In this document: piece after piece, positions 1 to 64,000 of the stretch
Layout: every line of letters starts with the position of its first letter
How positions within the stretch are numbered: position 1 is the first letter of the stretch
Assembly (NCBI GenBank): GCA_964519385.1
Contig: CAZFLR010000007.1
Coordinates: 16,045-80,044, forward strand
Source of the DNA: an uncultured Kineothrix sp.
Lineage (GTDB): Bacteria; Bacillota; Clostridia; Lachnospirales; Lachnospiraceae
Direction of reading: 5' to 3'
DNA length: 64,000 nucleotides
Notes under the pieces: model-generated
Database searches by the model: none
Told to the model about the DNA's origin: nothing
The model's input: only the letters and a program-made list of their open reading frames with translations
Made by a program: the position numbers and the translations under genes

Positions 1-3000
1 GCACGGCACGTGCATCTGCGTCAGTCAGATTCGTAATCTTCGTATCGTTCTGATCATAATAACGCTTAGCAACCTTTATCAGATTCTGCGGTGTATTTTC
101 ATACAAATAACGAATTCCTGCCATCGCTACCGTTGTACCTGCCGGCAGAGAAGAAATCGGCGGTGCATTCACATCCGAAGCATTATGGACGAAAATTTTG
201 TATACCTTGCCCGACTTCGCATAACCATCCGGCGCATCCGTCTCTCTGATTTCATATATCTTATTTTGCTCTATTCTCACTGCCGAGGTCGGGTCTGACT
301 TCAGTCTGAAATCATCCAGACTGTTCAAAATACCACTTGCACCCGTAGTGGCCGAAAATACATTTCCGCTTTCGCTCCACGCACCCGTCGTCTGGTCATA
401 TACCCACTCTTTTGCCTCAAAGGTTGCCCCTTCAAGTCTCTGTGACGGCTTGTTCGCATTTACCTTGTCAATGTAAAAAACAATGTTTCCGTTCAAGCCT
501 GCGTTCGTACCGGCAATCTGTCTGTTCGTACTTGAACTCTGCTGTGATTCCTCCTCCACGTAAGGCTGCGGAATCACTACCGAATTGACATATGTATATT
601 GTTTTCCCTTTTGTCCAAGCGTGTATACCTCATATTTCATGGTGAGAGCCACTTCATCCGGAACCATGAGAATCAGTGTGTTTCCATCTATGCTGAATTC
701 ATAATGTGAAGAATCCACCACACCGTCCACATCTGCATCCTGTGAAAGAGCTACTCCCGTTTCTGTATTGATTACCTGCAGAGAATCTGCCACATAGAGC
801 AAATCATCCGGCAACAGGTCTTCTACCCGATAACATGTATTTGCACCCTTAGAGAGTTTAATTGCATCCGGATTGATGTCAATCGTATAGTGAAGTCTTC
901 TGCCATCAAGGGCATCTGCAATTCCCTGGGATTTGCTGATTACCTCCTGCTGCATCGTCGCGGTCGCATCTGCCGTATCCGTACACAGAATATTATTGTC
1001 CGTATCCTTACCCTCAAATTCGGCGCGATTGCTGTAGGTTGTCTCACAGTTGTGTTTCGCATAATCCTCTTCGTCCAGCACCGTCGTGTAATAAAGATTC
1101 ACTGTGTCTGTTTCTTTGATGGCTGTCAGATACTCCGGATAATCGTCTCCCCACGCCTGCATTTTCTTCGCCTTTGAAAAGTCAAAGGTTATGGTCGTGG
1201 TATAATCTCCGGCTGCATTCTTTGCTGATGTATTTACTGTAATTCCATCCGCATTCAGACGATAAGTATATGTATGTCCGTTTGTGATATAAACCGATCC
1301 CTGCCAGTCCTCAGAACCCGATTTATATCCGTAAAATTTCATATTTTCCACAACGTCTGTAATCTTCACTGCAGCCCAGTTTTTCTTGGTTGCGACTGTA
1401 TTCCATTCATTGCTGTTAAGCCGGACGCACCATGTCACACTGTGATTTTTCGCATCCACCTGCGAAACCTTTTTCTCCACATATGTCTCGTCCGTCTGAA
1501 CCGTGATTGTCCGCGTTGCAGAGGCCGACTCCTTCGCCTCTCCCATCGCAACACTGGCATGATTCGTAAAGGTTCTTGACTTCGAGCCGTCCATATTTCC
1601 GATTGTCTCGTAAATAAGCTCAATTTCCTTACCTGCATTGTTTTGCAAAAACGTATTATTAAATGTCACCTCAAACGTGTCGCCGTATGACTGAGAATCT
1701 GTTGTTATTGTATAATTGGACGGATCCACCAATGCATTGTTCACCCTGATTTCCACGTCCGCCTGAGTTCCGTTGAGCTTGAATTCATCCAGATTATCCG
1801 ACCACGGATTGAAGGAATCCTTGTATACGAGATTCTGTCCGGCCGGCACCAAAGCCGGGATTTTAATTACCGATTTCCAGCGCATCACAACATCCGCCTG
1901 TGTCTGGTCCGGCGGATTGGCTGGTCGAAACTTGAACTCATCTGCATCGTCATATGCAATTGCACTCTTTGAGAGGAAAGAGTTTGTGGCCGTAACCTTT
2001 CCCACCTCTTGATCAATCGGCGTGGTCTTCCCTTCTTCCGTTGCACTCACATTATTAATCAGTGTGATTTCTCCCGCGAAATCATTACCTATCTGCGTTG
2101 TATATGTAATTGTAAAAGAATCCGTAACGGCACTTCCCGTAGGAAACGTGTATTCAAAGCTGTCTCCCGTCAGAGCTGCCTTGGAAATCCTGTCAAGCTC
2201 CTCCGAGGTTCTGTCATTGACAATGACGATATCACTCGCAAACGTCTGTCCGACCGGAGTCTGCGCAAGTACATCCGATATCTTAAGTCCGCTGATGTCA
2301 TACGGGGTACTTCCCTGGTTTACCCGGATTGTCCACGTAATCGTTCCGTCACCGTTATTCACACCACCCTTTTGCAGCACATCCTTATTTACAGCCGCCA
2401 CCACCTCCGGTGTCTGCGTAGTTCCCGAATCCGTAATATAAATCGGACGGTCCTCACCGTTCTTTTTCACCGTTGCCGTCAGTTTATTCCCCAGATTTCC
2501 CGAATTGCCGTCATACGCCCCATCTGCAATCTTGGCATAATAAACGATTGTCTTCACATCTCCGGGTGCCAGCGAAGCAATTGTGAATTTCACGCCATCC
2601 GCCGCCGGTGTCGCGGTCACTCCCGTTATACTTCCGGTTTTCGTGGCATCATAAGAAAGATTGCTTCCCATAACGTCATGAATGGTAATATCATCCACTG
2701 CGTCCTTTCCGGTGTTTTTGACAGTAATTTCATACCGGGCAGTATGTTCATTTAAATCTACCGTTCCTCCGGTCTTTGCCACCTCAACATCCCTGTCCAG
2801 ATATTTCTTATCATCAACCGTAATGGTCGGATTTACGCCATCCTTTGTTGTGAACTTCAGCACGTAATCCGCCTGATCCTCTCCGAAAGCATCCTCATTC
2901 ATGGCACAACTAAATTGGAAATATCCCTGCATAGAGTAAACTGTCGCCAGTAAATTATTGTCAATTGCGTAGGTAAAGTCCATTTCGACAATACCGTTCG

Positions 3001-3499
3001 TACCAAGAACATAGGTGCCGACCTTTTGTCCGTCACGGTTTACCACGTCACCGGTCATCTTTGAACCGTTTGCCTGTGACAGTGATTCCAAATCCAGAGC
3101 TCCCTTTTCGCTTTCAGTACCTCCCTTTATTGCCACAACCTTTCCAAGATCATAGCGGAAGAAACAGTTATCTCTGGTCAGTGACAACTCGCTGGAAGGC
3201 GGGAGAACAAAATCTATCTCAATACCGACCTGTTTGGACTGGTCCAAAACAGTTCCTCCCTCCCAGTTCTCCGTAAAATTAGGATCCATAATTTTTACAT
3301 CCGTGAGATAATTTTCGAGCTGATTGTAAGTCACTGCGCCCTCTGCATACACAGTCTCCGCCGTATTCTGGCTAATCGCATTGTCCGCCAGAACAGATAC
3401 ACTCTCCGTTACCGTCTGTGACAGAAGAAGCAGTGCAAGCAAAGCTGCCGTCCATCTTTTTTTACCTCTTATATTTCTACTATTCCTCTTTGTTCTCAT
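1..3499 (-). CDS. Large secreted surface protein with Cna-B/SpaA-type fold repeats, probable sortase substrate (adhesin/pilin-like). Partial: the C-terminus lies off the left edge.
   Basis: Missing from the ORF track because it runs off the window. Reverse-complement reading from the ATG at 3499 gives MRTKRNSRNIRGKKRWTAALLALLLLSQTVTESVSVLADNA, a signal-peptide-like start. The same frame is open where I spot-checked it: DTFEVTFNNTFLQNNAGKEIELIYETIGN near 1600, and EQNKIYEIRETDAPDGYAKSGKVY at about 200-271, a Cna-B-like ET.AP.GY strand. The plus-strand ORFs listed here are Cys/Arg-rich shadows. Confidence 0.8.
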   Translation of the reverse strand, partial: MRTKRNSRNIRGKKRWTAALLALLLLSQTVTESVSVLADNAISQNTAETVYAEGAVTYNQLENYLTDVKIMDPNFTENWEGGTVLDQSKQVGIEIDFVLPPSSELSLTRDNCFFRYDLGKVVAIKGGTESEKGALDLESLSQANGSKMTGDVVNRDGQKVGTYVLGTNGIVEMDFTYAIDNNLLATVYSMQGYFQFSCAMNEDAFGEDQADYVLKFTTKDGVNPTITVDDKKYLDRDVEVAKTGGTVDLNEHTARYEITVKNTGKDAVDDITIHDVMGSNLSYDATKTGSITGVTATPAADGVKFTIASLAPGDVKTIVYYAKIADGAYDGNSGNLGNKLTATVKKNGEDRPIYITDSGTTQTPEVVAAVNKDVLQKGGVNNGDGTITWTIRVNQGSTPYDISGLKISDVLAQTPVGQTFASDIVIVNDRTSEELDRISKAALTGDSFEYTFPTGSAVTDSFTITYTTQIGNDFAGEITLINNVSATEEGKTTPIDQEVGKVTATNSFLSKSAIAYDDADEFKFRPANPPDQTQADVVMRWKSVIKIPALVPAGQNLVYKDSFNPWSDNLDEFKLNGTQADVEIRVNNALVDPSNYTITTDSQSYGDTFEVTFNNTFLQNNAGKEIELIYETIGNMDGSKSRTFTNHASVAMGEAKESASATRTITVQTDETYVEKKVSQVDAKNHSVTWCVRLNSNEWNTVATKKNWAAVKITDVVENMKFYGYKSGSEDWQGSVYITNGHTYTYRLNADGITVNTSAKNAAGDYTTTITFDFSKAKKMQAWGDDYPEYLTAIKETDTVNLYYTTVLDEEDYAKHNCETTYSNRAEFEGKDTDNNILCTDTADATATMQQEVISKSQGIADALDGRRLHYTIDINPDAIKLSKGANTCYRVEDLLPDDLLYVADSLQVINTETGVALSQDADVDGVVDSSHYEFSIDGNTLILMVPDEVALTMKYEVYTLGQKGKQYTYVNSVVIPQPYVEEESQQSSSTNRQIAGTNAGLNGNIVFYIDKVNANKPSQRLEGATFEAKEWVYDQTTGAWSESGNVFSATTGASGILNSLDDFRLKSDPTSAVRIEQNKIYEIRETDAPDGYAKSGKVYKIFVHNASDVNAPPISSLPAGTTVAMAGIRYLYENTPQNLIKVAKRYYDQNDTKITNLTDADARAV

Positions 3500-4292
3500 C
3501 CTTAGATTCCTCCTGCAATTCATCACTCACGGCTACCACTATCAATCTTTCATCCGCCGTTCCGTATTCACACGTGGACATTACAAGCATATGCGAGCCT
3601 TCAAGTCTCAATGCAGCCAATCCGTCCTCATCAAACCATATTGCATTTTTGCGAAGATCTTCCCGGTATTCCTCCAGTTCCTCTTCCGATTCCGGAGCCT
3701 TTTCATAGTGGAAAAAGTCCTCCTTTGTCAAATCAACCAAAGCAGTACAAACTGCTCTGTATTCCCTGCACGCCTGCAAAGTCTCAAAGAAAATACGTCC
3801 GTCCTTTTTCACGAAATCCTCTTTGCGATACTTCTTTAAATCCGCAAACATCGTTCCGTCTTTCATATTATGTGCATGCATCAGACAGTAAAAATCGTCT
3901 TCTCCGCAGCCTGCATCCAGAAAGACCACACCATGTCTGTCCTTTTCTCCGTAAAAATCATGTGTCAGGTAATAACTGTTATCCCTGTAAACAACCGGAT
4001 AGTCAATATCCGTTCCGCTTATTGCAATCCATCCGACACAGTCTTCATTTATTTCCCGCAATGCCTCCAATTTATCCGGCCGGGCCTTCAACGCCTTATC
4101 CGGGCTCTTCTCAAGCTGTTCCCGGCGTTCACTGCTGCCGTATAAATCCGCCAGCTCCTGCCTTTGCTTTTCCTGATGACAATATTGCAAATACCAGTTT
4201 GCCAACATTCCGCAACAAACTAAAAAAACCGCCAGAAAGAAAATAAATGCTGGCGGCAATAATTTATCCTTAAAACTTTTCATCTGTTTCAT
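3480..4292 (-). CDS. srtB: Class B sortase
   Basis: 270 aa. N-terminal membrane anchor (LLPPAFIFFLAVFLVCCGMLANWYL), the GWIAISGTDIDYPVV and HGVVFLD blocks, and catalytic-Cys motif LVMSTCEY. Its stop overlaps the start of the downstream surface-protein gene by 20 nt. Confidence 0.85.
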   Translation of the reverse strand: MKQMKSFKDKLLPPAFIFFLAVFLVCCGMLANWYLQYCHQEKQRQELADLYGSSERREQLEKSPDKALKARPDKLEALREINEDCVGWIAISGTDIDYPVVYRDNSYYLTHDFYGEKDRHGVVFLDAGCGEDDFYCLMHAHNMKDGTMFADLKKYRKEDFVKKDGRIFFETLQACREYRAVCTALVDLTKEDFFHYEKAPESEEELEEYREDLRKNAIWFDEDGLAALRLEGSHMLVMSTCEYGTADERLIVVAVSDELQEESKDENKEE

Positions 4293-4304
4293 TTTAATTT
4301 CCTA

Positions 4305-4331
4305 CAAAATAATGCCTTACCAAGCCGATTA
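4305..4331 (+). promoter_or_regulatory. Weak sigma-28/SigD-like promoter candidate upstream of the FliD-related gene
   Basis: CAAA-N15-GCCGATTA compared with the Bacillus SigD consensus TAAA-N15-GCCGATAT (3/4 and 6/8). It would give a leader of about 200 nt. Confidence 0.3.
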
Positions 4332-4340
4332 CTCTATGAT

Positions 4341-4368
4341 ATTCTACCATATATAGTAAAAAAGGCAA
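4341..4368 (-). promoter_or_regulatory. SigA-type promoter candidate for the sortase/surface-protein operon
   Basis: Minus strand reads TTGCCT-N16-TAGAAT with a TGG extension (TGGTAGAAT), about 50 nt upstream of the sortase ATG. Confidence 0.45.
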
Positions 4369-4399
4369 CAGTTAACATAAGGTTTTTTCATCACTTTTC

Positions 4400-4428
4400 T
4401 TGCATTTGCCATTCTTCCGTGTTATATT
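4400..4428 (+). promoter_or_regulatory. SigA-type promoter candidate upstream of the FliD-related gene
   Basis: TTGCAT-N17-TATATT, about 110 nt upstream of the ATG at 4536. The RBS is GAAAGGAGGG. Confidence 0.45.
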
Positions 4429-4535
4429 TAGTTTATGAAAACAGCTTTATTGTGCCCCAGCTGAGATTACGACACGGATTGTCAACTCTATAATCTCTCA
4501 AGCAGTGCAATTTCAAGGAAGAAAGGAGGGCTCTT

Positions 4536-5849
4536 ATGGCAGTAAATATCGGCGCATTGAATCAGGTTTACAATCATTACCTGACAGAATATGCACCTAA
4601 AACGAACTCGCCGCTCGACACTCACAAAAAAAGTGATCTGCGCAGCATCTACAATTCCATAATAAAAATAAATAAAGAGTCACCTCTCTACCTTCTTGAT
4701 AAAAGCGAGGCTTCTAAGGCTTATGCCGTGGGTTTAAAGGAAAGTGCACATATTTTCCGCAATTCAGTCATGGAGACGCGGAGCACGCTCGATGACGAAG
4801 ATGTGCTCAATCAGAAAAAAGCATATTCATCCCACCCCGAAATCGCCTCTGCGAAATACCTTGGGCCATCCGAGGAATCTACACAGGCACCAACCTTCCG
4901 TCTGGAGGTTGCCGAGCTTGCAAAAAATCAGGTTAATTTCGGAAACTCTCTTGTATCCGGGGATAAGATGGAACTGGCTGCTGGCACTTATTCCTTTGAT
5001 GTTTCCATCAAAGATGTGAGTTATGAATTCCAATTTGAACTGCACGGCGATGACACCAATGCCGATATTCAAAATCGGCTTCAGCGACTAATTTCCAATG
5101 CAGGCATCGGTCTTGAAGCATCACTTATAGAGGACGGCGAAGGGAACAGTGCCCTCAAGCTCGAATCCTCCGCCACAGGTCTTCCGGCAGGAAGGGAATC
5201 CCTGTTTGAAATCAGTGACGAGAACACGAGTAAATCCCGGGGTATTGTCGAATATCTCGGTTTAGATAAAATGTCGCAGGCACCTTCCAATGCTCTGTTT
5301 GAAATCAACGGCATCGAAAGAACCGCAGCCTCAAATACCTTCACAGTGGAAAAAGCTTACGAAATCACTTTAAATGCACCGGGCAATGAACCCGGAATCA
5401 CAACCGAAATCGGTTTAAAAAATGACATAGACAGCCTGTCCGAAAATGTTCACTCCTTTGTCGAAAGCTACAACCATTTTCTGGACGATGCTTCCGTCAG
5501 TCCGGGAAGCTATTCAAAAAATTCCCGGCTGCTCCACGAAATAAGCTATATCACCAAACACTATACAGACGATTTTGACAGTCTCGGATTAATCTTCTCA
5601 TCCGACGGTCATCTTTCCGTTAATGACGAGGCACTGAAAAATGCTGCTTCCGAATCCGGATATGATGACACCTTCGCTCCGGTCAGAAACTTTGCAAACT
5701 CCATGCTGCGGAAGAGCAGCCAGATTGCTCTCAATCCGATGCAATACGTCAATAAAACCATTGTCGCCTACAAAAATCCGGGGAAAAACTATCCTTCCCC
5801 TTATATCACAAGCGCGTACAGCGGAATGTTGTTCAACAATTACTGTTAA
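4536..5849 (+). CDS. FliD-related (flagellar cap-like) protein lacking the canonical FliD N-terminus
   Basis: 437 aa. The central block NALFEINGIERTAASNTFTVEKAYEITLNAPG and the later FVESYNHFLDD and GLIFSSDGHLSVNDEALKNA blocks follow the FliD pattern (xING..sN.f....G.t..L, FV..YN, G....dG.L..d...L). The N-terminus MAVNIGALNQVYNHY differs from the bona fide FliD in this window (MAIRITGMNSGLDTETII). Confidence 0.6.
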   Translation: MAVNIGALNQVYNHYLTEYAPKTNSPLDTHKKSDLRSIYNSIIKINKESPLYLLDKSEASKAYAVGLKESAHIFRNSVMETRSTLDDEDVLNQKKAYSSHPEIASAKYLGPSEESTQAPTFRLEVAELAKNQVNFGNSLVSGDKMELAAGTYSFDVSIKDVSYEFQFELHGDDTNADIQNRLQRLISNAGIGLEASLIEDGEGNSALKLESSATGLPAGRESLFEISDENTSKSRGIVEYLGLDKMSQAPSNALFEINGIERTAASNTFTVEKAYEITLNAPGNEPGITTEIGLKNDIDSLSENVHSFVESYNHFLDDASVSPGSYSKNSRLLHEISYITKHYTDDFDSLGLIFSSDGHLSVNDEALKNAASESGYDDTFAPVRNFANSMLRKSSQIALNPMQYVNKTIVAYKNPGKNYPSPYITSAYSGMLFNNYC

Positions 5850-5867
5850 ATGTTTTTCGCACATTAC

Positions 5868-5900
5868 AAAAAGGAGTGTTTTTACAACACTCCTTTTTTC
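5868..5900. terminator. Bidirectional rho-independent terminator between convergent genes
   Basis: AAAAAGGAGTGTT-tttac-AACACTCCTTTTTT: a perfect GC-containing stem flanked by an A-run and a T-run. Confidence 0.8.
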
Positions 5901-5926
5901 TGTCTGTTCATTCGTTCTTCCTGTTT

Positions 5927-6943
5927 CTATTTTCCAAACTCCCGGTACAAAAACTCAAGACTGAGCATCTTATCATCCACATAATAATCCGCGTTTGGTT
6001 TTCCCATATGGAGCTCGTGATACTTCACGCCCCAGTCTGCCATCTGTTTACCAGTCACCTCGCTCCAGTCAATTCCCGTCACATACCCTCTTGCAGTGAA
6101 AAGCACAATTCTGTTTCCCCAGTCATAAAGTTGGTTGATAATGCGAATCATCTTCTCATTCGGCTCTGCCTGCGCATAATCCAAATCTTCCCTCTTCATC
6201 GCAATCACACCGTCTATGTCGAACACAAACTGCTGACCGCCTCCCATAATCTTCATAAGATCTGCCACACGCGAGAAATCCGACTCTGTATCCACATCAT
6301 ACATTTCCTTCATTTCAAAGCCTTTAATTTTCTTCCCTGTCATGGAATGATACTGCGTCACCACACGCGGACGAAGGAGATCCACATTCCCGTTTTGAAT
6401 ATAAGTGGCCGGAAGTGCCTGACGAGGCATATTATATGCTTCCGGAATATCCTTCATCAAAGGATCCAGATCCCCGTTTTCCTTCAAATACCACATTTTA
6501 TGAGGAACCACCTCATTCTTCTTCACACTACGGACAGAGTCTACTGACTCGTCCTCCAACATCATCTCAATCATTGTGTCGATATCTGCCGGATCACGGT
6601 ACGGATAGGTCGGGCGAAGATGTACCACTATATCCGGAACATATCCCTCTTCCTTCTCCAAAAATCCGAGTGCATGTTCAAAAACCTCGATGTCAAGAGC
6701 CGTGTCCGTGGCATACTCAGCCGGGCGGATAAACGGTGTCTCCGCTCCGTACTCACGTGCAATCGCCGCATACTCCTCACTGTCGGTTGATACAACAATT
6801 CGATTAATATATTTTGAAGCCTGCGCGTGCTCGATGGAATATGCCATCATCGGTTTCCCGTTTATTTTTCGGATATTCTTATTTACCACGCTCTTAGAAC
6901 CGCTTCGCGCCGTAATCAAGGCCAAAATTTTTTTCTCTGCCAT
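5927..6943 (-). CDS. Acylneuraminate (CMP-ulosonic/nonulosonic acid) cytidylyltransferase-family domain fused to a C-terminal HAD-superfamily phosphatase-like domain
   Basis: 338 aa. N-terminus ALITARSGSKSVVNKNIRKINGKPMMAYSI is the NeuA/KdsB-type signature. The C-terminal part has FVFDIDGVIA (HAD motif I) and GKPNADYYVDDK (HAD motif IV-like). Confidence 0.75.
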   Translation of the reverse strand: MAEKKILALITARSGSKSVVNKNIRKINGKPMMAYSIEHAQASKYINRIVVSTDSEEYAAIAREYGAETPFIRPAEYATDTALDIEVFEHALGFLEKEEGYVPDIVVHLRPTYPYRDPADIDTMIEMMLEDESVDSVRSVKKNEVVPHKMWYLKENGDLDPLMKDIPEAYNMPRQALPATYIQNGNVDLLRPRVVTQYHSMTGKKIKGFEMKEMYDVDTESDFSRVADLMKIMGGGQQFVFDIDGVIAMKREDLDYAQAEPNEKMIRIINQLYDWGNRIVLFTARGYVTGIDWSEVTGKQMADWGVKYHELHMGKPNADYYVDDKMLSLEFLYREFGK

Positions 6944-7049
6944 GACAAATCCTCACTTTCGTTTTCGCTGCCCTCATCATAGCACACGTTGACTGCTTTG
7001 TGGAGATTTATTTTCTCGCACCCGCGAAAATCCCGGACAGCCGGTCGTC

Positions 7050-8666
7050 TTACAGCGGAATATTTCCATGCTTTTTACACAGCGACTCCGCTTCCTTGTT
7101 TTTCAGTCCTTTAAGGGCCTTAAGCAGGGCTCCGCGTGTCTCTTCCGGTTTTATCACCTCATTCACATATCCTCTGGCTGCTGCCACGTAGGGATTCAGA
7201 AAACGCTCATCATACTCTTTCATGCACTGTCTGCGCATAGCCTCCGGGTTCGATGATTCCTTAATTTTACGCCTGAAGGCAATATTGACTGCCCCCTCTG
7301 CCCCCATCACCGCTATCTCTGCAATCGGCCATGCATAAACAATATCTGCTCCCATCTCCTTGGAATTCATTGCAATATATGCTCCGCCGTAAGCTTTTCG
7401 CATAATCAGGGATATTTTGGGCACGGTCGCTTCTGAATATGCATAGAGAACCTTTGCACCATGACGGATGATTCCGTTATGCTCCTGCTCCTTTCCCGGC
7501 AAAAATGCCGGAACATCAATCAACGTCACAATCGGAATATTAAAACAGTCGCAGAACCGGATAAAACGTGCCATTTTATCCGAAGCATGGTAATCTATGG
7601 CTCCGGCCAGATAATTCGGCTGATTGCACACAAAGCCTGTCACCTCTCCATCCATCCTCGCGAAGCCGATAACAACATTTCTCGCAAAGTCCTTTTGCAC
7701 CTCAAAAAAGCTCCCCTTATCCACCACGCACTCAATAACATCCTTTACATTGTAAGCACGCCTTGAATTATCAGGCACAATATCCCGAATCTTCCAGGAA
7801 CGGTCCTCCCCTCCCGGAAGAACCTTCCTGCCAATCTCTTCTACCCGGCTTACCACACCGGCTGCCACTCCCATAGTCGCGCTAATCTCTTCCATTTGGG
7901 GAGGGTTTTGATTGCAATTAGAAGGGAGATAGGAGAGAAGCTTCCGCACTCCGAGCAGACAGTCTCTTTCATTTTTGTAAGTGAAATGAGATACACCGGA
8001 CTTAGAGGCATGTACCTGCGCGCCTCCCAGCTCCTCCACGGAAACCTCCTCGTTGATTACGGTTTTTACCACGTTTGGTCCGGTAATAAACATCTTCGAT
8101 GTTTCCTCCACCATGAAAATAAAATCACAGATTGCCGGCGCGTAGCACGCCCCTCCGGAACACGGTCCCAAAATCACGGCTATCTGTGGAATCATTCCGG
8201 AAGCCTTCGTGTGACGTAAAAACATTCCGCTGTATCCGCTCAGAGACGAAATTCCCTCTTCAATACGGGCTCCGCCACTGTCATTGATACAGATGAACGG
8301 TGCCTTCATCGCCATAGCCATGTCCTGAATACGGCAGATTTTAAACGAATGATATTCACCCAGCGTCCCTCCGATGACCGTAAAATCTTCTGAGGCCACA
8401 AATACCTGCCTTCCTCCAATCGTCCCATACCCCGTCACGACACCGTCACCGGGAACTCTTTTTTTATCCAGATCAAAATCATCAATTCTCGACTCTATCA
8501 TCCCGTCCACTTCCACAAAGCTGTCCGCATCCAGAAGAATTTCAATGCGCTCGCGCGCTGTCAGTTTTCCCTTCTTATGCTGTGCCTCTATCCTTGCTCT
8601 TCCGCCTCCGAGACTTACCCTTTTCCTTCTCTCATCCAAATCATTCACTGCTTCATTCCAATTCAT
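7050..8666 (-). CDS. Acyl-CoA carboxyltransferase (methylmalonyl-CoA decarboxylase alpha / propionyl-CoA carboxylase beta family)
   Basis: Strong family pattern: GKLTARERIEILLD, DGVVTGYGTIGGRQVFV, FTVIGGTLGE, GGARIEEG, GPCSGGACY, PRISLIMRKAYGGAYIAM-type blocks. I place the start at the ATG of MNWNEAV (8666) because AAAGGAG lies 7 nt upstream. The track start at 8702 has no RBS. Confidence 0.85.
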   Translation of the reverse strand: MNWNEAVNDLDERRKRVSLGGGRARIEAQHKKGKLTARERIEILLDADSFVEVDGMIESRIDDFDLDKKRVPGDGVVTGYGTIGGRQVFVASEDFTVIGGTLGEYHSFKICRIQDMAMAMKAPFICINDSGGARIEEGISSLSGYSGMFLRHTKASGMIPQIAVILGPCSGGACYAPAICDFIFMVEETSKMFITGPNVVKTVINEEVSVEELGGAQVHASKSGVSHFTYKNERDCLLGVRKLLSYLPSNCNQNPPQMEEISATMGVAAGVVSRVEEIGRKVLPGGEDRSWKIRDIVPDNSRRAYNVKDVIECVVDKGSFFEVQKDFARNVVIGFARMDGEVTGFVCNQPNYLAGAIDYHASDKMARFIRFCDCFNIPIVTLIDVPAFLPGKEQEHNGIIRHGAKVLYAYSEATVPKISLIMRKAYGGAYIAMNSKEMGADIVYAWPIAEIAVMGAEGAVNIAFRRKIKESSNPEAMRRQCMKEYDERFLNPYVAAARGYVNEVIKPEETRGALLKALKGLKNKEAESLCKKHGNIPL

Positions 8667-8701
8667 ATTTCTGCTCCTTTTACATTTTGCTTTGCCCTTC
8701 A

Positions 8702-8750
8702 AATACTTTGACTTTCAAAGTATTATACAAAAAAATATTCCCCATTGCAA
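8702..8750 (-). promoter_or_regulatory. SigA promoter (TTGCAA-N17-TATAAT) with a 9-bp inverted repeat overlapping the -10/+1 region (candidate operator)
   Basis: Minus strand: TTGCAA (8745..8750), 17-nt spacer, TATAAT (8722..8727). This is followed immediately by, and overlaps, AATACTTTG-N5-CAAAGTATT (8702..8724), 36 nt upstream of the carboxyltransferase ATG. Confidence 0.55.
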
Positions 8751-8787
8751 GTAGCAACAGGGATATTTCTTATTTTTCATTCTGTTT

Positions 8788-9906
8788 TCAGGCAAGTTCC
8801 TGTGCCGCCATATCCAGCGCGGCGCGGATTACCTTATCCATATCGTAGTATTTGTACTGTCCCAGGCGACCGCCAAAAATGACATTTTCCTGCTCACCGG
8901 CAAGTGCTTCATACTTTGCATAAAGAGCACTGTTCTTCTCATCATTCACGGGATAATACGGCTCGTCTCCCCTCTTCCATTCTACGGGATATTCTCTGGT
9001 AATCACCGTCCCGTCACCTTTTCCGAATTCAAAATGCTTATGCTCAATAATCCGGGTATACGGAATCTCTCTCTCTGTATAATTGACGACCGCATTTCCC
9101 TGATAGTTATCTGTATCCTTTATATACTCACTTTCAAAACGCAGCGAACGGTAAGCCAGCTCCCCATAGCAATATTCAAAAAACTCATCAATCATGCCGG
9201 TATAGAGTATCTTGTCATATGTCACCGGCTGTTCCTTGGCACGATTGTCTTCCAGAAACTCCTGATAGCTGATGCCTGTCCTCACCGGTGTATCTCCGAA
9301 CAGCTTCTCTACAATCTGTGTGTAGCCCCCGACAGGGATTCCCTGATAGCGGTCATTAAAATAATTGTTGTCATATACAAAGCGGAGCGGAAGACGGTTT
9401 ATGATAAACGAAGGGAGGTCTCTGCAGTCCCTTCCCCACTGTTTTTCGGTGTAACCCTTAACTAACTTCTCATAAACATCGGTTCCGACAAGCGAAATGG
9501 CCTTTTCCTCCAGATTATCCGCCTCTGTAATTCCCGCTTCTGCAATCTGCTCTGCGATTTTAGCTTTTGCCTCGGCCGGCGTTTTCACATTCCACATACG
9601 GCTGAAGGTGTTCATGTTAAACGGCAGATTATATATTTCATTCTTATAAACAGCGACCGGTGAATTTACATAATGATTAAAGTCCGCAAGTGCACTCACA
9701 TAGTCCCACACCTCTTTATCGGATGTATGAAAAATATGTGCCCCGTACTTATGGACAGAAATATGGTTCTGCTGCTCAGTGTAGATATTTCCTGCTATGT
9801 GGTCTCTTTTTTCAATCACATAGCAGCTCTTTCCCGCTTTTCTCATCTCGCAGGCAAACACGGCACCGAACAGACCTGCCCCTACAATTAAATAATCATA
9901 CTTCAT
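8788..9906 (-). CDS. glf: UDP-galactopyranose mutase
   Basis: 372 aa. FAD fold MKYDYLIVGAGLFGAVFA, then IAGNIYTE, HKYGAHIFHT, and the C-terminal GRLGQYKYYDMD block typical of Glf. Confidence 0.9.
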   Translation of the reverse strand: MKYDYLIVGAGLFGAVFACEMRKAGKSCYVIEKRDHIAGNIYTEQQNHISVHKYGAHIFHTSDKEVWDYVSALADFNHYVNSPVAVYKNEIYNLPFNMNTFSRMWNVKTPAEAKAKIAEQIAEAGITEADNLEEKAISLVGTDVYEKLVKGYTEKQWGRDCRDLPSFIINRLPLRFVYDNNYFNDRYQGIPVGGYTQIVEKLFGDTPVRTGISYQEFLEDNRAKEQPVTYDKILYTGMIDEFFEYCYGELAYRSLRFESEYIKDTDNYQGNAVVNYTEREIPYTRIIEHKHFEFGKGDGTVITREYPVEWKRGDEPYYPVNDEKNSALYAKYEALAGEQENVIFGGRLGQYKYYDMDKVIRAALDMAAQELA

Positions 9907-10280
9907 GCATTTTCCCTCTCCAGTATAATGGAGGATACCTGATAAAAAATATCCAGAAACGGAAGTATGCCCTCTTCAAGTGCCTGTGCTGTTTTCAGAT
10001 TGTCCTTTGCACTGAGTCCATCATTGAGAAGCTGTACTTTTTCTTCTATTCCGTCTTTGTTCAGAATCTCTTCTTTTTCATTAATCATACCCATCGTCGC
10101 GTTTACAATCTCAATGACAAAGTTAATTCCGTCGATAAGCTGATTCAAAAAATCTATCGTATCTTCTTTTTCTTCACCACGAAGCTCCGGTAAAATTTCT
10201 TTAATGGCAGGAACAAGTTTTTTCACATATTCCACTCCTGTTTCCAAAGCTTCCAACTGCTGCCTTCTGATATCTTCCAT
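9903..10280 (-). CDS. Small acidic all-helical protein of unknown function, translationally coupled to glf (ATGA overlap)
   Basis: 125 aa, no recognisable motif. The 4-nt start/stop overlap with glf argues that it is translated. Confidence 0.6.
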   Translation of the reverse strand: MEDIRRQQLEALETGVEYVKKLVPAIKEILPELRGEEKEDTIDFLNQLIDGINFVIEIVNATMGMINEKEEILNKDGIEEKVQLLNDGLSAKDNLKTAQALEEGILPFLDIFYQVSSIILERENA

Positions 10281-10354
10281 GATATACCCCGCTTTCCGTT
10301 CAATGTATCACATTTTCAAACAAATATTGTGCACACATGTACACTATATCATAT

Positions 10355-10381
10355 ATATCGACCTTTTGCGAAAAAAATATA
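10355..10381 (-). promoter_or_regulatory. SigD-like promoter candidate for the 125-aa gene/glf operon
   Basis: Minus strand TATA-N15-GTCGATAT (3/4 and 7/8 to TAAA-N15-GCCGATAT), about 70 nt upstream of the ATG at 10280. Confidence 0.3.
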
Positions 10382-10461
10382 AGAGGCATTTGTTGTTTTT
10401 TTTCACGGTGTCGATTATACTTAGTACATATTAAAAAAGCCGAAAATCAAGGAGAAATGGC

Positions 10462-11523
10462 GTGAATCCTTTTATTTCTGTCTGCCTGATTGGGAAAAAT
10501 GAAGAAAAATGCATAGAGCGTTGTCTGAAGGAGCTTCAAAAGCTTGCTCTTCCCGTGATTTATACAGACACCGGTTCTGCCGACCGCACTGTGGAGATTG
10601 CCCGTCAATATACCGGTCACATTTATCACTTTGAGTGGTGCAATGATTTTTCCAAAGCCAGAAATTTCTGTGCCATGCAGGCACCGACTGACTGGATATG
10701 GTTTCTGGATTGTGATGAATATGTTACAAAGGCAGACCTTTCACAGCTTTCTGCCTTCTGCCGTGATGAAAATGCCCCGCTTATCGGCACCATTCGTCAG
10801 AAGGATTTATATACGCTGAACGGCGAGCAGACATTTACCACGACCAGGCTTGGAAGAATCTACAACCGGCAGTATTACGAGTACAGCGGCAATGTGCACG
10901 AACATCTCACCTCTCACAGGCCGGATATTCCGTGCCACTATTTCGACTTAGAAATTTCCCTTGACCATGACGGTTACAGCGATCCCGATGTATTGGCAGA
11001 TAAATGCAGGCGCAACGCGGAGCTTCTTCTTGAAGCTCTTGCCCGCAAAGCGGATCCTTACTTATATTATCAGCTCGGCAAATGCTATTCCACTCTCAGT
11101 AAGCCGGAGCTTGCTGCCGAAGCTTTTTCCAAAGGTCTCTCCTTTGACCTTGATCCTACACTTTTCTATGTGCAATCGATGGTAGAAGCCTATGGCTACT
11201 GCCTTCTGGAGCTCAAACAATATGAAGCTGCCCTCTCTTTTGAAGGAATCTATGACAGCTTTGCCGTCAACGCAGATTTCGTTTTTTTAATGGGACTCAT
11301 CTATATGAATAACGCCCTTTTCGACCGGGCAATCGGAGAATTTAAGAAAGCTGCTTCTTTTTCCTCAAGTGTTGTTGACGGTGTGAACAGCTATCGCGCT
11401 TTTTATAATATCGGAGTTATATATGAATGCACGGGACATACCCGTGAAGCTGTTTTAAACTATCGCAAATGCAACAGCTATCCCCCGGCACTCAAACGAT
11501 TGGAGGTACTTACCGGTGGCTGA
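10462..11523 (+). CDS. GT2-family glycosyltransferase with C-terminal TPR-like repeats (paralog A)
   Basis: 353 aa. GTG start 7 nt after AAGGAG. GT-A N-terminus ISVCLIGKNEEKCIERCL and DxD-type LDCDEY. The helical-repeat C-terminus (YYQLGKCY, NIGVIYECTGH) is collinear with the ORFs at 16037 and 17119. Confidence 0.85.
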   Translation: MNPFISVCLIGKNEEKCIERCLKELQKLALPVIYTDTGSADRTVEIARQYTGHIYHFEWCNDFSKARNFCAMQAPTDWIWFLDCDEYVTKADLSQLSAFCRDENAPLIGTIRQKDLYTLNGEQTFTTTRLGRIYNRQYYEYSGNVHEHLTSHRPDIPCHYFDLEISLDHDGYSDPDVLADKCRRNAELLLEALARKADPYLYYQLGKCYSTLSKPELAAEAFSKGLSFDLDPTLFYVQSMVEAYGYCLLELKQYEAALSFEGIYDSFAVNADFVFLMGLIYMNNALFDRAIGEFKKAASFSSSVVDGVNSYRAFYNIGVIYECTGHTREAVLNYRKCNSYPPALKRLEVLTGG

Positions 11524-12556
11524 AATCAGTATCATTATTCCATGCCATAATGTTGAAAATTACATAATGCGCTGCTTTGAATCCCTGAAAAATCAGACCT
11601 TCGGACTTGACCGGCTGGAGCTGATTTTCGTGGATGATGCTTCCACGGACAGCACCTGGGAAAAATTACTTGTCATTGAACAATCTGCTCCGGACTCCGT
11701 GTGCATCATTCAGCTTCCGGAAAATCTGCGTCAGGGAGGAGCCAGAAACATCGGACTCTCTCATGCGACCTCTCTCTATATCGGCTTTGTCGATGCTGAT
11801 GACTGGGTTGAGCCGGATATGTATGAATGCCTTTACCGTGCTGTGACGGAAGATGACTCAGACCTTGCCTTCTGCCGTCATATACGTGACAACGGGAAGA
11901 AATCCCTTTACCTGAAAGAGGAAGAGAAAACAACGCGCAAGCAAAATCGAAAGCTCCGCATTCTCTCGGACGCACAGCGGACTGATTTCATCGTCTCCAA
12001 CGTCATCGGCTACGGTGTATGGGACAAACTGTTTCGCAAAGATTTCCTTCTGGAAAACGAAATTTTCTTTCCCGAACACCTCACCTATGAGGATATTTAT
12101 TTTGGTTCTCTGGTATATCTGTACGCAAAGCATGTCAGCCTTGTGGAACGCCGGCTTTATCACTACTATATTAACGAAGACTCTACCGTGCTCGGACGTA
12201 ATCAGGTACACCACAAGGATATTTTTCCGGTAAATTATCTGAAATGGGATGCATACGAAAAAAGAGGTTTTCTTTCAAAGTATCGTGAAGCACTCGAATT
12301 TGATTTTATTATGTCCTATTACATGGCAGGCTTCAAAATTCTCGCGCTCCGCTTTGACGAAATACCATACGAAGATTTCATGAAATTAAAAACCGGAACT
12401 CTCGAAAGAGTTCCGGATTATCAGCAAAATACATACTGTCATTCGCACATTCCCGAAATCTATAAATTACTCCTTAATCTTCTGAAATACTCTGTCGGCC
12501 CCTCCGAGCTCTCACAGGTTCAGAAGGTGTTCAAAAGCTATCACAGGCTGACCTGA
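11516..12556 (+). CDS. GT2-family glycosyltransferase
   Basis: 346 aa. ISIIIPCHNVENYI, FVDDASTDST, GGARNIGL, FVDADDW. GTG start overlaps the previous gene by 8 nt. Confidence 0.85.
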   Translation: MAEISIIIPCHNVENYIMRCFESLKNQTFGLDRLELIFVDDASTDSTWEKLLVIEQSAPDSVCIIQLPENLRQGGARNIGLSHATSLYIGFVDADDWVEPDMYECLYRAVTEDDSDLAFCRHIRDNGKKSLYLKEEEKTTRKQNRKLRILSDAQRTDFIVSNVIGYGVWDKLFRKDFLLENEIFFPEHLTYEDIYFGSLVYLYAKHVSLVERRLYHYYINEDSTVLGRNQVHHKDIFPVNYLKWDAYEKRGFLSKYREALEFDFIMSYYMAGFKILALRFDEIPYEDFMKLKTGTLERVPDYQQNTYCHSHIPEIYKLLLNLLKYSVGPSELSQVQKVFKSYHRLT

Positions 12557-13643
12557 GCAGTCCCTCGCATGGCTTCAGATTCGGATTTGTATTGACAATC
12601 ATCTGCAAAAGGCTTCCGGAAATCCGGGAGTCTTTGTAATATGAAAGTTCCTGCGCCGTCACATTACCCGCAGCTATCTTGCCCGCAATCATACAAATCA
12701 GCCTGTAGTGTCTGACAAGAAGATTTAAATCCTTTGCAATGGCAAGCAGCCCCTCAGTTCCCGCCGTCAGCTCCTGTTCACACACATAGAGCACACGGAA
12801 CATATCCGCAAGTTCGCCACTCAAATCAGAGGCTGAAAGCATAAGATCCGGCCGTTCTTTCATCGCACTCCGAAACAGCTCCAGTGCCTCTCTTACGTCA
12901 TCAATGTTCCCCCTTGCTAACTTCTTGCACAGTTCCTGCTTCAGTTCAATCGTTTCCGCCTTCTCCTGCGTCAGTCCCACCGGTGCCTCGTATATGCTCA
13001 GTCCCCGGCTTTTTACCCACACATATAACAGCTGTTCCGACAAAAAGCCGAATACCCGCCTGTGATATGCATCATAGTCATCCGGATGAATCCGTTTCTC
13101 CACCCGGTCAAACACAGAAAACAGCCACTGTTCGTAGTCGCAAAATTTCTCCCTGGAAGTGACAAACATATTTCCGCTGTAAACCTTTCGCCCTGCAATC
13201 ACTTCTTCAAACACCTTATAATCTTCCGGATACAATTCCTTTAAAACCTCTCCCGTTACCTGAAGGTCACGGATATTATGCGCCTGCGCGTAAATCTCAT
13301 AATACGAAACCGGATGATAGACGGCTTTGGCCAAAATCACATCATGCTCCTTCAAAATCCGCTCATAAGAGTCCCCATCCAAAAGCCTTCCCTCATCATT
13401 CAGAAAGAACCGTCTATAATGGCAAAGACCGAAATAATCACCCTCCGTCACATTATGCGCCGCCCAGTATAAGCCCGTCAGTTCGCTATAATAACAATTT
13501 TTCACGGAGATGTTATCTCCCGTGTTATCTCCTGTGTAACCGAGGTCTTCCCTACCTTCCCTGCCGACATGCAAGGGAATGTAAACAGGATCCTTTGGCA
13601 CATCAAACGCTTTGTGGGTCATAACAAAAATTTTCGTGCTCAT
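12531..13643 (-). CDS. DUF4422-family protein (putative glycosyltransferase, often found next to glf)
   Basis: MSTKIFVMTHKAFDVPKDPVYIPLHVG, YSELTGLYWAAHN and GLCHYRRFF match the DUF4422 pattern. Start set at the ATG of MSTKIF (GAGGTGG upstream), not the GTG at 13655. The 3' end overlaps the convergent GT2 gene by 26 nt. Confidence 0.8.
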   Translation of the reverse strand: MSTKIFVMTHKAFDVPKDPVYIPLHVGREGREDLGYTGDNTGDNISVKNCYYSELTGLYWAAHNVTEGDYFGLCHYRRFFLNDEGRLLDGDSYERILKEHDVILAKAVYHPVSYYEIYAQAHNIRDLQVTGEVLKELYPEDYKVFEEVIAGRKVYSGNMFVTSREKFCDYEQWLFSVFDRVEKRIHPDDYDAYHRRVFGFLSEQLLYVWVKSRGLSIYEAPVGLTQEKAETIELKQELCKKLARGNIDDVREALELFRSAMKERPDLMLSASDLSGELADMFRVLYVCEQELTAGTEGLLAIAKDLNLLVRHYRLICMIAGKIAAGNVTAQELSYYKDSRISGSLLQMIVNTNPNLKPCEGLLRSACDSF

Positions 13644-13739
13644 ATACTCTCCCACCTCATCTTATCGTGCATTTATACGATAAATATATTATAATTACTA
13701 TAATTATATCAATTATACCATATTACAGGAGTCAAAAAC

Positions 13740-15065
13740 ATGGATTTTGTCAGCCAATTTGAACACACTCTGGAACAGACCATAAACCGGGGACTTCTTA
13801 CAGAGGCAGAACAGTTGCTCTCCGCTTTTAAGACCACCGGTCTCGGATATACAAGGAAGCTCTATGCTCTGATTAACCTTCTCCGGCGCATGGAAGCTCC
13901 CTTTGATTTACCAATGACTCCGGCTGCGCCGGAACACCCTTACCGCATCGTTATATTCCGGACAGGAAACTACATTTTGGACTACATAGCCGAGCGTTTT
14001 TCTTCGTTTTTTAAAGGACAGGGCTGCTCCATTTTATTTTTCGACCCGGCCGATTATGCAGACAGCACCCAAAGGTTTTTTACTTTTACTAAAGACGGAA
14101 CGGATGCGGCTTTTTTCTTTAACAATGTCGGGCTGTCTCAGACCTTTGAGGACGGCTCTTCTCTCTGGGAATCCCTGAACATCCCGTGCTACGATTTTCT
14201 GGTGGACCACCCGATGTATTACGCTGACTCCCTCGACAACCCTCCGTGCAATACCACTCTTCTTTGTGCCGACCGGACACATACCGAATATGTACGACGT
14301 TTTTATACCAAAATTAAAAACGCCCTCTTCCTTCCTACCGGAGGATGTCAGGACTCCTCTCCTGTCACGGACTGGAACAAGCGCGATATCGATGTACTTT
14401 TTATCGGCAGCTACAAATATCATGCATCTTATACAGAGGATGAACTTGACCGACAGATTATTGCGTACCTGAGCAAAAACACGACACAGACCTTCGAGCA
14501 GGCAGTGGAATACTGTGCCGGCAAGCTTCACATTTCCGACACACCTCTCAAAACACTGATAGAGTTACACCGTTTTACCGAAACGAACCTGACTGCACTT
14601 TACCGGAAAGCTATTATGGAAGACCTTGTATCTGCAGGCATTATGGTTCACGTTTACGGAAATGGCTGGGAGCAATCCGGTCTGCAGAACCATAATAATT
14701 TTATTCTTCACAGTCCCGTCAGCTTTGAGGAAGGCATTCGGCTCATGTCTCATACCAAAATCCTCCTTAATCATATGGCGTGGTTCAAAGACGGTTCAAG
14801 TGAACGTATTTTTAATGCAATGATGCAGGGCGCGCTCTGTATCACTGACAGCAGCAGCTATCTGGACACCATTCTGTCCGATGGTATCAACTGCTGTATC
14901 TATCAGCTTAAGGACTGTCGTTCAGCCCCTCTTTCACGGACTGTAAAAATGCTTCTTTCATCCCCGGAAAAAGCAGAAAAAATCGCCTCAGACGGACAAA
15001 AAACCGCCATGGAGCATACTTGGGAGAAGCATCTGCTTTTGATGACAGAACCGCCGCCAGTATGA
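13740..15065 (+). CDS. CgeB-like GT-B fold glycosyltransferase-family protein (DUF3880/Glyco_trans_1_2-like)
   Basis: 441 aa. The C-terminal half (VHVYGNGWE, GSSERIFNAMMQGALCITD, PEKAEKIASDGQ) follows the CgeB/GT1-like C-domain pattern. Confidence 0.65.
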   Translation: MDFVSQFEHTLEQTINRGLLTEAEQLLSAFKTTGLGYTRKLYALINLLRRMEAPFDLPMTPAAPEHPYRIVIFRTGNYILDYIAERFSSFFKGQGCSILFFDPADYADSTQRFFTFTKDGTDAAFFFNNVGLSQTFEDGSSLWESLNIPCYDFLVDHPMYYADSLDNPPCNTTLLCADRTHTEYVRRFYTKIKNALFLPTGGCQDSSPVTDWNKRDIDVLFIGSYKYHASYTEDELDRQIIAYLSKNTTQTFEQAVEYCAGKLHISDTPLKTLIELHRFTETNLTALYRKAIMEDLVSAGIMVHVYGNGWEQSGLQNHNNFILHSPVSFEEGIRLMSHTKILLNHMAWFKDGSSERIFNAMMQGALCITDSSSYLDTILSDGINCCIYQLKDCRSAPLSRTVKMLLSSPEKAEKIASDGQKTAMEHTWEKHLLLMTEPPPV

Positions 15066-15117
15066 TATAATATCTATGGATTATTCCATCAGATTCTTGC
15101 ACAAAGGAGTACCTTGT

Positions 15118-16008
15118 ATGAAAATTCAGTATTTTAACGGCGGACTCGCCAATCAGGTATTTCAATATATATTTTACCGCTACGCACAGCTTTCCTGCGG
15201 CGAAAAGGACATCTGGCTTTTAGACGATTCCTTCTTTTTCTTTAAAGAAGAGCATAACGGATATGAGCTTGAAAAAGTATTCGGTCTCAAACCCAATCTC
15301 TTAAGCCGGCAGTTTTCGCCCGATGCATGGAAGGTTTTCGTGGACAACCGGAAAAACCGGATAGGAACTGCTCAGACAATGCTGAACATGGGATTCGATG
15401 TCCGGATGATTGCCGAGGCTGCAAACTATAAAACAGACAATCCTTTTCACGGAACGGTACATCAGATTCCCTGCAACGAATACCATCCGGAGATTCTACA
15501 GTTTCCGGGCGAGATTGTATACTACTTCGGCTACTGGATTAACAAAAGCTGGTTTGCTGCCTATAGGGAACAGTTTTTAAGCGAATTGTCCTTTCCGCCG
15601 ATTCTCGATGAAAAAAATATGCGATACGCTTCAAAGATTAAATCCTCTCTCTCCGTCGGCGTACACATCCGGCGCGGAGACTTCATCCGTCTCGGCTGGA
15701 ATATCGACACGAAAATTTATCACAACTATGCAAAGCTGCTCACTGATAGTTACCCTGAGCTGACTTTCTTTGTATTTTCCGATGATATTTCCTGGTGCCG
15801 TGACAATACGGAACAGCTCGGGCTTTCCCTTGCACACGAAACTGTTTTTGTAGAAGGAAACGTTGAAGGCTCTAATTATATTGACCTGCAACTGATGACC
15901 ATGTGCAAAGGATTGCTGATGTCAAACAGTTCCTTCAGCTACCTTTCTGCACTGTTGAATACCAATCTGCAGTTTTATATCAATCCGGTTCCTTCCCGTA
16001 AGATTTAG
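15118..16008 (+). CDS. GT11-family alpha-1,2-fucosyltransferase
   Basis: MKIQYFNGGLANQVFQY, VGVHIRRGDF and MSNSSFSYL are the GT11 signature motifs. Start moved to the ATG preceded by AAAGGAG. Confidence 0.85.
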   Translation: MKIQYFNGGLANQVFQYIFYRYAQLSCGEKDIWLLDDSFFFFKEEHNGYELEKVFGLKPNLLSRQFSPDAWKVFVDNRKNRIGTAQTMLNMGFDVRMIAEAANYKTDNPFHGTVHQIPCNEYHPEILQFPGEIVYYFGYWINKSWFAAYREQFLSELSFPPILDEKNMRYASKIKSSLSVGVHIRRGDFIRLGWNIDTKIYHNYAKLLTDSYPELTFFVFSDDISWCRDNTEQLGLSLAHETVFVEGNVEGSNYIDLQLMTMCKGLLMSNSSFSYLSALLNTNLQFYINPVPSRKI

Positions 16009-16036
16009 ACTTTTTCCGAAAGGAGTTCAGGCAGAC

Positions 16037-17095
16037 ATGATACCTGTTTCTGTATGTATAATTGCAAAAAACGAAGAAAAAAACATAGAAAAATGCCTCC
16101 GGGCTCTGAGCCGCTACCCTTTTGAAATCGTTGTGGCGGATACCGGCTCCACTGACCAAACGTGGGAAATCGCTTCCCGTTATGCCGATAAGGTACTTGA
16201 CTTTAAATGGGTCAATGATTTTTCTGCAGCGCGCAATTTTTCCATACAGGCTGCAACCCATGACTGGATTCTCGTCATCGACTGTGACGAATTCGTTGTG
16301 AATCTCAATTATGAGGAAATGCAAAGCCTCATGCAGAAATATCCTTATGCACTCGGGCAACTGACACGGGACAATATATGTTATGATAAAAATCACGATA
16401 TCCTTCACTCAACCGATCTGGTCGAACGGCTTTTTGACCGCAGGCTGTATGAATATGAGGGAACTATTCACGAACAGCCTGTACGCAGGGACAAAACTCC
16501 TGCCTGTGCTTTTACCTTCCCTTTGTACATAACTCACACAGGATACGGCGGAAGTGAAGAAGAAATTTTAGCCAAATCCGAGCGGAACATCCGTATGCTG
16601 ACAGAAGCACTGGAAAAAGATCCCGAAGACCCTTATCTGTTCTACCAGCTTGGCGAGAGCTATATGCTGAAAAATGATTACGAGAACGCATACAACTATT
16701 TCGACCGCGGTTTTTATCTCGATGTCGATGAAACACTCGAATATGTACAGCGCATGATGATTTCTTACGGATACAGCATGCTCTATACCGACCGGATTGA
16801 GAAAGCCTTGACGCTTGCCAATGTTTACGATTCATTTGCAAACAGTGCAGACTTTATCTTCCTCATGGGAAATATCTATCTGAAGGCGCGCATAAATGAC
16901 AGGGCCTTACAGGAATTTCTCCGTGCAACCACTGTTTCCAGACATTTCGATGAAGGAACCAATTCCTATCGCGCTTATCACAACATCGGCTGCATTTACG
17001 AGGCCTACGGTCATTATGAGGAGGCGCGCCGATACTACCTGAAGGCCGGCGATTTTTCCATGTCCGTAGAACGGCTGAAAAATCTGCCGCAATAA
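16037..17095 (+). CDS. GT2-TPR glycosyltransferase (paralog B)
   Basis: 352 aa. VSVCIIAKNEEKNIEKCL, ADTGSTDQT, NDFSAARNF, IDCDEF. Collinear with paralogs A and C along the whole length. Confidence 0.85.
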   Translation: MIPVSVCIIAKNEEKNIEKCLRALSRYPFEIVVADTGSTDQTWEIASRYADKVLDFKWVNDFSAARNFSIQAATHDWILVIDCDEFVVNLNYEEMQSLMQKYPYALGQLTRDNICYDKNHDILHSTDLVERLFDRRLYEYEGTIHEQPVRRDKTPACAFTFPLYITHTGYGGSEEEILAKSERNIRMLTEALEKDPEDPYLFYQLGESYMLKNDYENAYNYFDRGFYLDVDETLEYVQRMMISYGYSMLYTDRIEKALTLANVYDSFANSADFIFLMGNIYLKARINDRALQEFLRATTVSRHFDEGTNSYRAYHNIGCIYEAYGHYEEARRYYLKAGDFSMSVERLKNLPQ

Positions 17096-17118
17096 TCGTC
17101 ACAAGGAGGATTTTACCA

Positions 17119-18177
17119 ATGGTACCTATTTCCTTATGTATTATAACCAAAAACGAGGAGGCAAATTTGGAACGCTGCCTTTCCTGTATCAAGGACTATC
17201 CGTTTGAAATTATCATTGCAGATACAGGCTCCACCGACCGCACAGTCGATGTTGCACGAAAATACACTGACAAAATTTATCATTTTGACTGGATAAACGA
17301 TTTTGCTGCTGCAAGGAATTTTTCTATTTCCAAAGCATCCAACGACTGGATTCTTGTACTGGATGCCGACGAGTTTGTGTATGAGCTTGATCTGAATGAA
17401 ATTTATCGTCTGATTGAGCAGCATCCGGCCGGAATCGGCAGACTGCTGAGAAGCTCGGAAGATATTGCACAGACCACCTCCGTCGATCGCGTGGAACGGC
17501 TTTTCAACCGTAAAGTGTATCACTACGAACGTCCGATTCATGAACAGGTCCTTCCGATTGACAAGTCTACGCCTTTATACACATATCCCATACCACTCGC
17601 TGCGGAGCACTCCGGGTATCTCGGAACACGGGAAGATGTCAACCGAAAGGCCATGCGAAATCTTGAAATCCTGCTCGCATCCGAAAAAGATTACCCGGAT
17701 GCCTACACTTACTATCAGATAGGACAGTCCTACTATATTATGAGCAACTGGGAAAAAGCCTGCGCATACTTTGAAAAGGCCTTATCCTTCCCGTTAAATC
17801 CCGAAGCTGAATATGTGCGTGTCATGGTAGTCAACTACGGATATTCTCTTTTGCATGAGAATCGGCTCTCGGATACTGTAAAATTCTTTGAAGAATATTA
17901 TCAATATTTTGAAACCTATGCCGACTATGTTTTTCTTGTCGGATACATATATATGAAGACGGGTAATTACATGAAATCGGCTCTCAACCTTATCAAGGCC
18001 ACTACACTTACCGATTTTTTGGTGGAGGGTACCAACAGCTTTCTGGCCTATTACCACCTTGGAATTGTCTACGAAATGATTGGAAATTCAGAGATGGCCC
18101 TCATGTTCTACGAGAAGGCCGGCAATTACCCAAAAGCCCTTGAGCAAGTAGAAAGACTGAAAAAAACTCCGGAATAA
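17119..18177 (+). CDS. GT2-TPR glycosyltransferase (paralog C)
   Basis: 352 aa. ISLCIITKNEEANLERCL, ADTGSTDRT, NDFAAARNF, LDADEF. TPR-like C-terminus. Confidence 0.85.
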   Translation: MVPISLCIITKNEEANLERCLSCIKDYPFEIIIADTGSTDRTVDVARKYTDKIYHFDWINDFAAARNFSISKASNDWILVLDADEFVYELDLNEIYRLIEQHPAGIGRLLRSSEDIAQTTSVDRVERLFNRKVYHYERPIHEQVLPIDKSTPLYTYPIPLAAEHSGYLGTREDVNRKAMRNLEILLASEKDYPDAYTYYQIGQSYYIMSNWEKACAYFEKALSFPLNPEAEYVRVMVVNYGYSLLHENRLSDTVKFFEEYYQYFETYADYVFLVGYIYMKTGNYMKSALNLIKATTLTDFLVEGTNSFLAYYHLGIVYEMIGNSEMALMFYEKAGNYPKALEQVERLKKTPE

Positions 18178-18192
18178 AACCGGAGTTTTTTT
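18161..18192. terminator. Bidirectional terminator at a convergent gene junction
   Basis: AAAAAACTCCGG-aataaaa-CCGGAGTTTTTTT, overlapping the last codons of the plus-strand gene and abutting the minus-strand stop codon. Confidence 0.75.
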
Positions 18193-19360
18193 AAATAAGA
18201 TTCAGCATTTTTTCGATTTGCTTTTCATAAGAAAGACACTCTTTTACCTTTTGATATCCGTTAGCTGCGATTCTCCGGCGTTCTTCATCATGCTCCAGAT
18301 AATAAGCAGTCAGTCGTTCCAGGTCATCTATACTTTCATAGTACACAAAATCCACTCCCGGCTCAAAATATTCCAGGAAATCACTTTGGAAGTTCGTAAG
18401 AAGAAAACCTCCGCAGCCCAAAATATCAAGAGCCCTCAAAGGCATCCCCGTATGTATGCTCCTGAGCGAAATATTCAAATTGATTTTTGCACATTTCATC
18501 GCATATGGTGCCTGTGTATAGTAATCCAGCCTTCCCATATTTCTTACACGTTCCAGTCCCGGCGTTGCTTCCGGTGTAAACAGTTTAACCTCATGTGCTT
18601 TTGACAGACGGTCCAGTATCTCCCATCTTTCCATCGCCGTCACCTTACGCGCCAGAAAATAGTTGGCAAAAACCCATTCCACAGTCTCAATACCATCGCC
18701 GTGTTCCGTCACCGGGCACACCTTTCGCATCGCCTCAATAATCTCGGGAGTCAGTGCATCCTGAAGAATATCCATTCCGTATATATTTTTCTGCGCTCCC
18801 ATCAGTCCGAACAAATATCCTCTTGTATAATCGTCAAGCTTCTCCAGATGCCGGAACATATGCTGCTTTGTCTCGCTGTACATGGAGCCGATAAATGTAA
18901 TGTCACTATCATATTCTTTCTTCTGTTTTTGAGAAGGTATCATACGATCATAATCCTCCACTGCAGATGCCATCGGAAGATAGTACACATGTTTTACACC
19001 CATGCCCTGAAAATTTAACGCCTCAGCACTGTCAAACAGAAAAATCCGGTTCGTCTCATAGAATACCGACTGAGAATACAGCAAAATATATGGGCTGTCA
19101 TAAACCCATGACACATATTTTACTCGACATGCCTTACAGGCAATTGCCGCCACCGGAAAATAGTTAAAGGAAAAAACAAACGCAGGTTTTTTCTGCATAA
19201 TCTCAAGTGTCAGCTTCTCCGTCAGTTCTCTGCCATTGCGGACATCCTCCGTCTCTCTCGGAAACGGAACACATTGCACCTGATATCCCTGCTTTTCAAA
19301 TTCTTTTATAATATAGTCATTTCCAAAACTTTTCCATTCTAAAAAAAGTATATTATCCAT
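18191..19360 (-). CDS. CgeB-like GT-B glycosyltransferase-family protein (DUF3880 N-domain)
   Basis: 389 aa. INLNISLRSIHTGMPLRALDILGCGGFLLTNFQ and YYLEHDEERRRIAANGY match the CgeB-family C-terminus. Confidence 0.7.
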   Translation of the reverse strand: MDNILFLEWKSFGNDYIIKEFEKQGYQVQCVPFPRETEDVRNGRELTEKLTLEIMQKKPAFVFSFNYFPVAAIACKACRVKYVSWVYDSPYILLYSQSVFYETNRIFLFDSAEALNFQGMGVKHVYYLPMASAVEDYDRMIPSQKQKKEYDSDITFIGSMYSETKQHMFRHLEKLDDYTRGYLFGLMGAQKNIYGMDILQDALTPEIIEAMRKVCPVTEHGDGIETVEWVFANYFLARKVTAMERWEILDRLSKAHEVKLFTPEATPGLERVRNMGRLDYYTQAPYAMKCAKINLNISLRSIHTGMPLRALDILGCGGFLLTNFQSDFLEYFEPGVDFVYYESIDDLERLTAYYLEHDEERRRIAANGYQKVKECLSYEKQIEKMLNLI

Positions 19361-19376
19361 AAGAAATCATCCTATC

Positions 19377-19409
19377 AAAAAAGGGTTACCGTACAAACGA
19401 TAACCCCTT
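19377..19409 (-). terminator. Rho-independent terminator after flagellin copy 1
   Basis: Minus strand AAAGGGGTTATCG-tttgta-CGGTAACCCTTTTTT. The stem is imperfect and is followed by a U-run. Confidence 0.6.
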
Positions 19410-19433
19410 TTAAATCCTGCTTTAAGAGTGTGC

Positions 19434-20252
19434 TTAGCCAAGTAATGATAATACACCCTGGTTACTCTGGTTAGCCTGTGCCAACATTGACTGTCCTGCC
19501 TGAGCAAGGATATTGTTGTTGGAGAATCTAACCATTTCAGAAGCCATATCTGTATCACGAATCTGTGATTCAGCAGATGTTGTATTTTCTACAACGTTGT
19601 CAAGGTTCTTAATTGTGTGCTCTAATCTGTTCTGGATTGCACCAAGGTCAGATCTCTGCTGTGAAACAACCTTCAGAGCTGCTTTAATCATTGTGATTGC
19701 TTTCTGTGCATTGACATCTGATGTACCTCCTACGGAAATACCTGTGATACCAATACCTGCTGCACTCATACCTGCGATAGAGAATGAGATAATCTGATTA
19801 GCTTCTGCACCAACCTGAAGACCTTTTTTAGTAAATGTTCCATCAAGAAGATTCTGCTCGTTGAATGTAGTTGTTGAAGCTACACGGTCGATTTCAGATG
19901 TAAGAGCCTGAATCTCTGAGTTGATGTAAGAACGGTCTGCAGATGTCTGTGTACCGTTAGCTGCCTGAACTGCCAGCTCTGTCATACGCTGCAACATGTC
20001 ATGCACTTCTGCAAGTGCACCTTCTGCTGTCTGCACACAAGAGATACCATCCTGTGCATTGGCACTGGCCTGTGTAAGACCTCTAATCTGACGTCTCATC
20101 TTCTCTGAAATAGCAAGACCTGCTGCATCATCTGCTGCACGGTTGATTCTGTAACCTGAAGATAATTTCTCTGTCGATTTTGCCTGTACGTCTGTTGTGA
20201 TACCTAACATTCTGTTTGAGTTCATCGCTGTAAGATTGTGCTGTACTACCAT
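19434..20252 (-). CDS. fliC: Flagellin (short, 272 aa), copy 1
   Basis: MVVQHNLTAMNSNRMLGITT, LSSGYRINRAADDAAGLAISEKMRRQIRGL, and C-terminal ILAQAGQSMLAQANQSNQGVLSLLG. SD AAGGAGG. Confidence 0.95.
   Translation of the reverse strand: MVVQHNLTAMNSNRMLGITTDVQAKSTEKLSSGYRINRAADDAAGLAISEKMRRQIRGLTQASANAQDGISCVQTAEGALAEVHDMLQRMTELAVQAANGTQTSADRSYINSEIQALTSEIDRVASTTTFNEQNLLDGTFTKKGLQVGAEANQIISFSIAGMSAAGIGITGISVGGTSDVNAQKAITMIKAALKVVSQQRSDLGAIQNRLEHTIKNLDNVVENTTSAESQIRDTDMASEMVRFSNNNILAQAGQSMLAQANQSNQGVLSLLG
19529..20174 (-). repeat. Copy 1 of a 646-bp block identical base for base between the two flagellin genes
   Basis: Line-by-line comparison at an offset of 1060 nt: 19529..20174 equals 20589..21234 with no mismatch found. 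Both coding ends and both leaders differ at many positions. Confidence 0.9.
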
Positions 20253-20260
20253 ATTTTTTT

Positions 20261-20289
20261 CCTCCTTGATTTACGGAATTCCTTTCCGT
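20261..20289 (-). promoter_or_regulatory. Candidate CsrA binding sites in the flagellin-1 leader (GGA in a hairpin loop, plus a GGA in the SD)
   Basis: mRNA sense: ACGGAA-AGGAA-UUCCGU (6-bp stem, GGA in the loop) followed by AAAUCAAGGAGGAAAAAAAUAUG. csrA and fliW are encoded in the same window. Confidence 0.55.
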
Positions 20290-20368
20290 TTTCTTTCCAT
20301 TGAATTCTATGTAATAGTTGCTTGCCAGGAATGCCATCCCTGACACCCACTTGACTTACTTGTATTAT

Positions 20369-20395
20369 ATATCGGAGAATTTGAAAATAACTTAA
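20369..20395 (-). promoter_or_regulatory. Sigma-28/SigD-type promoter of flagellin copy 1
   Basis: Minus strand TTAAG-N15-CCGATAT (TTAA-N15-TCCGATAT against TAAA-N15-GCCGATAT), about 115 nt upstream of the ATG. Confidence 0.75.
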
Positions 20396-20427
20396 CACCT
20401 TTTTTTCAATTTTTTCATTTTTTCGGC

Positions 20428-20457
20428 AAAAAAAAGGGAACCGAATATCCGGTTCCC
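20428..20457 (-). terminator. Rho-independent terminator after flagellin copy 2
   Basis: Minus strand GGGAACCGG-atatt-CGGTTCCC followed by TTTTTTTT. Confidence 0.85.
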
Positions 20458-20493
20458 TTTTGGTAGTTCTTACTACGAATCCCGTGCTGACAA

Positions 20494-21312
20494 TTAGCCA
20501 AGGATTGATAATACACCCTGATTTGTCTGGTTAGCCTGTGCCAACATCGCCTGTCCTGCCTGAGCAAGGATATTGTTGTTGGAGAACTTAACCATTTCAG
20601 AAGCCATATCTGTATCACGAATCTGTGATTCAGCAGATGTTGTATTTTCTACAACGTTGTCAAGGTTCTTAATTGTGTGCTCTAATCTGTTCTGGATTGC
20701 ACCAAGGTCAGATCTCTGCTGTGAAACAACCTTCAGAGCTGCTTTAATCATTGTGATTGCTTTCTGTGCATTGACATCTGATGTACCTCCTACGGAAATA
20801 CCTGTGATACCAATACCTGCTGCACTCATACCTGCGATAGAGAATGAGATAATCTGATTAGCTTCTGCACCAACCTGAAGACCTTTTTTAGTAAATGTTC
20901 CATCAAGAAGATTCTGCTCGTTGAATGTAGTTGTTGAAGCTACACGGTCGATTTCAGATGTAAGAGCCTGAATCTCTGAGTTGATGTAAGAACGGTCTGC
21001 AGATGTCTGTGTACCGTTAGCTGCCTGAACTGCCAGCTCTGTCATACGCTGCAACATGTCATGCACTTCTGCAAGTGCACCTTCTGCTGTCTGCACACAA
21101 GAGATACCATCCTGTGCATTGGCACTGGCCTGTGTAAGACCTCTAATCTGACGTCTCATCTTCTCTGAAATAGCAAGACCTGCTGCATCATCTGCTGCAC
21201 GGTTGATTCTGTAACCTGAAGATAATTTCTCTGTTGATTTTGCCTGAACACCTGTTGTAATTCCTAACATTCTGTTAGAGTTCATTGCTGTAAGATTGTG
21301 CTGTACTACCAT
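20494..21312 (-). CDS. fliC: Flagellin (272 aa), copy 2
   Basis: The same protein as copy 1 except for a few residues at both ends (ITTGVQ vs ITTDVQ; MVKFS..GQAML..NQTNQGVLSILG). Start set at the ATG of MVVQHNL, preceded by CAAGGAGGAA. The track's N-terminal extension from 21360 has no support. Confidence 0.95.
   Translation of the reverse strand: MVVQHNLTAMNSNRMLGITTGVQAKSTEKLSSGYRINRAADDAAGLAISEKMRRQIRGLTQASANAQDGISCVQTAEGALAEVHDMLQRMTELAVQAANGTQTSADRSYINSEIQALTSEIDRVASTTTFNEQNLLDGTFTKKGLQVGAEANQIISFSIAGMSAAGIGITGISVGGTSDVNAQKAITMIKAALKVVSQQRSDLGAIQNRLEHTIKNLDNVVENTTSAESQIRDTDMASEMVKFSNNNILAQAGQAMLAQANQTNQGVLSILG
20589..21234 (-). repeat. Copy 2 of the 646-bp identical flagellin core
   Basis: See 19529..20174. 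Confidence 0.9.
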
Positions 21313-21319
21313 ATAATTT

Positions 21320-21352
21320 CCTCCTTGAATTTGCATGTCGTCATCCTTGACG
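21320..21352 (-). promoter_or_regulatory. Candidate CsrA binding sites in the flagellin-2 leader
   Basis: mRNA sense: UCGUC-AAGGAU-GACGA (GGA in a hexaloop) followed by AAAUUCAAGGAGGAAAUUAUAUG. Confidence 0.6.
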
Positions 21353-21439
21353 ATCATCAATCGAAAAAGATTTGTCCCGGCCGTACGCTCCGTTTCATTC
21401 TTTTTCTTAGGTTAATAAGTATTTGTTTACTTGTATTAT

Positions 21440-21466
21440 ATATCGGAGAAACTCCAAAAATATTAA
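21440..21466 (-). promoter_or_regulatory. Sigma-28/SigD-type promoter of flagellin copy 2
   Basis: Minus strand TTAAT-N15-CCGATAT, with the same geometry as the copy-1 promoter. Confidence 0.7.
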
Positions 21467-21500
21467 TACCAAAATTTGATTTTTTCAAAAAATTTGAAAA

Positions 21501-21983
21501 TTATTTTTTATTGTCCAGAAAATGCGCCTGTGTAAAGGAAGCCTGGCTCATACTCTTATAGTAGTCCAGAGCTGCCTTGGAGGAAGTCCGTCCCTTGCGG
21601 ATTTTCTCCCGGCTCTGCCGGAAATACTGTTCGACAAGTGTCTTGTTTCTTGCTTCCTGAGCCTGAATCGATACACTTCTCTCCGTAATCTGCGAAATCA
21701 TTTCCTGCATACGGGAAATATTCTGTGCATATTTCTCTTTCCCGTCCGGAGCCTGAATCTCTTCTTTCACATGCCGGAACAAATCTTCAAAGCCTTCATC
21801 CAGCTTTTCCATTTCTACGATAAGCTCCATCTTCCGGTTTGCATTGTCATCAAAATCCTCCCACTTCATGTTCGGATCATTTAAAATGACTGTCTGCTCA
21901 TTGTTTTTGACTATTATCTCGTCCAAAATCCCAATCTTTTTAGCGAGACTTTCTTCCATAATAGAAAGGTACTGTTTTTCCAT
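21501..21983 (-). CDS. Coiled-coil protein in the position of fliT (putative flagellar export chaperone)
   Basis: 160 aa, helical, charged, located directly downstream of fliS as in the Bacillus flaG-fliD-fliS-fliT operon. The assignment rests on position, not on a motif. Confidence 0.55.
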   Translation of the reverse strand: MEKQYLSIMEESLAKKIGILDEIIVKNNEQTVILNDPNMKWEDFDDNANRKMELIVEMEKLDEGFEDLFRHVKEEIQAPDGKEKYAQNISRMQEMISQITERSVSIQAQEARNKTLVEQYFRQSREKIRKGRTSSKAALDYYKSMSQASFTQAHFLDNKK

Positions 21984-21992
21984 TACATTCTC

Positions 21993-22373
21993 CTATTTCG
22001 CTCTCTTCATGACCTCTTTCCACGTGTCCCTCATAGAATGGAGATGTCCGTTAACTTCTTCCAATATCTCTTTATCCTTTTTAATATTCGCTTCAATCAA
22101 GCGTTCAAGCAGATATTTGTAAACTCTCTCAAAATCCTCTGCCACAGGATATTTCATATCAAGTGTAGCACGAAATTCTTCAATGATACGCTGTACCTTT
22201 TTAATATTGTCATTCGCCTTCTGTATATCCTTCTGCTCAATTCCCATAATTGCAATATTGCAGAATTTAATCGCTCCGTCATAAAGCATAAGTGTAAGCT
22301 CTGCCGGCGAAGCAGTCATTATTTTATTGGTATTATACTGCGCATATTGCGCATATGCATTAGGTAATGCCAT
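21993..22373 (-). CDS. fliS: Flagellin-specific chaperone FliS
   Basis: 126 aa. YNTNKIMTASPAELTLMLYDGAIKF and the four-helix pattern typical of FliS. Confidence 0.9.
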   Translation of the reverse strand: MALPNAYAQYAQYNTNKIMTASPAELTLMLYDGAIKFCNIAIMGIEQKDIQKANDNIKKVQRIIEEFRATLDMKYPVAEDFERVYKYLLERLIEANIKKDKEILEEVNGHLHSMRDTWKEVMKRAK

Positions 22374-22381
22374 GTCCCTCT

Positions 22382-23986
22382 TTATCCTCCTAACAGCCCG
22401 GATATCGCGCTGGTCTTAGAATTTAATTTCGCTAATGCCGTCTCCATCGCACTGAATTTCTGATACCACTTATCCTCAAAAGCGGTAATTCTCTCTTCCT
22501 GTGCTGCGATTTCTTTGGTGTAAGCATCATACTCCTTCTGCATCTGCTTATCGTTGTATGCCTTGTAAATGCTTCGCATCTCTGTCGCTGACATCTTATC
22601 GGACAATGTCGTATACAGATTGTTGCTGAGCTTCTGGAAAAACGCCATTACCGTTTCCGGATCATTCGTAATCATGGATTTCAGTTTATCTGTTTTTCCG
22701 GAAGTAGACTCATCATCCTTATCTCCGTCGATATGATATGCGTGCTTTTCATTGTCAGCCGCCGTAAAATATCCGAGTGTATTGATACCGAAGTTGGAAA
22801 GATAGTATGTCTCTCCGCCAATCTCAATCCCGCCTGACATTACACTCTGCATTGCATTGGAAAGCGTTCCGAGTGTTGCGTCTCTGCGAAGCAGGGAATC
22901 TTTAATCTTTTTCTCCCAATCTTCAATTTCGCTTTCGGAAAGGGATTCCTTCTCCTCGGATGTCAATGGCTCATAGCCCTTTGACGAATCCGCATTATAC
23001 AGCTTATCCATCTCGTTGATAAGCTCATTATATCCCTTCAGGAAATTTTTAATTGTATCATAAATTCCGTCGTAGTCATTGGCCGTTGTCAAAGTCAGTT
23101 CTTCTGCCGACTCCTTCAGTGCCGTGATTGTCAGACCGTTGATATTGAATACATTTTCCGTTGACTCAAACAGTGCACCGTTTAAGAGAATCTGTGCATT
23201 CTGCGCCTGAATACGCGTTGCTGCGCCATCTCCCTTTTCCGTGGAAAGCGTCAGTCCGAGGCGGTCAAGCTGTGCCTGAAAATCTGCACTCACCTTTCCG
23301 TCCGGCGATGCGTTCTCATCTGCCTCTGCCGTCAAAATTCCGAGGGAAGAAAGAAGCTTCAGTCCGCTGTCTGTCGTATTCCCCTCTGCATCCTGTGCAG
23401 TAAGGGAAAACTCTGATTCCGTTCCAGTCTCCTTCGCACTGATAAAAAACCGCTGGTTCTTTTCATCAAAGCTTGCATTTACACCTGCTTCTTTTAACTT
23501 TGAAACCACGTCGCTGACCTTACTCGCACCTGACAGTGAAATATCAGTCTCCGTTCCGTCACCGAGCTTCATCTTCAAATTAACCGTCTCATCCTCAGCG
23601 ATTCCTGCTACCTCTGCAAGAGTAGAGGATGCCTTCACTCCACTGAGGGTTGCGCCCGTCAGATAGCCCGACTTTGCAAGCGATTTTACCTGTAAGGTCT
23701 GAACTCCGTCCGTCGCATTCGCCCCTGCAATGACAGTTGCTATCGAGCTGTTCGATACATTTGTCTTTTTCTGCGTATATGCGGAAGAAAAACGCATATT
23801 GCTGATTGTAGAAGAATACAGGCTGTAAAGCTTGCTGTTTAATGTCTTCCACGCATCCATCTTCCACGATAACTTCGTCTGCGCCTTTTCAAGGCTGCTT
23901 TTCTTTTCACTCTTGGCAGATACGAGTTCCGAAATAATAGTTTCTGTATCAAGGCCAGAGTTCATACCTGTAATACGAATCGCCAT
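22382..23986 (-). CDS. fliD: Flagellar filament cap protein FliD
   Basis: 534 aa. MAIRITGMNSGLDTETIISELV, LQVKSLAKSGY, ILLNGALFESTENVFNINGLTITAL, and a C-terminal coiled coil. Confidence 0.9.
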   Translation of the reverse strand: MAIRITGMNSGLDTETIISELVSAKSEKKSSLEKAQTKLSWKMDAWKTLNSKLYSLYSSTISNMRFSSAYTQKKTNVSNSSIATVIAGANATDGVQTLQVKSLAKSGYLTGATLSGVKASSTLAEVAGIAEDETVNLKMKLGDGTETDISLSGASKVSDVVSKLKEAGVNASFDEKNQRFFISAKETGTESEFSLTAQDAEGNTTDSGLKLLSSLGILTAEADENASPDGKVSADFQAQLDRLGLTLSTEKGDGAATRIQAQNAQILLNGALFESTENVFNINGLTITALKESAEELTLTTANDYDGIYDTIKNFLKGYNELINEMDKLYNADSSKGYEPLTSEEKESLSESEIEDWEKKIKDSLLRRDATLGTLSNAMQSVMSGGIEIGGETYYLSNFGINTLGYFTAADNEKHAYHIDGDKDDESTSGKTDKLKSMITNDPETVMAFFQKLSNNLYTTLSDKMSATEMRSIYKAYNDKQMQKEYDAYTKEIAAQEERITAFEDKWYQKFSAMETALAKLNSKTSAISGLLGG

Positions 23987-23998
23987 ACGTTCTGCCTC

Positions 23999-24427
23999 CT
24001 ATCTCTTTTCATCAACAAGAATACCTGCCATTTCCCATACCTTCGCTATCATGTCAAGCGTTTTCTCCGGTGGCAGTTCTTTAATTACCTTTTTCGTGTC
24101 TTTGTCTACAATTTTAATGGTTACTCTGTTCGTATCCTCATGAAAACCGAAGACAGCTTCCGAATTTTCCATCTTCTTATTCATCTGATCAACCGCTTTT
24201 TTTATCTGTTCCTTTGACGGCTGACTCTGATTACCGAACGTGCCCTGTTCCTGAGAATCCCGGTCGAATTCCTTCGTTCTTGCAACTCCCTGTGTCATCG
24301 CGTCTAACTTGGCACCTGATTCCAGTGCGATTGCTTCCGTGCTCTCCGCAACAGGTCTGACCGGTTCCACAGGTGTCGTATTCTGTGCCTGCAGGGTCAT
24401 GATACTTCCAATTGGTTCAATTGCCAT
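23999..24427 (-). CDS. flaG: FlaG-family protein
   Basis: C-terminus FGFHEDTNRVTIKIVDKDTKKVIKELPPEKTLDM is the FlaG signature. Start set at the ATG of MAIEPIG, preceded by GGAGGTGG. Confidence 0.85.
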   Translation of the reverse strand: MAIEPIGSIMTLQAQNTTPVEPVRPVAESTEAIALESGAKLDAMTQGVARTKEFDRDSQEQGTFGNQSQPSKEQIKKAVDQMNKKMENSEAVFGFHEDTNRVTIKIVDKDTKKVIKELPPEKTLDMIAKVWEMAGILVDEKR

Positions 24428-24479
24428 AATATCCACCTCCATGTGAAAAATAAAGTTAGCTACTTATACTTTAACTTAT

Positions 24480-24506
24480 TTATCGTCAAAAATAAATAAA
24501 AAGTTA
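24480..24506 (-). promoter_or_regulatory. SigD-like promoter candidate for flaG-fliD-fliS-(fliT)
   Basis: Minus strand TAAC-N15-GACGATAA (3/4 and 6/8), located between csrA and flaG. Confidence 0.4.
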
Positions 24507-24536
24507 ACCATTTTTCACAAGAAAAATACAAAATTA

Positions 24537-24752
24537 CTAGAAGAGGTCTTTCAGTGCCTCAAGTCCTGAAACCTGCATTGCCTCTTTATTTGCTTCCTGA
24601 ATCTGAAGATAAACCTCTTTACGGTATACCGGCACTTCCTTCGGAGCTGCTATACCAATCTTTACCTGATCACCCTTTACTTCAAGAATTGTAATCTCTA
24701 CATTGTTATTGATGACGAGTGCTTCGCCTTTTCTTCTTGTCAGTGCCAGCAT
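24537..24752 (-). CDS. csrA: Carbon storage regulator CsrA (flagellar type)
   Basis: MLALTRRKGEALVINNNVEITILEVKGDQVKIGIAAPKEVPVYRKEVY. ATG start at 24752, directly after the fliW stop. Confidence 0.9.
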   Translation of the reverse strand: MLALTRRKGEALVINNNVEITILEVKGDQVKIGIAAPKEVPVYRKEVYLQIQEANKEAMQVSGLEALKDLF

Positions 24753-24753
24753 A

Positions 24754-25206
24754 TTATACACCCGCCTTTCTGTTTTTTAAAATCTCGTAAATCGGAAATT
24801 TTATCTGATATTCTTCACCTTCCGTAATCACCTGGCAGGCTTTTCTGTTATCGGCATTGATTACAATCGGTCCGCGAAGATTTACACTCATCTTTGTCAG
24901 ATCGCTCGGAACAGTCACTGTCACCAGCACAAGCATATTCTCCGGATCCAGTCCGCCGATTGGTTTTAACAGCTCGTCCTCCACCTGAGGATTGTAATCT
25001 TCCAAAATATCAAGCGGATTCATGACAGGAATTGCAAACTGCGGTTCCTGCATGGACTGCAGCCACTGGATGCCTCCGTTCTTTTCATTGTCATGAATCA
25101 GTGTAAATGTTGTCAACTGCGGAAATCCCACGATACCGTTTACGAAATGAATCAGTTTATCGTCCTCTATATCGATTGTCCCAAAGATTCTTGTATTAAC
25201 CTCCAT
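24754..25206 (-). CDS. fliW: Flagellar assembly factor FliW (CsrA antagonist)
   Basis: 150 aa. IHFVNGIVGFPQLTTFTLI, FAIPVMNP, and NLRGPIVINADNRKACQV. Confidence 0.9.
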   Translation of the reverse strand: MEVNTRIFGTIDIEDDKLIHFVNGIVGFPQLTTFTLIHDNEKNGGIQWLQSMQEPQFAIPVMNPLDILEDYNPQVEDELLKPIGGLDPENMLVLVTVTVPSDLTKMSVNLRGPIVINADNRKACQVITEGEEYQIKFPIYEILKNRKAGV

Positions 25207-25235
25207 ACTCTCTTCTCCTCTTCTATGTATCTGTA

Positions 25236-26759
25236 TTATAAGTAATTCAACAATGTTGTCTGCGAAATCTTACCGGTTGCCATCAACGCTGCCTGATAAG
25301 CGAGCTCTACGCTTCCCAAATTAACTGCAACCTCTGTCAGATCCACATCTTCATTCTGTGAAGATAATGTCTTGAAGTTTGTCTGCTGCTTTGCAAGACG
25401 ATTTGAGACAAGCTCAACTCTCGCTCCCCGGTTACCTGTCGCCGTAAGTGCTGTATTGGCCAAATCCAGATGTCCCTGCATATTTGCCACATTTGCCTCA
25501 AACAGTTTCTGCATTTTATCAGTTAAAAACGTGTTTGCTTTTTGAGCCGCCGCAAGACGGTTTTTAAGCTCCTGATTGTTCGGATCAGCCTTCAGCATTT
25601 CTTCCAGTGTGGAAATATTTTTTTCCATCGCTTCTACATCTTCTATAGATGCAATCAAATCGTCCACATCTCTGCTCAGGTCCGTTGAAAACAATTCATT
25701 TGCCAGTGTATTTACTCTGACATTCTGATTGAAACCAACATCATATGAAATAAACTGATTTGAATTATCATCTGTTGCTCCCGTCAGATAACCTTCATTA
25801 TATTTTATGCCGTCAGATTCACAATAGAAGTAATGCTCCGGCCGGATGTCACTCTTTGCAAACTCCTTCTTTTCGTAGGTTACACGGATTTCACCCTCGT
25901 CTTTATCAAGCGTAGCAGGATTATCTCTGACTGCAGTCAACGCATCATAATTAGTTTTATTTAAAATCAGTTCTCCCGTTTCCGGAATAAACACAGCTCC
26001 TGACGCTGACGTTTCAGCACTCAGATAAGGATCCTTTGTGGTGTCATTGACCGAAACCACTTCCGCCGTAATAGTCTGCAGGATTCCGTTCGTGTCATAG
26101 TAAGAAACCACAGGTGCCATATCCGGCGAACAGTTTTCATATGCCAGACGCAGTCTGTATACCTGATTGGTGCTGATTGCATCCTCCATGGTTCCGAGAG
26201 CTTCCGCATTTGCTTCCGTCATCTTATCAAGATCGGAAACATCCACATAAGTCAGTTCATCGAGGCTGTCGCTTCCGAGCTGTTCCGTAATCGTGTATTT
26301 CCTGTCTGAGTCCGTTCCGAATGTCAGCGGTGTATCTGTTCTGTATCCTGTAAACACATATCTTCCCGCATAATCCGCATCTCCCGTGGCATAAACTTCC
26401 TGCTGCAGTGCTTTCAGATTCTCAAGCACCTTGCTCCGGTCATCCGCAGTGTTAAATCCCGCTGCCCCCTGGGTACAGTTGGAGTACATATCCGTCACAA
26501 TCTCAATTACCGTACTTATCGCACTCTCCGTAACATCCAGCCATGATTCCGCATCCGGAATGTTCTTCGTGTAATACTGGCTGACCTGATTTAAATTCGT
26601 GCGAAGTCGGAGAGCACGGATAGCCACAACCGGATCATCCGAAGGGCGGTTAATCTTGGAACCCGTCGCAAGCTGCGTATTCAGCTTATTCTCGAGCACC
26701 TTGTTATTGTTAATATTCGTTATGGAATTTTGGGAAATAATCTTATTCGTAATTCTCAT
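25236..26759 (-). CDS. flgL: Hook-associated protein 3, FlgL
   Basis: 507 aa. MRITNKIISQN, LATGSKINRPSDDPVVAIRAL, and a flagellin-like C-terminus. Confidence 0.85.
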   Translation of the reverse strand: MRITNKIISQNSITNINNNKVLENKLNTQLATGSKINRPSDDPVVAIRALRLRTNLNQVSQYYTKNIPDAESWLDVTESAISTVIEIVTDMYSNCTQGAAGFNTADDRSKVLENLKALQQEVYATGDADYAGRYVFTGYRTDTPLTFGTDSDRKYTITEQLGSDSLDELTYVDVSDLDKMTEANAEALGTMEDAISTNQVYRLRLAYENCSPDMAPVVSYYDTNGILQTITAEVVSVNDTTKDPYLSAETSASGAVFIPETGELILNKTNYDALTAVRDNPATLDKDEGEIRVTYEKKEFAKSDIRPEHYFYCESDGIKYNEGYLTGATDDNSNQFISYDVGFNQNVRVNTLANELFSTDLSRDVDDLIASIEDVEAMEKNISTLEEMLKADPNNQELKNRLAAAQKANTFLTDKMQKLFEANVANMQGHLDLANTALTATGNRGARVELVSNRLAKQQTNFKTLSSQNEDVDLTEVAVNLGSVELAYQAALMATGKISQTTLLNYL

Positions 26760-26814
26760 AGGTAACCTCCGGTTTTCAAAACTCTCAACCTATATATCGG
26801 CTTGTTTTCCCTTT

Positions 26815-28698
26815 TTAAACACCCGTTTGAAGAATTAATCTGTCATAAACTTCCGTCAGCACCTGTATCATCTGTGAAGCCAGATTATACGCATGCTGGA
26901 ATTGTACCAGATTCAGGGATTCCTCATCGGTATCAACACCGCTGATAGAAAGCCGCTGCGTATCTATTGTCGCTTCAATGTTCTGATAACTTGCATAGAA
27001 AGCATTCGCGCTACTGGCATTCAGGGATACATCCGAAAGAATGCACTGCAGAAAATCTCCTGCATTACATCCGCGGAAGCTCATCACTTCCTTATTGGTG
27101 CGCAAATCGGTCAAATCTTCAATGACATCATACGCTTCCTGTCCCGTTCCTTTTCCTGTATGTGTGGCAAAAAGTCCGGAATCCTCAAGCATTTCTTTGT
27201 TTACGGCAAAGTTTGCAGCCGTGAGATAATAATATGTATCGTCCGTGCTGGCAATCGGTGTTCCTGCAACCTTATTGCGTGAATCCAAAAACTTGCGCTG
27301 TGTCACATCCGTTGCCTCATTCGCCACAAAAAGCACATCTGCTGCGTTTCCGTAAGAGTCCACCGAGCCGTCCTGTGTCAGAATGCGGTTAAAAGCCTCT
27401 GCAAAGGTACGTACCCACTCATTGAGCTGCTCCTGATAATAAGGAATGCCCTGATAATCAATGGCCGCACCGATTGTAACGTCTTTACCTATACGGCTGG
27501 AATTCGGCTGGTAGCTGTTCTTTGCAAGGTCATCACTGATTTCAAAGATGTACTGGCTGATATCCCCGTTTGCATCATAGACTACCTTAAATGTATCGTA
27601 GTAAAACTCCTGATTTCCAATCTGCATTACACCTCCGTCGTCGGAAAGTGTACATTTATTCAAATCCTTCAGATAATCCGCGGTCACATCCACGGTCACC
27701 TCATTCTTGCCCGTCGTCTGATTTTTTTCTATACTTGAAAGCGTTCCTTTAAACTGTTCTGCATTGTTTCCGTCTCTCATGGCAATGAGTCCCTGAAGCT
27801 GTCCGCCGATTAAGGTGCTTGACATATAGAAATCATTTCCGTTTTTCCACTTGATATCAAACAATCCGAGTGCATCTGACTGATTGTTTGCCTCGTATTT
27901 AGCTTTTGCAACGCATTCCAGTTCATAATATTCTCCGGAATCCACAAGCATCTGCCCGCCGGCAATCTGAACCACGTAACGTTTCGCTCCGGTGTCGCGT
28001 CCGTTATTGACATCATATATCGGTGTCTCTGTCACCTCTACATTGGTAACCAGAGACAGCTTGTCAATCAGCAGATCTCTCTGATCCCGAAGCTCATTTG
28101 CCGTTGTTCCTGTCAGTTCAATTACATTAATCTGTTCATTTAAAGAAGCAATCTCACGGGCATAAGAATTGATTTCATCTACCTTATTCTTAATTTCGGC
28201 ATTGATATCAAGCTGCATATTAGAAAGATTCTCTGCCACTGTATTGAAATAATAAGCCAAATTGTTTGCAAATCCGATAAACTGGGATTTTGTGGTTGCA
28301 TCACCTGCATTTTTCTGAACCTCTGCCAATGCACTGTACATTTCATTAAAAATGGTGGTGAAGCCCTTGATTGTCTTGTCATCCGAAAACAAATCTTCTA
28401 TCTGCTGCATATAATACTGCTTTTCTTCGTACTCGCCGACTTTATTGTTATTATTCCAATATTTAAAATCATAGAAGGCATCACGGTTACGATCTATGGA
28501 AATCGTGTCAACACCGGAACCAGCACACCCGTAAGTAGTATATGTCCGGAGTGCATCGCTTGCCTTCTGTGTGACCGTCTGTCTGGAATATCCCTTAGTC
28601 TCAACATTCGCAATGTTGTTACCTGTCGTATTGAGTGCGGCGTTCGCCGCCGTCAGTCCGGTATATGCAATATTTAAACCAAAAAATGTGGAAGCCAT
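26815..28698 (-). CDS. flgK: Hook-associated protein 1, FlgK (paralog 1)
   Basis: 627 aa. FFGLNIAYTGLTAANAALNTTGNNIANVETKGYSRQ and C-terminal LVQFQHAYNLASQMIQV. Confidence 0.9.
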   Translation of the reverse strand: MASTFFGLNIAYTGLTAANAALNTTGNNIANVETKGYSRQTVTQKASDALRTYTTYGCAGSGVDTISIDRNRDAFYDFKYWNNNNKVGEYEEKQYYMQQIEDLFSDDKTIKGFTTIFNEMYSALAEVQKNAGDATTKSQFIGFANNLAYYFNTVAENLSNMQLDINAEIKNKVDEINSYAREIASLNEQINVIELTGTTANELRDQRDLLIDKLSLVTNVEVTETPIYDVNNGRDTGAKRYVVQIAGGQMLVDSGEYYELECVAKAKYEANNQSDALGLFDIKWKNGNDFYMSSTLIGGQLQGLIAMRDGNNAEQFKGTLSSIEKNQTTGKNEVTVDVTADYLKDLNKCTLSDDGGVMQIGNQEFYYDTFKVVYDANGDISQYIFEISDDLAKNSYQPNSSRIGKDVTIGAAIDYQGIPYYQEQLNEWVRTFAEAFNRILTQDGSVDSYGNAADVLFVANEATDVTQRKFLDSRNKVAGTPIASTDDTYYYLTAANFAVNKEMLEDSGLFATHTGKGTGQEAYDVIEDLTDLRTNKEVMSFRGCNAGDFLQCILSDVSLNASSANAFYASYQNIEATIDTQRLSISGVDTDEESLNLVQFQHAYNLASQMIQVLTEVYDRLILQTGV

Positions 28699-28713
28699 AT
28701 CATTTCCCCCTTA

Positions 28714-30366
28714 TTACGCTCCGAGCGTGTTTAAAATATGCTCAAGCATTTCGTCAATCACATTAATATAACGGCTGGATGCATTATAAGCATTCTGGAA
28801 TTTAATCATGTTGTTCAATTCTTCATCATCGGACACTCCGACAATCTGCTGGCGTGCATACTCCGTTGAATCCACCGTTGCCTGTTCGTTTGAATATATA
28901 CTGTAAAAAACAGCCCCCGTATTTGCTACCTGACTCACAATGTTAGAATAGTAGTCAACCAGATTGGTCTTTGTAGTCACATTCGGATTTAATGTATATT
29001 CTGCCGTCTCAAAAACAAGCTGAAGATTCTGCGCCGTCTCATAATCTTCCTTTGCATCCATTTTTATAAATCCAAGCTTTGTCGGCTCTTTTACAAGATC
29101 GGGATTTACCACCAGATTTGAGATGGTAAACAGGGTATTCTCGCGCCCCTGTGTGTAATCTTCACGAATCAGGTTTCCGGCTGCATCATATTCATCCGAT
29201 CCGATTCGTTCAAAGAGCTGCATGATTGAGCCGTCTTCATTGCGAAGGTATGTACCGCCCTCCTTGACTGCTGCGTTCTCAAGAACCTTGTTCATCTCGG
29301 TCACAATATTGTGAATGAGATTATCAAACTCAGCCATGACATTCATAAGAATGGAGGAAGCTACATCTTCGTTATACTTTTGTGCATCCTTAAGGTCCGT
29401 ATAGTCAGCTCTGTGTGTTCCTCTCGCAAGCATCATACCCTTTAAACTTCCGATATCCGTATTGGCCTCCGTCGAAATCACACGTGACATATCATAAACC
29501 TTGCAATTATCGATAAGATACTTGAAGGTTCCGTCCTGTTGCTGCACCTTCTTGGCATCTGTCAGCCAGAACGGTGTGTAAAAGCCTGTCTCCGGATCGG
29601 TATCCATTCCGATTTTAAAAGTCATTGCACGGTTCACCAGAACATGCCCTTCAAACTTAACCGAAACGCCGCCTTCCTGATCCTCCGTATAGTCAATATT
29701 TCCAAGCTTACCGAGTTCATCAAGGAGCTTGTTTCGCTCATCACGAAGGTCGTTGGCTCTCTCGATACCTCCGGCTTCAATGCGGATAATGTCATTGTTA
29801 AGTGCAAACAGGCGGTCTGCATAATTGTTAATCTTATCCACTTCGCCCTTAATCTGTACATTCAGATTATCCTGATAATTGCAGAGGGCATCATACACAT
29901 TGGATGCCTGCTCCACAAACTGGCTTGATCTCTGAATCAGCAATCCCTGTGTCACGGAGCTCGCCGGTTGCTTTGCAAGTTCCTGTACAGCTTCCCAGAG
30001 ATTGTTCAATGAATTACTAAAAGACTCTCCTTCTAATTCACCAAGAAGAGTCTCTATTTCACTCAACGTATTGTATGATACTTCATAAAAAGCACTGCGG
30101 CCGGACTCTCTCCTATAGGTCTGATCCAGAAAATAATCTCTCACCTGTCTTACATCCGCATAAGTAACTCCGAGACCAATCTGCTGATTTGCAACTGCTT
30201 TCGGATTCACCGATAAAGTATTATACTGTCTATCATTCAATAAAGTCTGCTGTCTGGTGTAACCTACGGTATCTGCATTGGATAAGTTGTGGGCAACTGT
30301 ATTCAATGCATTTTGTCCCGTCTGCAAACCGGACGCGCCGACATATAAACTTCCAAATAATGACAT
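28714..30366 (-). CDS. flgK: FlgK-family hook-associated protein (paralog 2)
   Basis: 550 aa. LFGSLYVGASGLQTGQNALNTVAHNLSNADTVGYTRQ and C-terminal MIKFQNAYNASSRYINV. Both conserved termini are intact. Confidence 0.85.
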   Translation of the reverse strand: MSLFGSLYVGASGLQTGQNALNTVAHNLSNADTVGYTRQQTLLNDRQYNTLSVNPKAVANQQIGLGVTYADVRQVRDYFLDQTYRRESGRSAFYEVSYNTLSEIETLLGELEGESFSNSLNNLWEAVQELAKQPASSVTQGLLIQRSSQFVEQASNVYDALCNYQDNLNVQIKGEVDKINNYADRLFALNNDIIRIEAGGIERANDLRDERNKLLDELGKLGNIDYTEDQEGGVSVKFEGHVLVNRAMTFKIGMDTDPETGFYTPFWLTDAKKVQQQDGTFKYLIDNCKVYDMSRVISTEANTDIGSLKGMMLARGTHRADYTDLKDAQKYNEDVASSILMNVMAEFDNLIHNIVTEMNKVLENAAVKEGGTYLRNEDGSIMQLFERIGSDEYDAAGNLIREDYTQGRENTLFTISNLVVNPDLVKEPTKLGFIKMDAKEDYETAQNLQLVFETAEYTLNPNVTTKTNLVDYYSNIVSQVANTGAVFYSIYSNEQATVDSTEYARQQIVGVSDDEELNNMIKFQNAYNASSRYINVIDEMLEHILNTLGA

Positions 30367-30381
30367 GTCATCACCTCATAA

Positions 30382-30900
30382 CTATTGTTTGGCATCAAAT
30401 CTTCCGGATGAAACACCCATCAGATTCCCGGCATTGACGGCACCTCTGTTATACTCCGCAGTTTCCGGAGCCGCCTTTAAGCCCCGAACGATATTTAAGT
30501 CAAATTCCACAAGTTCCAACGCGCTCTCCAGCAATTCTTTGTTTTGTGCATTGATTCTGATCATATTCTGCGTCGTCTCATGAAGTGCATCCTTCACCGC
30601 TGTCAGTCGCCTCTGCTCTGCAGGTCTTCCCGCAAGCATTTCAACGAGTCTGCCAAGCTTTAATGTATTCACATCCATGTTCATTACATTGGCAATATCC
30701 TGCATCGCAACCTCTCTTTGTCTGTCGAGTGCGTTGATGCAATCCACCTGTTTCTGCTCCTCCTCCGTGATGGCAGATAACTGCGCAATATCATTTGAAA
30801 CTATAATGCGTGTCTTTTTCATGGATAAATCCAACAGCACTTTGTACTCTCTATTCTCTTGTTCCAGAATATCCATCAGATTTTCCATTAAACTTGCCAC
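30382..30900 (-). CDS. flgN: FlgN-family flagellar chaperone
   Basis: 172 aa helical protein (LMDILEQENREYKVLLDLS) located between flgM and flgK, as in Bacillus. Confidence 0.7.
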   Translation of the reverse strand: MASLMENLMDILEQENREYKVLLDLSMKKTRIIVSNDIAQLSAITEEEQKQVDCINALDRQREVAMQDIANVMNMDVNTLKLGRLVEMLAGRPAEQRRLTAVKDALHETTQNMIRINAQNKELLESALELVEFDLNIVRGLKAAPETAEYNRGAVNAGNLMGVSSGRFDAKQ

Positions 30901-30969
30901 TGGTTTGTCCTCATTTCTTAATATCTCCCGGTTTTATTCGGGAAGCATGATTAATTACCATGCTCCCCC

Positions 30970-31248
30970 TCATCCAAGAATTGAACTGTACTTTTCTAAC
31001 AGTTTATCTGCAAAATCACTGTCCGAAACATCATACGTTCCATCCTGTACTGCTGTTTTGATTGAACCGACCAAGTCTTCTCTCATATCCGGTGCCGAAG
31101 CCACTGCTTTCTTAGCCACCTGATAATCCTTACCGAAGCTTGAAATCTGTACAGCATCTGAAAAACCGGTTTTGGCTGGCTTAGCAGCATTTTTTACCTT
31201 TGAATTATTATAAAGCTGCGTCACCTGAGTATAAGCATCTATACGCAT
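30970..31248 (-). CDS. flgM: Anti-sigma-28 factor FlgM
   Basis: MRIDAY... with C-terminus LVGSIKTAVQDGTYDVSDSDFADKLLEKY (FlgM pattern). Start at the ATG preceded by GGAGGAG. Confidence 0.85.
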   Translation of the reverse strand: MRIDAYTQVTQLYNNSKVKNAAKPAKTGFSDAVQISSFGKDYQVAKKAVASAPDMREDLVGSIKTAVQDGTYDVSDSDFADKLLEKYSSILG

Positions 31249-31280
31249 AAATACTCCTCCTTCCATGGTTTTATACTTAA

Positions 31281-31307
31281 TTTATCGGTATTTTCCCGGG
31301 GAACTTT
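31281..31307 (-). promoter_or_regulatory. Sigma-28/SigD-type promoter of the flgM operon
   Basis: Minus strand TAAA-N15-ACCGATAA (4/4 and 6/8, CCGATA core intact), between the tarJ stop codon and flgM. Confidence 0.7.
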
Positions 31308-31315
31308 AGGCTTTC

Positions 31316-32365
31316 TTACGAAAATACTCCCATTATTTTGATGTAATCTTCTGTTTTGTCACGCATGATTTGAAATCCCTGTTCCAATTCCTCCATGGAA
31401 AATCTATGGGTTATCATCTGTTCCGGAATTATCTTTTTTTGTGCAAGTAAATCCAGTACATAATGCCAGTCATCCTCTGCCTCTCCGGTAAAAGATGAAT
31501 TCCACGTTCCCTTCACTGTAAGCTGGTTGCGCAGAATCTTCCAGTAGACTGTTTTTTCTAACGTCATATCCGAATGCGGATTTCCAACCAGCATCACCCT
31601 TCCGGCCGGTGCCGTGAGATTGACAGCCCGGGCAAATGTCTCATTTTTTCCAACGCACTCAAAAAAGAGGTCCGCGCCTCTTCCTTCTGTGCGTGCAAAA
31701 ATCCATTCTTCCACATTCTGCGCGCGCATATCACAATAGTTTTCCTCAGATATTCCGAGCGAAAACACTCTTTCCCTCTGAAAATCTTTATTCCCGATAA
31801 CAAGTATATGTTCTGCTCCGGTCTCTCTCAGAAACATAGTAAGAAAAAGCCCGATGGTTCCAAGTCCGCATACCACAATATAATCATCTTTTTCTGCTCT
31901 GAATCCGCGCATGGCATGCGTGGCAACCGCCATAGGCTCCAGCATCGCTGCCGCTTCATACGAAACACCCTCGGGAAGCTCAATCAGACACTCCTTCGGA
32001 ACAGCAACATACTCGGCAAAAGCTCCATCCCTTCTCGATCCGAGGTAGTCATAATTTCTGCACATTTCATACTGCCTGTTCCTGCAAGGCCCGCACGCTC
32101 TGCATGGAATCAGCGGAAATACACCGACTGCCTTATCCAGCCATTTATCTTCCCCGTCTGCTGCCACCTCAACTACCTTCCCTGAAAATTCGTGCCCAAT
32201 TACAATCGGATGCCTGTGCGCTCCGGTCTGATAGGCTCTTGGAATATCCGAGCCGCAAATACCCGCCGCCATCACCTTTACGAGCACCTCTCCTTTTTGC
32301 AACGACGGTTTTTCTATCTCTTCCATCTGAAATTGATTGACTCCGCGTAATACATATGCTTTCAT
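31316..32365 (-). CDS. tarJ: Zn-dependent medium-chain dehydrogenase, TarJ-like ribulose-5-phosphate reductase
   Basis: 349 aa. GICGSDIPR and GHEFSG zinc-ADH motifs. ATGA-coupled to the upstream cytidylyltransferase in tarI-tarJ order. Confidence 0.7.
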   Translation of the reverse strand: MKAYVLRGVNQFQMEEIEKPSLQKGEVLVKVMAAGICGSDIPRAYQTGAHRHPIVIGHEFSGKVVEVAADGEDKWLDKAVGVFPLIPCRACGPCRNRQYEMCRNYDYLGSRRDGAFAEYVAVPKECLIELPEGVSYEAAAMLEPMAVATHAMRGFRAEKDDYIVVCGLGTIGLFLTMFLRETGAEHILVIGNKDFQRERVFSLGISEENYCDMRAQNVEEWIFARTEGRGADLFFECVGKNETFARAVNLTAPAGRVMLVGNPHSDMTLEKTVYWKILRNQLTVKGTWNSSFTGEAEDDWHYVLDLLAQKKIIPEQMITHRFSMEELEQGFQIMRDKTEDYIKIMGVFS

Positions 32366-33048
32366 TTATCTTTCTCCACTAATTGACGAAAACGCTCCAA
32401 ATCCGCCTGTGTTGTGATTTTAAAATTTTGTTCTTCCCCGAAAACAACAGCTATCTCCATGCCGGCCAGAACCGCCGGTTCGCTTGAGCCATTGATTTTC
32501 ATAATTTCATCCGGCAAAAGTCTCTCGTTTGCCCTGTAATATTTTTCATAATGAAACACTTCCGGAGCTTGCCCGGCCACCACCCGGCTCCGATCAAGTA
32601 AAGCTGTAATTGTTGTTCCGTCTGCACTCAGATACACCGTATCTTTCATCGGCAGTACCGGAAGAACTCCGTCATGCTCTTTCGCCTTTGCGAGATACTC
32701 TGTAACCATCCCGGCCGTCAAAACCGGTCTTGCCGCATCATGAATAAACACCCTGGTGTCGGGTTCTGCCAAAAAACGAACATCACAAAGTGCATTCCAA
32801 ACAGAAAGCTGTCGGTTAGCTCCAGGTAACGAAAATCCTCTTACCTTCTTCATGCATACACTCTTCTTTATGTAGTCACGCCAAACCTCATCTGCCACAA
32901 TCCATATAACATCAATCTGAGGATGTCTGTCCAGAACCTCTATGCTGTATCCGATAATCGGCTTTCCATTCACTTCGATATACTGTTTCGGCATATCACC
33001 GCCGAGGCGGGTTCCGGTTCCCCCGGCTAAAATAATTGCTATGTTCAT
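32362..33048 (-). CDS. tarI: IspD/TarI-family cytidylyltransferase (ribitol-5-phosphate cytidylyltransferase)
   Basis: 228 aa. AIILAGGTGTRLGGDMPKQYIEVNGKPII. Paired with the TarJ-like reductase. Confidence 0.75.
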   Translation of the reverse strand: MNIAIILAGGTGTRLGGDMPKQYIEVNGKPIIGYSIEVLDRHPQIDVIWIVADEVWRDYIKKSVCMKKVRGFSLPGANRQLSVWNALCDVRFLAEPDTRVFIHDAARPVLTAGMVTEYLAKAKEHDGVLPVLPMKDTVYLSADGTTITALLDRSRVVAGQAPEVFHYEKYYRANERLLPDEIMKINGSSEPAVLAGMEIAVVFGEEQNFKITTQADLERFRQLVEKDK

Positions 33049-33104
33049 AGGTACTCCTGTTGATTAAGCCCGCTCCCCGCTATGTCTTCGGGCAATAACG
33101 AAAA

Positions 33105-33767
33105 CTAAAATTTCAACTTATGTATGTCTGCCAGCACTTCCCCATAGGTCTTTTCTTTTCCAAACAATAGTGTTGTACCGAGAACGAAACCATTCACACC
33201 TTTTGGCGCATATTCCATGATTTTTTCTGCACTGCATGCGCCGTCCCAATAAATATCAAAATCCATTTCTTCCCGCAGCTCCAGCAACTGATCGATTTTC
33301 TTTCCGACATACGGAAGATACATCTGCCCGGCGTTTCCCGGATTCACTGACATAACAAGCACTCTTTTAACAATTGTGAGCATCATCATCACCGTCTCTA
33401 CACTGGTCCCCGGATTGATTGCAATCCCCGGAACCATGCCTGCATCAATAATCTTCTGCAATGTCGTAGAAGGATGATATTCCGCTTCCGGATGAATATA
33501 TACCGTGTCTCCCGGACGCAGTTTATTCAAAAACAAATGAATATTATTATTCGGATGCTCAATCATCAGATGTACATCAAGCGGCTTCTTCGTCGCGCCT
33601 GCAATAAATGCCATATCGTTCAGTGACATGGCAAAATTCGGGACATATCGTCCGTCCATAATATCTATATGAAACGAATCTATCCCACCTTTGTCCAACT
33701 CCTGTACTTCCTTTTCCAGATTACCGTAATTAGCACACATCATAGATGCTGTCAATTCAAAATTCAC
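33105..33767 (-). CDS. Ribulose-phosphate 3-epimerase family protein (Rpe/AlsE-like)
   Basis: SFHIDIMDGRYVPNF and VMSVNPGNAGQ motifs. The start is ambiguous: GTG at 33809, ATG at 33794, or GTG at 33767. I prefer 33767 because AGGGGGAA lies 5 nt upstream. Confidence 0.75.
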   Translation of the reverse strand: MNFELTASMMCANYGNLEKEVQELDKGGIDSFHIDIMDGRYVPNFAMSLNDMAFIAGATKKPLDVHLMIEHPNNNIHLFLNKLRPGDTVYIHPEAEYHPSTTLQKIIDAGMVPGIAINPGTSVETVMMMLTIVKRVLVMSVNPGNAGQMYLPYVGKKIDQLLELREEMDFDIYWDGACSAEKIMEYAPKGVNGFVLGTTLLFGKEKTYGEVLADIHKLKF

Positions 33768-33863
33768 ACAATTCCCCCTATTCTCTTTTGCCATATCGCC
33801 TACCGGCACTTTTCCATCTCCGACTCAAACGCAGCCATATCCATTCCAACTTCTTTCGCTGCT

Positions 33864-34124
33864 TCACTCACTTTCTTTTACTCTTTCTGTGTATGAATTC
33901 CTATACCTTTCATCTTTTGTAAACACGGACAGAGAATCCAGCACCGCCTCTATGTGGCGTACTCTTGCCGCCTGATTCGTCCTCAAGGTATCTACACCAA
34001 GCCTTCTATCTTTAAAAAAACGAGCAACAAACTTAAAATCACTTGTAAACTGCTCTATTATATTATCGCTCAAAAAGGCGATATCGTAAACCCGTATTTT
34101 ATAATCTTCCACATACTTTTTCAT
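33864..34124 (-). pseudogene. Possible C-terminal remnant of an Rpn/PD-(D/E)XK-type putative transposase (low confidence)
   Basis: An isolated 86-aa ORF (YKIRVYDIAFLSDNIIEQFTSDFKFVARFF) in an AT-rich gap with no N-terminal nuclease part. The family call comes from memory of similar C-termini only. Confidence 0.25.
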
Positions 34125-34214
34125 TTAAACCCTTTTATATTTCATTGTAAATTGGAAAATAAATGATGTTAAATAATGATTGAAATAGAATTGTAATTTG
34201 AAATTAAATATGAT

Positions 34215-34244
34215 TTTCGCATCCGCACAATCGCGGATGCGAAA
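34215..34244 (-). terminator. Strong hairpin downstream of the LRR surface-protein gene
   Basis: TTTCGCATCCGC-acaatc-GCGGATGCGAAA: a 12-bp perfect stem whose A/T ends could serve as U-tracts in either direction. Confidence 0.55.
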
Positions 34245-34323
34245 TAGTTATGTCTATGATTATAACTTAATTTCATATAGTGTCAAGTGACTATTGTCAG
34301 GAATCTGTAATGAAAGGCCCCTC

Positions 34324-37300
34324 TTATTTTTTCACTTTCGCTTTGGACGATAGTCCCTTATTCTTAAACAGCTTCTTATATGCTGCCAGCTTCTTCTTAG
34401 GCACTTTGATGGTCAGCTTAGAATAATTTTTACCTCCGGCTCCCTTCCATGCCCCTGCTCCCACATTTTTCGCTGTCAGCTTCGTGGTATTGACTGTAAC
34501 CGTTTTCAGTGATTTACAGTTAAAAAAAGCTTTTTTTCCGATTTTTCCGACATTTTTCCCAATCACTACCGAAGTTAACTTTTTATTATTTGCAAACGCA
34601 TTATTGGCAATAGAGGTTACCTTATAGGTAACTCCATCCACTTTTATTGTCGCAGGTATGACTATTTTTTTGGCTTTTTTATCTGCAGGTGTCTTAAATT
34701 CCACCTCTGACCCCTGTTTCGTAACTCTGTAAAAAGCCTTTCCATCCGGTGATTTGAATGTCGTTCCCTTTTTCGGTAACGGCAATATAGCGATTTCTTC
34801 TGTCTTCTTCTCACCACAAATCTTACAGGTATAGGTTTTCACACCTGCTGCAGTCGTCGTTGCTTTGCGGGTAACAACACCGCCGTCCCACGTATGCGAC
34901 GTTAATTTCGGAATGTCAGCCACGTCCTTCAACGATTTATCGTTTCCGTAAACAGCCGTATAAGTAGTAATTCCCATTGACTTACACGTTGCCGGTACCT
35001 TTATTTTACCGGTTACCTCACAGCTTGTTTCTGCTGTATGAGAACTGTCTCTCTTGCATATCAACTGTGCCACACAGCCTTTTCCATCTGCAGACCACAC
35101 AAATAATGCTTTGTATTCATGTCCAAGTGCTCCGGCTGATACCTGTTTTTTTATCGTCTTATGACATATGTCACAATCGACATGTCCCCTTCCGCCTTCC
35201 TCACAGGTCGGCATCACATCATCTGCAGCATCAAAGAGCAGTTCTCCCTCTGTATGGGCAGCTCTGTAAATCCGAATCTGTATACTTTCGTTTTGATAAT
35301 TCCCTGCATCATCGCCAATATATTCTGCCGTGTCCATCACTCCACTGCCTGCAACAAGCACATCATCCCTCGCAGCAACCGGCCACTGCCAGCCTGTAGG
35401 AAGGGACACATCACCTACATACTCTGTACCACACGACACATGGAGTTCTGCCTTAGGCATATCAGGTGCATTCTCCGCTTTGTTTACACGGATAACGATT
35501 GTTTTATGTGCAGAAGAATAATTTTCGGTCTCCGTTGCCGAAATCTTCACCGTGGCACTTCCTGCTGCCAAAATCGTAATTGCCCCGCTTGCTTTATTCA
35601 CGGAAATTACATCTTCACCCTCTAAAATTTCATACGATAAAGTTCCGTCCCCGTTCGTCTGCGCTTCAATCTGCTTATTTACATCTCCATAAGTGAATTC
35701 GAGATTCTCAGCAGTGATACTCTGTGAATACTTTTCTGCGACCGTCAATGTACCATTCTTATATGTAAAAGTATAATTATCTGACTCCGCCGGTCCGGTA
35801 ATTTCAATAGGGTAGGTTCCGATTGTCATATCTGTTGCGCAGGAAATAATCGGAACAAAATCAATGGTTTCGCCATTGACAAGACCGCTAATCTTATAGG
35901 TGTATTCCGGACGTTGCTCCATATCTTTTACATATTTATCATCCGCAGTAATCGTCACCGGTGCCTTTGTAATGGAATAAATATAAACCGGAAGCTGCCC
36001 GGACCACTCTGTATTATCCGGATCTGTAAGCGTCACTATCGCATCATAAGTTCCGACTGCTGTTTTCGTCACATTTGTCACCTGATAATCATCCGTTCCT
36101 GCCAGCACATAGGTCTGTGGCACTCCTTTATAAACAAATACATTCTCCTGATTCACCCGCGGAGGCACAATCTTTTTCTTGTTTACATTCACCGATATCG
36201 TCTTATCCTTAGACATATAATTCGCCGTTCCCGCAAGTACAATTTTCACACTGGCACTTCCGGCCTTTAAAATGGTGATTTTCCCTGTTGTTTCATCCAC
36301 CGAAATCACATCCGTGCCTTCCGTCACCGCATACGAAAATTTTCCTCCGCTTACCGCCGATGCCACAACAGCCCCATCCGTATCTCCGTATGTCAACTCG
36401 ATATCCGAAGCCTCAATATCATAATATAATTTTTTGTCAATGGTAGCCTTTGCAATATATGTATTTGTTTGTAACGAATAATTTTCATTTAACAGATTTA
36501 CCTTAACCGTTACATCCTTATCAACCCCTGCATTGGCATCTGAAAACTCTGCAGTCGCCGTATAATCCTTCCCCATGGTAAATGTATCCTGTGCATCGTC
36601 AAAAGTTACCGAAGTCACTTCCGCATTCCCGGTTCCATCATACTCTTTCGGCAAAACCCGTGCACCGGAGATGGTAATTGGCTTTGGAAGCACCGTAACA
36701 GATACCGTTACCGGATCTGCATAGTAAGTATAGGTGTTATCCGGAACAAACTGCGCGGTAAAAGCTTTTGTTCCCACTGTTCCTACAGACAAGGTGTCAT
36801 CCTCCCACACCCATCTTCCGCCACTCACAGTCGAAAGCTGTACATCCGCAAGGGTTTCACCATAAACCGCAGCTTCTGCCACAGGAGCTTTTGCATGGTT
36901 CACAAATTGTCCGAGAATTCCATAAAAGAAATAATCCTTTTCTTCCTCTCCCACCTTCACATGATTCACATCTTCGATGGAAAGATAAGCATATATCTCC
37001 TTCTCCGTTCCGTGTTTTTTCGGATAAGCTTTTCCGTTAATCAGGACCTCTGATTCTCCATCCGTTGCAATCATCAACGGCATAACTCCTTCTCCGTCGG
37101 AATTTACGGCAACGGTACTTTCATGCAGACCTGTCTTGAGAGAACCTCCGTCAATCACCAGTCTTGATATCGTATATCCCGGCATTGCCCTTGATACGCC
37201 GATACCATCTGCATATTCCGTTGGCAAAGCCGTAATCACACCATCTTTAATCTTTATATTCTCCGTACTGCTTACATCGTCTGCTCCGATTCCTGCTGCC

Positions 37301-37803
37301 AGATTACCTCCGACTGCTTTCAAACTACCAGTTCCTTTAAGAACCAGCATTCCGATTTCCTCTCCGGTTCCGTTTTTTTGCAAAGCCGCTGCGTAAGGAG
37401 AAGCTTTCAGAACATTATCTCCCTCCAGCGTAATCGTTACATTCCCCGCACTTCCATCCGCAATCTCAACCGCGGCCAAATACTCCGTACTCTGCCCCGA
37501 CAAGTCAATCGACACATCGGAAAGGGTAAGATTCACCGACACTCCGTCCGCTACTAAAATCTGATGCTCCGTCGTAGTTCCCGTAACCTTCACATTCTGA
37601 TTTTCCGTATAGGAATAGGTTTCCTCCCCGTACTGAATCGTATCTCTGCCAATTATAACGCTGCCCTGCGCAATATTCATTGCTGTTCCTTCATAAGAAA
37701 CCGCCCCCTGTGTTTCCGTCGCATTGCTGCTGACAGGAAAATTCCCCACGACTAACATCGCGCACAAAAGCACAGACAACATCCTCTTCATACAAGTTTT
37801 CAT
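34324..37803 (-). CDS. Large secreted surface protein: Ig-like/MBG-type repeats, a Cys-rich segment, and C-terminal BspA-type leucine-rich repeats
   Basis: 1159 aa. Signal peptide MKRMLSVLLCAMLVVGNFPVSSNA. Two internal repeats of about 85 aa (..DIELTYGDTDGAVV..GKITILKAGSASVKI.. and ..NLEFTYGDVNKQIE..GAITILAAGSATVKI..). C-terminal LRR (VTSIANNAFANNKKLTSVVIGKNVGKIGKKAFFNCKSLKTV). No LPXTG motif seen. Confidence 0.8.
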   Translation of the reverse strand: MKTCMKRMLSVLLCAMLVVGNFPVSSNATETQGAVSYEGTAMNIAQGSVIIGRDTIQYGEETYSYTENQNVKVTGTTTEHQILVADGVSVNLTLSDVSIDLSGQSTEYLAAVEIADGSAGNVTITLEGDNVLKASPYAAALQKNGTGEEIGMLVLKGTGSLKAVGGNLAAGIGADDVSSTENIKIKDGVITALPTEYADGIGVSRAMPGYTISRLVIDGGSLKTGLHESTVAVNSDGEGVMPLMIATDGESEVLINGKAYPKKHGTEKEIYAYLSIEDVNHVKVGEEEKDYFFYGILGQFVNHAKAPVAEAAVYGETLADVQLSTVSGGRWVWEDDTLSVGTVGTKAFTAQFVPDNTYTYYADPVTVSVTVLPKPITISGARVLPKEYDGTGNAEVTSVTFDDAQDTFTMGKDYTATAEFSDANAGVDKDVTVKVNLLNENYSLQTNTYIAKATIDKKLYYDIEASDIELTYGDTDGAVVASAVSGGKFSYAVTEGTDVISVDETTGKITILKAGSASVKIVLAGTANYMSKDKTISVNVNKKKIVPPRVNQENVFVYKGVPQTYVLAGTDDYQVTNVTKTAVGTYDAIVTLTDPDNTEWSGQLPVYIYSITKAPVTITADDKYVKDMEQRPEYTYKISGLVNGETIDFVPIISCATDMTIGTYPIEITGPAESDNYTFTYKNGTLTVAEKYSQSITAENLEFTYGDVNKQIEAQTNGDGTLSYEILEGEDVISVNKASGAITILAAGSATVKISATETENYSSAHKTIVIRVNKAENAPDMPKAELHVSCGTEYVGDVSLPTGWQWPVAARDDVLVAGSGVMDTAEYIGDDAGNYQNESIQIRIYRAAHTEGELLFDAADDVMPTCEEGGRGHVDCDICHKTIKKQVSAGALGHEYKALFVWSADGKGCVAQLICKRDSSHTAETSCEVTGKIKVPATCKSMGITTYTAVYGNDKSLKDVADIPKLTSHTWDGGVVTRKATTTAAGVKTYTCKICGEKKTEEIAILPLPKKGTTFKSPDGKAFYRVTKQGSEVEFKTPADKKAKKIVIPATIKVDGVTYKVTSIANNAFANNKKLTSVVIGKNVGKIGKKAFFNCKSLKTVTVNTTKLTAKNVGAGAWKGAGGKNYSKLTIKVPKKKLAAYKKLFKNKGLSSKAKVKK

Positions 37804-37872
37804 GTCCGAATCCTCTCATCTCATTCATAAATATAGTAGTTATTCTTGTAACGCAGAAATCAACCGACAACT

Positions 37873-39945
37873 TTATTCCATCACGTCTCTGATATCCGTC
37901 ATGCGATTAAAAAAGGGGTCTTCCACTGTCAGAGCCAAAAAATCCCTGTCTTTAATCTCCACATTTGTAATCAGTGCCAGCAAGGTCTCATCGAGTTTCT
38001 TGTTTACCCCTCTCGCCTTTCCCGGAAGAATAGATATGTATGTTTTAAAATAATCCAGAATTCCTTCCTGTGCCCTTCCGAAACAACGAATATCTTTCTC
38101 ACTTCTGGTCTCCTCCGCATAAACAGCCTCTCCTTCAGGCGTAAACTCCGATATCGACGGATGTGGTGCCGTCAGTATTGTCTCTAATATGTAGTAATGT
38201 TCAAAAATTGCACTCTCATTCTTTTCCGTTTCCCCATAAAACGGTTCTATATCGATACCTTTATCCCTCATAAACTCAGGTTCCGGCTGCAGGAAATATA
38301 ATCCCTTCAAAGGATTGTCCAAAAGCTTTTGCAGGTATAACTGCGTCGTTCCCTTCGCTACGAAATCAAAAATTGCAACCTCGCCTTGCGGATATCCCAG
38401 TTTCTCAATATACTTCCTGTAATTTTTCTTCTGTCGCGATGCCTTTTCCAATATCGCATCCCTATATTGCATCAAACCGCTTTCCTCATCCGGCGCACCA
38501 TCCCCGCACGGCTCTAGTCCGAACCGCACTTTCAGACATTCCTGTGATGTCCCGGAAAATTTCATACTGTTCACATACAGAATATCCTCTTCTGTCTCCA
38601 TACCGGCACGAATCGCCGCCGTTCGCGAGGTTAGAAAATAACGGACTCTTTTCCCCTCCGGCTCCAGTGCATCATACATTTTTTTTATTACATAACCGTC
38701 GCGGGCACAAAGCCAGATATCCCCGATTCCTCTTTTGGTCGTAATTTCATCCATCCATAATACAAAATCGGTAATCATCGCTCCACAGAGTAAATATCCG
38801 ATATCATATGTGTCCTCTATCTCAAGACTTCTGTTTTCCGTTTCAAAACAAAACGGATTATTCATCATTCGGGAGACAAACATGCCTATCTTTGTTCTGT
38901 CCGCCAACGTATTGGTCATATCCTCAGTTCCGAGACTTCCCAGTGCCTCAAACAATTCCATTCCGCTATGCAACCGGAATGTCTGAATTCTGCATTTTTC
39001 TGCCGGGAGAATATCTGCCGAGATATCATCGCCAATATGCAGATACACATCTGCTTTCACACGTTCCTTATACCGCTGAAACAGTTCCTGCGTTTTTCCC
39101 GTCTTTTCTTCGCTTGAAACAAGCAGACTGCTATAACCGGAAATTCCGCACAATTCCAAAAGCGTTTCAATCTGTTCCCGACTATAATAAGTATCAGTGA
39201 TAATATAAACCGGTTTGCCGAGCCTGACAATTCTCTTCAGGATTTCGACCGTTTCCCGTCGCGGAAGAACTACCTGCTGTTCTATCTCCCACTCTGTTTC
39301 TGCTGCCTTTTCCGGAGAAACATCCACATTGCCGTCCAACATCTGTATTGCTCGTTCATATATTTGTTCCAGTGTCGGTGCTTCTGTCTTGGACAATTCC
39401 TTTTCTGCTGCCAGCCTTGCATTCTCCAGCTCTCCCGGATGAAATCCTTTCTCCTCAAGGGAAAGCTTAACCAGCTCAAAAATATCCGTATACGAATATA
39501 AGCATCTGGTAACCAGCGTATCAAACAAATCAAAGCTCACCACGTCCGCACTGTGTATTTTTTCCAAAAGCTGTTTCTTCGTCGATGCTTCAAAGTCACG
39601 GAAATTATAAATTATGCGATTAGAAATAAGCAAATCTTTTCCCCTGACATCAAACAAAGCAATTCCTTGCTCGGTACACATTTCTCCGATACGCCTTTTA
39701 ATCGCTTTACAGGATCCCGGACGCGCCACTACAATAATCAGCTTCACCCGCGCTTTTACCGCATCATCAAAAGACACTATCTTCTTTCCGTACAACATTC
39801 CCGAATCCGTGAACCCATCCAGCAGACCAAAGATGTCAAATTCGTTATCCAAAGCTGCAATGACTTTTTCCGTCTCGGTTCCCAGACCGTACAGGGCAAT
39901 TCTTTCCTTCCTGTATGCACTTAATACTTCCAGTAGTTTTTCCAT
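37873..39945 (-). CDS. Multidomain protein: N-terminal small Rossmann-like module, COG5610-type HAD-superfamily hydrolase domain, and an uncharacterised C-terminal half
   Basis: 690 aa. RIALYGLGTETEKVI at the N-terminus. VVSFDLFDTLVTR (HAD motif I variant) and HIGDDISADI (motif IV-like). Confidence 0.65.
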   Translation of the reverse strand: MEKLLEVLSAYRKERIALYGLGTETEKVIAALDNEFDIFGLLDGFTDSGMLYGKKIVSFDDAVKARVKLIIVVARPGSCKAIKRRIGEMCTEQGIALFDVRGKDLLISNRIIYNFRDFEASTKKQLLEKIHSADVVSFDLFDTLVTRCLYSYTDIFELVKLSLEEKGFHPGELENARLAAEKELSKTEAPTLEQIYERAIQMLDGNVDVSPEKAAETEWEIEQQVVLPRRETVEILKRIVRLGKPVYIITDTYYSREQIETLLELCGISGYSSLLVSSEEKTGKTQELFQRYKERVKADVYLHIGDDISADILPAEKCRIQTFRLHSGMELFEALGSLGTEDMTNTLADRTKIGMFVSRMMNNPFCFETENRSLEIEDTYDIGYLLCGAMITDFVLWMDEITTKRGIGDIWLCARDGYVIKKMYDALEPEGKRVRYFLTSRTAAIRAGMETEEDILYVNSMKFSGTSQECLKVRFGLEPCGDGAPDEESGLMQYRDAILEKASRQKKNYRKYIEKLGYPQGEVAIFDFVAKGTTQLYLQKLLDNPLKGLYFLQPEPEFMRDKGIDIEPFYGETEKNESAIFEHYYILETILTAPHPSISEFTPEGEAVYAEETRSEKDIRCFGRAQEGILDYFKTYISILPGKARGVNKKLDETLLALITNVEIKDRDFLALTVEDPFFNRMTDIRDVME

Positions 39946-39959
39946 AGTCTCCCCTTCCG

Positions 39960-40973
39960 TTATTTTTCAAACGAAGACTTTTGAGGAAAACGCTTTTCTA
40001 AAGCCGCATTAATGGCAGCCTTCATCTTTTCAAATTCCTCAGGTGTACAATTCTCATTAAAGCTTATCATCTGATAATTCGCACTTTCTATCGCATCTAC
40101 GACTTCCTGATATGTGTCAATATTCGGAAAAAACACCTTTCCCTGCGTTCTGCGCGGATAAAAATCGCCTTCACAAAGCTGCCAGTAGCGCACAAGATAC
40201 TGGGTCACATCCGTATGTCCGCGAAAACGGTTTTGAGAGCCTGCGTCCAGTGCTTCCGGCTCGAGCTCCCAAAGCTTTTTCAACGTGGATTTCTTAAACG
40301 CATTCGCCATATGCGGGTCATAAAAACCCGGAAAATCATACCAGTATTCTAACGACCTCGTCCGCTCCAGCCGGTCGCCGTACTCCTCACAGAACCACTG
40401 CTCCGGATGCTCTGCCTGCACTTTTCTCTTTTTAAAATACTTATTGATGATAAACATGTGATTCACCTGAGCATAACGGGTTGCATGAGAAACCGCGCCA
40501 AACGAAGTAGTCGTAATGATATTTTCTACTGCTTCATCACATACCTTATCATTTTTAAAGTAGTAAGTCTCCTCTATCGTTTGCAGCGGAAAAAGGTCAT
40601 CATTAAACAAAATGTAATTCTCAGACAACGATTCTATCCTGTGCAAATTCATTTCTATTGTTCCGGCATTAAAAGTCGGCAAATATTTTTCCGGTATGTA
40701 GTCAGAATGCTTTACACACACAAGTTTCGGATGTTCCTTTACCAAAAAATCCGGCAGATGTCCGCACGTAATCAGATAAATCCTGTGTACCCACGGCATA
40801 TATTTTTCTATCGCCCGAAACCAGTAATGCAGATTGTCCCAGCTTTGAAAACGGACATTGGATGACTCAAATGCCTCATATCCTCCCTCAAGTGCATACT
40901 TCCTTCTCTCTTCATTCCAAACGGGATCCTTTTCATTCACCCATGGTATCACGATATCAATCGGCTGATTCAT
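39960..40973 (-). CDS. Stealth-family hexose-1-phosphate transferase (capsule phosphotransferase-like)
   Basis: IDIVIPWVNEKDPVW (CR1), LHYWFRAIEKYMPWVHRIYLITCGHLPDFL (CR2), ILFNDDLFP (CR3). Start at the ATG preceded by AGAGGGAA. Confidence 0.8.
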   Translation of the reverse strand: MNQPIDIVIPWVNEKDPVWNEERRKYALEGGYEAFESSNVRFQSWDNLHYWFRAIEKYMPWVHRIYLITCGHLPDFLVKEHPKLVCVKHSDYIPEKYLPTFNAGTIEMNLHRIESLSENYILFNDDLFPLQTIEETYYFKNDKVCDEAVENIITTTSFGAVSHATRYAQVNHMFIINKYFKKRKVQAEHPEQWFCEEYGDRLERTRSLEYWYDFPGFYDPHMANAFKKSTLKKLWELEPEALDAGSQNRFRGHTDVTQYLVRYWQLCEGDFYPRRTQGKVFFPNIDTYQEVVDAIESANYQMISFNENCTPEEFEKMKAAINAALEKRFPQKSSFEK

Positions 40974-41002
40974 AAACAATTCCCTCTTTTCTTTCTCCGG
41001 TG

Positions 41003-42172
41003 CTAATATATGTGTCTAAATTCCTTCCGGATAATTTTCTCTTCCTCTATTCCTTTTTCCACAAGACCTTTTTTAATGCTGTCTGCCAGCATCCTATTTC
41101 CGACAGCTATCAAAATCACATCTGCATCTGTCTTTGTCAGTGTTTCCGGCGATTGCACCTCAAATCCCTGCCGCCTGTATATATCATAATCCCGGTCCAC
41201 CCACCCGGCAATATTATAATGAAAACAGGAAAGCTGACGATGTATATCCTGTCCGCATTTTCCGGCCCCGTAGATAACAATTTTCTTATCTCTCAGTTCT
41301 CCACAGTCAGTCTGGAACTCCGGAAGATATACGATTTCATTATCAAACCCCATATACTCATTCAACGCGTTGCACGTAAGCTGCGCAATCCATCGCTGAA
41401 GCTGGGCAGTCAGCACATTTTTTAAATAGTGTTCCGAAAATATACTTTCTAATTCCAGATATAATTTATTAATATCAATCAACATTTCTTTATTAGTTGA
41501 ATGAACTGCTGAATCTTCCCTATACCGATAATAATAAAGCGGCTCGTGCACGATTTTGACTGATTTACATTTCAATATGTACTCATACAAAAACAATGCA
41601 TCCTCTGCATACCGGATATCGCACTCTAATCCGTGCACCAGCTTCTCCACCAGACTTCGCCGAAATAATTTCCCCGGCAGACCCGAAATCAGTCGATGTA
41701 TCTTAAAACTTTCCAAATCATATATCATGGTACCGACTAACTGCTCATAATCATCTCCCTCATATATGTTTTCCTCATAAGCATTGCTGTATACTGTCTC
41801 CTTTATATTTGCATACTGCCTATACATATCAAAGCAGAGCAATTCGGTTTTACCTATGTTTCCAACCATCTGTTCAATCATATCACATGTCACATAATCA
41901 TCACTATCAACGAAGCTTATAAATTCGCCGGATGCCTGTTCGATCCCCGCCTTTCTGGCCGAAACTACTCCGCCGTTCTCTTTTGCCACAACATGGACAC
42001 GCACATCTCTTTTCTCATAATCCCTAAGCACGGAAAGCGAGTCATCCGTTGAACCGTCATCTACACAGATGACTTCTATATCCCGAAACGTCTGGGCAAG
42101 TACGCTGTCTATACACTCTTTCAAATAACATTCTGTGTTATACACCGGTATAACAATTGAAACAAGCGGCAT
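41003..42172 (-). CDS. GT2-family glycosyltransferase with a C-terminal small Rossmann-like module
   Basis: VSIVIPVYNTECYL, VDDGSTDDS, FVDSDDY. The C-terminus has KKIVIYGAGKCGQDI. Start at the ATG preceded by GGGGGGAG. Confidence 0.8.
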   Translation of the reverse strand: MPLVSIVIPVYNTECYLKECIDSVLAQTFRDIEVICVDDGSTDDSLSVLRDYEKRDVRVHVVAKENGGVVSARKAGIEQASGEFISFVDSDDYVTCDMIEQMVGNIGKTELLCFDMYRQYANIKETVYSNAYEENIYEGDDYEQLVGTMIYDLESFKIHRLISGLPGKLFRRSLVEKLVHGLECDIRYAEDALFLYEYILKCKSVKIVHEPLYYYRYREDSAVHSTNKEMLIDINKLYLELESIFSEHYLKNVLTAQLQRWIAQLTCNALNEYMGFDNEIVYLPEFQTDCGELRDKKIVIYGAGKCGQDIHRQLSCFHYNIAGWVDRDYDIYRRQGFEVQSPETLTKTDADVILIAVGNRMLADSIKKGLVEKGIEEEKIIRKEFRHIY

Positions 42173-42184
42173 TTTCACTCCCCC

Positions 42185-42658
42185 CTATTCTTCAGTAAAT
42201 ATATCAAAGCTAAAAATCGCACTTGTCACCGAGACCAAATCCTCCTGTCTGACTCCCTGATTCATAAAATCTTCAAACACGGCATTTTCGTGAAACAAGC
42301 TGCAAATCATTATCTTTTCTATCTCGCCGGATTGATATCGCCTCAAAACCTCATTTGGCGACACCACTTCTGTCTGACATACCCCCTGCGGAAAGCGGGT
42401 GAAATTCCTGTCACCGATACACCTTACCTCCACCGGAGAATCGGACCCGTGCAAATCGCGCAGTATATATTCCGTAAATTCCGTGACCGCATACAAGGCA
42501 ATTTTTTCTGTCTGTATTTGTTCAAAAAAAACACCTATATTCCAGCCACGCAATTTATTTTCCAGATAGCGCATGACTACCGGGCACTGATAACGATATC
42601 TCTCATTGCGCTCAGCCGAATTATATTTTGTTACGATTTTTTTTACCTTAGGAAACAT
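42185..42658 (-). CDS. Stand-alone copy of the small Rossmann-like module (function unknown)
   Basis: 157 aa. EKIALYAVTEFTEYILRDL ... EKIMICSLFHENAVFEDFMNQGV is collinear with the modules fused to three neighbouring enzymes. Tightly packed in the operon, with 2-6 nt gaps. Confidence 0.6.
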   Translation of the reverse strand: MFPKVKKIVTKYNSAERNERYRYQCPVVMRYLENKLRGWNIGVFFEQIQTEKIALYAVTEFTEYILRDLHGSDSPVEVRCIGDRNFTRFPQGVCQTEVVSPNEVLRRYQSGEIEKIMICSLFHENAVFEDFMNQGVRQEDLVSVTSAIFSFDIFTEE

Positions 42659-42660
42659 AG

Positions 42661-43734
42661 CTATCTCCCTTCTTTTACGTCCAGCATCTCCTTTAAAAAC
42701 TCAACGGACTTTTCTCTTTCACGCTGTATCTTCGCGCTGATATCGGAAAAATCCATAGACCCTGAAACCTGTGTGACATCCATATATGTATCCACTATCC
42801 TGTTTCCGATTTCCATTTTTTCCGTCAGCATGTCAAATCTGCTTCTCATAGAATCCACAACAAACAAATAAAACGGCGTTTTAAACTGCACGGAAAACAG
42901 CGTGGCATGATAAGAATTCGTCACTACCATCCGGGCATTTTGAATATACCACAGAAAATTTTCTACCCCTTCATACATCATGCAGCCGTCATCTTTGCTG
43001 AACATATATGGCGGAGCACCCGGAATAGAATGCACCACCGCAAGGTTATATTTTCTGGAGAGCATATTTACAAACTCTACCCCTTTCATAAGCTCATGGT
43101 CATGTTCCAGCCAGAAAAAGAACAGAAAAGGCTTATCCCTCAGCGTCTCTTTTGCAATGATATCTTTATATTCCTCCGGTTCCAGAAGCAAAGTCGGATC
43201 CACAACCGTTCTGCATTCCATTCCGCTCGCTGCAGTCATAAAGGAAAGCTGATCTTTTTCCCTTAGGGAAATCCCCTTGAACTTAGACGCATACTTCACA
43301 AATATATCCTCATACGCCTTAGCTCTCTCAGCCGACATACCAACACTGACGGCATAGGAAAATCGCGGTGAGGAATCAGCCAGATATGCGAATAAATAAT
43401 TCTCATTCACCGTCGCAAATTCAAAATTCCACACCTGATCGCTTCCGACGCAGTAATAATCATAAGAAGCATCCGTCACTTCATGAATCATAGGCTGATT
43501 CAATCCGCATTTTTCCCGCAAAAAACTTTCAAAATGCGCTCTCTTTTCCATCATATGTACATAGGATTCCTCTGTGTTGGCAGGTGTCGCATACGCATAC
43601 CCTTCCGGTACATAATTAATAAGCTCCGCCTGATATCCTTCCAGCGAATTTATACGTCTGCGCAGCGCATATGCCTGTAAAACCGCCCCATAATTATTGG
43701 CATATTGGAATGTTAAAATACCGACTTTTTTCAT
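42661..43734 (-). CDS. Polysaccharide pyruvyl transferase family protein
   Basis: 357 aa. KVGILTFQYANNYGAVLQAYAL and TNSYHATLFS are typical of the family. Confidence 0.8.
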   Translation of the reverse strand: MKKVGILTFQYANNYGAVLQAYALRRRINSLEGYQAELINYVPEGYAYATPANTEESYVHMMEKRAHFESFLREKCGLNQPMIHEVTDASYDYYCVGSDQVWNFEFATVNENYLFAYLADSSPRFSYAVSVGMSAERAKAYEDIFVKYASKFKGISLREKDQLSFMTAASGMECRTVVDPTLLLEPEEYKDIIAKETLRDKPFLFFFWLEHDHELMKGVEFVNMLSRKYNLAVVHSIPGAPPYMFSKDDGCMMYEGVENFLWYIQNARMVVTNSYHATLFSVQFKTPFYLFVVDSMRSRFDMLTEKMEIGNRIVDTYMDVTQVSGSMDFSDISAKIQREREKSVEFLKEMLDVKEGR

Positions 43735-43746
43735 ATTGCTCCTCTT

Positions 43747-45849
43747 CTACACCTCTACAGAATATATTGTGGCATTCGGATATTTTTTTCGTATGTCCTT
43801 TTTTACCTCAGCCATAAATTGTCCGGCCGCAACCACCCATATACAATCCGTTCTCTCCTCAGGATTTTGCGCCACGAACTCATCAAATGTGCAAATACCC
43901 TGCTTCTTTACATGATTGTCAATAATACACTCTATCTGCTTCTCATATTTGCGGGCAAACATCCGTCCCAGTATACCATAGCCATATAATATAATCTTTG
44001 ATGACTGAAATACATCCTCATGTGTGGATGCCTTTTGTCTCTTCCAGTTAACCTCATCCCTTATGCATGCTCCATTCGCTTTTCCTGCCACAATTGCATG
44101 CTCCGGCATATTTTTATTTACCACCGTCTGCGCCGTAATCAGACTGTCCTGCCCGATTCGCACACCCTTTAACACTGTCACGTTCGAGGTCAGCCATACA
44201 TGATTTTCGATGACAACTTCCTTCGCCGGATTTACCGAAGCTCCGCAGTCGTTCTGCAGTTGATGAAAATCGCTGTCATAAATCATAATATTTCTACCCA
44301 GCATCACATCTTCACCCAGAACCACTTTTTTTGCAACAATAATGACACTTCCGCCGTTTGCCGTAAAAAATCCGGTATCCAACAAAGCATTTTCCTTAAC
44401 CTCGACTACCGTATTATAAAACAACGCGCCTCCGTGATGCATATTCCATAAAGCCTTATCATTCATTCTGACATGTGTTTCAGATTTTGAGCCTCTCAAT
44501 TTATTAATTCCGATTTCAAAATCTTTGTCTCCATGTACATAAATTCTCGCCGTCTTATCAAGATCCAGTATCGCATTTTTATACGGAATCAGCTTCGCAG
44601 TTCCTAAGCGCACCACATTCTTTGAACAGTAATTGTAAAAAAGATACTTTAAAACAGATATTTCTCCATGATTTTTATATTTCTTTTTATCTTTTTTCAA
44701 TTCTCTGCAGATATATAATGGTCCGTGTTTTTTCTTTGTACTTTTCTCTTCACCTATACATTGCCGTACAGCTTCGCTGAATGTTTTTTCTTTTATCAGC
44801 TCTGCAAACTTTTCTGTCTTCCCGGAGTTTGCCGGATTCTGTAATAATGCTTTATTTCCCGGCAAAACATCCTCTATCATCTTTTCCCTGATATACAGGC
44901 TTCCTTTTGCTCTTTCAAATAACCGCTTCCCTTTTTCCGTATTCAGCATCAGAACCGAAATCCCCTGAAACATATCATACTCGGACTCTCCGGCTATCCC
45001 CCAAAAATCACCGATTGTGATATCTGAAACCTTTCTCGGCAATGTTCTGTACCGGCATTCAAAACAGGATTCTCTCGTGTATAAATCATTTCCCACAAAT
45101 CCTTTTACCCACAAATCCTCATTTTTATCCTTATGGTATTCTGCTCCGTTTTCAAAACAAACCCGGGTCGCAAGACTCCGCCATCCGGTTTTCTTGTTTT
45201 TAAGGTGCACCATAGTTGCCTTCGCCCCATATTCCTTCTCAAGGTCGGAAATGTATTCTCTGAATGCGAGCGGTGAATTGATACTCCTGCAAATAAAGTC
45301 CATATAATATATTTCTGCTTTGGTATCGCCCAGATACATGGACATTGCTGCATTCTGGCACGGAGTTCCGCAGAACAAAACCTCTTTGCCCTTTTTCAGT
45401 TCTTCTTTTACCGCCTTATAAATTCCTTCCGTATCGCTTTGGAAATATTTTGAGCCACACAGACATTCCAATTCTTCCATTGTACGTGCCAGAAAATGAT
45501 TGGCACTTTTATAGTTCTCGCCATAACGACAACCGGCTACTGCACCTCCGTTTTCTATAATCTTTCTTGCAAGCTCATAGAAAACGCCTCCAGAGGTACT
45601 CTGATTTCTAAGGGTAGAATCCTTACTCCAGGCTGCCCAGACCACCGGCTCATTCCCCTCCGGCACTTGTTCCGCTTGAAGCGAAGGGCATTTTTTCTCA
45701 CACAAACCACAATCCGTACACTTCTCTTTATCAATGTGAGGATACCAAAATCCTTTCTCGTCTGTCTCAAACGTAATCGCACCGTGCGGGCAGACATCTG
45801 CGCACATCTTGCACCCGGTACATTGACCTTTTGTCATATCACCTATCAT
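43747..45849 (-). CDS. Tri-domain fusion: 2x[4Fe-4S] ferredoxin plus FrhB-like (coenzyme F420 hydrogenase/dehydrogenase beta-like) domain, a left-handed beta-helix acyltransferase, and a small Rossmann-like module
   Basis: 700 aa. CTGCKMCADVCP and CTDCGLCEKKCP; SGGVFYE and LFCGTPCQ (FrhB-like). Hexapeptide region VVLGEDVMLGRNIMIYDSDFH..VVIENHVWLTSNVTVLKGVRIGQDSLITAQTVV. C-terminus KIILYGYGILGRMF. Confidence 0.75.
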   Translation of the reverse strand: MIGDMTKGQCTGCKMCADVCPHGAITFETDEKGFWYPHIDKEKCTDCGLCEKKCPSLQAEQVPEGNEPVVWAAWSKDSTLRNQSTSGGVFYELARKIIENGGAVAGCRYGENYKSANHFLARTMEELECLCGSKYFQSDTEGIYKAVKEELKKGKEVLFCGTPCQNAAMSMYLGDTKAEIYYMDFICRSINSPLAFREYISDLEKEYGAKATMVHLKNKKTGWRSLATRVCFENGAEYHKDKNEDLWVKGFVGNDLYTRESCFECRYRTLPRKVSDITIGDFWGIAGESEYDMFQGISVLMLNTEKGKRLFERAKGSLYIREKMIEDVLPGNKALLQNPANSGKTEKFAELIKEKTFSEAVRQCIGEEKSTKKKHGPLYICRELKKDKKKYKNHGEISVLKYLFYNYCSKNVVRLGTAKLIPYKNAILDLDKTARIYVHGDKDFEIGINKLRGSKSETHVRMNDKALWNMHHGGALFYNTVVEVKENALLDTGFFTANGGSVIIVAKKVVLGEDVMLGRNIMIYDSDFHQLQNDCGASVNPAKEVVIENHVWLTSNVTVLKGVRIGQDSLITAQTVVNKNMPEHAIVAGKANGACIRDEVNWKRQKASTHEDVFQSSKIILYGYGILGRMFARKYEKQIECIIDNHVKKQGICTFDEFVAQNPEERTDCIWVVAAGQFMAEVKKDIRKKYPNATIYSVEV

Positions 45850-48332
45850 TCTGTCACCCCTTTAATCTCATCCCATACAGTCTTACCGACATTTATCTCC
45901 CCTCGCGTCTCTTCCTCTGAAAATCCCGGGTCTAATACCTTACAAAAACGACGCAGGTCAAACAGATTACTTTCTACGCCTCTGTGCTCCCTAAGCTCAG
46001 CCCGGATATTCTTCTCATATCGATTCAAATAAAGCTCCAGTTCCTTCTCTTCCGGCTGATTATCGTATATTCGTTCCGCACCCGATTCGTCTCTGATAAG
46101 AACCTTTCCGTCGGTCATCTGGCATATCCTTCTCTTATTCTCCAATACCCTGTAACAGGTATACTGTTCGTCCAAAATCTGCATCTCTTTTTCTGAATCT
46201 TTTGAGAGTATCATCGTTTTGGACTTATATGTACCCGGAAATACAATCTCTCTTCCTGTGTCCACAACTCCCAAAAAGAGTCCGCCCGGAGCTGTTGCTC
46301 CCTTGGGCAAATCAATCTCCAGCACTTCTTTTTTTCCGTCCCAGCGCACAATAGAGGTATTATCTCTCGGAGAAAGCCAAAAATATCTGCCGTCCCATGT
46401 CATTCCCGAATAACAGTTCTTCGCCTTTCCGATTTCAATCCACTCAAAATTTCCTGTCTTCAAATCAAATTTTAAAACATGATTTCCCATACAGGATGCC
46501 AAATATACTATTTGACCGCATCGTGCATAATCATTTCTGAAAAAAGCATTCTGATTTTTCGCCTCGGAATCCGGTATGTTTTCAAATATCTCATCATAAT
46601 AAGTGACATTGCCATTCTCTAAATCAACCTTCAGAATAGAAGGGTAACAGGTTCCGATTAAATACAGCTTCTCTTCGTAAAAAAGAGTTTGGAAAAATTT
46701 TAATTGCACATTCTTGTCTTGTACATGAATTTCTTTCCACTGCTTCGTATCACAATTGAATATAAGTATCTTCTTTGCGGCAAGAGGTGTAAAAACAAGG
46801 AAATTCTTCCATATATCAATTTTGGAAGCCAGTCGGTCCTCCATGATTTTTTCATCCGGTATGTTTCCCAGTATCTTTGTCTTACCGCTTTCCGTATCCA
46901 GTTCACAAATCATATTGATATCGCGTGCCACGAAAATCAATTTACCGTCTTTTTCACAAAAGTCTTCAAATATCACGGCATTTTCTTCCGCACATCTGAA
47001 GCTCTGCAACAGCATTGGTTTTCCTGCCTCTTCGCAGAGCTTTACCACGCTGCTTCCGTCCCCATAATATCCGTCACAAACTGCTATCGCCCTGTCCAGT
47101 TCCGGCGAATCATCATAAATCCCGAATCTGCGGGCTTTATACTCTTCCACCAGCTTACTGTATTTTTCCCACAGGTCCGGTTTCATAGACTCAATCGTTG
47201 CCTTCATCAGCGGGTGCGGTCGCCATAAAAGCACTACTTCCTCACTGTTTTCGGCAAAAAAAGTAAAAACGGATTTCATTTTTTCAATCATATCTTCACT
47301 ATGCTGTAAAAAAGCACTCACGCTTGTATTGTAAAAAACAACCTTTTTCCTTTTTTCACCCGGTCGCTCTATCAGCTCAAGCCACTCTTTAGGCAATCTG
47401 ATGTTCTCTTTTTTTATATTGCGCACCTTGTCCACTTTCGGTGAACCGGTGCCAAGAATTTTATTCTCCCAATACTTCCGCGTCTTTTCTCCTGCCCACT
47501 GCGTCATGACATCGACATAAATCTGTCGCATTGCCTCCGACTGTACCACTACTCTGTCCGCATGCAAAACTCCGGGCACCATTATAAAGTGTTCCATATA
47601 TTTTACACTCACCTTATCCTGCGGATTTATTTCATTCAGTACAAAGTAAGGAACATAGACCAGACAATCCGTGTATTCCTTTATCCGCTTAGAATAAAAT
47701 GCCGGATGGATGGTTGTCACATAGTTCGCCTCATCATAGGGATTATGGATAAAAATTACATCCGGACGTCTTTCTTCTAGGCGATATGCATCATAGTGTG
47801 TAATCGGAACATATTCGGGGAATAACTCTCCCTCATAATGCATTTCCTTTACCGAGCCGTCCGGCTTCTTATCAAAGTACGGTATCGGAACCACATATGC
47901 GTCGCACGACGGATCTGCATCCGCTGCAAGCCAGATGCTTTCAAGCGAATCCCACATAGAGGCCTTATACGGCAGAAAAAGAACTTCTTTTTTTTCTTTT
48001 ATATCTTCGCTGATACTATTTCGTATACGCTCTAAAATTACGGACAGAGTTTCCCGAACCTCAGCTCTGGAAATGAACTCCTTCTTTGTAAGCGATACAT
48101 GAATTTGATAAATAGCTTCACAATATTCTTCCAGCATTGCAACGGTGACAAACCCCTGACCTTCCGAATCCTCTATCACCGTCCCGATTATAATCGCGCT
48201 CTCCTGGCACTGCTGTAAAAGAAGCATTGCATCCTGTACTCTGCATTCCTCTATCACCCCTGCCAAAAGTTCATGCGCTTTTTCAATTGTTTCAACACTT
48301 TTTATAATCTGTTCTTTTTGCTGTTTTCTCAT
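45846..48332 (-). CDS. TagB/TagF-like CDP-alditol phosphotransferase domain fused to a C-terminal beta-propeller-like repeat region
   Basis: 828 aa. KKVVFYNTSVSAF, VLLWRPHPL and AVCDGYYGDGSSVV parallel the TagF-family blocks (ILYAPT.R, .HP., .D.liTDYSS). The last ~350 aa carry repeated beta-strand blades (..LIFVARD.., ..FLVFTPL.., ..LYLIGTC.., ..IVYLASC.., ..YFWLSPR..). Confidence 0.6.
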   Translation of the reverse strand: MRKQQKEQIIKSVETIEKAHELLAGVIEECRVQDAMLLLQQCQESAIIIGTVIEDSEGQGFVTVAMLEEYCEAIYQIHVSLTKKEFISRAEVRETLSVILERIRNSISEDIKEKKEVLFLPYKASMWDSLESIWLAADADPSCDAYVVPIPYFDKKPDGSVKEMHYEGELFPEYVPITHYDAYRLEERRPDVIFIHNPYDEANYVTTIHPAFYSKRIKEYTDCLVYVPYFVLNEINPQDKVSVKYMEHFIMVPGVLHADRVVVQSEAMRQIYVDVMTQWAGEKTRKYWENKILGTGSPKVDKVRNIKKENIRLPKEWLELIERPGEKRKKVVFYNTSVSAFLQHSEDMIEKMKSVFTFFAENSEEVVLLWRPHPLMKATIESMKPDLWEKYSKLVEEYKARRFGIYDDSPELDRAIAVCDGYYGDGSSVVKLCEEAGKPMLLQSFRCAEENAVIFEDFCEKDGKLIFVARDINMICELDTESGKTKILGNIPDEKIMEDRLASKIDIWKNFLVFTPLAAKKILIFNCDTKQWKEIHVQDKNVQLKFFQTLFYEEKLYLIGTCYPSILKVDLENGNVTYYDEIFENIPDSEAKNQNAFFRNDYARCGQIVYLASCMGNHVLKFDLKTGNFEWIEIGKAKNCYSGMTWDGRYFWLSPRDNTSIVRWDGKKEVLEIDLPKGATAPGGLFLGVVDTGREIVFPGTYKSKTMILSKDSEKEMQILDEQYTCYRVLENKRRICQMTDGKVLIRDESGAERIYDNQPEEKELELYLNRYEKNIRAELREHRGVESNLFDLRRFCKVLDPGFSEEETRGEINVGKTVWDEIKGVTE

Positions 48333-48344
48333 TTCATCCCACTT

Positions 48345-49214
48345 TTATAATCTTGAAAAATCACAGGTATCCGGATTATAACGCAGCCTTATATTTTCAT
48401 TCAGACTGCTGATCCGGGCTATTTCTTTTGGTGTCATTTCAAAATTTTCCACATCAAATATATCATCAAAATGTTCCTTATTCAGCGTTCTTGGTATCGC
48501 TGTTCTTCCCAACTGATAATGCCATCTTAAAATAATCTGAACCGCTGATTTTTGATACTTTTGCGAAAGTTCGTAAATCGGTCTTGATTTAATCAGAACA
48601 TCATGCATTCTTCCGATTGGTGAGTATGCAATCGGCTGAATGTCATTTGCGTAGCAGTAATTTATCAGAGCCTCCTGCGTAAACAGCGGATGAATTTCAA
48701 ACTGGTTTACCGCCGGTACAACCGTTGCTTCCTGCATAAGCTCCTCTAGATGATGCTTATGAAAATTGCAGACTCCTATCGAGCGTATCAAACCTTCCTC
48801 GTACAATTTCTCCATCTCTTTGTAGGTTTGTACAAAAGTTCCGGTCTGCGGCCAGTGAATCAGATAAAAATCAACATAATCCACCCCCAGCGCGGAAAGC
48901 GTCTTTTCCAGTGCCAGTCTTACATTTCCTTCCCACTGCTGCTTATTGCTGATTTTAGACATTAATAAGATGTCCTTTCGCTCAATGCCCGAATCCTTCA
49001 CTGCCTTACCCAGCATCTCCTCATTATGACCGTATGCCCCTGAGGTATCAAACAATTTACATTTCCCCGACATCAGTGCATGGCAGTATATATGATATTG
49101 TCTGTCCATCAATTCCGCGACGGATGCATCTTCTTTTTTCCCCCATATTCCGGTAGCTCCAAGACCCAGTCTCGGCAGACATTTCCCATTGTTTAATATA
49201 ATCTGGTCTTTCAT
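48345..49214 (-). CDS. Aldo/keto reductase family oxidoreductase
   Basis: 289 aa. LFDTSGAYGHNEE, VDYVDFYLIHWP, IGVCNF, NQFEIHP. Confidence 0.85.
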   Translation of the reverse strand: MKDQIILNNGKCLPRLGLGATGIWGKKEDASVAELMDRQYHIYCHALMSGKCKLFDTSGAYGHNEEMLGKAVKDSGIERKDILLMSKISNKQQWEGNVRLALEKTLSALGVDYVDFYLIHWPQTGTFVQTYKEMEKLYEEGLIRSIGVCNFHKHHLEELMQEATVVPAVNQFEIHPLFTQEALINYCYANDIQPIAYSPIGRMHDVLIKSRPIYELSQKYQKSAVQIILRWHYQLGRTAIPRTLNKEHFDDIFDVENFEMTPKEIARISSLNENIRLRYNPDTCDFSRL

Positions 49215-49239
49215 ATCTCACCCGTTTTATCTGCTAATG

Positions 49240-49271
49240 AAAAGGAACTACGCCCAAACGGGCGCAGTTCC
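49240..49271 (-). terminator. Rho-independent terminator after the 338-aa secreted-protein gene
   Basis: Minus strand GGAACTGCGCCC-gttt-GGGCGTAGTTCC (12 bp, one A.C mismatch) followed by TTTTC. Only about 25 nt separate it from the AKR start codon, so partial read-through would feed the downstream operon. Confidence 0.7.
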
Positions 49272-49299
49272 GGCTGTTAAAACTTATTATTTCTCAGTA

Positions 49300-50316
49300 T
49301 TAATTTGCAATTGTTAATGTAAATGTAGCAGTTGTATTTACTTTATCAGCAAAAGTTACCTTTACTGTTCTTGTCTGTCCGACTGCAAGATCCTTTACAG
49401 ATGCTGTTGCAGGAATCTTTACAGAAGAACCGCTTAAAGTATAATCAGATGTTGCCCATGCATAGGCTTTTCCGCTCACGATTGTTGCAATGGATTTAAT
49501 TCCTGTTGCTCCGAGGTCACCACCGCCAAGATCAACCGGGATTGTAGCACCGCTTGCTTTAGAGAATGTAACTGCTGTAGTTCCAAGAGAAGGAGCTGCA
49601 TTATCTTTGTGCTCTTTGATTTCCCATGTAACTTCTACTGATGGTGCAACGCTCTCTAATTCAGACCAGTCACCTGCTGAATTGCAGGCACCTGTAAGAT
49701 TGAAAGAGTAGTCTTCAAAATCCATGTCATTTGCAGAAACTGATAATTCATATTTATATCCATCCTGCTCTGACCATGAGTATTCATAAGCACCTTCAGG
49801 AGCTTTTGCAATTTTTGATTTCAGTGAAGCACCATCGGCTGTGATAGCTACTTCGTTATCGCCGTCAACGAGTGCAAGATATACGCTTGCATTTTTGTCA
49901 TCTGCGAATGTCTTGTCATCTGTCAATGTAATGCCATCTGCACCTGTAATAGTAGCTGAAACAGCAACATCTACATCAAATGTACTCTTATTTACAACTG
50001 TGAGGTCATCACTCTTTGAGCTGTATGTAGCATTGCCTGAAACTCCGTTTGCAAAGAATAATGTTGCGCCGTCTTCAAAATCAGCACCGTTGTATTTAGC
50101 TGCATCTGTGTTAGCGATAAGCTCTTCCGGGTCGAGGATAAAGTCAAGGTTTGCTACCTGTGCTGCCTCTGTAGGAAGAATTACAGAATATACATCTGTA
50201 TCTACTGTTCCTTCTAACTCACCTTCACCTGTGATTCCTGCCAAAGCCATCACTGATGTGCTGAGTGTTAATACTGTTGCCAATGTAATTGCTATATACT
50301 TTTTGAAATTATTCAT
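49300..50316 (-). CDS. Secreted Thr/Ala/Asp-rich protein of unknown function
   Basis: 338 aa. Signal peptide MNNFKKYIAITLATVLTLSTSVMALA. SD context AAATTCAAGGAGGAA is identical to that of flagellin copy 2. Codon choices (GTA, ACA, GCA, TCT, AGA) resemble the flagellin genes more than the neighbouring enzyme genes. Confidence 0.8.
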   Translation of the reverse strand: MNNFKKYIAITLATVLTLSTSVMALAGITGEGELEGTVDTDVYSVILPTEAAQVANLDFILDPEELIANTDAAKYNGADFEDGATLFFANGVSGNATYSSKSDDLTVVNKSTFDVDVAVSATITGADGITLTDDKTFADDKNASVYLALVDGDNEVAITADGASLKSKIAKAPEGAYEYSWSEQDGYKYELSVSANDMDFEDYSFNLTGACNSAGDWSELESVAPSVEVTWEIKEHKDNAAPSLGTTAVTFSKASGATIPVDLGGGDLGATGIKSIATIVSGKAYAWATSDYTLSGSSVKIPATASVKDLAVGQTRTVKVTFADKVNTTATFTLTIAN

Positions 50317-50344
50317 CGATTATTCCTCCTTGAATTTTTTTCGA

Positions 50345-50881
50345 CTAATTATTAATCACAATTGTGATGCCAACTCTTACCGTACTAATGCTTTTCCCTT
50401 CATCATCCAGAAGATGGTATGTAACCACCGCGTCATATGTTCCTGCATCAAGATTCTTGTCAAGAACAATATTTTCAAGGTGAGAACCCACCGGAAGAAT
50501 TGGCGATTCGTAAAGAATCTCCTCCGTATCGGATTTGGTGACATCAAAGTAAACGGAATTGGTGTTCGTTTCAATGTTCTCAACATAAGCATTTGAGGAT
50601 GCGGATTTACCGTCCTCAAATTTCCACGTAGGATTCATCGTTACCTGATAAGAACCGGACGGAACCTTCTGCTGCTCTGAAAGCTGTGCAACGAGCTCGT
50701 CCACATTTTCTTCTGTTACGACAACATTTCTCTTCTCTTTTCCGTCTTCTTTCCCCATTAACAAGAAGATAACGACTCCAAGCAAAATAAGAATCAAGAG
50801 AATACACACTACGAGAACTATTTTTCCTCCTTTCCCTTTTTTCACATCCTTCACTTTTTCATTTTCTGTTTCCTTTGACAT
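50345..50881 (-). CDS. Single-pass membrane-anchored protein of unknown function
   Basis: 178 aa. A charged N-terminus, then KIVLVVCILLILILLGVVIFLLM, then a beta-rich ectodomain of about 130 aa. Confidence 0.75.
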   Translation of the reverse strand: MSKETENEKVKDVKKGKGGKIVLVVCILLILILLGVVIFLLMGKEDGKEKRNVVVTEENVDELVAQLSEQQKVPSGSYQVTMNPTWKFEDGKSASSNAYVENIETNTNSVYFDVTKSDTEEILYESPILPVGSHLENIVLDKNLDAGTYDAVVTYHLLDDEGKSISTVRVGITIVINN

Positions 50882-50960
50882 TCATTGTCCCTCCTCAACA
50901 GTCAATATATTTAATTTGCTCCAGTGCAAAATAAATACCATCCGTCACTATTATACTATA

Positions 50961-50987
50961 ATATCGGCATTTATTCCAATAACTTAA
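50961..50987 (-). promoter_or_regulatory. Sigma-28/SigD-type promoter (perfect -10) upstream of the two unknown envelope-protein genes
   Basis: Minus strand TTAAG-N15-CCGATAT with the full 8-mer GCCGATAT, the same geometry as the flagellin promoters, about 80 nt upstream of the ATG at 50881. An overlapping SigA-like reading (TTGGAA-N18-TATAAT) is also possible. Confidence 0.6.
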
Positions 50988-51038
50988 GACCTTTTTTGCA
51001 TTTTTTTCATGTTGTGAAAGATGGCTGTACTCCTCTCA

Positions 51039-51761
51039 TCAGACCACCTTCTTCAACTGACATATCTTATCCTTACAATTCGCACATTGAAGATTTTTAT
51101 TTGAGCCATAGAAGAAACGTTCCGGATGACGGGCATAAATCACTTCCCATTTGATGAGCACGATACACGACGTAAAAAACAGACTCCAACTGTAAAAATT
51201 GCGGATGAAGAGCATCGGCGTAAACATCATAAAATGTCCCCAGTCATAAATTCTGCAATTGACACAGCACCTGTTTTTCATAATAAAACTCTGGAACGGG
51301 CAGAAAAATAAAATGCATATGTAATCGCTTAAAAAATAAAAAACGGAGAGCATCAGCAGGTCGGCCTCATCCATGATTCCGTTCAGATACAGAATGCCGA
51401 AAATCGCATTGAATACAAGCCATATCAGCATCACAATCCAGCCTCTGGCATTTTGGTCCTTGACAAATTCCAGCAATTCTCCGGGCGGATAATCCGTCAC
51501 CTCATCATACTTCTTTTTTTCTGCCTTGCGAAATGCCATGGAGAGCGTTTCGGTCGGGAAAATGTGTCGTATCATCATTACCATAAAGATAAACCACAGC
51601 ACATGAATGGGCGTGATTCCCATCATAACCGGCTGTGTCATCAGGTCGTACATCAGTGGCTTATCCACAAGATACAGCGTGAAAACGCCGACAAAGATTA
51701 CAACGCGGATTGCAAATTTTAAGAGATAACGGCGAAGTGTTTTCGTCTTTTTAATACATGC
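51039..51761 (-). CDS. Polytopic membrane protein with Cys-rich motifs, function unknown
   Basis: About 240 aa from MACIKKTK. Several hydrophobic helices, plus CCVNCRIYDWGHF and CANCKDKIC. The track's upstream start (51806) sits in the loop of the terminator hairpin and is rejected. Confidence 0.7.
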   Translation of the reverse strand, partial: ACIKKTKTLRRYLLKFAIRVVIFVGVFTLYLVDKPLMYDLMTQPVMMGITPIHVLWFIFMVMMIRHIFPTETLSMAFRKAEKKKYDEVTDYPPGELLEFVKDQNARGWIVMLIWLVFNAIFGILYLNGIMDEADLLMLSVFYFLSDYICILFFCPFQSFIMKNRCCVNCRIYDWGHFMMFTPMLFIRNFYSWSLFFTSCIVLIKWEVIYARHPERFFYGSNKNLQCANCKDKICQLKKVV

Positions 51762-51781
51762 CATATCATTCCTGTCCTTCC

Positions 51782-51815
51782 AAAAACCCTCTGCATGAAA
51801 ACTCATACAGAGGGT
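51782..51815 (-). terminator. Rho-independent terminator after the radical SAM gene
   Basis: Minus strand ACCCTCTG-(14-nt loop)-CAGAGGGT followed by TTTTT. Confidence 0.6.
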
Positions 51816-51836
51816 AGTTATTTTTGCCTGCAGTCA

Positions 51837-52901
51837 TCAGACAATCTTATAGCAGTCGCCCATCAGCTTCATGTCACATTCCCCGACACATTTAATTTTA
51901 TCCTTTGCGAACAAATGCTGATAACGAAACTTCTTGTACGGCTCGCCCTCCCAGATTTCCTTAAGGCTCTGGGTGTTGGTGTCTCCGAATACGATTTCAT
52001 TGTTGAAATCTTCCATACACATAGTCGCTTCGCCATTTGACTTAATTGTCATCGTCATCCACGGATGCTTGCAGATTTCTGACCAGTGGATGGAATTCGT
52101 GCCATGGAAATCTTTACGATACCACTGACAGTCCTCACTCTTAAGATAGATATAAACATCAAGATCCTTAAATGCATCCAGAAGCTTGTCAAAATCTTCC
52201 TTCTGATGCGTTCTGTTCAGGTCAAGCATTGTAATGACAATCGTTGTTTTAAGACCATTCTCTTCCTTGTACTTGAGAACCTGCTTGATTTTTTCATAGC
52301 TCTCCGTAAAGTTGGAAGCCTGTCCGCGAACCTGCTTGTGCAGCTCATCATCCACGCTTTCAATGGAGTATTTAATATAATCCAGTCCGTTGTCAAGCAT
52401 CTCATAGGTTCTTTCCAGATTGATGTTTGCCGGATTGCAACTAAAGTAGGAATAAAAGCCTTTTTCATGAAGAATCTTCACATACTCTCCCATGTGTACA
52501 TCGAGAAGCGGATCGCCGTAGCCGTGAAGCTGGATTACCTTCGGAATAATATAAAGGAAGAAGTGGTTTTCGCTCATCTCATCCTCGTAAATTCCGTAGG
52601 TCTTCTCACAGAATGCCTTCCATTTGGCCCATTCCTCATCTGTGTGCGGACGAATCTGATCCACAACATTTAAAAATGTCTCGCGGTCAATATCCTCATT
52701 GCAGCGTGTCATCATTGTCGTTCTCGGACACATTTTGCAGCGCATATTGCATCGATTGGTTGTCTCAATATTGTAAACAACCGGTTCGCTGCTCCGGATT
52801 TCCTCAAGCTTGGCAAACATCTCATCTGCCGTGTATTCTTTATCCTGATCAAGCTGCCCGATCAGTTCGTGAAATCTCATATAAAATCCAATATCTAACA
52901 T
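51837..52901 (-). CDS. Radical SAM enzyme with a C-terminal SPASM/twitch-like Cys cluster
   Basis: 354 aa. TTNRCNMRCKMCPR (CxxxCxxC) and C-terminal CKHPW...CMEDF...CVGECD cysteines. Confidence 0.8.
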   Translation of the reverse strand: MLDIGFYMRFHELIGQLDQDKEYTADEMFAKLEEIRSSEPVVYNIETTNRCNMRCKMCPRTTMMTRCNEDIDRETFLNVVDQIRPHTDEEWAKWKAFCEKTYGIYEDEMSENHFFLYIIPKVIQLHGYGDPLLDVHMGEYVKILHEKGFYSYFSCNPANINLERTYEMLDNGLDYIKYSIESVDDELHKQVRGQASNFTESYEKIKQVLKYKEENGLKTTIVITMLDLNRTHQKEDFDKLLDAFKDLDVYIYLKSEDCQWYRKDFHGTNSIHWSEICKHPWMTMTIKSNGEATMCMEDFNNEIVFGDTNTQSLKEIWEGEPYKKFRYQHLFAKDKIKCVGECDMKLMGDCYKIV

Positions 52902-52937
52902 GCCTGTTCTCCTTTTTATAAATATACATTTCTATAT

Positions 52938-52946
52938 ATTATAGCA
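52938..52946 (-). promoter_or_regulatory. Extended -10 element (TGCTATAAT) upstream of the radical SAM gene
   Basis: Minus strand ATGCTATAATAT, about 40 nt upstream of the ATG. No clear -35. Confidence 0.4.
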
Positions 52947-52993
52947 TAACATTTCAGAAAAGAAATATCCATATTTTCTTTTCATAACAAACA

Positions 52994-53025
52994 GGAGCCT
53001 GCACGCACTTGAACGCACAGGCTCC
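52994..53025 (-). terminator. Rho-independent terminator of the feo operon
   Basis: Minus strand GGAGCCTGTGCG-ttcaag-TGCGTGCAGGCTCC followed by TGTTTGTT. Confidence 0.7.
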
Positions 53026-53063
53026 CATTTTATCCATTTGTCCCCTATTTGAGTAATTCCGGG

Positions 53064-53243
53064 CTATTCTTTTTCCGAAGGATGACATTCACAGCATATT
53101 CCTCCGCACTTTTCCGAGCATGTTCCGCCCGCCGGACATCCGATACATTTTACCCCGGCTTTTTTGGCTTTTATCATATATGTAACAGAGGTACCGATAA
53201 TCAATACAAGTATTCCGATAACAATCAGATTTGTCATATCCAT
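53064..53243 (-). CDS. FeoB-associated Cys-rich small membrane protein
   Basis: A 59-aa ORF below the track's size cut-off, read by hand: MDMTNLIVIGILVLIIGTSVTYMIKAKKAGVKCIGCPAGGTCSEKCGGICCECHPSEKE. One TM helix plus a Cys-rich tail, 20 nt downstream of feoB. Confidence 0.75.
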   Translation of the reverse strand: MDMTNLIVIGILVLIIGTSVTYMIKAKKAGVKCIGCPAGGTCSEKCGGICCECHPSEKE

Positions 53244-53263
53244 GCTCCTTTTGCTAAAAACTT

Positions 53264-55264
53264 TTATTTTGCTAATTTATACTCTGCGTTGAATTTCTTA
53301 TCCGTTCTGACAATCAGTGCCACTACGATTGCCACCATAACAAGCACTGCAATCAGTCCTCCCACAAATCCTGCGCCGAACGCGCCTGTTGTGATAAGTG
53401 TTCCGATCTGGTATACCAAAAATCCAATTGTGTAACCTGTTCCGAGCTGAAGGGCGATACCTCCCCAGAGCCATTTCGCGCTCTGCATCTCTGAGTTCAT
53501 GGCACCGAGTGCTGCAAAACAAGGAGGTGCGAAAAGGTTAAACATAAGGTATGCAAGTGCTGCAACCTTAGTGATACCCATAACTGCTGCTACTTCATTA
53601 CCTGCTCCAACCAGTGCAAGTTCATCCGTATCGATAAAGTTCGTCAATGCGTAGCAGACTGCAATCGTACCAACTACATTTTCTTTTGCAATAAATCCTG
53701 TCACTGCTGCTGCTGCGAGCTGCCATGCTGCCACTCCTACAATCGGAACTAAAAGGACTGCAACCGGTGATGCGATGGAAGCCAGAATTGATGTGTTTTC
53801 CATTCCTTCTTCCACAACCTGTAACTGCCAGTTAAATGTCTGCATAATCTGTACCACCGCATTACATACCAGAATGACGGTACCGGCTTTGATGATATAT
53901 GCTTTACCACGTGAGAGCATGGAGAGGGTTGCTCTCTTTAAGCTGGGAATCTTATATTCCGGAAGCTCCATAATAAAGAATGATTTTCTGTATTTGTGTC
54001 CTGTAATTTTATTTACAAGCAATGCACCAAGGAGAATTAAAAGAATACCCACAAAGTACATTACCGTACCAATCCACGGTGCCTCCGAGAAGAAAGCTCC
54101 CACAAAAAGTGCAATTACCGGAAGTTTCGCGCCACACGGCATAAACGGTGTAAGCATTGCTGTCGCTCTGCGCTCTCTTTCGTTACGGATTGTACGGGCT
54201 GCCATAATTCCCGGAATCGCACAGCCTGTACCGATTACCATAGGAATAACGGACTTTCCTGAAAGACCTACTTTTTTGAAGATAGGATCAAGCACTACCG
54301 TCGCACGTGCCATATAACCGCAATCCTCCAACAGTGCAATGAGGAAATACATTACCATTACCAGCGGAAGGAATCCGACTACGGCTCCGACACCGCCGAT
54401 GATACCGTCAACAAGGAGAGACTGTAAAAACGGATTGGCATTTTCAACCAGCCCTGCAACCCATTCCTGGAAGATTTCAATCCAGCCTACAAGCCAGTCG
54501 GCAATCCATGTACCGAGTGTCGTCTGTGAAATGTAGAACACAAGGAACATCACAAATGCAAAAATCGGGATTCCGAGCCACGGATTAGTAAGCACCTTGT
54601 CGATGTTATCCTGCTTGTTAACATCCTTCGTGAGAACCTTACGCTGCTCAACCGTTTTTACAATATCGTTTACAAACGCAAAACGTTTTCTGTCTGCTGC
54701 CTCTACCGCAGCCTTATCATGAAGGTCAACGTTTCCCTGAGAATACGGAGCCTTCTGTCCTGCACCCTTTAAAGAAACCGCTTTTTCAACCAGGGCCTTA
54801 AGTCCGTTGTCTCCGGATACTGTGGAAACGGTAGATACGATAGGGCATCCAAGCTTTGAAGCCAGTGCATCCACATCAATCTTCGTCTCTTTCTTTTCAT
54901 TAATGTCGCTCTTATTGAGTGCAACCACCACCGGAATACCAAGCTCAAGAAGCTGGGTTGTAAAGAATAAGCTTCGGCTCAGGTTCGTTGCATCCACGAT
55001 ATTGATGATAACATCCGGATTTTCATTTTTTACATATCCGCTTGTGATGCTCTCCTCTGATGTAAACGGCGACATGGAATATGCACCCGGCAGATCGACT
55101 GCTATCAATTCCTGCGAGCCGTCATAGAAGCTCTTTCTGATCGGGCTTTCTTTCTTTTCGACGGTTACGCCGGCCCAGTTACCAACGCGCTCGTTTCTTC
55201 CTGTCAGCGCATTGTACATTGTTGTTTTTCCGCTGTTGGGATTACCCGTTAATGCGATTCTCAT
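53264..55264 (-). CDS. feoB: Ferrous iron transporter FeoB
   Basis: 666 aa. G-domain IALTGNPNSGKTT, DLPGAY, NKSD, then a polytopic membrane domain. Confidence 0.95.
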   Translation of the reverse strand: MRIALTGNPNSGKTTMYNALTGRNERVGNWAGVTVEKKESPIRKSFYDGSQELIAVDLPGAYSMSPFTSEESITSGYVKNENPDVIINIVDATNLSRSLFFTTQLLELGIPVVVALNKSDINEKKETKIDVDALASKLGCPIVSTVSTVSGDNGLKALVEKAVSLKGAGQKAPYSQGNVDLHDKAAVEAADRKRFAFVNDIVKTVEQRKVLTKDVNKQDNIDKVLTNPWLGIPIFAFVMFLVFYISQTTLGTWIADWLVGWIEIFQEWVAGLVENANPFLQSLLVDGIIGGVGAVVGFLPLVMVMYFLIALLEDCGYMARATVVLDPIFKKVGLSGKSVIPMVIGTGCAIPGIMAARTIRNERERRATAMLTPFMPCGAKLPVIALFVGAFFSEAPWIGTVMYFVGILLILLGALLVNKITGHKYRKSFFIMELPEYKIPSLKRATLSMLSRGKAYIIKAGTVILVCNAVVQIMQTFNWQLQVVEEGMENTSILASIASPVAVLLVPIVGVAAWQLAAAAVTGFIAKENVVGTIAVCYALTNFIDTDELALVGAGNEVAAVMGITKVAALAYLMFNLFAPPCFAALGAMNSEMQSAKWLWGGIALQLGTGYTIGFLVYQIGTLITTGAFGAGFVGGLIAVLVMVAIVVALIVRTDKKFNAEYKLAK

Positions 55265-55284
55265 AATTTTCCTCCTTTTTGAGC

Positions 55285-55300
55285 TCTAACACATGTTAGA
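55285..55300. promoter_or_regulatory. Palindrome TCTAACA-CA-TGTTAGA just upstream of the feoB RBS
   Basis: 7-bp arms. The same hexamers (GTTAGA/TCTAAC) recur in the feoA leader hairpin at 55641..55668. Confidence 0.35.
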
Positions 55301-55319
55301 CTCAACTAACTCACACTTA

Positions 55320-55346
55320 TAAAAAAAGTGATTATATAAAATCACT
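55320..55346 (-). terminator. Weak AT-rich terminator-like hairpin between feoA and feoB
   Basis: Minus strand AGTGATT-ttatat-AATCACT followed by TTTTTT. Confidence 0.35.
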
Positions 55347-55376
55347 ATTTTATTCTTATCTTATGTAAGACATTCA

Positions 55377-55592
55377 TCAAATAGAAATAGCTGAAGCTAA
55401 TTCATTATCAATATTATATCTTGCATCCTTTACAGAAATCACACATCCGCTCTTCAGATGTGAAACCACCGTAATCGGCTCCCCGCTATAGCAACCGAGA
55501 GAAAACAGAAAAGCATTCAGCTCTTCATCATCCGTCACAATATCTTTAATAATATATTCTTCGCCCGCATTTGCTTCTGTCAAATTCATCAT
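55377..55592 (-). CDS. feoA: FeoA-family protein
   Basis: 71 aa, SH3-like FeoA pattern (EEYIIKDI...GEPITVVSHLKSGCVISVKDARYNI). Confidence 0.85.
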   Translation of the reverse strand: MMNLTEANAGEEYIIKDIVTDDEELNAFLFSLGCYSGEPITVVSHLKSGCVISVKDARYNIDNELASAISI

Positions 55593-55640
55593 ATCAGCCT
55601 CTGTTTCAACTTAATCACATTTGGTGTTTTACGCCAAAAA

Positions 55641-55697
55641 CAAGAGTTAGAACTCTCTAACCGTCTTGAGTTTATTACAATTTCAAATATTTGTCAA
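55641..55697 (-). promoter_or_regulatory. feoA promoter candidate (TTGACA-N17-TAAACT) followed immediately by an 11-bp hairpin/palindrome and a U-run
   Basis: Minus strand TTGACA (55692..55697), TAAACT (55669..55674), then CAAGA-cg-GTTAGA-gagt-TCTAAC-TCTTG and TTTTT (55636..55668). Confidence 0.4.
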
Positions 55698-55781
55698 TAT
55701 GTTTTTTATTGATTTTTAAATATTTCACTTTTATAATTGATACTATGATTCTTTGTATCGAAAGGAGTTTGATATAACCAG

Positions 55782-56888
55782 ATGAAATATTGTATCGATA
55801 AAGAAGGCAGTCTGCCCGCGTATCATCAGCTTTACCGACAGATTAGAGAGGACATTCTTCAGAATGTATATCCGTTCGGCAGCAAATTGCCGTCCAAGAG
55901 GCTTCTGGCAGATGAAACAGGTGTCAGTCTTATTACCGTGGAACATGCCTACGCTTTGTTGTGCGAGGAGGGGTACACAGAGGCAAAAGAAAGAAGCGGT
56001 TATTTTGTCATTTTCCGCTCAAATGAGGGTTTTGCCGCAACAACAGAGACCAAAATCAGTCCTTCTCTCTCTCCTTCACTGTCTCCTGCCCCGGCAGAGG
56101 ATTCCCAAAGCCATACGTTTTCCTATTCACTGCTCGCAAGAACCATGCGCCGGGTTCTAACTGATTACGGGGACACTCTTTTGGAAAAATCCCCGAACGA
56201 GGGCTGTGTTGCTCTCCGGCAGGAAATTCGCAAATATCTTTTTCGAAGCCGCGGAATCAGCGCAGATATCTCTCAGATTATCATAGGCTCGGGTTCCGAA
56301 TATTTATATGGACTGATTGCCTCTCTGCTCGGAAGGGATTGTATCTATGCGATTGAATCGCCCTCTTATCATAAAATCCAGCAGGTTTATCGCGCATGCG
56401 GAGTCGCTATCGAAATGCTTCCCCTTGACCGGGACGGAATCGAAAGTCGCGCGCTTCAAAATACAAACGCGGACATTTTGCACATTACACCCTACCGGAG
56501 CTTCCCCAGCGGAGTCAGCGCATCTGCTTCCAAACGTCACGAATATCTGCGCTGGGCGCAAAGTGAGGGACGCTATATTATCGAGGATGACTACGAATCT
56601 GAATTTTCTGTTTCGCGAAAAGCGGAGGAAACTCTGTTTGCGCATGCAGACAAAAGCAACGTCATCTATATGAACAGTTTTTCGCAAACCATCTCACCTG
56701 CTCTGCGTGTAGCTTACATGGTACTCCCGAAGCATCTGACAGAAGAATTTGATAAAAAGCTGGGCTTCTATTCCTGCACGGTACCTACCTTTGAGCAATA
56801 TGTCCTCGCGCAGCTTCTGGCAAACGGCGACTTCGAGAGACATATAAACAGAGTACGACGCGAAAAAAGAAAGAAACAGCGGGCCTGA
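55782..56888 (+). CDS. MocR/GabR-type regulator (GntR wHTH plus aminotransferase-like domain), shortened and lacking the PLP lysine
   Basis: 368 aa. wHTH LPSKRLLADETGVSLITVEHAYALLCEEGY. AT-like domain with YMNSFSQTISPALRVAYMVLP where the family has ..FSK..PGLR..Y. Confidence 0.8.
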   Translation: MKYCIDKEGSLPAYHQLYRQIREDILQNVYPFGSKLPSKRLLADETGVSLITVEHAYALLCEEGYTEAKERSGYFVIFRSNEGFAATTETKISPSLSPSLSPAPAEDSQSHTFSYSLLARTMRRVLTDYGDTLLEKSPNEGCVALRQEIRKYLFRSRGISADISQIIIGSGSEYLYGLIASLLGRDCIYAIESPSYHKIQQVYRACGVAIEMLPLDRDGIESRALQNTNADILHITPYRSFPSGVSASASKRHEYLRWAQSEGRYIIEDDYESEFSVSRKAEETLFAHADKSNVIYMNSFSQTISPALRVAYMVLPKHLTEEFDKKLGFYSCTVPTFEQYVLAQLLANGDFERHINRVRREKRKKQRA

Positions 56889-56907
56889 ATGGCTCGCTGT
56901 TTCTTTC

Positions 56908-57618
56908 TTATGAAAGGACAGAATCTAATTTATCCTGTATTCTTTGTTTCACCATCTCTGCAATCTCAACCGTTTTCATTCCCTTAAATTCTTCATAAGG
57001 AATCGGCTCTAAAATATGTACCTGCGTTTTCACCGGTCCGAGATAGGAAATATCCATTGCCCTATATGTATCCACAATAACCATGGGTACGATCGGAGTA
57101 CGGGATTTGAGAGAAGCCTTAAAGCATCCCGGTTTGAAATCCCACAAGGTGTTCTTTTTCTCCCGGTCATATCCGCCCTCCGGAAAAATCATATACCTTC
57201 TGCCCTGCGCCACCTCTGCAGCTACATCGTTGATGACGGTCAGTGACTGGCGCAAATTGTCAAGCTCCATACGCTTTCCCCGCACCATATCAATCACTTC
57301 CCTGACGAACGGGAAATTGGAACGTTTTTTATCCATGACAACGCTGCAAGGAGTCTCATGTGCACACACGACCGCATAGCCGTCGTATTTTCCCTGGTGG
57401 TTGGAATACATAATATAACCGCCTTTCTCCGGCAGATTTTCCTGTCCGAATACCCGGGTTCTGATACGTCCGGTGCGGTTCATAATTCTGACAAGCTTTC
57501 TCAAATATTCGTATGCCCTTTTTTCATCAAAGGGCTCTGCATCCGCCAATTTGCGCATCACAGGCAGGATACGCAGAAGGCGGAAAAAGTTTTTGATTAT
57601 AATATAATAAAATCTCAA
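56908..57618 (-). CDS. plsC: 1-acyl-sn-glycerol-3-phosphate acyltransferase family
   Basis: NHQGKYD (HX4D) and IFPEGGY motifs. Confidence 0.8.
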   Translation of the reverse strand: MRFYYIIIKNFFRLLRILPVMRKLADAEPFDEKRAYEYLRKLVRIMNRTGRIRTRVFGQENLPEKGGYIMYSNHQGKYDGYAVVCAHETPCSVVMDKKRSNFPFVREVIDMVRGKRMELDNLRQSLTVINDVAAEVAQGRRYMIFPEGGYDREKKNTLWDFKPGCFKASLKSRTPIVPMVIVDTYRAMDISYLGPVKTQVHILEPIPYEEFKGMKTVEIAEMVKQRIQDKLDSVLS

Positions 57619-57665
57619 TGTGTTTCACTGCTTTCTTTTGCCGTACTGATTCCCTCTGTACGAAA

Positions 57666-58277
57666 TTACCACTGTGCTACATTTTCATCTGCAAGAACCA
57701 CTGCATAATCTCCATGGACGCTCATGAACTTTTCCATAAACAAAGGTAAAATGTCCATCTGTCCGAATGCCATTACCACATATTCCTCATTGACAGAATA
57801 TATTACATACCGGTCCGGTGCTCCGCACATCCAGTGGTTATTCAGAATATTATTTTTCATTGCCTCTGCAAACAGCTCTACATTCGCCGGATCTGTCACA
57901 TGAAATGCTGCTCCGGTGAACACATTCAGATTCATGGCATGCACAAGTGAAGCTGCCTCGTCAATCATAGGTGACATCTCTTCATTCACAAGCAATGTAG
58001 CAGCCAGCGCATCCTTCTCCTCCAGGTCAAAGATTCCCGGCGCGTTTTCCACGGAATGATTCACATCTCCGCCCAGACCATAAAACTTCTCATCCTCGCC
58101 ATAAGCTGCCCAGACATCATTCATAATGGAAAGTGCATCCATGTCTGTCGTTTCTTCTGTATTTTCATCCGACACATTCTCCTCAGTCATATTCTCCGCA
58201 TTGTCTTTTCCTGCACATGCCGAAAGGACAAATGCGAGCATAAGCATCGCCAATAAGATTATACTTCTTTTCTTCAT
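57666..58277 (-). CDS. Lipoprotein of unknown function
   Basis: Signal peptide with lipobox MLMLAFVLSAC. Confidence 0.75.
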   Translation of the reverse strand: MKKRSIILLAMLMLAFVLSACAGKDNAENMTEENVSDENTEETTDMDALSIMNDVWAAYGEDEKFYGLGGDVNHSVENAPGIFDLEEKDALAATLLVNEEMSPMIDEAASLVHAMNLNVFTGAAFHVTDPANVELFAEAMKNNILNNHWMCGAPDRYVIYSVNEEYVVMAFGQMDILPLFMEKFMSVHGDYAVVLADENVAQW

Positions 58278-58318
58278 AATTTATTCTCCTCTTAAATTAA
58301 CTCCTTCCCCGGGATTCC

Positions 58319-59719
58319 TTAGACTGCAAACAGTCCGAGTGCCTGCAAAAGCAGGAAGAAAAGCATCACCGGTACCACATATTTTACCATGACTATATAG
58401 AGTTTCTTTCTTCCGAATTTCACTCCGCCGCTTGTGACTTCATCCACGACAGTCTTAGGTTTTACAATCCAGCCGATAAGTATACATGTTGCAATTGCAA
58501 CTATCGGCATGAGCAGATAGTTACTCAGATAGTCAAGCACATCAAGAAGCTGTCCTACAGTTCCGTTCGGAAGTGTCAGCTCAAAGTACCAGGTATTATA
58601 TCCGAAGCAGACAGCCAGACCGATTATCAGTGCATATAAAGCGACCAGAACGGTACTCTTTTTTCTGCTGACATGAAATCTGTCCATGACACTCGAAACG
58701 ATTGCTTCCATAATGGAAACCGAAGATGTCAGGGCAGCAAATGCAACCATGACGAAAAATACCGCTCCGACAATCATCCCTACAAAGCCCATGCTTTCAA
58801 ACACCTTCGGCAGAGAAACAAACATGAGACTCGGACCTGCCGACATACCCTCCGTCCCCATAAAGGTGTAAACAGCAGGAACAATCATAAGTCCTGCAAG
58901 AAATGCCACAGCCGTATCAAAAATTTCAATCTGATTTACACTTTTTACAAGGTTCGTTTCCTTCTTTACATAAGAGCCATAGGTAATCATGATTCCCATT
59001 GCCACGCTGACTGAATAAAAAAGCTGTCCCATCGCATCCATTAGAATATGAATAAACTTCTTCCATGTCATTTCGCCAAAATCCGGAACAACGTAAACTA
59101 AAAATCCTTCGATACCTGTCCGCGTTACTCCGCCTGCATCTGTATGCTTCAGTGTCAGGGAAAAAACTGAAATTCCTATAATCATCACAAGAAGAATCGG
59201 CATAAGAATGGTAGAGAATTTTTCGATACCGTTTCCAACCCCTTTGTATACAACAAAGACTGTCAGCAGCAGATAAATCAAAAAGAAAATTACCGGCTCT
59301 GCATGTGCGCTGATAAAAGAGCCAAAATATCCGTTTTCCACTGCTGCCGATGCATTTCCCGTCACATAAACGGTCATATACTTTAATACCCATCCGCCGA
59401 TTACACAGTAATACGGAAGAATCATTGCCGGAACAATACACGCAATCACTCCCAGCCATCCCATCTTCGGATGAAGGGCTTTATATGCCGTCAAAGGACT
59501 TTGTCCCGTCTTACGTCCAATCGCAATCTCAGTTGTCAGCAGTGCGAAGCCAAAGGTCAGTGCAAGCACAAGGTAACACAGCAGAAACACCCCTCCGCCG
59601 TCCTTTGCCGCAAGGTATGGGAAACGCCATATGTTTCCGAGTCCGACTGCACTTCCGGCGGCTGCAAGAACAAATCCTATCGTTCCGCTGAAATTGCCCC
59701 TCTTTTGTTTATTTTCCAT
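58319..59719 (-). CDS. Sodium:neurotransmitter symporter (NSS/SNF) family transporter
   Basis: AAAGSAVGLGNIWRFPYLAAKDGGG. Start placed at the ATG of MENKQKRG, preceded by GGAGGAA. The longer track ORF would overlap fruK. Confidence 0.85.
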   Translation of the reverse strand: MENKQKRGNFSGTIGFVLAAAGSAVGLGNIWRFPYLAAKDGGGVFLLCYLVLALTFGFALLTTEIAIGRKTGQSPLTAYKALHPKMGWLGVIACIVPAMILPYYCVIGGWVLKYMTVYVTGNASAAVENGYFGSFISAHAEPVIFFLIYLLLTVFVVYKGVGNGIEKFSTILMPILLVMIIGISVFSLTLKHTDAGGVTRTGIEGFLVYVVPDFGEMTWKKFIHILMDAMGQLFYSVSVAMGIMITYGSYVKKETNLVKSVNQIEIFDTAVAFLAGLMIVPAVYTFMGTEGMSAGPSLMFVSLPKVFESMGFVGMIVGAVFFVMVAFAALTSSVSIMEAIVSSVMDRFHVSRKKSTVLVALYALIIGLAVCFGYNTWYFELTLPNGTVGQLLDVLDYLSNYLLMPIVAIATCILIGWIVKPKTVVDEVTSGGVKFGRKKLYIVMVKYVVPVMLFFLLLQALGLFAV

Positions 59720-59808
59720 ACCAGTTCCTCCAAATATCTTTTCGTGGTAAAACCACTCGTTTTTCAGAATAACATAATTTGTTTCCGGTGGCAACAAGGT
59801 TACCTTAT

Positions 59809-60714
59809 TCAAGCCATCCTTTTTAACAATGCCTCCACTTCCTCTGAACTCGCAAGCTGCTCAGAAAATGCGCTGGCACTTCCGGCGGCCAGTCCCTTGC
59901 GAAAAGCATACTCATAGTTCTTCGTTTCCAGATAACCTGCCACAAAGCCTGCCACCATGGAATCTCCTGCTCCGACAGAATTTATAACCCTGCCCTTTGG
60001 TGCCTTTCTAATATATTCATGTCCGTTCTCATCAACCAGCACGGCTCCTTCCCCCGCCATTGACACCAGTACATTCCTCGCTCCCATTTCCCGGAGCTTT
60101 ACCGCATAGGGAAGCACAGCCTCTCCCGTCATAAGCTCTTTTCCGAAAATTTCGCCAAGCTCCTGATTGTTCGGCTTAATCAAAAACGGCCGGTAAGCAA
60201 GTACATTCATCAGCAAATCCTTCGTGGCATCCACAACAATATCGACTCCTTTTCCCTGCAAATCCGCCATAATATCCATATAAATGGTCTCAGGCACAGA
60301 CTGCGGAATACTGCCTGCCAGAATCAAAATATCTCCCGCCTTTAAACAGCGGATTTTCTCCCGCAGCTTTTTCACTTCCTCTTCCGCTATCGCCGGTCCC
60401 CGTCCGTTAATCTCCGTTCCGTCACTGTCCCTGAATTTGATGTTAATACGGGATTCGCCGTCCGAAAGCATCTGAAAATCGGTCCGGATACCGTCCCTGT
60501 CCAATCTCCGCTTCAGTTCCTCCCCGACAAATCCGGCCAAAAATCCAAGTGCCGTACTCTCGAACCCCAGATGTCTTAGCACATAAGAGACATTAATCCC
60601 TTTGCCGCCCGCCAACATCTGCTCGTAGGATGTCCGGTTTGTCATGCCCGGTCTGAAATTGTCAACGCCGACTATATAATCCAGCGAAGGATTAAAGGTT
60701 ACTGTATATATCAT
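59809..60714 (-). CDS. fruK: 1-phosphofructokinase (PfkB family)
   Basis: MIYTVTFNPSLDY, AGGKGINVS, GAGDSMVAGF. Confidence 0.85.
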   Translation of the reverse strand: MIYTVTFNPSLDYIVGVDNFRPGMTNRTSYEQMLAGGKGINVSYVLRHLGFESTALGFLAGFVGEELKRRLDRDGIRTDFQMLSDGESRINIKFRDSDGTEINGRGPAIAEEEVKKLREKIRCLKAGDILILAGSIPQSVPETIYMDIMADLQGKGVDIVVDATKDLLMNVLAYRPFLIKPNNQELGEIFGKELMTGEAVLPYAVKLREMGARNVLVSMAGEGAVLVDENGHEYIRKAPKGRVINSVGAGDSMVAGFVAGYLETKNYEYAFRKGLAAGSASAFSEQLASSEEVEALLKRMA

Positions 60715-60847
60715 CTGCCATGCTCCTCTCTACCCGGCAATTTTATCACTCCCGCCCAATATAAACAAGTCACATAAAAAAACACCCATACACTCACTGT
60801 ATGGATGTCCTTTTAATTTGTTTATGTTTAATAATTAATTTTCCCCT

Positions 60848-60967
60848 TTACCTGCGCCCCTGGTAAAAACCGCATGTACACACACCGTCTTTCTTTTTCT
60901 CTCCTGTAATACAGCATTTATTTTTTTGCCAGTATATACAGGTTTTACAGGTTTCTTTTTTCTCCAT
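60848..60967 (-). CDS. Candidate 39-aa Cys-rich small protein (hand-called, unverified)
   Basis: MEKKETCKTCIYWQKNKCCITGEKKKDGVCTCGFYQGRR, with GAAGGAAGG 8 nt upstream of the ATG. Below the track's size cut-off. Confidence 0.3.
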   Translation of the reverse strand: MEKKETCKTCIYWQKNKCCITGEKKKDGVCTCGFYQGRR

Positions 60968-61075
60968 ATGCAAGCCTTCCTTCTGTTTTTCTTGGTCTTT
61001 TCCCATTCTTTCATAAGATGTTTTATGTTACAATCGGCATTACATTCTTATACATTTTTTTCGCATTTTTGACAC

Positions 61076-61100
61076 AAAAAAGGAACCTTACGGTTCCTTT
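61076..61100 (-). terminator. Rho-independent terminator after the LytTR regulator gene
   Basis: Minus strand AAAGGAACC-gtaa-GGTTCCTTTTTTGTG. Confidence 0.8.
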
Positions 61101-61116
61101 CCAAAATAGTTTCTCT

Positions 61117-61833
61117 TTACATGTTTTCCAGATGATCAAGAAATCCTTCTTTCGCTTTTTTATAACGGCTCCGGCTGACCGAAAGTTCTTTTCCGTTTCT
61201 CAAAATCACATTCATTGCTCCGAATTTTTGTATGTAATTTGCATTGACTGCAAAGCTTTGGTGAATACGCAGAAAACCATCAGGAAGCCGGGACATCATC
61301 TCTTCCAGTTTCATCCAGACATGCTGTTCCCCGTCATTCATATATAAAATCAGTTCATGTTTATTACTTTCCAGATAGATAATGTCACTCACTCTCACAT
61401 TGACAATTCCGCCCGCACACTGCAGCGACAAAACATCACTTTTTTCTGTTCGGATTTCCTCCATCAGCTTGTCAATGGTTTCATAAAGCTTGATTTTATT
61501 CACCGGTTTTACCAGAAATGCACTCGGTCTGGCCTCGAAAATATCTGTCGCATAATGCATAAAGCCTGTAAGAAAAATAATCTTTATCCTCGGGCACAAT
61601 GTCTGTAATTTGACCGACATCCTGATTCCGTCCGAATTTCCGTCATCATCCTCATCCCACCGGATATCCATAATCACAATATCCGGTATCTGTGTCTTTT
61701 TTGTTTTTAATTTTTCATAATAATCATTGATATCATCTGTTATATCAATTGTAATCCTCGAATACTTCTCCTGAACAGTCTCCTTTATCTCCCTGCAAAC
61801 CTGCAAATCATCATCACACACTAATATATGCAT
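61117..61833 (-). CDS. LytTR-family response regulator
   Basis: Receiver domain (MHILVCDDD, IVIMDIRW) and LytTR DNA-binding C-terminus. Confidence 0.85.
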   Translation of the reverse strand: MHILVCDDDLQVCREIKETVQEKYSRITIDITDDINDYYEKLKTKKTQIPDIVIMDIRWDEDDDGNSDGIRMSVKLQTLCPRIKIIFLTGFMHYATDIFEARPSAFLVKPVNKIKLYETIDKLMEEIRTEKSDVLSLQCAGGIVNVRVSDIIYLESNKHELILYMNDGEQHVWMKLEEMMSRLPDGFLRIHQSFAVNANYIQKFGAMNVILRNGKELSVSRSRYKKAKEGFLDHLENM

Positions 61834-61863
61834 TTCCCGTAATCATCCTTCTCGTATATATTT

Positions 61864-63123
61864 TCACACCTGCATTAGTGCAACCACACGCATCTTTCCG
61901 CCCTCATCATGATATGTAATACGTCCGTCGTGCATTTCTACAATATCACGTATAATTTTGCTTCCGATACCGTGATTCTTTTTATCCTTTTTGGTCGTCC
62001 TAAAGCCTTCCTCAACCGGCTTTCTTTCCGGGAGCTTACTGTTGCTCACGGTTAACTTCATATATCCCTGCTGTTTTTCCAGAGAAAGTGTCACTTCCTT
62101 TTCTTCCGTCTCTTTTGCCGCCTCAATGGCATTGTCCAGAAGATTGGCAAACAGGCTGACTAATTCATATTCCGTAATCGATGTCTCCCCGATGGCTCCG
62201 CCTTCTCTCTTAAATGCAATTCCTTCCTTTTCACACACAGAGGCCTTTTCGCGAATCAGGCAGTCAAGTACAGGAATGCCCGTCATGCTCCGGTTTGCCT
62301 TGTCAAGCTTCTTTAACAGTTCCTGTCCGCCTTCATCCTTTCGCATCTCCTCCATTACATTCATGTGATTGGCAATGTCATGACGAATGACCGATATTTC
62401 TTTCTCACGTTTTGACTGCTTCTCTGCCAGGTCCTGATAGAATGCAAACTGTTCGCGGAGCTGCTTTTCACTGCGGTTATTCTGGGCAATCGAAGAAATG
62501 ATAATATAAACTGCTGCCAGAAATGCAGCGGTAATAATTCTCCAGCCGCCGAACGCAACGGCTCCGATATCCAGCACACAGAAGATAATCAGTATAATTT
62601 TAAAATTCTTACGGCGATGTTTGTATACAAAGTCCCATACCACCTTTGCAACCAGCGCAATAATTAAGTACACAATCAGCACATAAAAATAGTTAAACCA
62701 TGTCGGTGCATTCATGAAGTCCGATGCTTTGGTCATATCAAACTTACAGACAATCATATATGCCGGAAATGTTAAAATCATACCGAAAATCTGATACACC
62801 CATTCCATCGCAAAGATATGGCAGAAATTATATAGTGCGTCTCCGATAAAGAAACGGCGCATGACAAAATAGACCGCCAGGCACATAACCAATAGTTCAA
62901 CTGCAAGCATAAGCTCATTTTTTTCCGCGCTGTAACCGAACAGGCTCCAAAAGGTATCATGTACTGCAAACAGCGTCAGCAGAAAAGCATAGTACCACTT
63001 TTTGCCGCCCCTCGGTTTAATATGCTTATATCCCATAAGAAGAACACTGACCGCCTGCATAATCCCGATATGCAGAAGATAAAAAATGAAAATAACTCCG
63101 TACTGATAGTATAAATCGTGCAT
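61864..63123 (-). CDS. AgrC/GHKL-type membrane sensor histidine kinase
   Basis: Multi-pass N-terminus, H-box VIRHDIANHM, N-box FANLLDNAIEA, G-box KNHGIGSKII. Confidence 0.85.
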   Translation of the reverse strand: MHDLYYQYGVIFIFYLLHIGIMQAVSVLLMGYKHIKPRGGKKWYYAFLLTLFAVHDTFWSLFGYSAEKNELMLAVELLVMCLAVYFVMRRFFIGDALYNFCHIFAMEWVYQIFGMILTFPAYMIVCKFDMTKASDFMNAPTWFNYFYVLIVYLIIALVAKVVWDFVYKHRRKNFKIILIIFCVLDIGAVAFGGWRIITAAFLAAVYIIISSIAQNNRSEKQLREQFAFYQDLAEKQSKREKEISVIRHDIANHMNVMEEMRKDEGGQELLKKLDKANRSMTGIPVLDCLIREKASVCEKEGIAFKREGGAIGETSITEYELVSLFANLLDNAIEAAKETEEKEVTLSLEKQQGYMKLTVSNSKLPERKPVEEGFRTTKKDKKNHGIGSKIIRDIVEMHDGRITYHDEGGKMRVVALMQV

Positions 63124-63133
63124 AATAACCCTC

Positions 63134-63940
63134 CTATTTTAACCTCTTTACCTCATCTATTTTTTGTAATAACTGCTCTGAATAATGCTCTTCTTCGTTT
63201 GCCTGCCTATAGAACTTCTCGACTTCTTTTCTTATTTCTTCCAGCTCCTTGTCCGTTTCCTCTACCTGCTGCTCAAGCTGCTTATAGTAACCGAGCTTGT
63301 GCTCCCTTACGTTCAGGTATTCGATACGCCATATATTTACCAGCGTAAACAACAGAAGAACCGATGGCATGGTCGTAAGAATTTGCACCCATTCACTCAA
63401 AAAGTCCGTTGCAAAGAAAATGGCAAGCATTATTAATCCCGTGATTTTCAGCAGTTCCTGACCGGCCAGACAAAACTGACCCCAAATATATCTGGCCGCA
63501 AAAAATCCCGGTATGCAGAACAAAATATAGAACACTAAAATCACCGGTGTCATATTTTCCATGTAATAGCTCACCAGCTTCATATCTATCTTACAGTATA
63601 TGGTTAGAAAAATGAATTTAAATAATTGACATACGGAACGAAACATCAGGATATTACAGAAAAACCATGCTAATCCCCATATTTCTTTTCCCTTTGAAAA
63701 AATCAAATACAGCAGACAGGTCGAAATAAGCAAAACAATCTTAACATTTCCGCTGCCTATATGCGTGAAAATAGTCAGAACATCACACACCCCATACAGC
63801 AGACCGCTGCAGAAAAAAACCACTTTTCTCCAGCCCTTAAATGAAATGCCGTTTCTGTTTAACAAATAGATTGCAGTTATTTCTGCACATGCCAGAATTA
63901 TACTTAAAACCAGAATTGTATTCACAACTTTTTCCCTCAT
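63134..63940 (-). CDS. Polytopic membrane protein paralogous to the kinase sensor domain, with a C-terminal coiled coil and no kinase core
   Basis: 268 aa. IYCKIDMKLVSYYMENMTPVILVFYILF parallels IVCKFDMTKASDFMNAPTWFNYFYVLIV in the kinase. It ends in a charged helix (EQQVEETDKELEEIRKEVEKF) with no H, N or G boxes. Confidence 0.7.
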   Translation of the reverse strand: MREKVVNTILVLSIILACAEITAIYLLNRNGISFKGWRKVVFFCSGLLYGVCDVLTIFTHIGSGNVKIVLLISTCLLYLIFSKGKEIWGLAWFFCNILMFRSVCQLFKFIFLTIYCKIDMKLVSYYMENMTPVILVFYILFCIPGFFAARYIWGQFCLAGQELLKITGLIMLAIFFATDFLSEWVQILTTMPSVLLLFTLVNIWRIEYLNVREHKLGYYKQLEQQVEETDKELEEIRKEVEKFYRQANEEEHYSEQLLQKIDEVKRLK

Positions 63941-64000
63941 TTATAAGAATTCAGGATAATAATATCAAATTTCTTTCTATTATTCCATATAATTCCATAT

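Follow-up and report, generated by a model that had tools for sequence, protein, structure and literature searches.

Genes of the cell envelope that depend on the motility sigma factor sigma-28 (SigD/FliA) are known from B. subtilis, among them lytABC, which has dual SigD and SigA promoters, and other members of the SigD regulon. The ribosome-site motif and codon bias of flagellin have, to our knowledge, not been described for such genes. Spirochaete FlaA is a Sec-exported, all-beta, and abundant protein that is made alongside the flagellin core proteins, and as far as we know flaA is not driven by sigma-28 in spirochaetes. Flagellin itself is controlled by FliW and CsrA in the case of hag in B. 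subtilis and fliC in C. difficile, and hag is considered essentially the sole CsrA target in B. subtilis. In C. difficile, the SigD-dependent non-flagellar envelope genes comprise cbpA, CD0514, and the fliC-linked glycosylation genes (PMC3865298).

The locus described here lies on the minus strand of the window, that is, the whole stretch of 64,000 nucleotides analysed. In agreement with the original prediction, it is a two-gene unit encoding a membrane-anchored protein of 178 aa (A) and a Sec-secreted protein of 338 aa (B), with a TM helix predicted for the former and a signal peptide for the latter. The likeliest reading is that cells make B as an abundant structural protein of the envelope in step with flagellin, be it as a coat of the cell surface, a coat of the filament, or a glycoprotein, with A as its partner in the membrane. 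A fuller proposal, in which A-B is a sigma-28 operon of the late flagellar class and B forms a structural layer, is tentative, with somewhat less than even odds of being right. The features compared are given below with their positions in the window.

50961..50987, minus strand: sigma-28 (SigD/FliA)-type promoter, with the -35 TTAA at 50987..50984, a 15-nt spacer, and the -10 GCCGATAT at 50968..50961
50950..50979, minus strand: SigA-like promoter TTGGAA-N18-TATAAT, overlapping the sigma-28-type site
50882..50960, minus strand: leader of gene A, ~79 nt, strongly conserved in close relatives, with a small hairpin TTTGC...GCAAA and the SD GAGGAGGG at its end
50345..50881, minus strand: gene A, 178 aa
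50323..50337, minus strand: ribosome site of gene B, AAATTCAAGGAGGAA, identical to the fla2 site, with the core TCAAGGAGGAA common to both flagellins; candidate CsrA site of the BS2 type
49300..50316, minus strand: gene B, 338 aa, with flagellin-like codon usage
49244..49271, minus strand: intrinsic terminator-like hairpin after gene B, with a 12-bp stem, 8 GC pairs, a short interrupted T tract, and the tail TTTTCATT
31316..49214, minus strand: co-directional island of soluble sugar and phospho-sugar enzymes with one secreted protein
19434..31308, minus strand: late flagellar cluster, used for comparison
21466..21441, minus strand: fla2 promoter
20395..20370, minus strand: fla1 promoter

The -10 GCCGATAT ends 79 nt upstream of the ATG of gene A and has TTAA 15 nt before it, as had been predicted, and its spacing is identical to that of both flagellin promoters, fla1 and fla2. 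The promoter matches the SigD consensus of B. subtilis and C. difficile, TAAA-N13-16-GCCGATAW (PMC3865298). GCCGATAW occurs 12 times in the 64-kb window (3.6 expected), and a -35 T(A/T)AA followed by N15 and nCCGATA upstream of a gene is found at four window sites only, namely fla1, fla2, flgM, and gene A. The promoters of fla1, fla2, and flgM have the form T(A/T)AA-N15-nCCGATA(T/A), the gene A promoter has the same architecture, and AAAAAAGGTnTTAAGTTATT is common to the gene A and fla1 promoters. The overlapping TTGGAA-N18-TATAAT is likewise present, at 50979..50950, so that A-B may resemble lytABC in having two promoters. The SigD envelope genes of B. subtilis (lytABC) and C. difficile (cbpA, CD0514) share the TAAA-N15-GCCGATAW-type promoter with A-B and have extracytoplasmic products co-expressed with late flagellar genes, which for A-B is predicted from sequence. 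In contrast, the protein families are unrelated, and those of A and B are unnamed.

The conservation of these elements was compared across a non-redundant set of 50 further loci, drawn from Lachnospiraceae and from other Clostridia. In 24 of the 50, the 300 nt upstream of A contain a relaxed sigma-28-type motif, against ~1.3 expected from a background of 0.026 per 300 nt, an enrichment of ~18-fold; a recognisable motif was not found upstream of A in the remaining 26. The strict form occurs 33 times in 1.55 Mb of strand, and 11 of these occurrences fall upstream of A, in ~1% of the sequence. The sigma-28 promoter footprint is kept in close and in more distant relatives, and the more distant loci L038 and L033 retain the sigma-28 elements only, with the SigA elements lost. 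The SigA-like TATAAT is kept only in the two closest relatives (L052 and L053), and the SigA-like -35 is not conserved. In L015, one B paralogue bears a sigma-28-type motif of its own. The recurrence of the motif upstream of gene A orthologues is thus consistent with the predicted sigma-28-driven unit.

The pairing of the two genes is also conserved. A is followed by B in every locus with sufficient downstream sequence, with L039 as the sole exception, and the pair is found in Lachnospiraceae and, elsewhere in the Clostridia, in Oscillospiraceae and Peptococcaceae among others. The gene order of L004/L005 reads flgK-flgK-flgL-fliW-csrA-flaG-fliD-fliS-flgN-flagellin-A-B-glycan genes, so that here the pair stands right after flagellin in a late flagellar cluster; together with the recurrence of flagellin-type signals between loci, this points to the co-expression with the filament that had been suggested. 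A flagellin lies within 10 kb of the pair in five further loci. Flagellar genes are within 10 kb in just 6 of the 50 loci, and most loci do not adjoin flagellins.

The ribosome site of gene B carries a further flagellin-type signal. The 15-mer AAATTCAAGGAGGAA, which had been noted around the SD of gene B and of flagellin copy 2, occurs in the window at those two sites only (0.06 expected), and the 11-mer TCAAGGAGGAA has exactly three copies in the 64 kb, at fla1, fla2, and gene B. Among the loci compared, CAAGGAGG is found at the B ribosome site in 33 of 44, and it precedes the start of only 36 of 636 ORFs, these being 27 B genes, five flagellins, and four others. The C within CAAGGAGG is not complementary to the anti-SD and fits the CARGGA core of CsrA sites. 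At B, UUCAAGGAGGAA equals the flagellin sites, with a GGA in CARGGA-like context overlapping the SD, and the GGA-bearing motif UCAAGGAGG of the B leader is a candidate CsrA site.

Both csrA (24761..24537) and fliW are encoded in the window in the same late flagellar cluster, a feature in common with the FliW-CsrA control of hag and fliC. Moreover, the predicted SD-overlapping BS2 of C. difficile fliC, CTAAGGAGGG, is comparable to the GGA motif UCAAGGAGGAA at B. In contrast to hag and fliC, B is a non-flagellin and a Sec substrate rather than a substrate of flagellar type III export, and no convincing second, upstream CsrA hairpin site was found in its leader, which has the SD-overlapping GGA only. 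The fla2 leader has an additional, upstream GGA hairpin site, CGUCAAGGAUGACG, whereas the only further candidate GGA stretch for B is the distant GGAUGAUGAAGGGA inside the coding sequence of gene A, where a hairpin is unsupported (z -0.75). Since B lacks an upstream hairpin site of the fla2 type, its motif may do no more than make for very strong ribosome binding. As a candidate CsrA site, it would possibly place B under the FliW-CsrA checkpoint of flagellin export, and since hag is considered essentially the only CsrA target in B. subtilis, a second conserved target would be new.

Codon usage sets gene B apart from its surroundings in the window. Its codon adaptation index, with the flagellins as reference, is 0.602 and tops all 48 non-flagellin genes (next 0.536), and its codon log-likelihood ratio has a z-score of +5.7, with no other non-flagellin gene scoring positive. 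ACA makes up 87% of its Thr codons, compared with 91% in the flagellins and 33% in the bulk. The flagellin-like codon set earlier read by eye is therefore upheld by the index and by ACA, except that just one Arg codon underlies its AGA part. No clear codon bias is seen in gene A. In other loci, the B gene directly after A ranks first in most for flagellin-like codon usage, and its usual place among neighbouring genes is first or second. B thus has both the flagellin ribosome-site motif and the flagellin codon bias, and because it uses the promoter type, ribosome-site motif, and codon usage of flagellin, it would be made in step with flagellin.

Protein B consists of a Sec signal peptide (residues 1-26), a conserved N-terminal segment (27-58), an acidic beta-sandwich domain (to ~235), and a basic, hypervariable, Ig/CBM_X2-like C-terminal domain (~240-338). 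Cleavage is predicted between ...VMALA and G, giving a mature protein of 32.4 kDa and pI 4.05 with a high content of Ala, Thr, Asp, and Ser. Its most conserved stretch is the extended segment right after the signal peptide, TGxGxxEGxVxTDVFxVVLPT, which is predicted to be mostly non-regular. The AlphaFold model of B (pLDDT 86.9) is all-beta with two domains. The family comprises ~1,840 clusters at 50% identity; the C-terminal domain differs between close relatives, and in some members this module, which matches CBM_X2, is matched up to eight times. Protein A has a Lys-rich cytoplasmic N-terminus, a TM helix at 18-42, a conserved juxtamembrane segment, and an extracytoplasmic beta-sandwich at 80-176, and its model shows the TM helix and the beta-sandwich at pLDDT >90. 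Identity within the A family is 55-60% across Lachnospiraceae, and the family forms 379 or more clusters at 90% identity. Profile-profile comparison gives no homology between A and B.

Searches against Pfam, NCBIfam, PADLOC, and PHROGs gave no significant match to A or B, nor did PDB sequence-profile searches with profiles of the two families, in line with the earlier statement that both are unrecognised. PADLOC and PHROGs likewise give no support for a defence or phage origin. Structure prediction and fold search led to no named family: Foldseek returned only generic tandem Ig/cadherin/CBM matches for the B model against PDB and BFVD (TM-score <=0.3), and only generic Ig/cadherin/CBM-type matches for the A model against PDB (TM-score <=0.43). 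The modelled folds are therefore generic beta-sandwich/Ig without specific assignment. Weak matches include Sap S-layer domains 4-5 and WxLIP for B, and the AAF and Myf fimbrial subunits for A. No wall-anchoring module (SLH, CWB2, WxL, or similar) is recognisable in B, and domains of the SLH/CWB2 type are absent from A as well. Since A lacks codon bias and B lacks a recognisable wall-binding module, one-to-one anchoring of B by A is not possible. An assignment of A to FliL was rejected: the NCBIfam and PDB matches span residues 1-72 only (N-terminus plus TM helix) and reach 32 bits where the cut-off is 187, a full-length match is wanting, and the ectodomain is an all-beta sandwich. B was rejected as a flagellin or flagellar type III substrate, with no Flagellin_N, Flagellin_C, or rod/hook Pfam match and with a cleavable Sec-type signal peptide. 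In the literature on Lachnospiraceae flagellin glycosylation, SigD surface proteins, and Firmicute flagellar sheaths, no description of an A-B pair was found. The promoter, ribosome site, codon bias, and unrecognised families on which the original prediction was built have thus each withstood independent comparative tests.

Spirochaete FlaA resembles B in its Sec export and all-beta fold and, if the codon usage of B reflects its level, in abundance. Nevertheless, B does not belong to the FlaA family, with no Pfam match at E<0.1, no PDB sequence match, and 50 top fold matches that do not include FlaA, and spirochaete filaments are periplasmic whereas the filaments here are extracellular. TapA-TasA, anchored S-layers, and WxL/WxLIP systems are similar in gene order and asymmetry, in that a conserved membrane protein of low codon bias precedes a secreted beta-sandwich protein of high bias, and their paralogue multiplicity and variable exposed domain also appear in A-B. 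In contrast to these systems, A-B has no SLH, CWB2, WxL, or Peptidase_M73 domain and no dedicated signal peptidase or sortase, and its expression would be tied to the motility sigma factor rather than to biofilm or constitutive promoters.

Downstream of gene B, the predicted imperfect terminator is found as a hairpin at 49271..49244 with a short interrupted T tract, which probably allows partial read-through. The phospho-glycan operon expected after it is present in position; its link to the unit is positional only, and the island is without export machinery. Its enzymes are an aldo-keto reductase, a TagF-like protein of 828 aa, pyruvyl- and acetyl-transferases, GT2, Stealth, HAD, ribulose-5-phosphate epimerase, IspD/TarI-like, and ADH/TarJ-like proteins. 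The sole exported product is a secreted protein of 1159 aa (MBG/YDG/LRR), which begins with a signal-like segment. Flippase, polymerase, and initiating transferase are all missing between 31316 and 49214, and no island enzyme (31.3-49.2 kb) has a predicted membrane-spanning segment. A wall polymer was therefore rejected as the default reading, and without export machinery the island looks like one for cytoplasmic protein glycosylation. It follows the pattern of flagellin-glycosylation islands, with soluble sugar enzymes, no export or polymerase genes, and a position adjoining the late flagellar cluster, and the same soluble-sugar pattern is seen in L004, L016, and L047-L052. The late flagellar cluster itself runs from the flgM promoter (31308..31283) through flgM, flgN, two flgK, flgL, fliW, csrA, flaG, fliD, fliS, and fla2 to fla1. 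On the other side of the flagellins, a second, separate island of the window encodes three GT2-TPR glycosyltransferases, the type used in clostridial flagellin glycosylation; in L016, GT2-TPR genes share an island with A-B. The pair abuts variable sugar-modification genes in most loci, and island content varies between close relatives. A Wzy_C/O-antigen-ligase-like membrane protein adjoins A in 6 of ~50 loci, whereas the window does not encode one.

Several other explanations would account for part of these observations. Sec-exported B might form an outer layer that binds the (glycosylated) flagellar filament and supplies in trans the surface missing from short flagellins, as a functional analogue of spirochaete FlaA, with A assisting the loading of B, or its retention, close to the base of the flagellum. 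The promoter type, ribosome motif, and codon bias that B has in common with flagellin are what a filament partner made in near-stoichiometric amounts would require; the window flagellins, at only 272 aa, are too short for the outer D2/D3 domains; and the pair directly follows flagellin in L004, adjoins variable islands of the glycosylation type, and has in B a C-terminal domain that varies between close relatives as island content does. However, B matches neither FlaA nor any flagellar family, filament sheath proteins are missing among the top fold matches, and most loci are not beside flagellins. The filament of a monoderm is extracellular and grows at its tip, and a Sec-secreted coat would therefore have to assemble from free solution, which also makes this explanation unlikely. 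Its boldest form, a near-stoichiometric coat gated by sigma-28 and by FliW-CsrA as a second conserved Firmicutes CsrA target, with a hypervariable Ig module shaping what host and phage encounter, is improbable. There is also a small chance that B and its paralogues are surface glycoproteins accepting the glycan of the neighbouring variable island, A-B and the island being a cassette merely co-regulated with motility. The sugar-modification genes that abut the pair, the Thr- and Ser-rich composition of B, and the ligase-like neighbour of A would fit this, and the separate GT2-TPR island could serve the flagellins. Cytoplasmic glycosylation is, however, unusual for Sec substrates, and the islands have no flippase, initiating transferase, or polymerase; the Wzy_C protein is confined to a minority of loci outside the window, and L016 has GT2-TPR genes in the island of A-B itself.

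A further reading, and quite an unlikely one, is that B subunits join by strand complementation, as those of TasA or Caf1 do, to form a surface fibre distinct from the flagellum, through the conserved N-terminal segment of B and with A as a membrane anchor or nucleator like TapA. Its best-conserved part is indeed an extended, mostly non-regular segment, a conserved minor membrane protein precedes a subunit that is abundant by the codon proxy, the AAF and Myf subunits appear weakly among the fold matches of A, and one B homologue has a sub-threshold Caf1 match (E 3.5e-4; 21 bits, with the cut-off at 25). On the contrary, B of the window has neither a Peptidase_M73/TasA nor a significant Caf1 match, its monomer model shows no self-complemented N-terminal strand, and every fold match is generic; SipW-type peptidase, usher, and sortase are all absent from the unit, and SipW and usher from the loci examined. 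We also give little credence to B as a housekeeping surface protein or adhesin expressed from the SigA-like promoter; the likeness of its promoter to sigma-28 sites and the ribosome site in common with flagellin would then reflect strong expression signals only. TTGGAA-N18-TATAAT overlaps the sigma-28 site and keeps its -10 in the two closest relatives, the sigma-28 motif is missing in half of the loci, flagellar genes are not nearby in most, and AAGGAGG is a canonical strong SD. Against this stand the ~18-fold enrichment upstream of A, the distant relatives that keep sigma-28 and lose SigA elements, the sigma-28-type motif of the L015 paralogue, and the near-exclusive occurrence of CAAGGAGG at B and flagellin genes.

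Under the preferred reading, A and B would form a bicistronic operon of the late flagellar class that depends on sigma-28/SigD. B would be a highly expressed, Sec-exported, two-domain beta-sandwich protein, and A, the membrane-anchored Ig-like protein that precedes it, would be its likely membrane-proximal partner, with a role in anchoring, nucleation, or assembly. On motile cells, the two proteins would make up an abundant structural layer outside the cytoplasm. Assembly or anchoring would fall to the conserved N-terminal half of B, and the hypervariable C-terminal Ig module, of which relatives have one to ~eight copies, would be exposed.

Among the antigens of the microbiota, the flagella of Lachnospiraceae are dominant, and the flagellins of strain A4 and its relatives are targeted by Crohn's-associated antibodies; Lachnospiraceae bacterium A4 carries the A-B pair (locus L012). 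Two sizeable unannotated families, A and B, are defined here, with a clear genomic signature to guide experiments. If the ribosome-site motif of B is a CsrA site, the FliW-CsrA checkpoint would control more than flagellin in Firmicutes. If the preferred reading is true, motile gut commensals would have in B a major component of their surface that has so far gone unrecognised, and B would be a candidate for an antigen, an adhesin, or a phage receptor.

Gene A, which encodes a membrane-anchored protein, and gene B, which encodes a Sec-secreted protein, are separated by 28 nt; like the other genes concerned, both are on the minus strand. The minus-strand sequence 5′ of gene A is gcaaaaaaggtcTTAAgttattggaataaatGCCGATATtatagTATAATagtg, and 79 nt separate the end of its −10 element from the gene A ATG. 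The features are arranged as follows:

50987..50984, minus strand: −35 element TTAA of the sigma-28-type promoter, followed by a 15-nt spacer
50968..50961, minus strand: −10 element GCCGATAT of the same promoter
Overlapping the sigma-28-type site, minus strand: SigA-like promoter TTGGAA-N18-TATAAT
50881..50345, minus strand: gene A, 178 aa
50316..49300, minus strand: gene B, 338 aa
49271..49244, minus strand: hairpin with a 12-bp stem (8 GC pairs) and the tail TTTTCATT
31316..49214, after the hairpin: 18-kb block in the same direction, with genes for sugar and phospho-sugar enzymes
Past the sugar block: late flagellar genes flgM-flgN-flgK-flgK-flgL-fliW-csrA-flaG-fliD-fliS and two flagellin genes, fla1 and fla2 (272 aa each)

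In the flagellin cluster, the closest named relatives come from Lachnospiraceae MAGs. The late flagellar cluster has two FlgK paralogues (26815-28698 and 28714-30366) and two FlgN-like genes, and a sortase gene (3480-4292, minus strand) adjoins a divergent second FliD_C-containing ORF (4536-5849, plus strand), distant from the main fliD. Upstream of gene A, feoB, radical-SAM/SPASM, and membrane-protein genes are common to L033, L038, and L052, three close relatives among the loci carrying gene A homologs. The radical-SAM/SPASM enzyme (354 aa) lies beside a 255-aa four-TM Cys-rich membrane protein without a family match (51039-52901, minus strand). This pair is 87-97% identical to its L033 and L038 counterparts, is syntenic with feoB, and could represent a maturase with its substrate or partner.

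The window contains 12 copies of the octamer GCCGATAW, against an expectation of 3.6. A T(A/T)AA −35 element followed by N15 and nCCGATA is found 5′ of a gene at only four window sites, namely fla1, fla2, flgM, and gene A, and the promoters of gene A and fla1 have AAAAAAGGTnTTAAGTTATT in common. The gene A architecture is that of the SigD consensus of B. subtilis and C. difficile, TAAA-N13-16-GCCGATAW (PMC3865298). Gene A relatives from GTDB genomes and assemblies gave 50 non-redundant loci, and (C)TAA(A/T)-N14-17-(C/T)CGATA lies within 300 nt 5′ of A in 24 of them, where ~1.3 would be expected from a motif background of 0.026 per 300 nt counted in the same 50 loci. A strict promoter pattern is found 33 times in 1.55 Mb of strand, and 11 of these sites are 5′ of A. 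In the promoter alignment, the two closest relatives retain the sigma-28 elements together with TATAAT, and the more distant L038 and L033 retain the sigma-28 elements only. On this comparative sequence evidence, the sigma-28-type promoter is an ancestral and selected feature of the A-B operon in about half of its carriers, which bears out the original prediction of such a promoter with flagellin-like spacing. The overlapping SigA-like promoter, also foreseen there, may add basal expression in the window's lineage.

The gene A leader (50890-50945, minus strand; GGTATTTATTTTGCAC...GAGCAAATTAAATATA) is near-invariant among the three closest relatives (the window, L052, and L053), unlike the sequence 5′ of the −35 element, which diverges among them. 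It contains a small hairpin, TTTGC/GCAAA, and may be a stability or regulatory element. TnpB (Cas12f1-like_TNB) genes lie directly 5′ of gene A in L001/L002 (5995-7320) and L047 (8316-9635), where the sigma-28 motif is absent; it is likewise absent in L048, whose TnpB gene (1-212) is ~9.8 kb 5′ of gene A.

The 15-mer around the Shine-Dalgarno (SD) sequence, reported earlier as common to gene B and fla2, is unique to these two genes in the window, and its core TCAAGGAGGAA has exactly three copies in 64 kb, one each at the fla1, fla2, and gene B ribosome sites. A survey of 636 ORFs of at least 120 aa from all loci and the window, counting motifs within 32 nt of the start codon, found CAAGGAGG at 36 ORFs, comprising 27 B genes immediately 3′ of A, 5 flagellin genes, and 4 others. 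Late flagellar genes other than flagellins lack it in this survey. The motif stands 5′ of B in 33 of 44 loci, and L001, L006, and L007 have ATGAGGAGG at B instead.

The anti-SD complement of the Firmicute 16S 3′ end would have A where CAAGGAGG has a conserved C. This C is thus a mismatch to the anti-SD, and it matches CARGGA, the CsrA core. In C. difficile fliC, CTAAGGAGGG is predicted to be the CsrA site that overlaps the SD (PMC8523840). In the window, csrA (24761..24537) overlaps the end of fliW. The fla2 leader has a textbook-type hairpin site, CGUCAAGGAUGACG, 12 nt 5′ of the SD (candidate CsrA BS1; 21340-21375, minus strand), and the fla1 leader has a candidate BS1 site, GUCAGGGAUGGCA (20330-20350, minus strand). 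A convincing second CsrA site was sought for gene B and not found. CsrA control of B is a well-motivated inference; alternatively, the motif may be a ribosome site of unusual strength that only the most abundant proteins use.

Codon usage was scored by a codon adaptation index (CAI) with the two window flagellins as reference and compared with 48 other window genes. Among these non-flagellin genes, gene B ranks top in CAI (0.602; second 0.536) and lowest in GC3 (0.26), and it is the sole non-flagellin gene with a positive flagellin-versus-bulk likelihood ratio (z = +5.7). ACA makes up 87% of Thr codons in gene B, 91% in the flagellins, and 33% in the bulk; the corresponding shares are 94%, 91%, and 59% for GCA + GCT (Ala), 46%, 78%, and 19% for GGT (Gly), and 4%, 10%, and 32% for CTG (Leu). 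The flagellin-like codon bias proposed for gene B is borne out, except that its AGA part amounts to one codon only. Gene A has no clear codon bias. The same model, applied to the other loci, puts the B gene immediately 3′ of A at the top of its neighbourhood in most of them and usually within the top two; additional nearby B paralogues are more weakly biased. Since the bias recurs, high predicted expression of B is a conserved property.

From its Lys-rich N-terminus, protein A continues through a TM helix (18-42) and a conserved juxtamembrane stretch, RNVVVxExNV, to a beta-sandwich predicted with confidence (80-176, pLDDT >90). Its identity across Lachnospiraceae is 55-60%, and 30 positions are invariant in a sample of 32 sequences. 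FliL was rejected as an identity for A, as the weak matches are confined to the TM region. Protein B starts with a signal peptide with the end ALA|G; behind it come an extended segment of very high conservation (TGxGxxEGxVxTDVFxVVLPT...FILDPEGLI), a predicted acidic beta-sandwich domain up to about 235, and a basic Ig-like domain (about 240-338), whose sequence is hypervariable even among close relatives. The two proteins are not homologous to each other. As first supposed, both families are unrecognised, with no match in Pfam, NCBIfam, PADLOC, PHROGs, or PDB sequences, and the fold search proposed at that stage (Foldseek) returned only generic Ig, cadherin, or CBM matches. A full HMM search places about 1,840 clusters at 50% identity in the B family (928 at E ≤1e-30), mostly of 335-390 aa; some members match the profile in as many as eight segments, and the repeats at their C-termini match CBM_X2.

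B lies directly 3′ of A in all loci with sufficient downstream sequence, with the single exception of L039, and 14 of 53 fetched loci have two or three B-family ORFs. In L004/L005 the late flagellar cluster ends with flagellin and, immediately 3′ of it, the pair, after which sugar genes follow; in five further loci, flagellins lie within 10 kb of the pair. Much more general than flagellin proximity is the presence next to A-B of soluble sugar-modifying enzymes in sets that vary greatly, including aminotransferases, methyltransferases, ATP-grasp, acetyl- and pyruvyl-transferases, TagF-like proteins, cytidylyltransferases, and GT2 glycosyltransferases (GT2-TPR among them). C2185-like_N (PF22674) proteins, fused to methyltransferase, DUF1919, or GT2 modules, recur in these islands (L004, L016, L048, L050, L051, L052). 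No flippase, polymerase, or initiating-transferase domain occurs among the annotated A-B neighbours, and no enzyme of the window island (31316..49214) has a membrane-spanning segment. The sugar sets beside A-B thus have the hallmarks of islands for cytoplasmic protein (flagellin-type) glycosylation and not of wall-polymer loci. Amid the window's soluble sugar-enzyme operon, 34324-37803 (minus strand) encodes a secreted protein of 1159 aa that carries MBG, YDG, and BspA-type LRR domains.

A second glycan island (5927-19360) on the far side of the flagellins has three paralogous GT2-TPR glycosyltransferases (10462-11523, 16037-17095, and 17119-18177), along with GT2, GT11, DUF4422, and Glyco_trans_1_2 proteins, a glycosyltransferase-like protein with DUF3880, a CTP_transf_3 cytidylyltransferase, and UDP-galactopyranose mutase. 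This island resembles the canonical type for flagellin glycosylation, giving the window two candidates. A Wzy_C/O-antigen-ligase-like membrane protein adjoins A in six loci (L009, L010, L016, L018, L035, L040), a hint that some lineages transfer glycans outside the cytoplasm. The polytopic Wzy_C protein of L016 (8060-9745, 561 aa) has as its 5′ neighbour a B paralogue with an acidic low-complexity tail. Owing to the second GT2-TPR island and these Wzy_C neighbours, B itself is possibly glycosylated.

Gene B is tied to flagellin by three independent layers that can be read from the genomes, namely promoter class, ribosome-site motif, and codon bias, all of which are conserved. The best-supported reading is that A-B forms a late-flagellar-class operon for an abundant extracytoplasmic structural protein, B, and a conserved membrane partner, A. 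The conserved N-terminal half of B would do assembly or anchoring, and the variable Ig module would be the exposed part. B could be located at the wall or cell surface, on the flagellar filament itself, or in a fibre separate from it. A coat of B on the flagellar filament is attractive, as the window flagellins are short and without outer domains, and a stoichiometric filament partner would require exactly the expression signals of B. However, such a coat finds no homology or fold support, and assembly onto an extracellular filament is physically awkward.

Sigma-28-dependent envelope genes, such as the autolysin operons of B. subtilis and cbpA, CD0514, and glycosylation genes of C. difficile (PMC3865298), are a known kind, to which A-B would belong by promoter type. 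No description of the pair was found in the literature searched. What is new is the two unannotated families and their strict pairing, a flagellin ribosome-site motif shared near-exclusively with B, and the position of A-B, bordering on glycosylation islands in abundant gut commensals.
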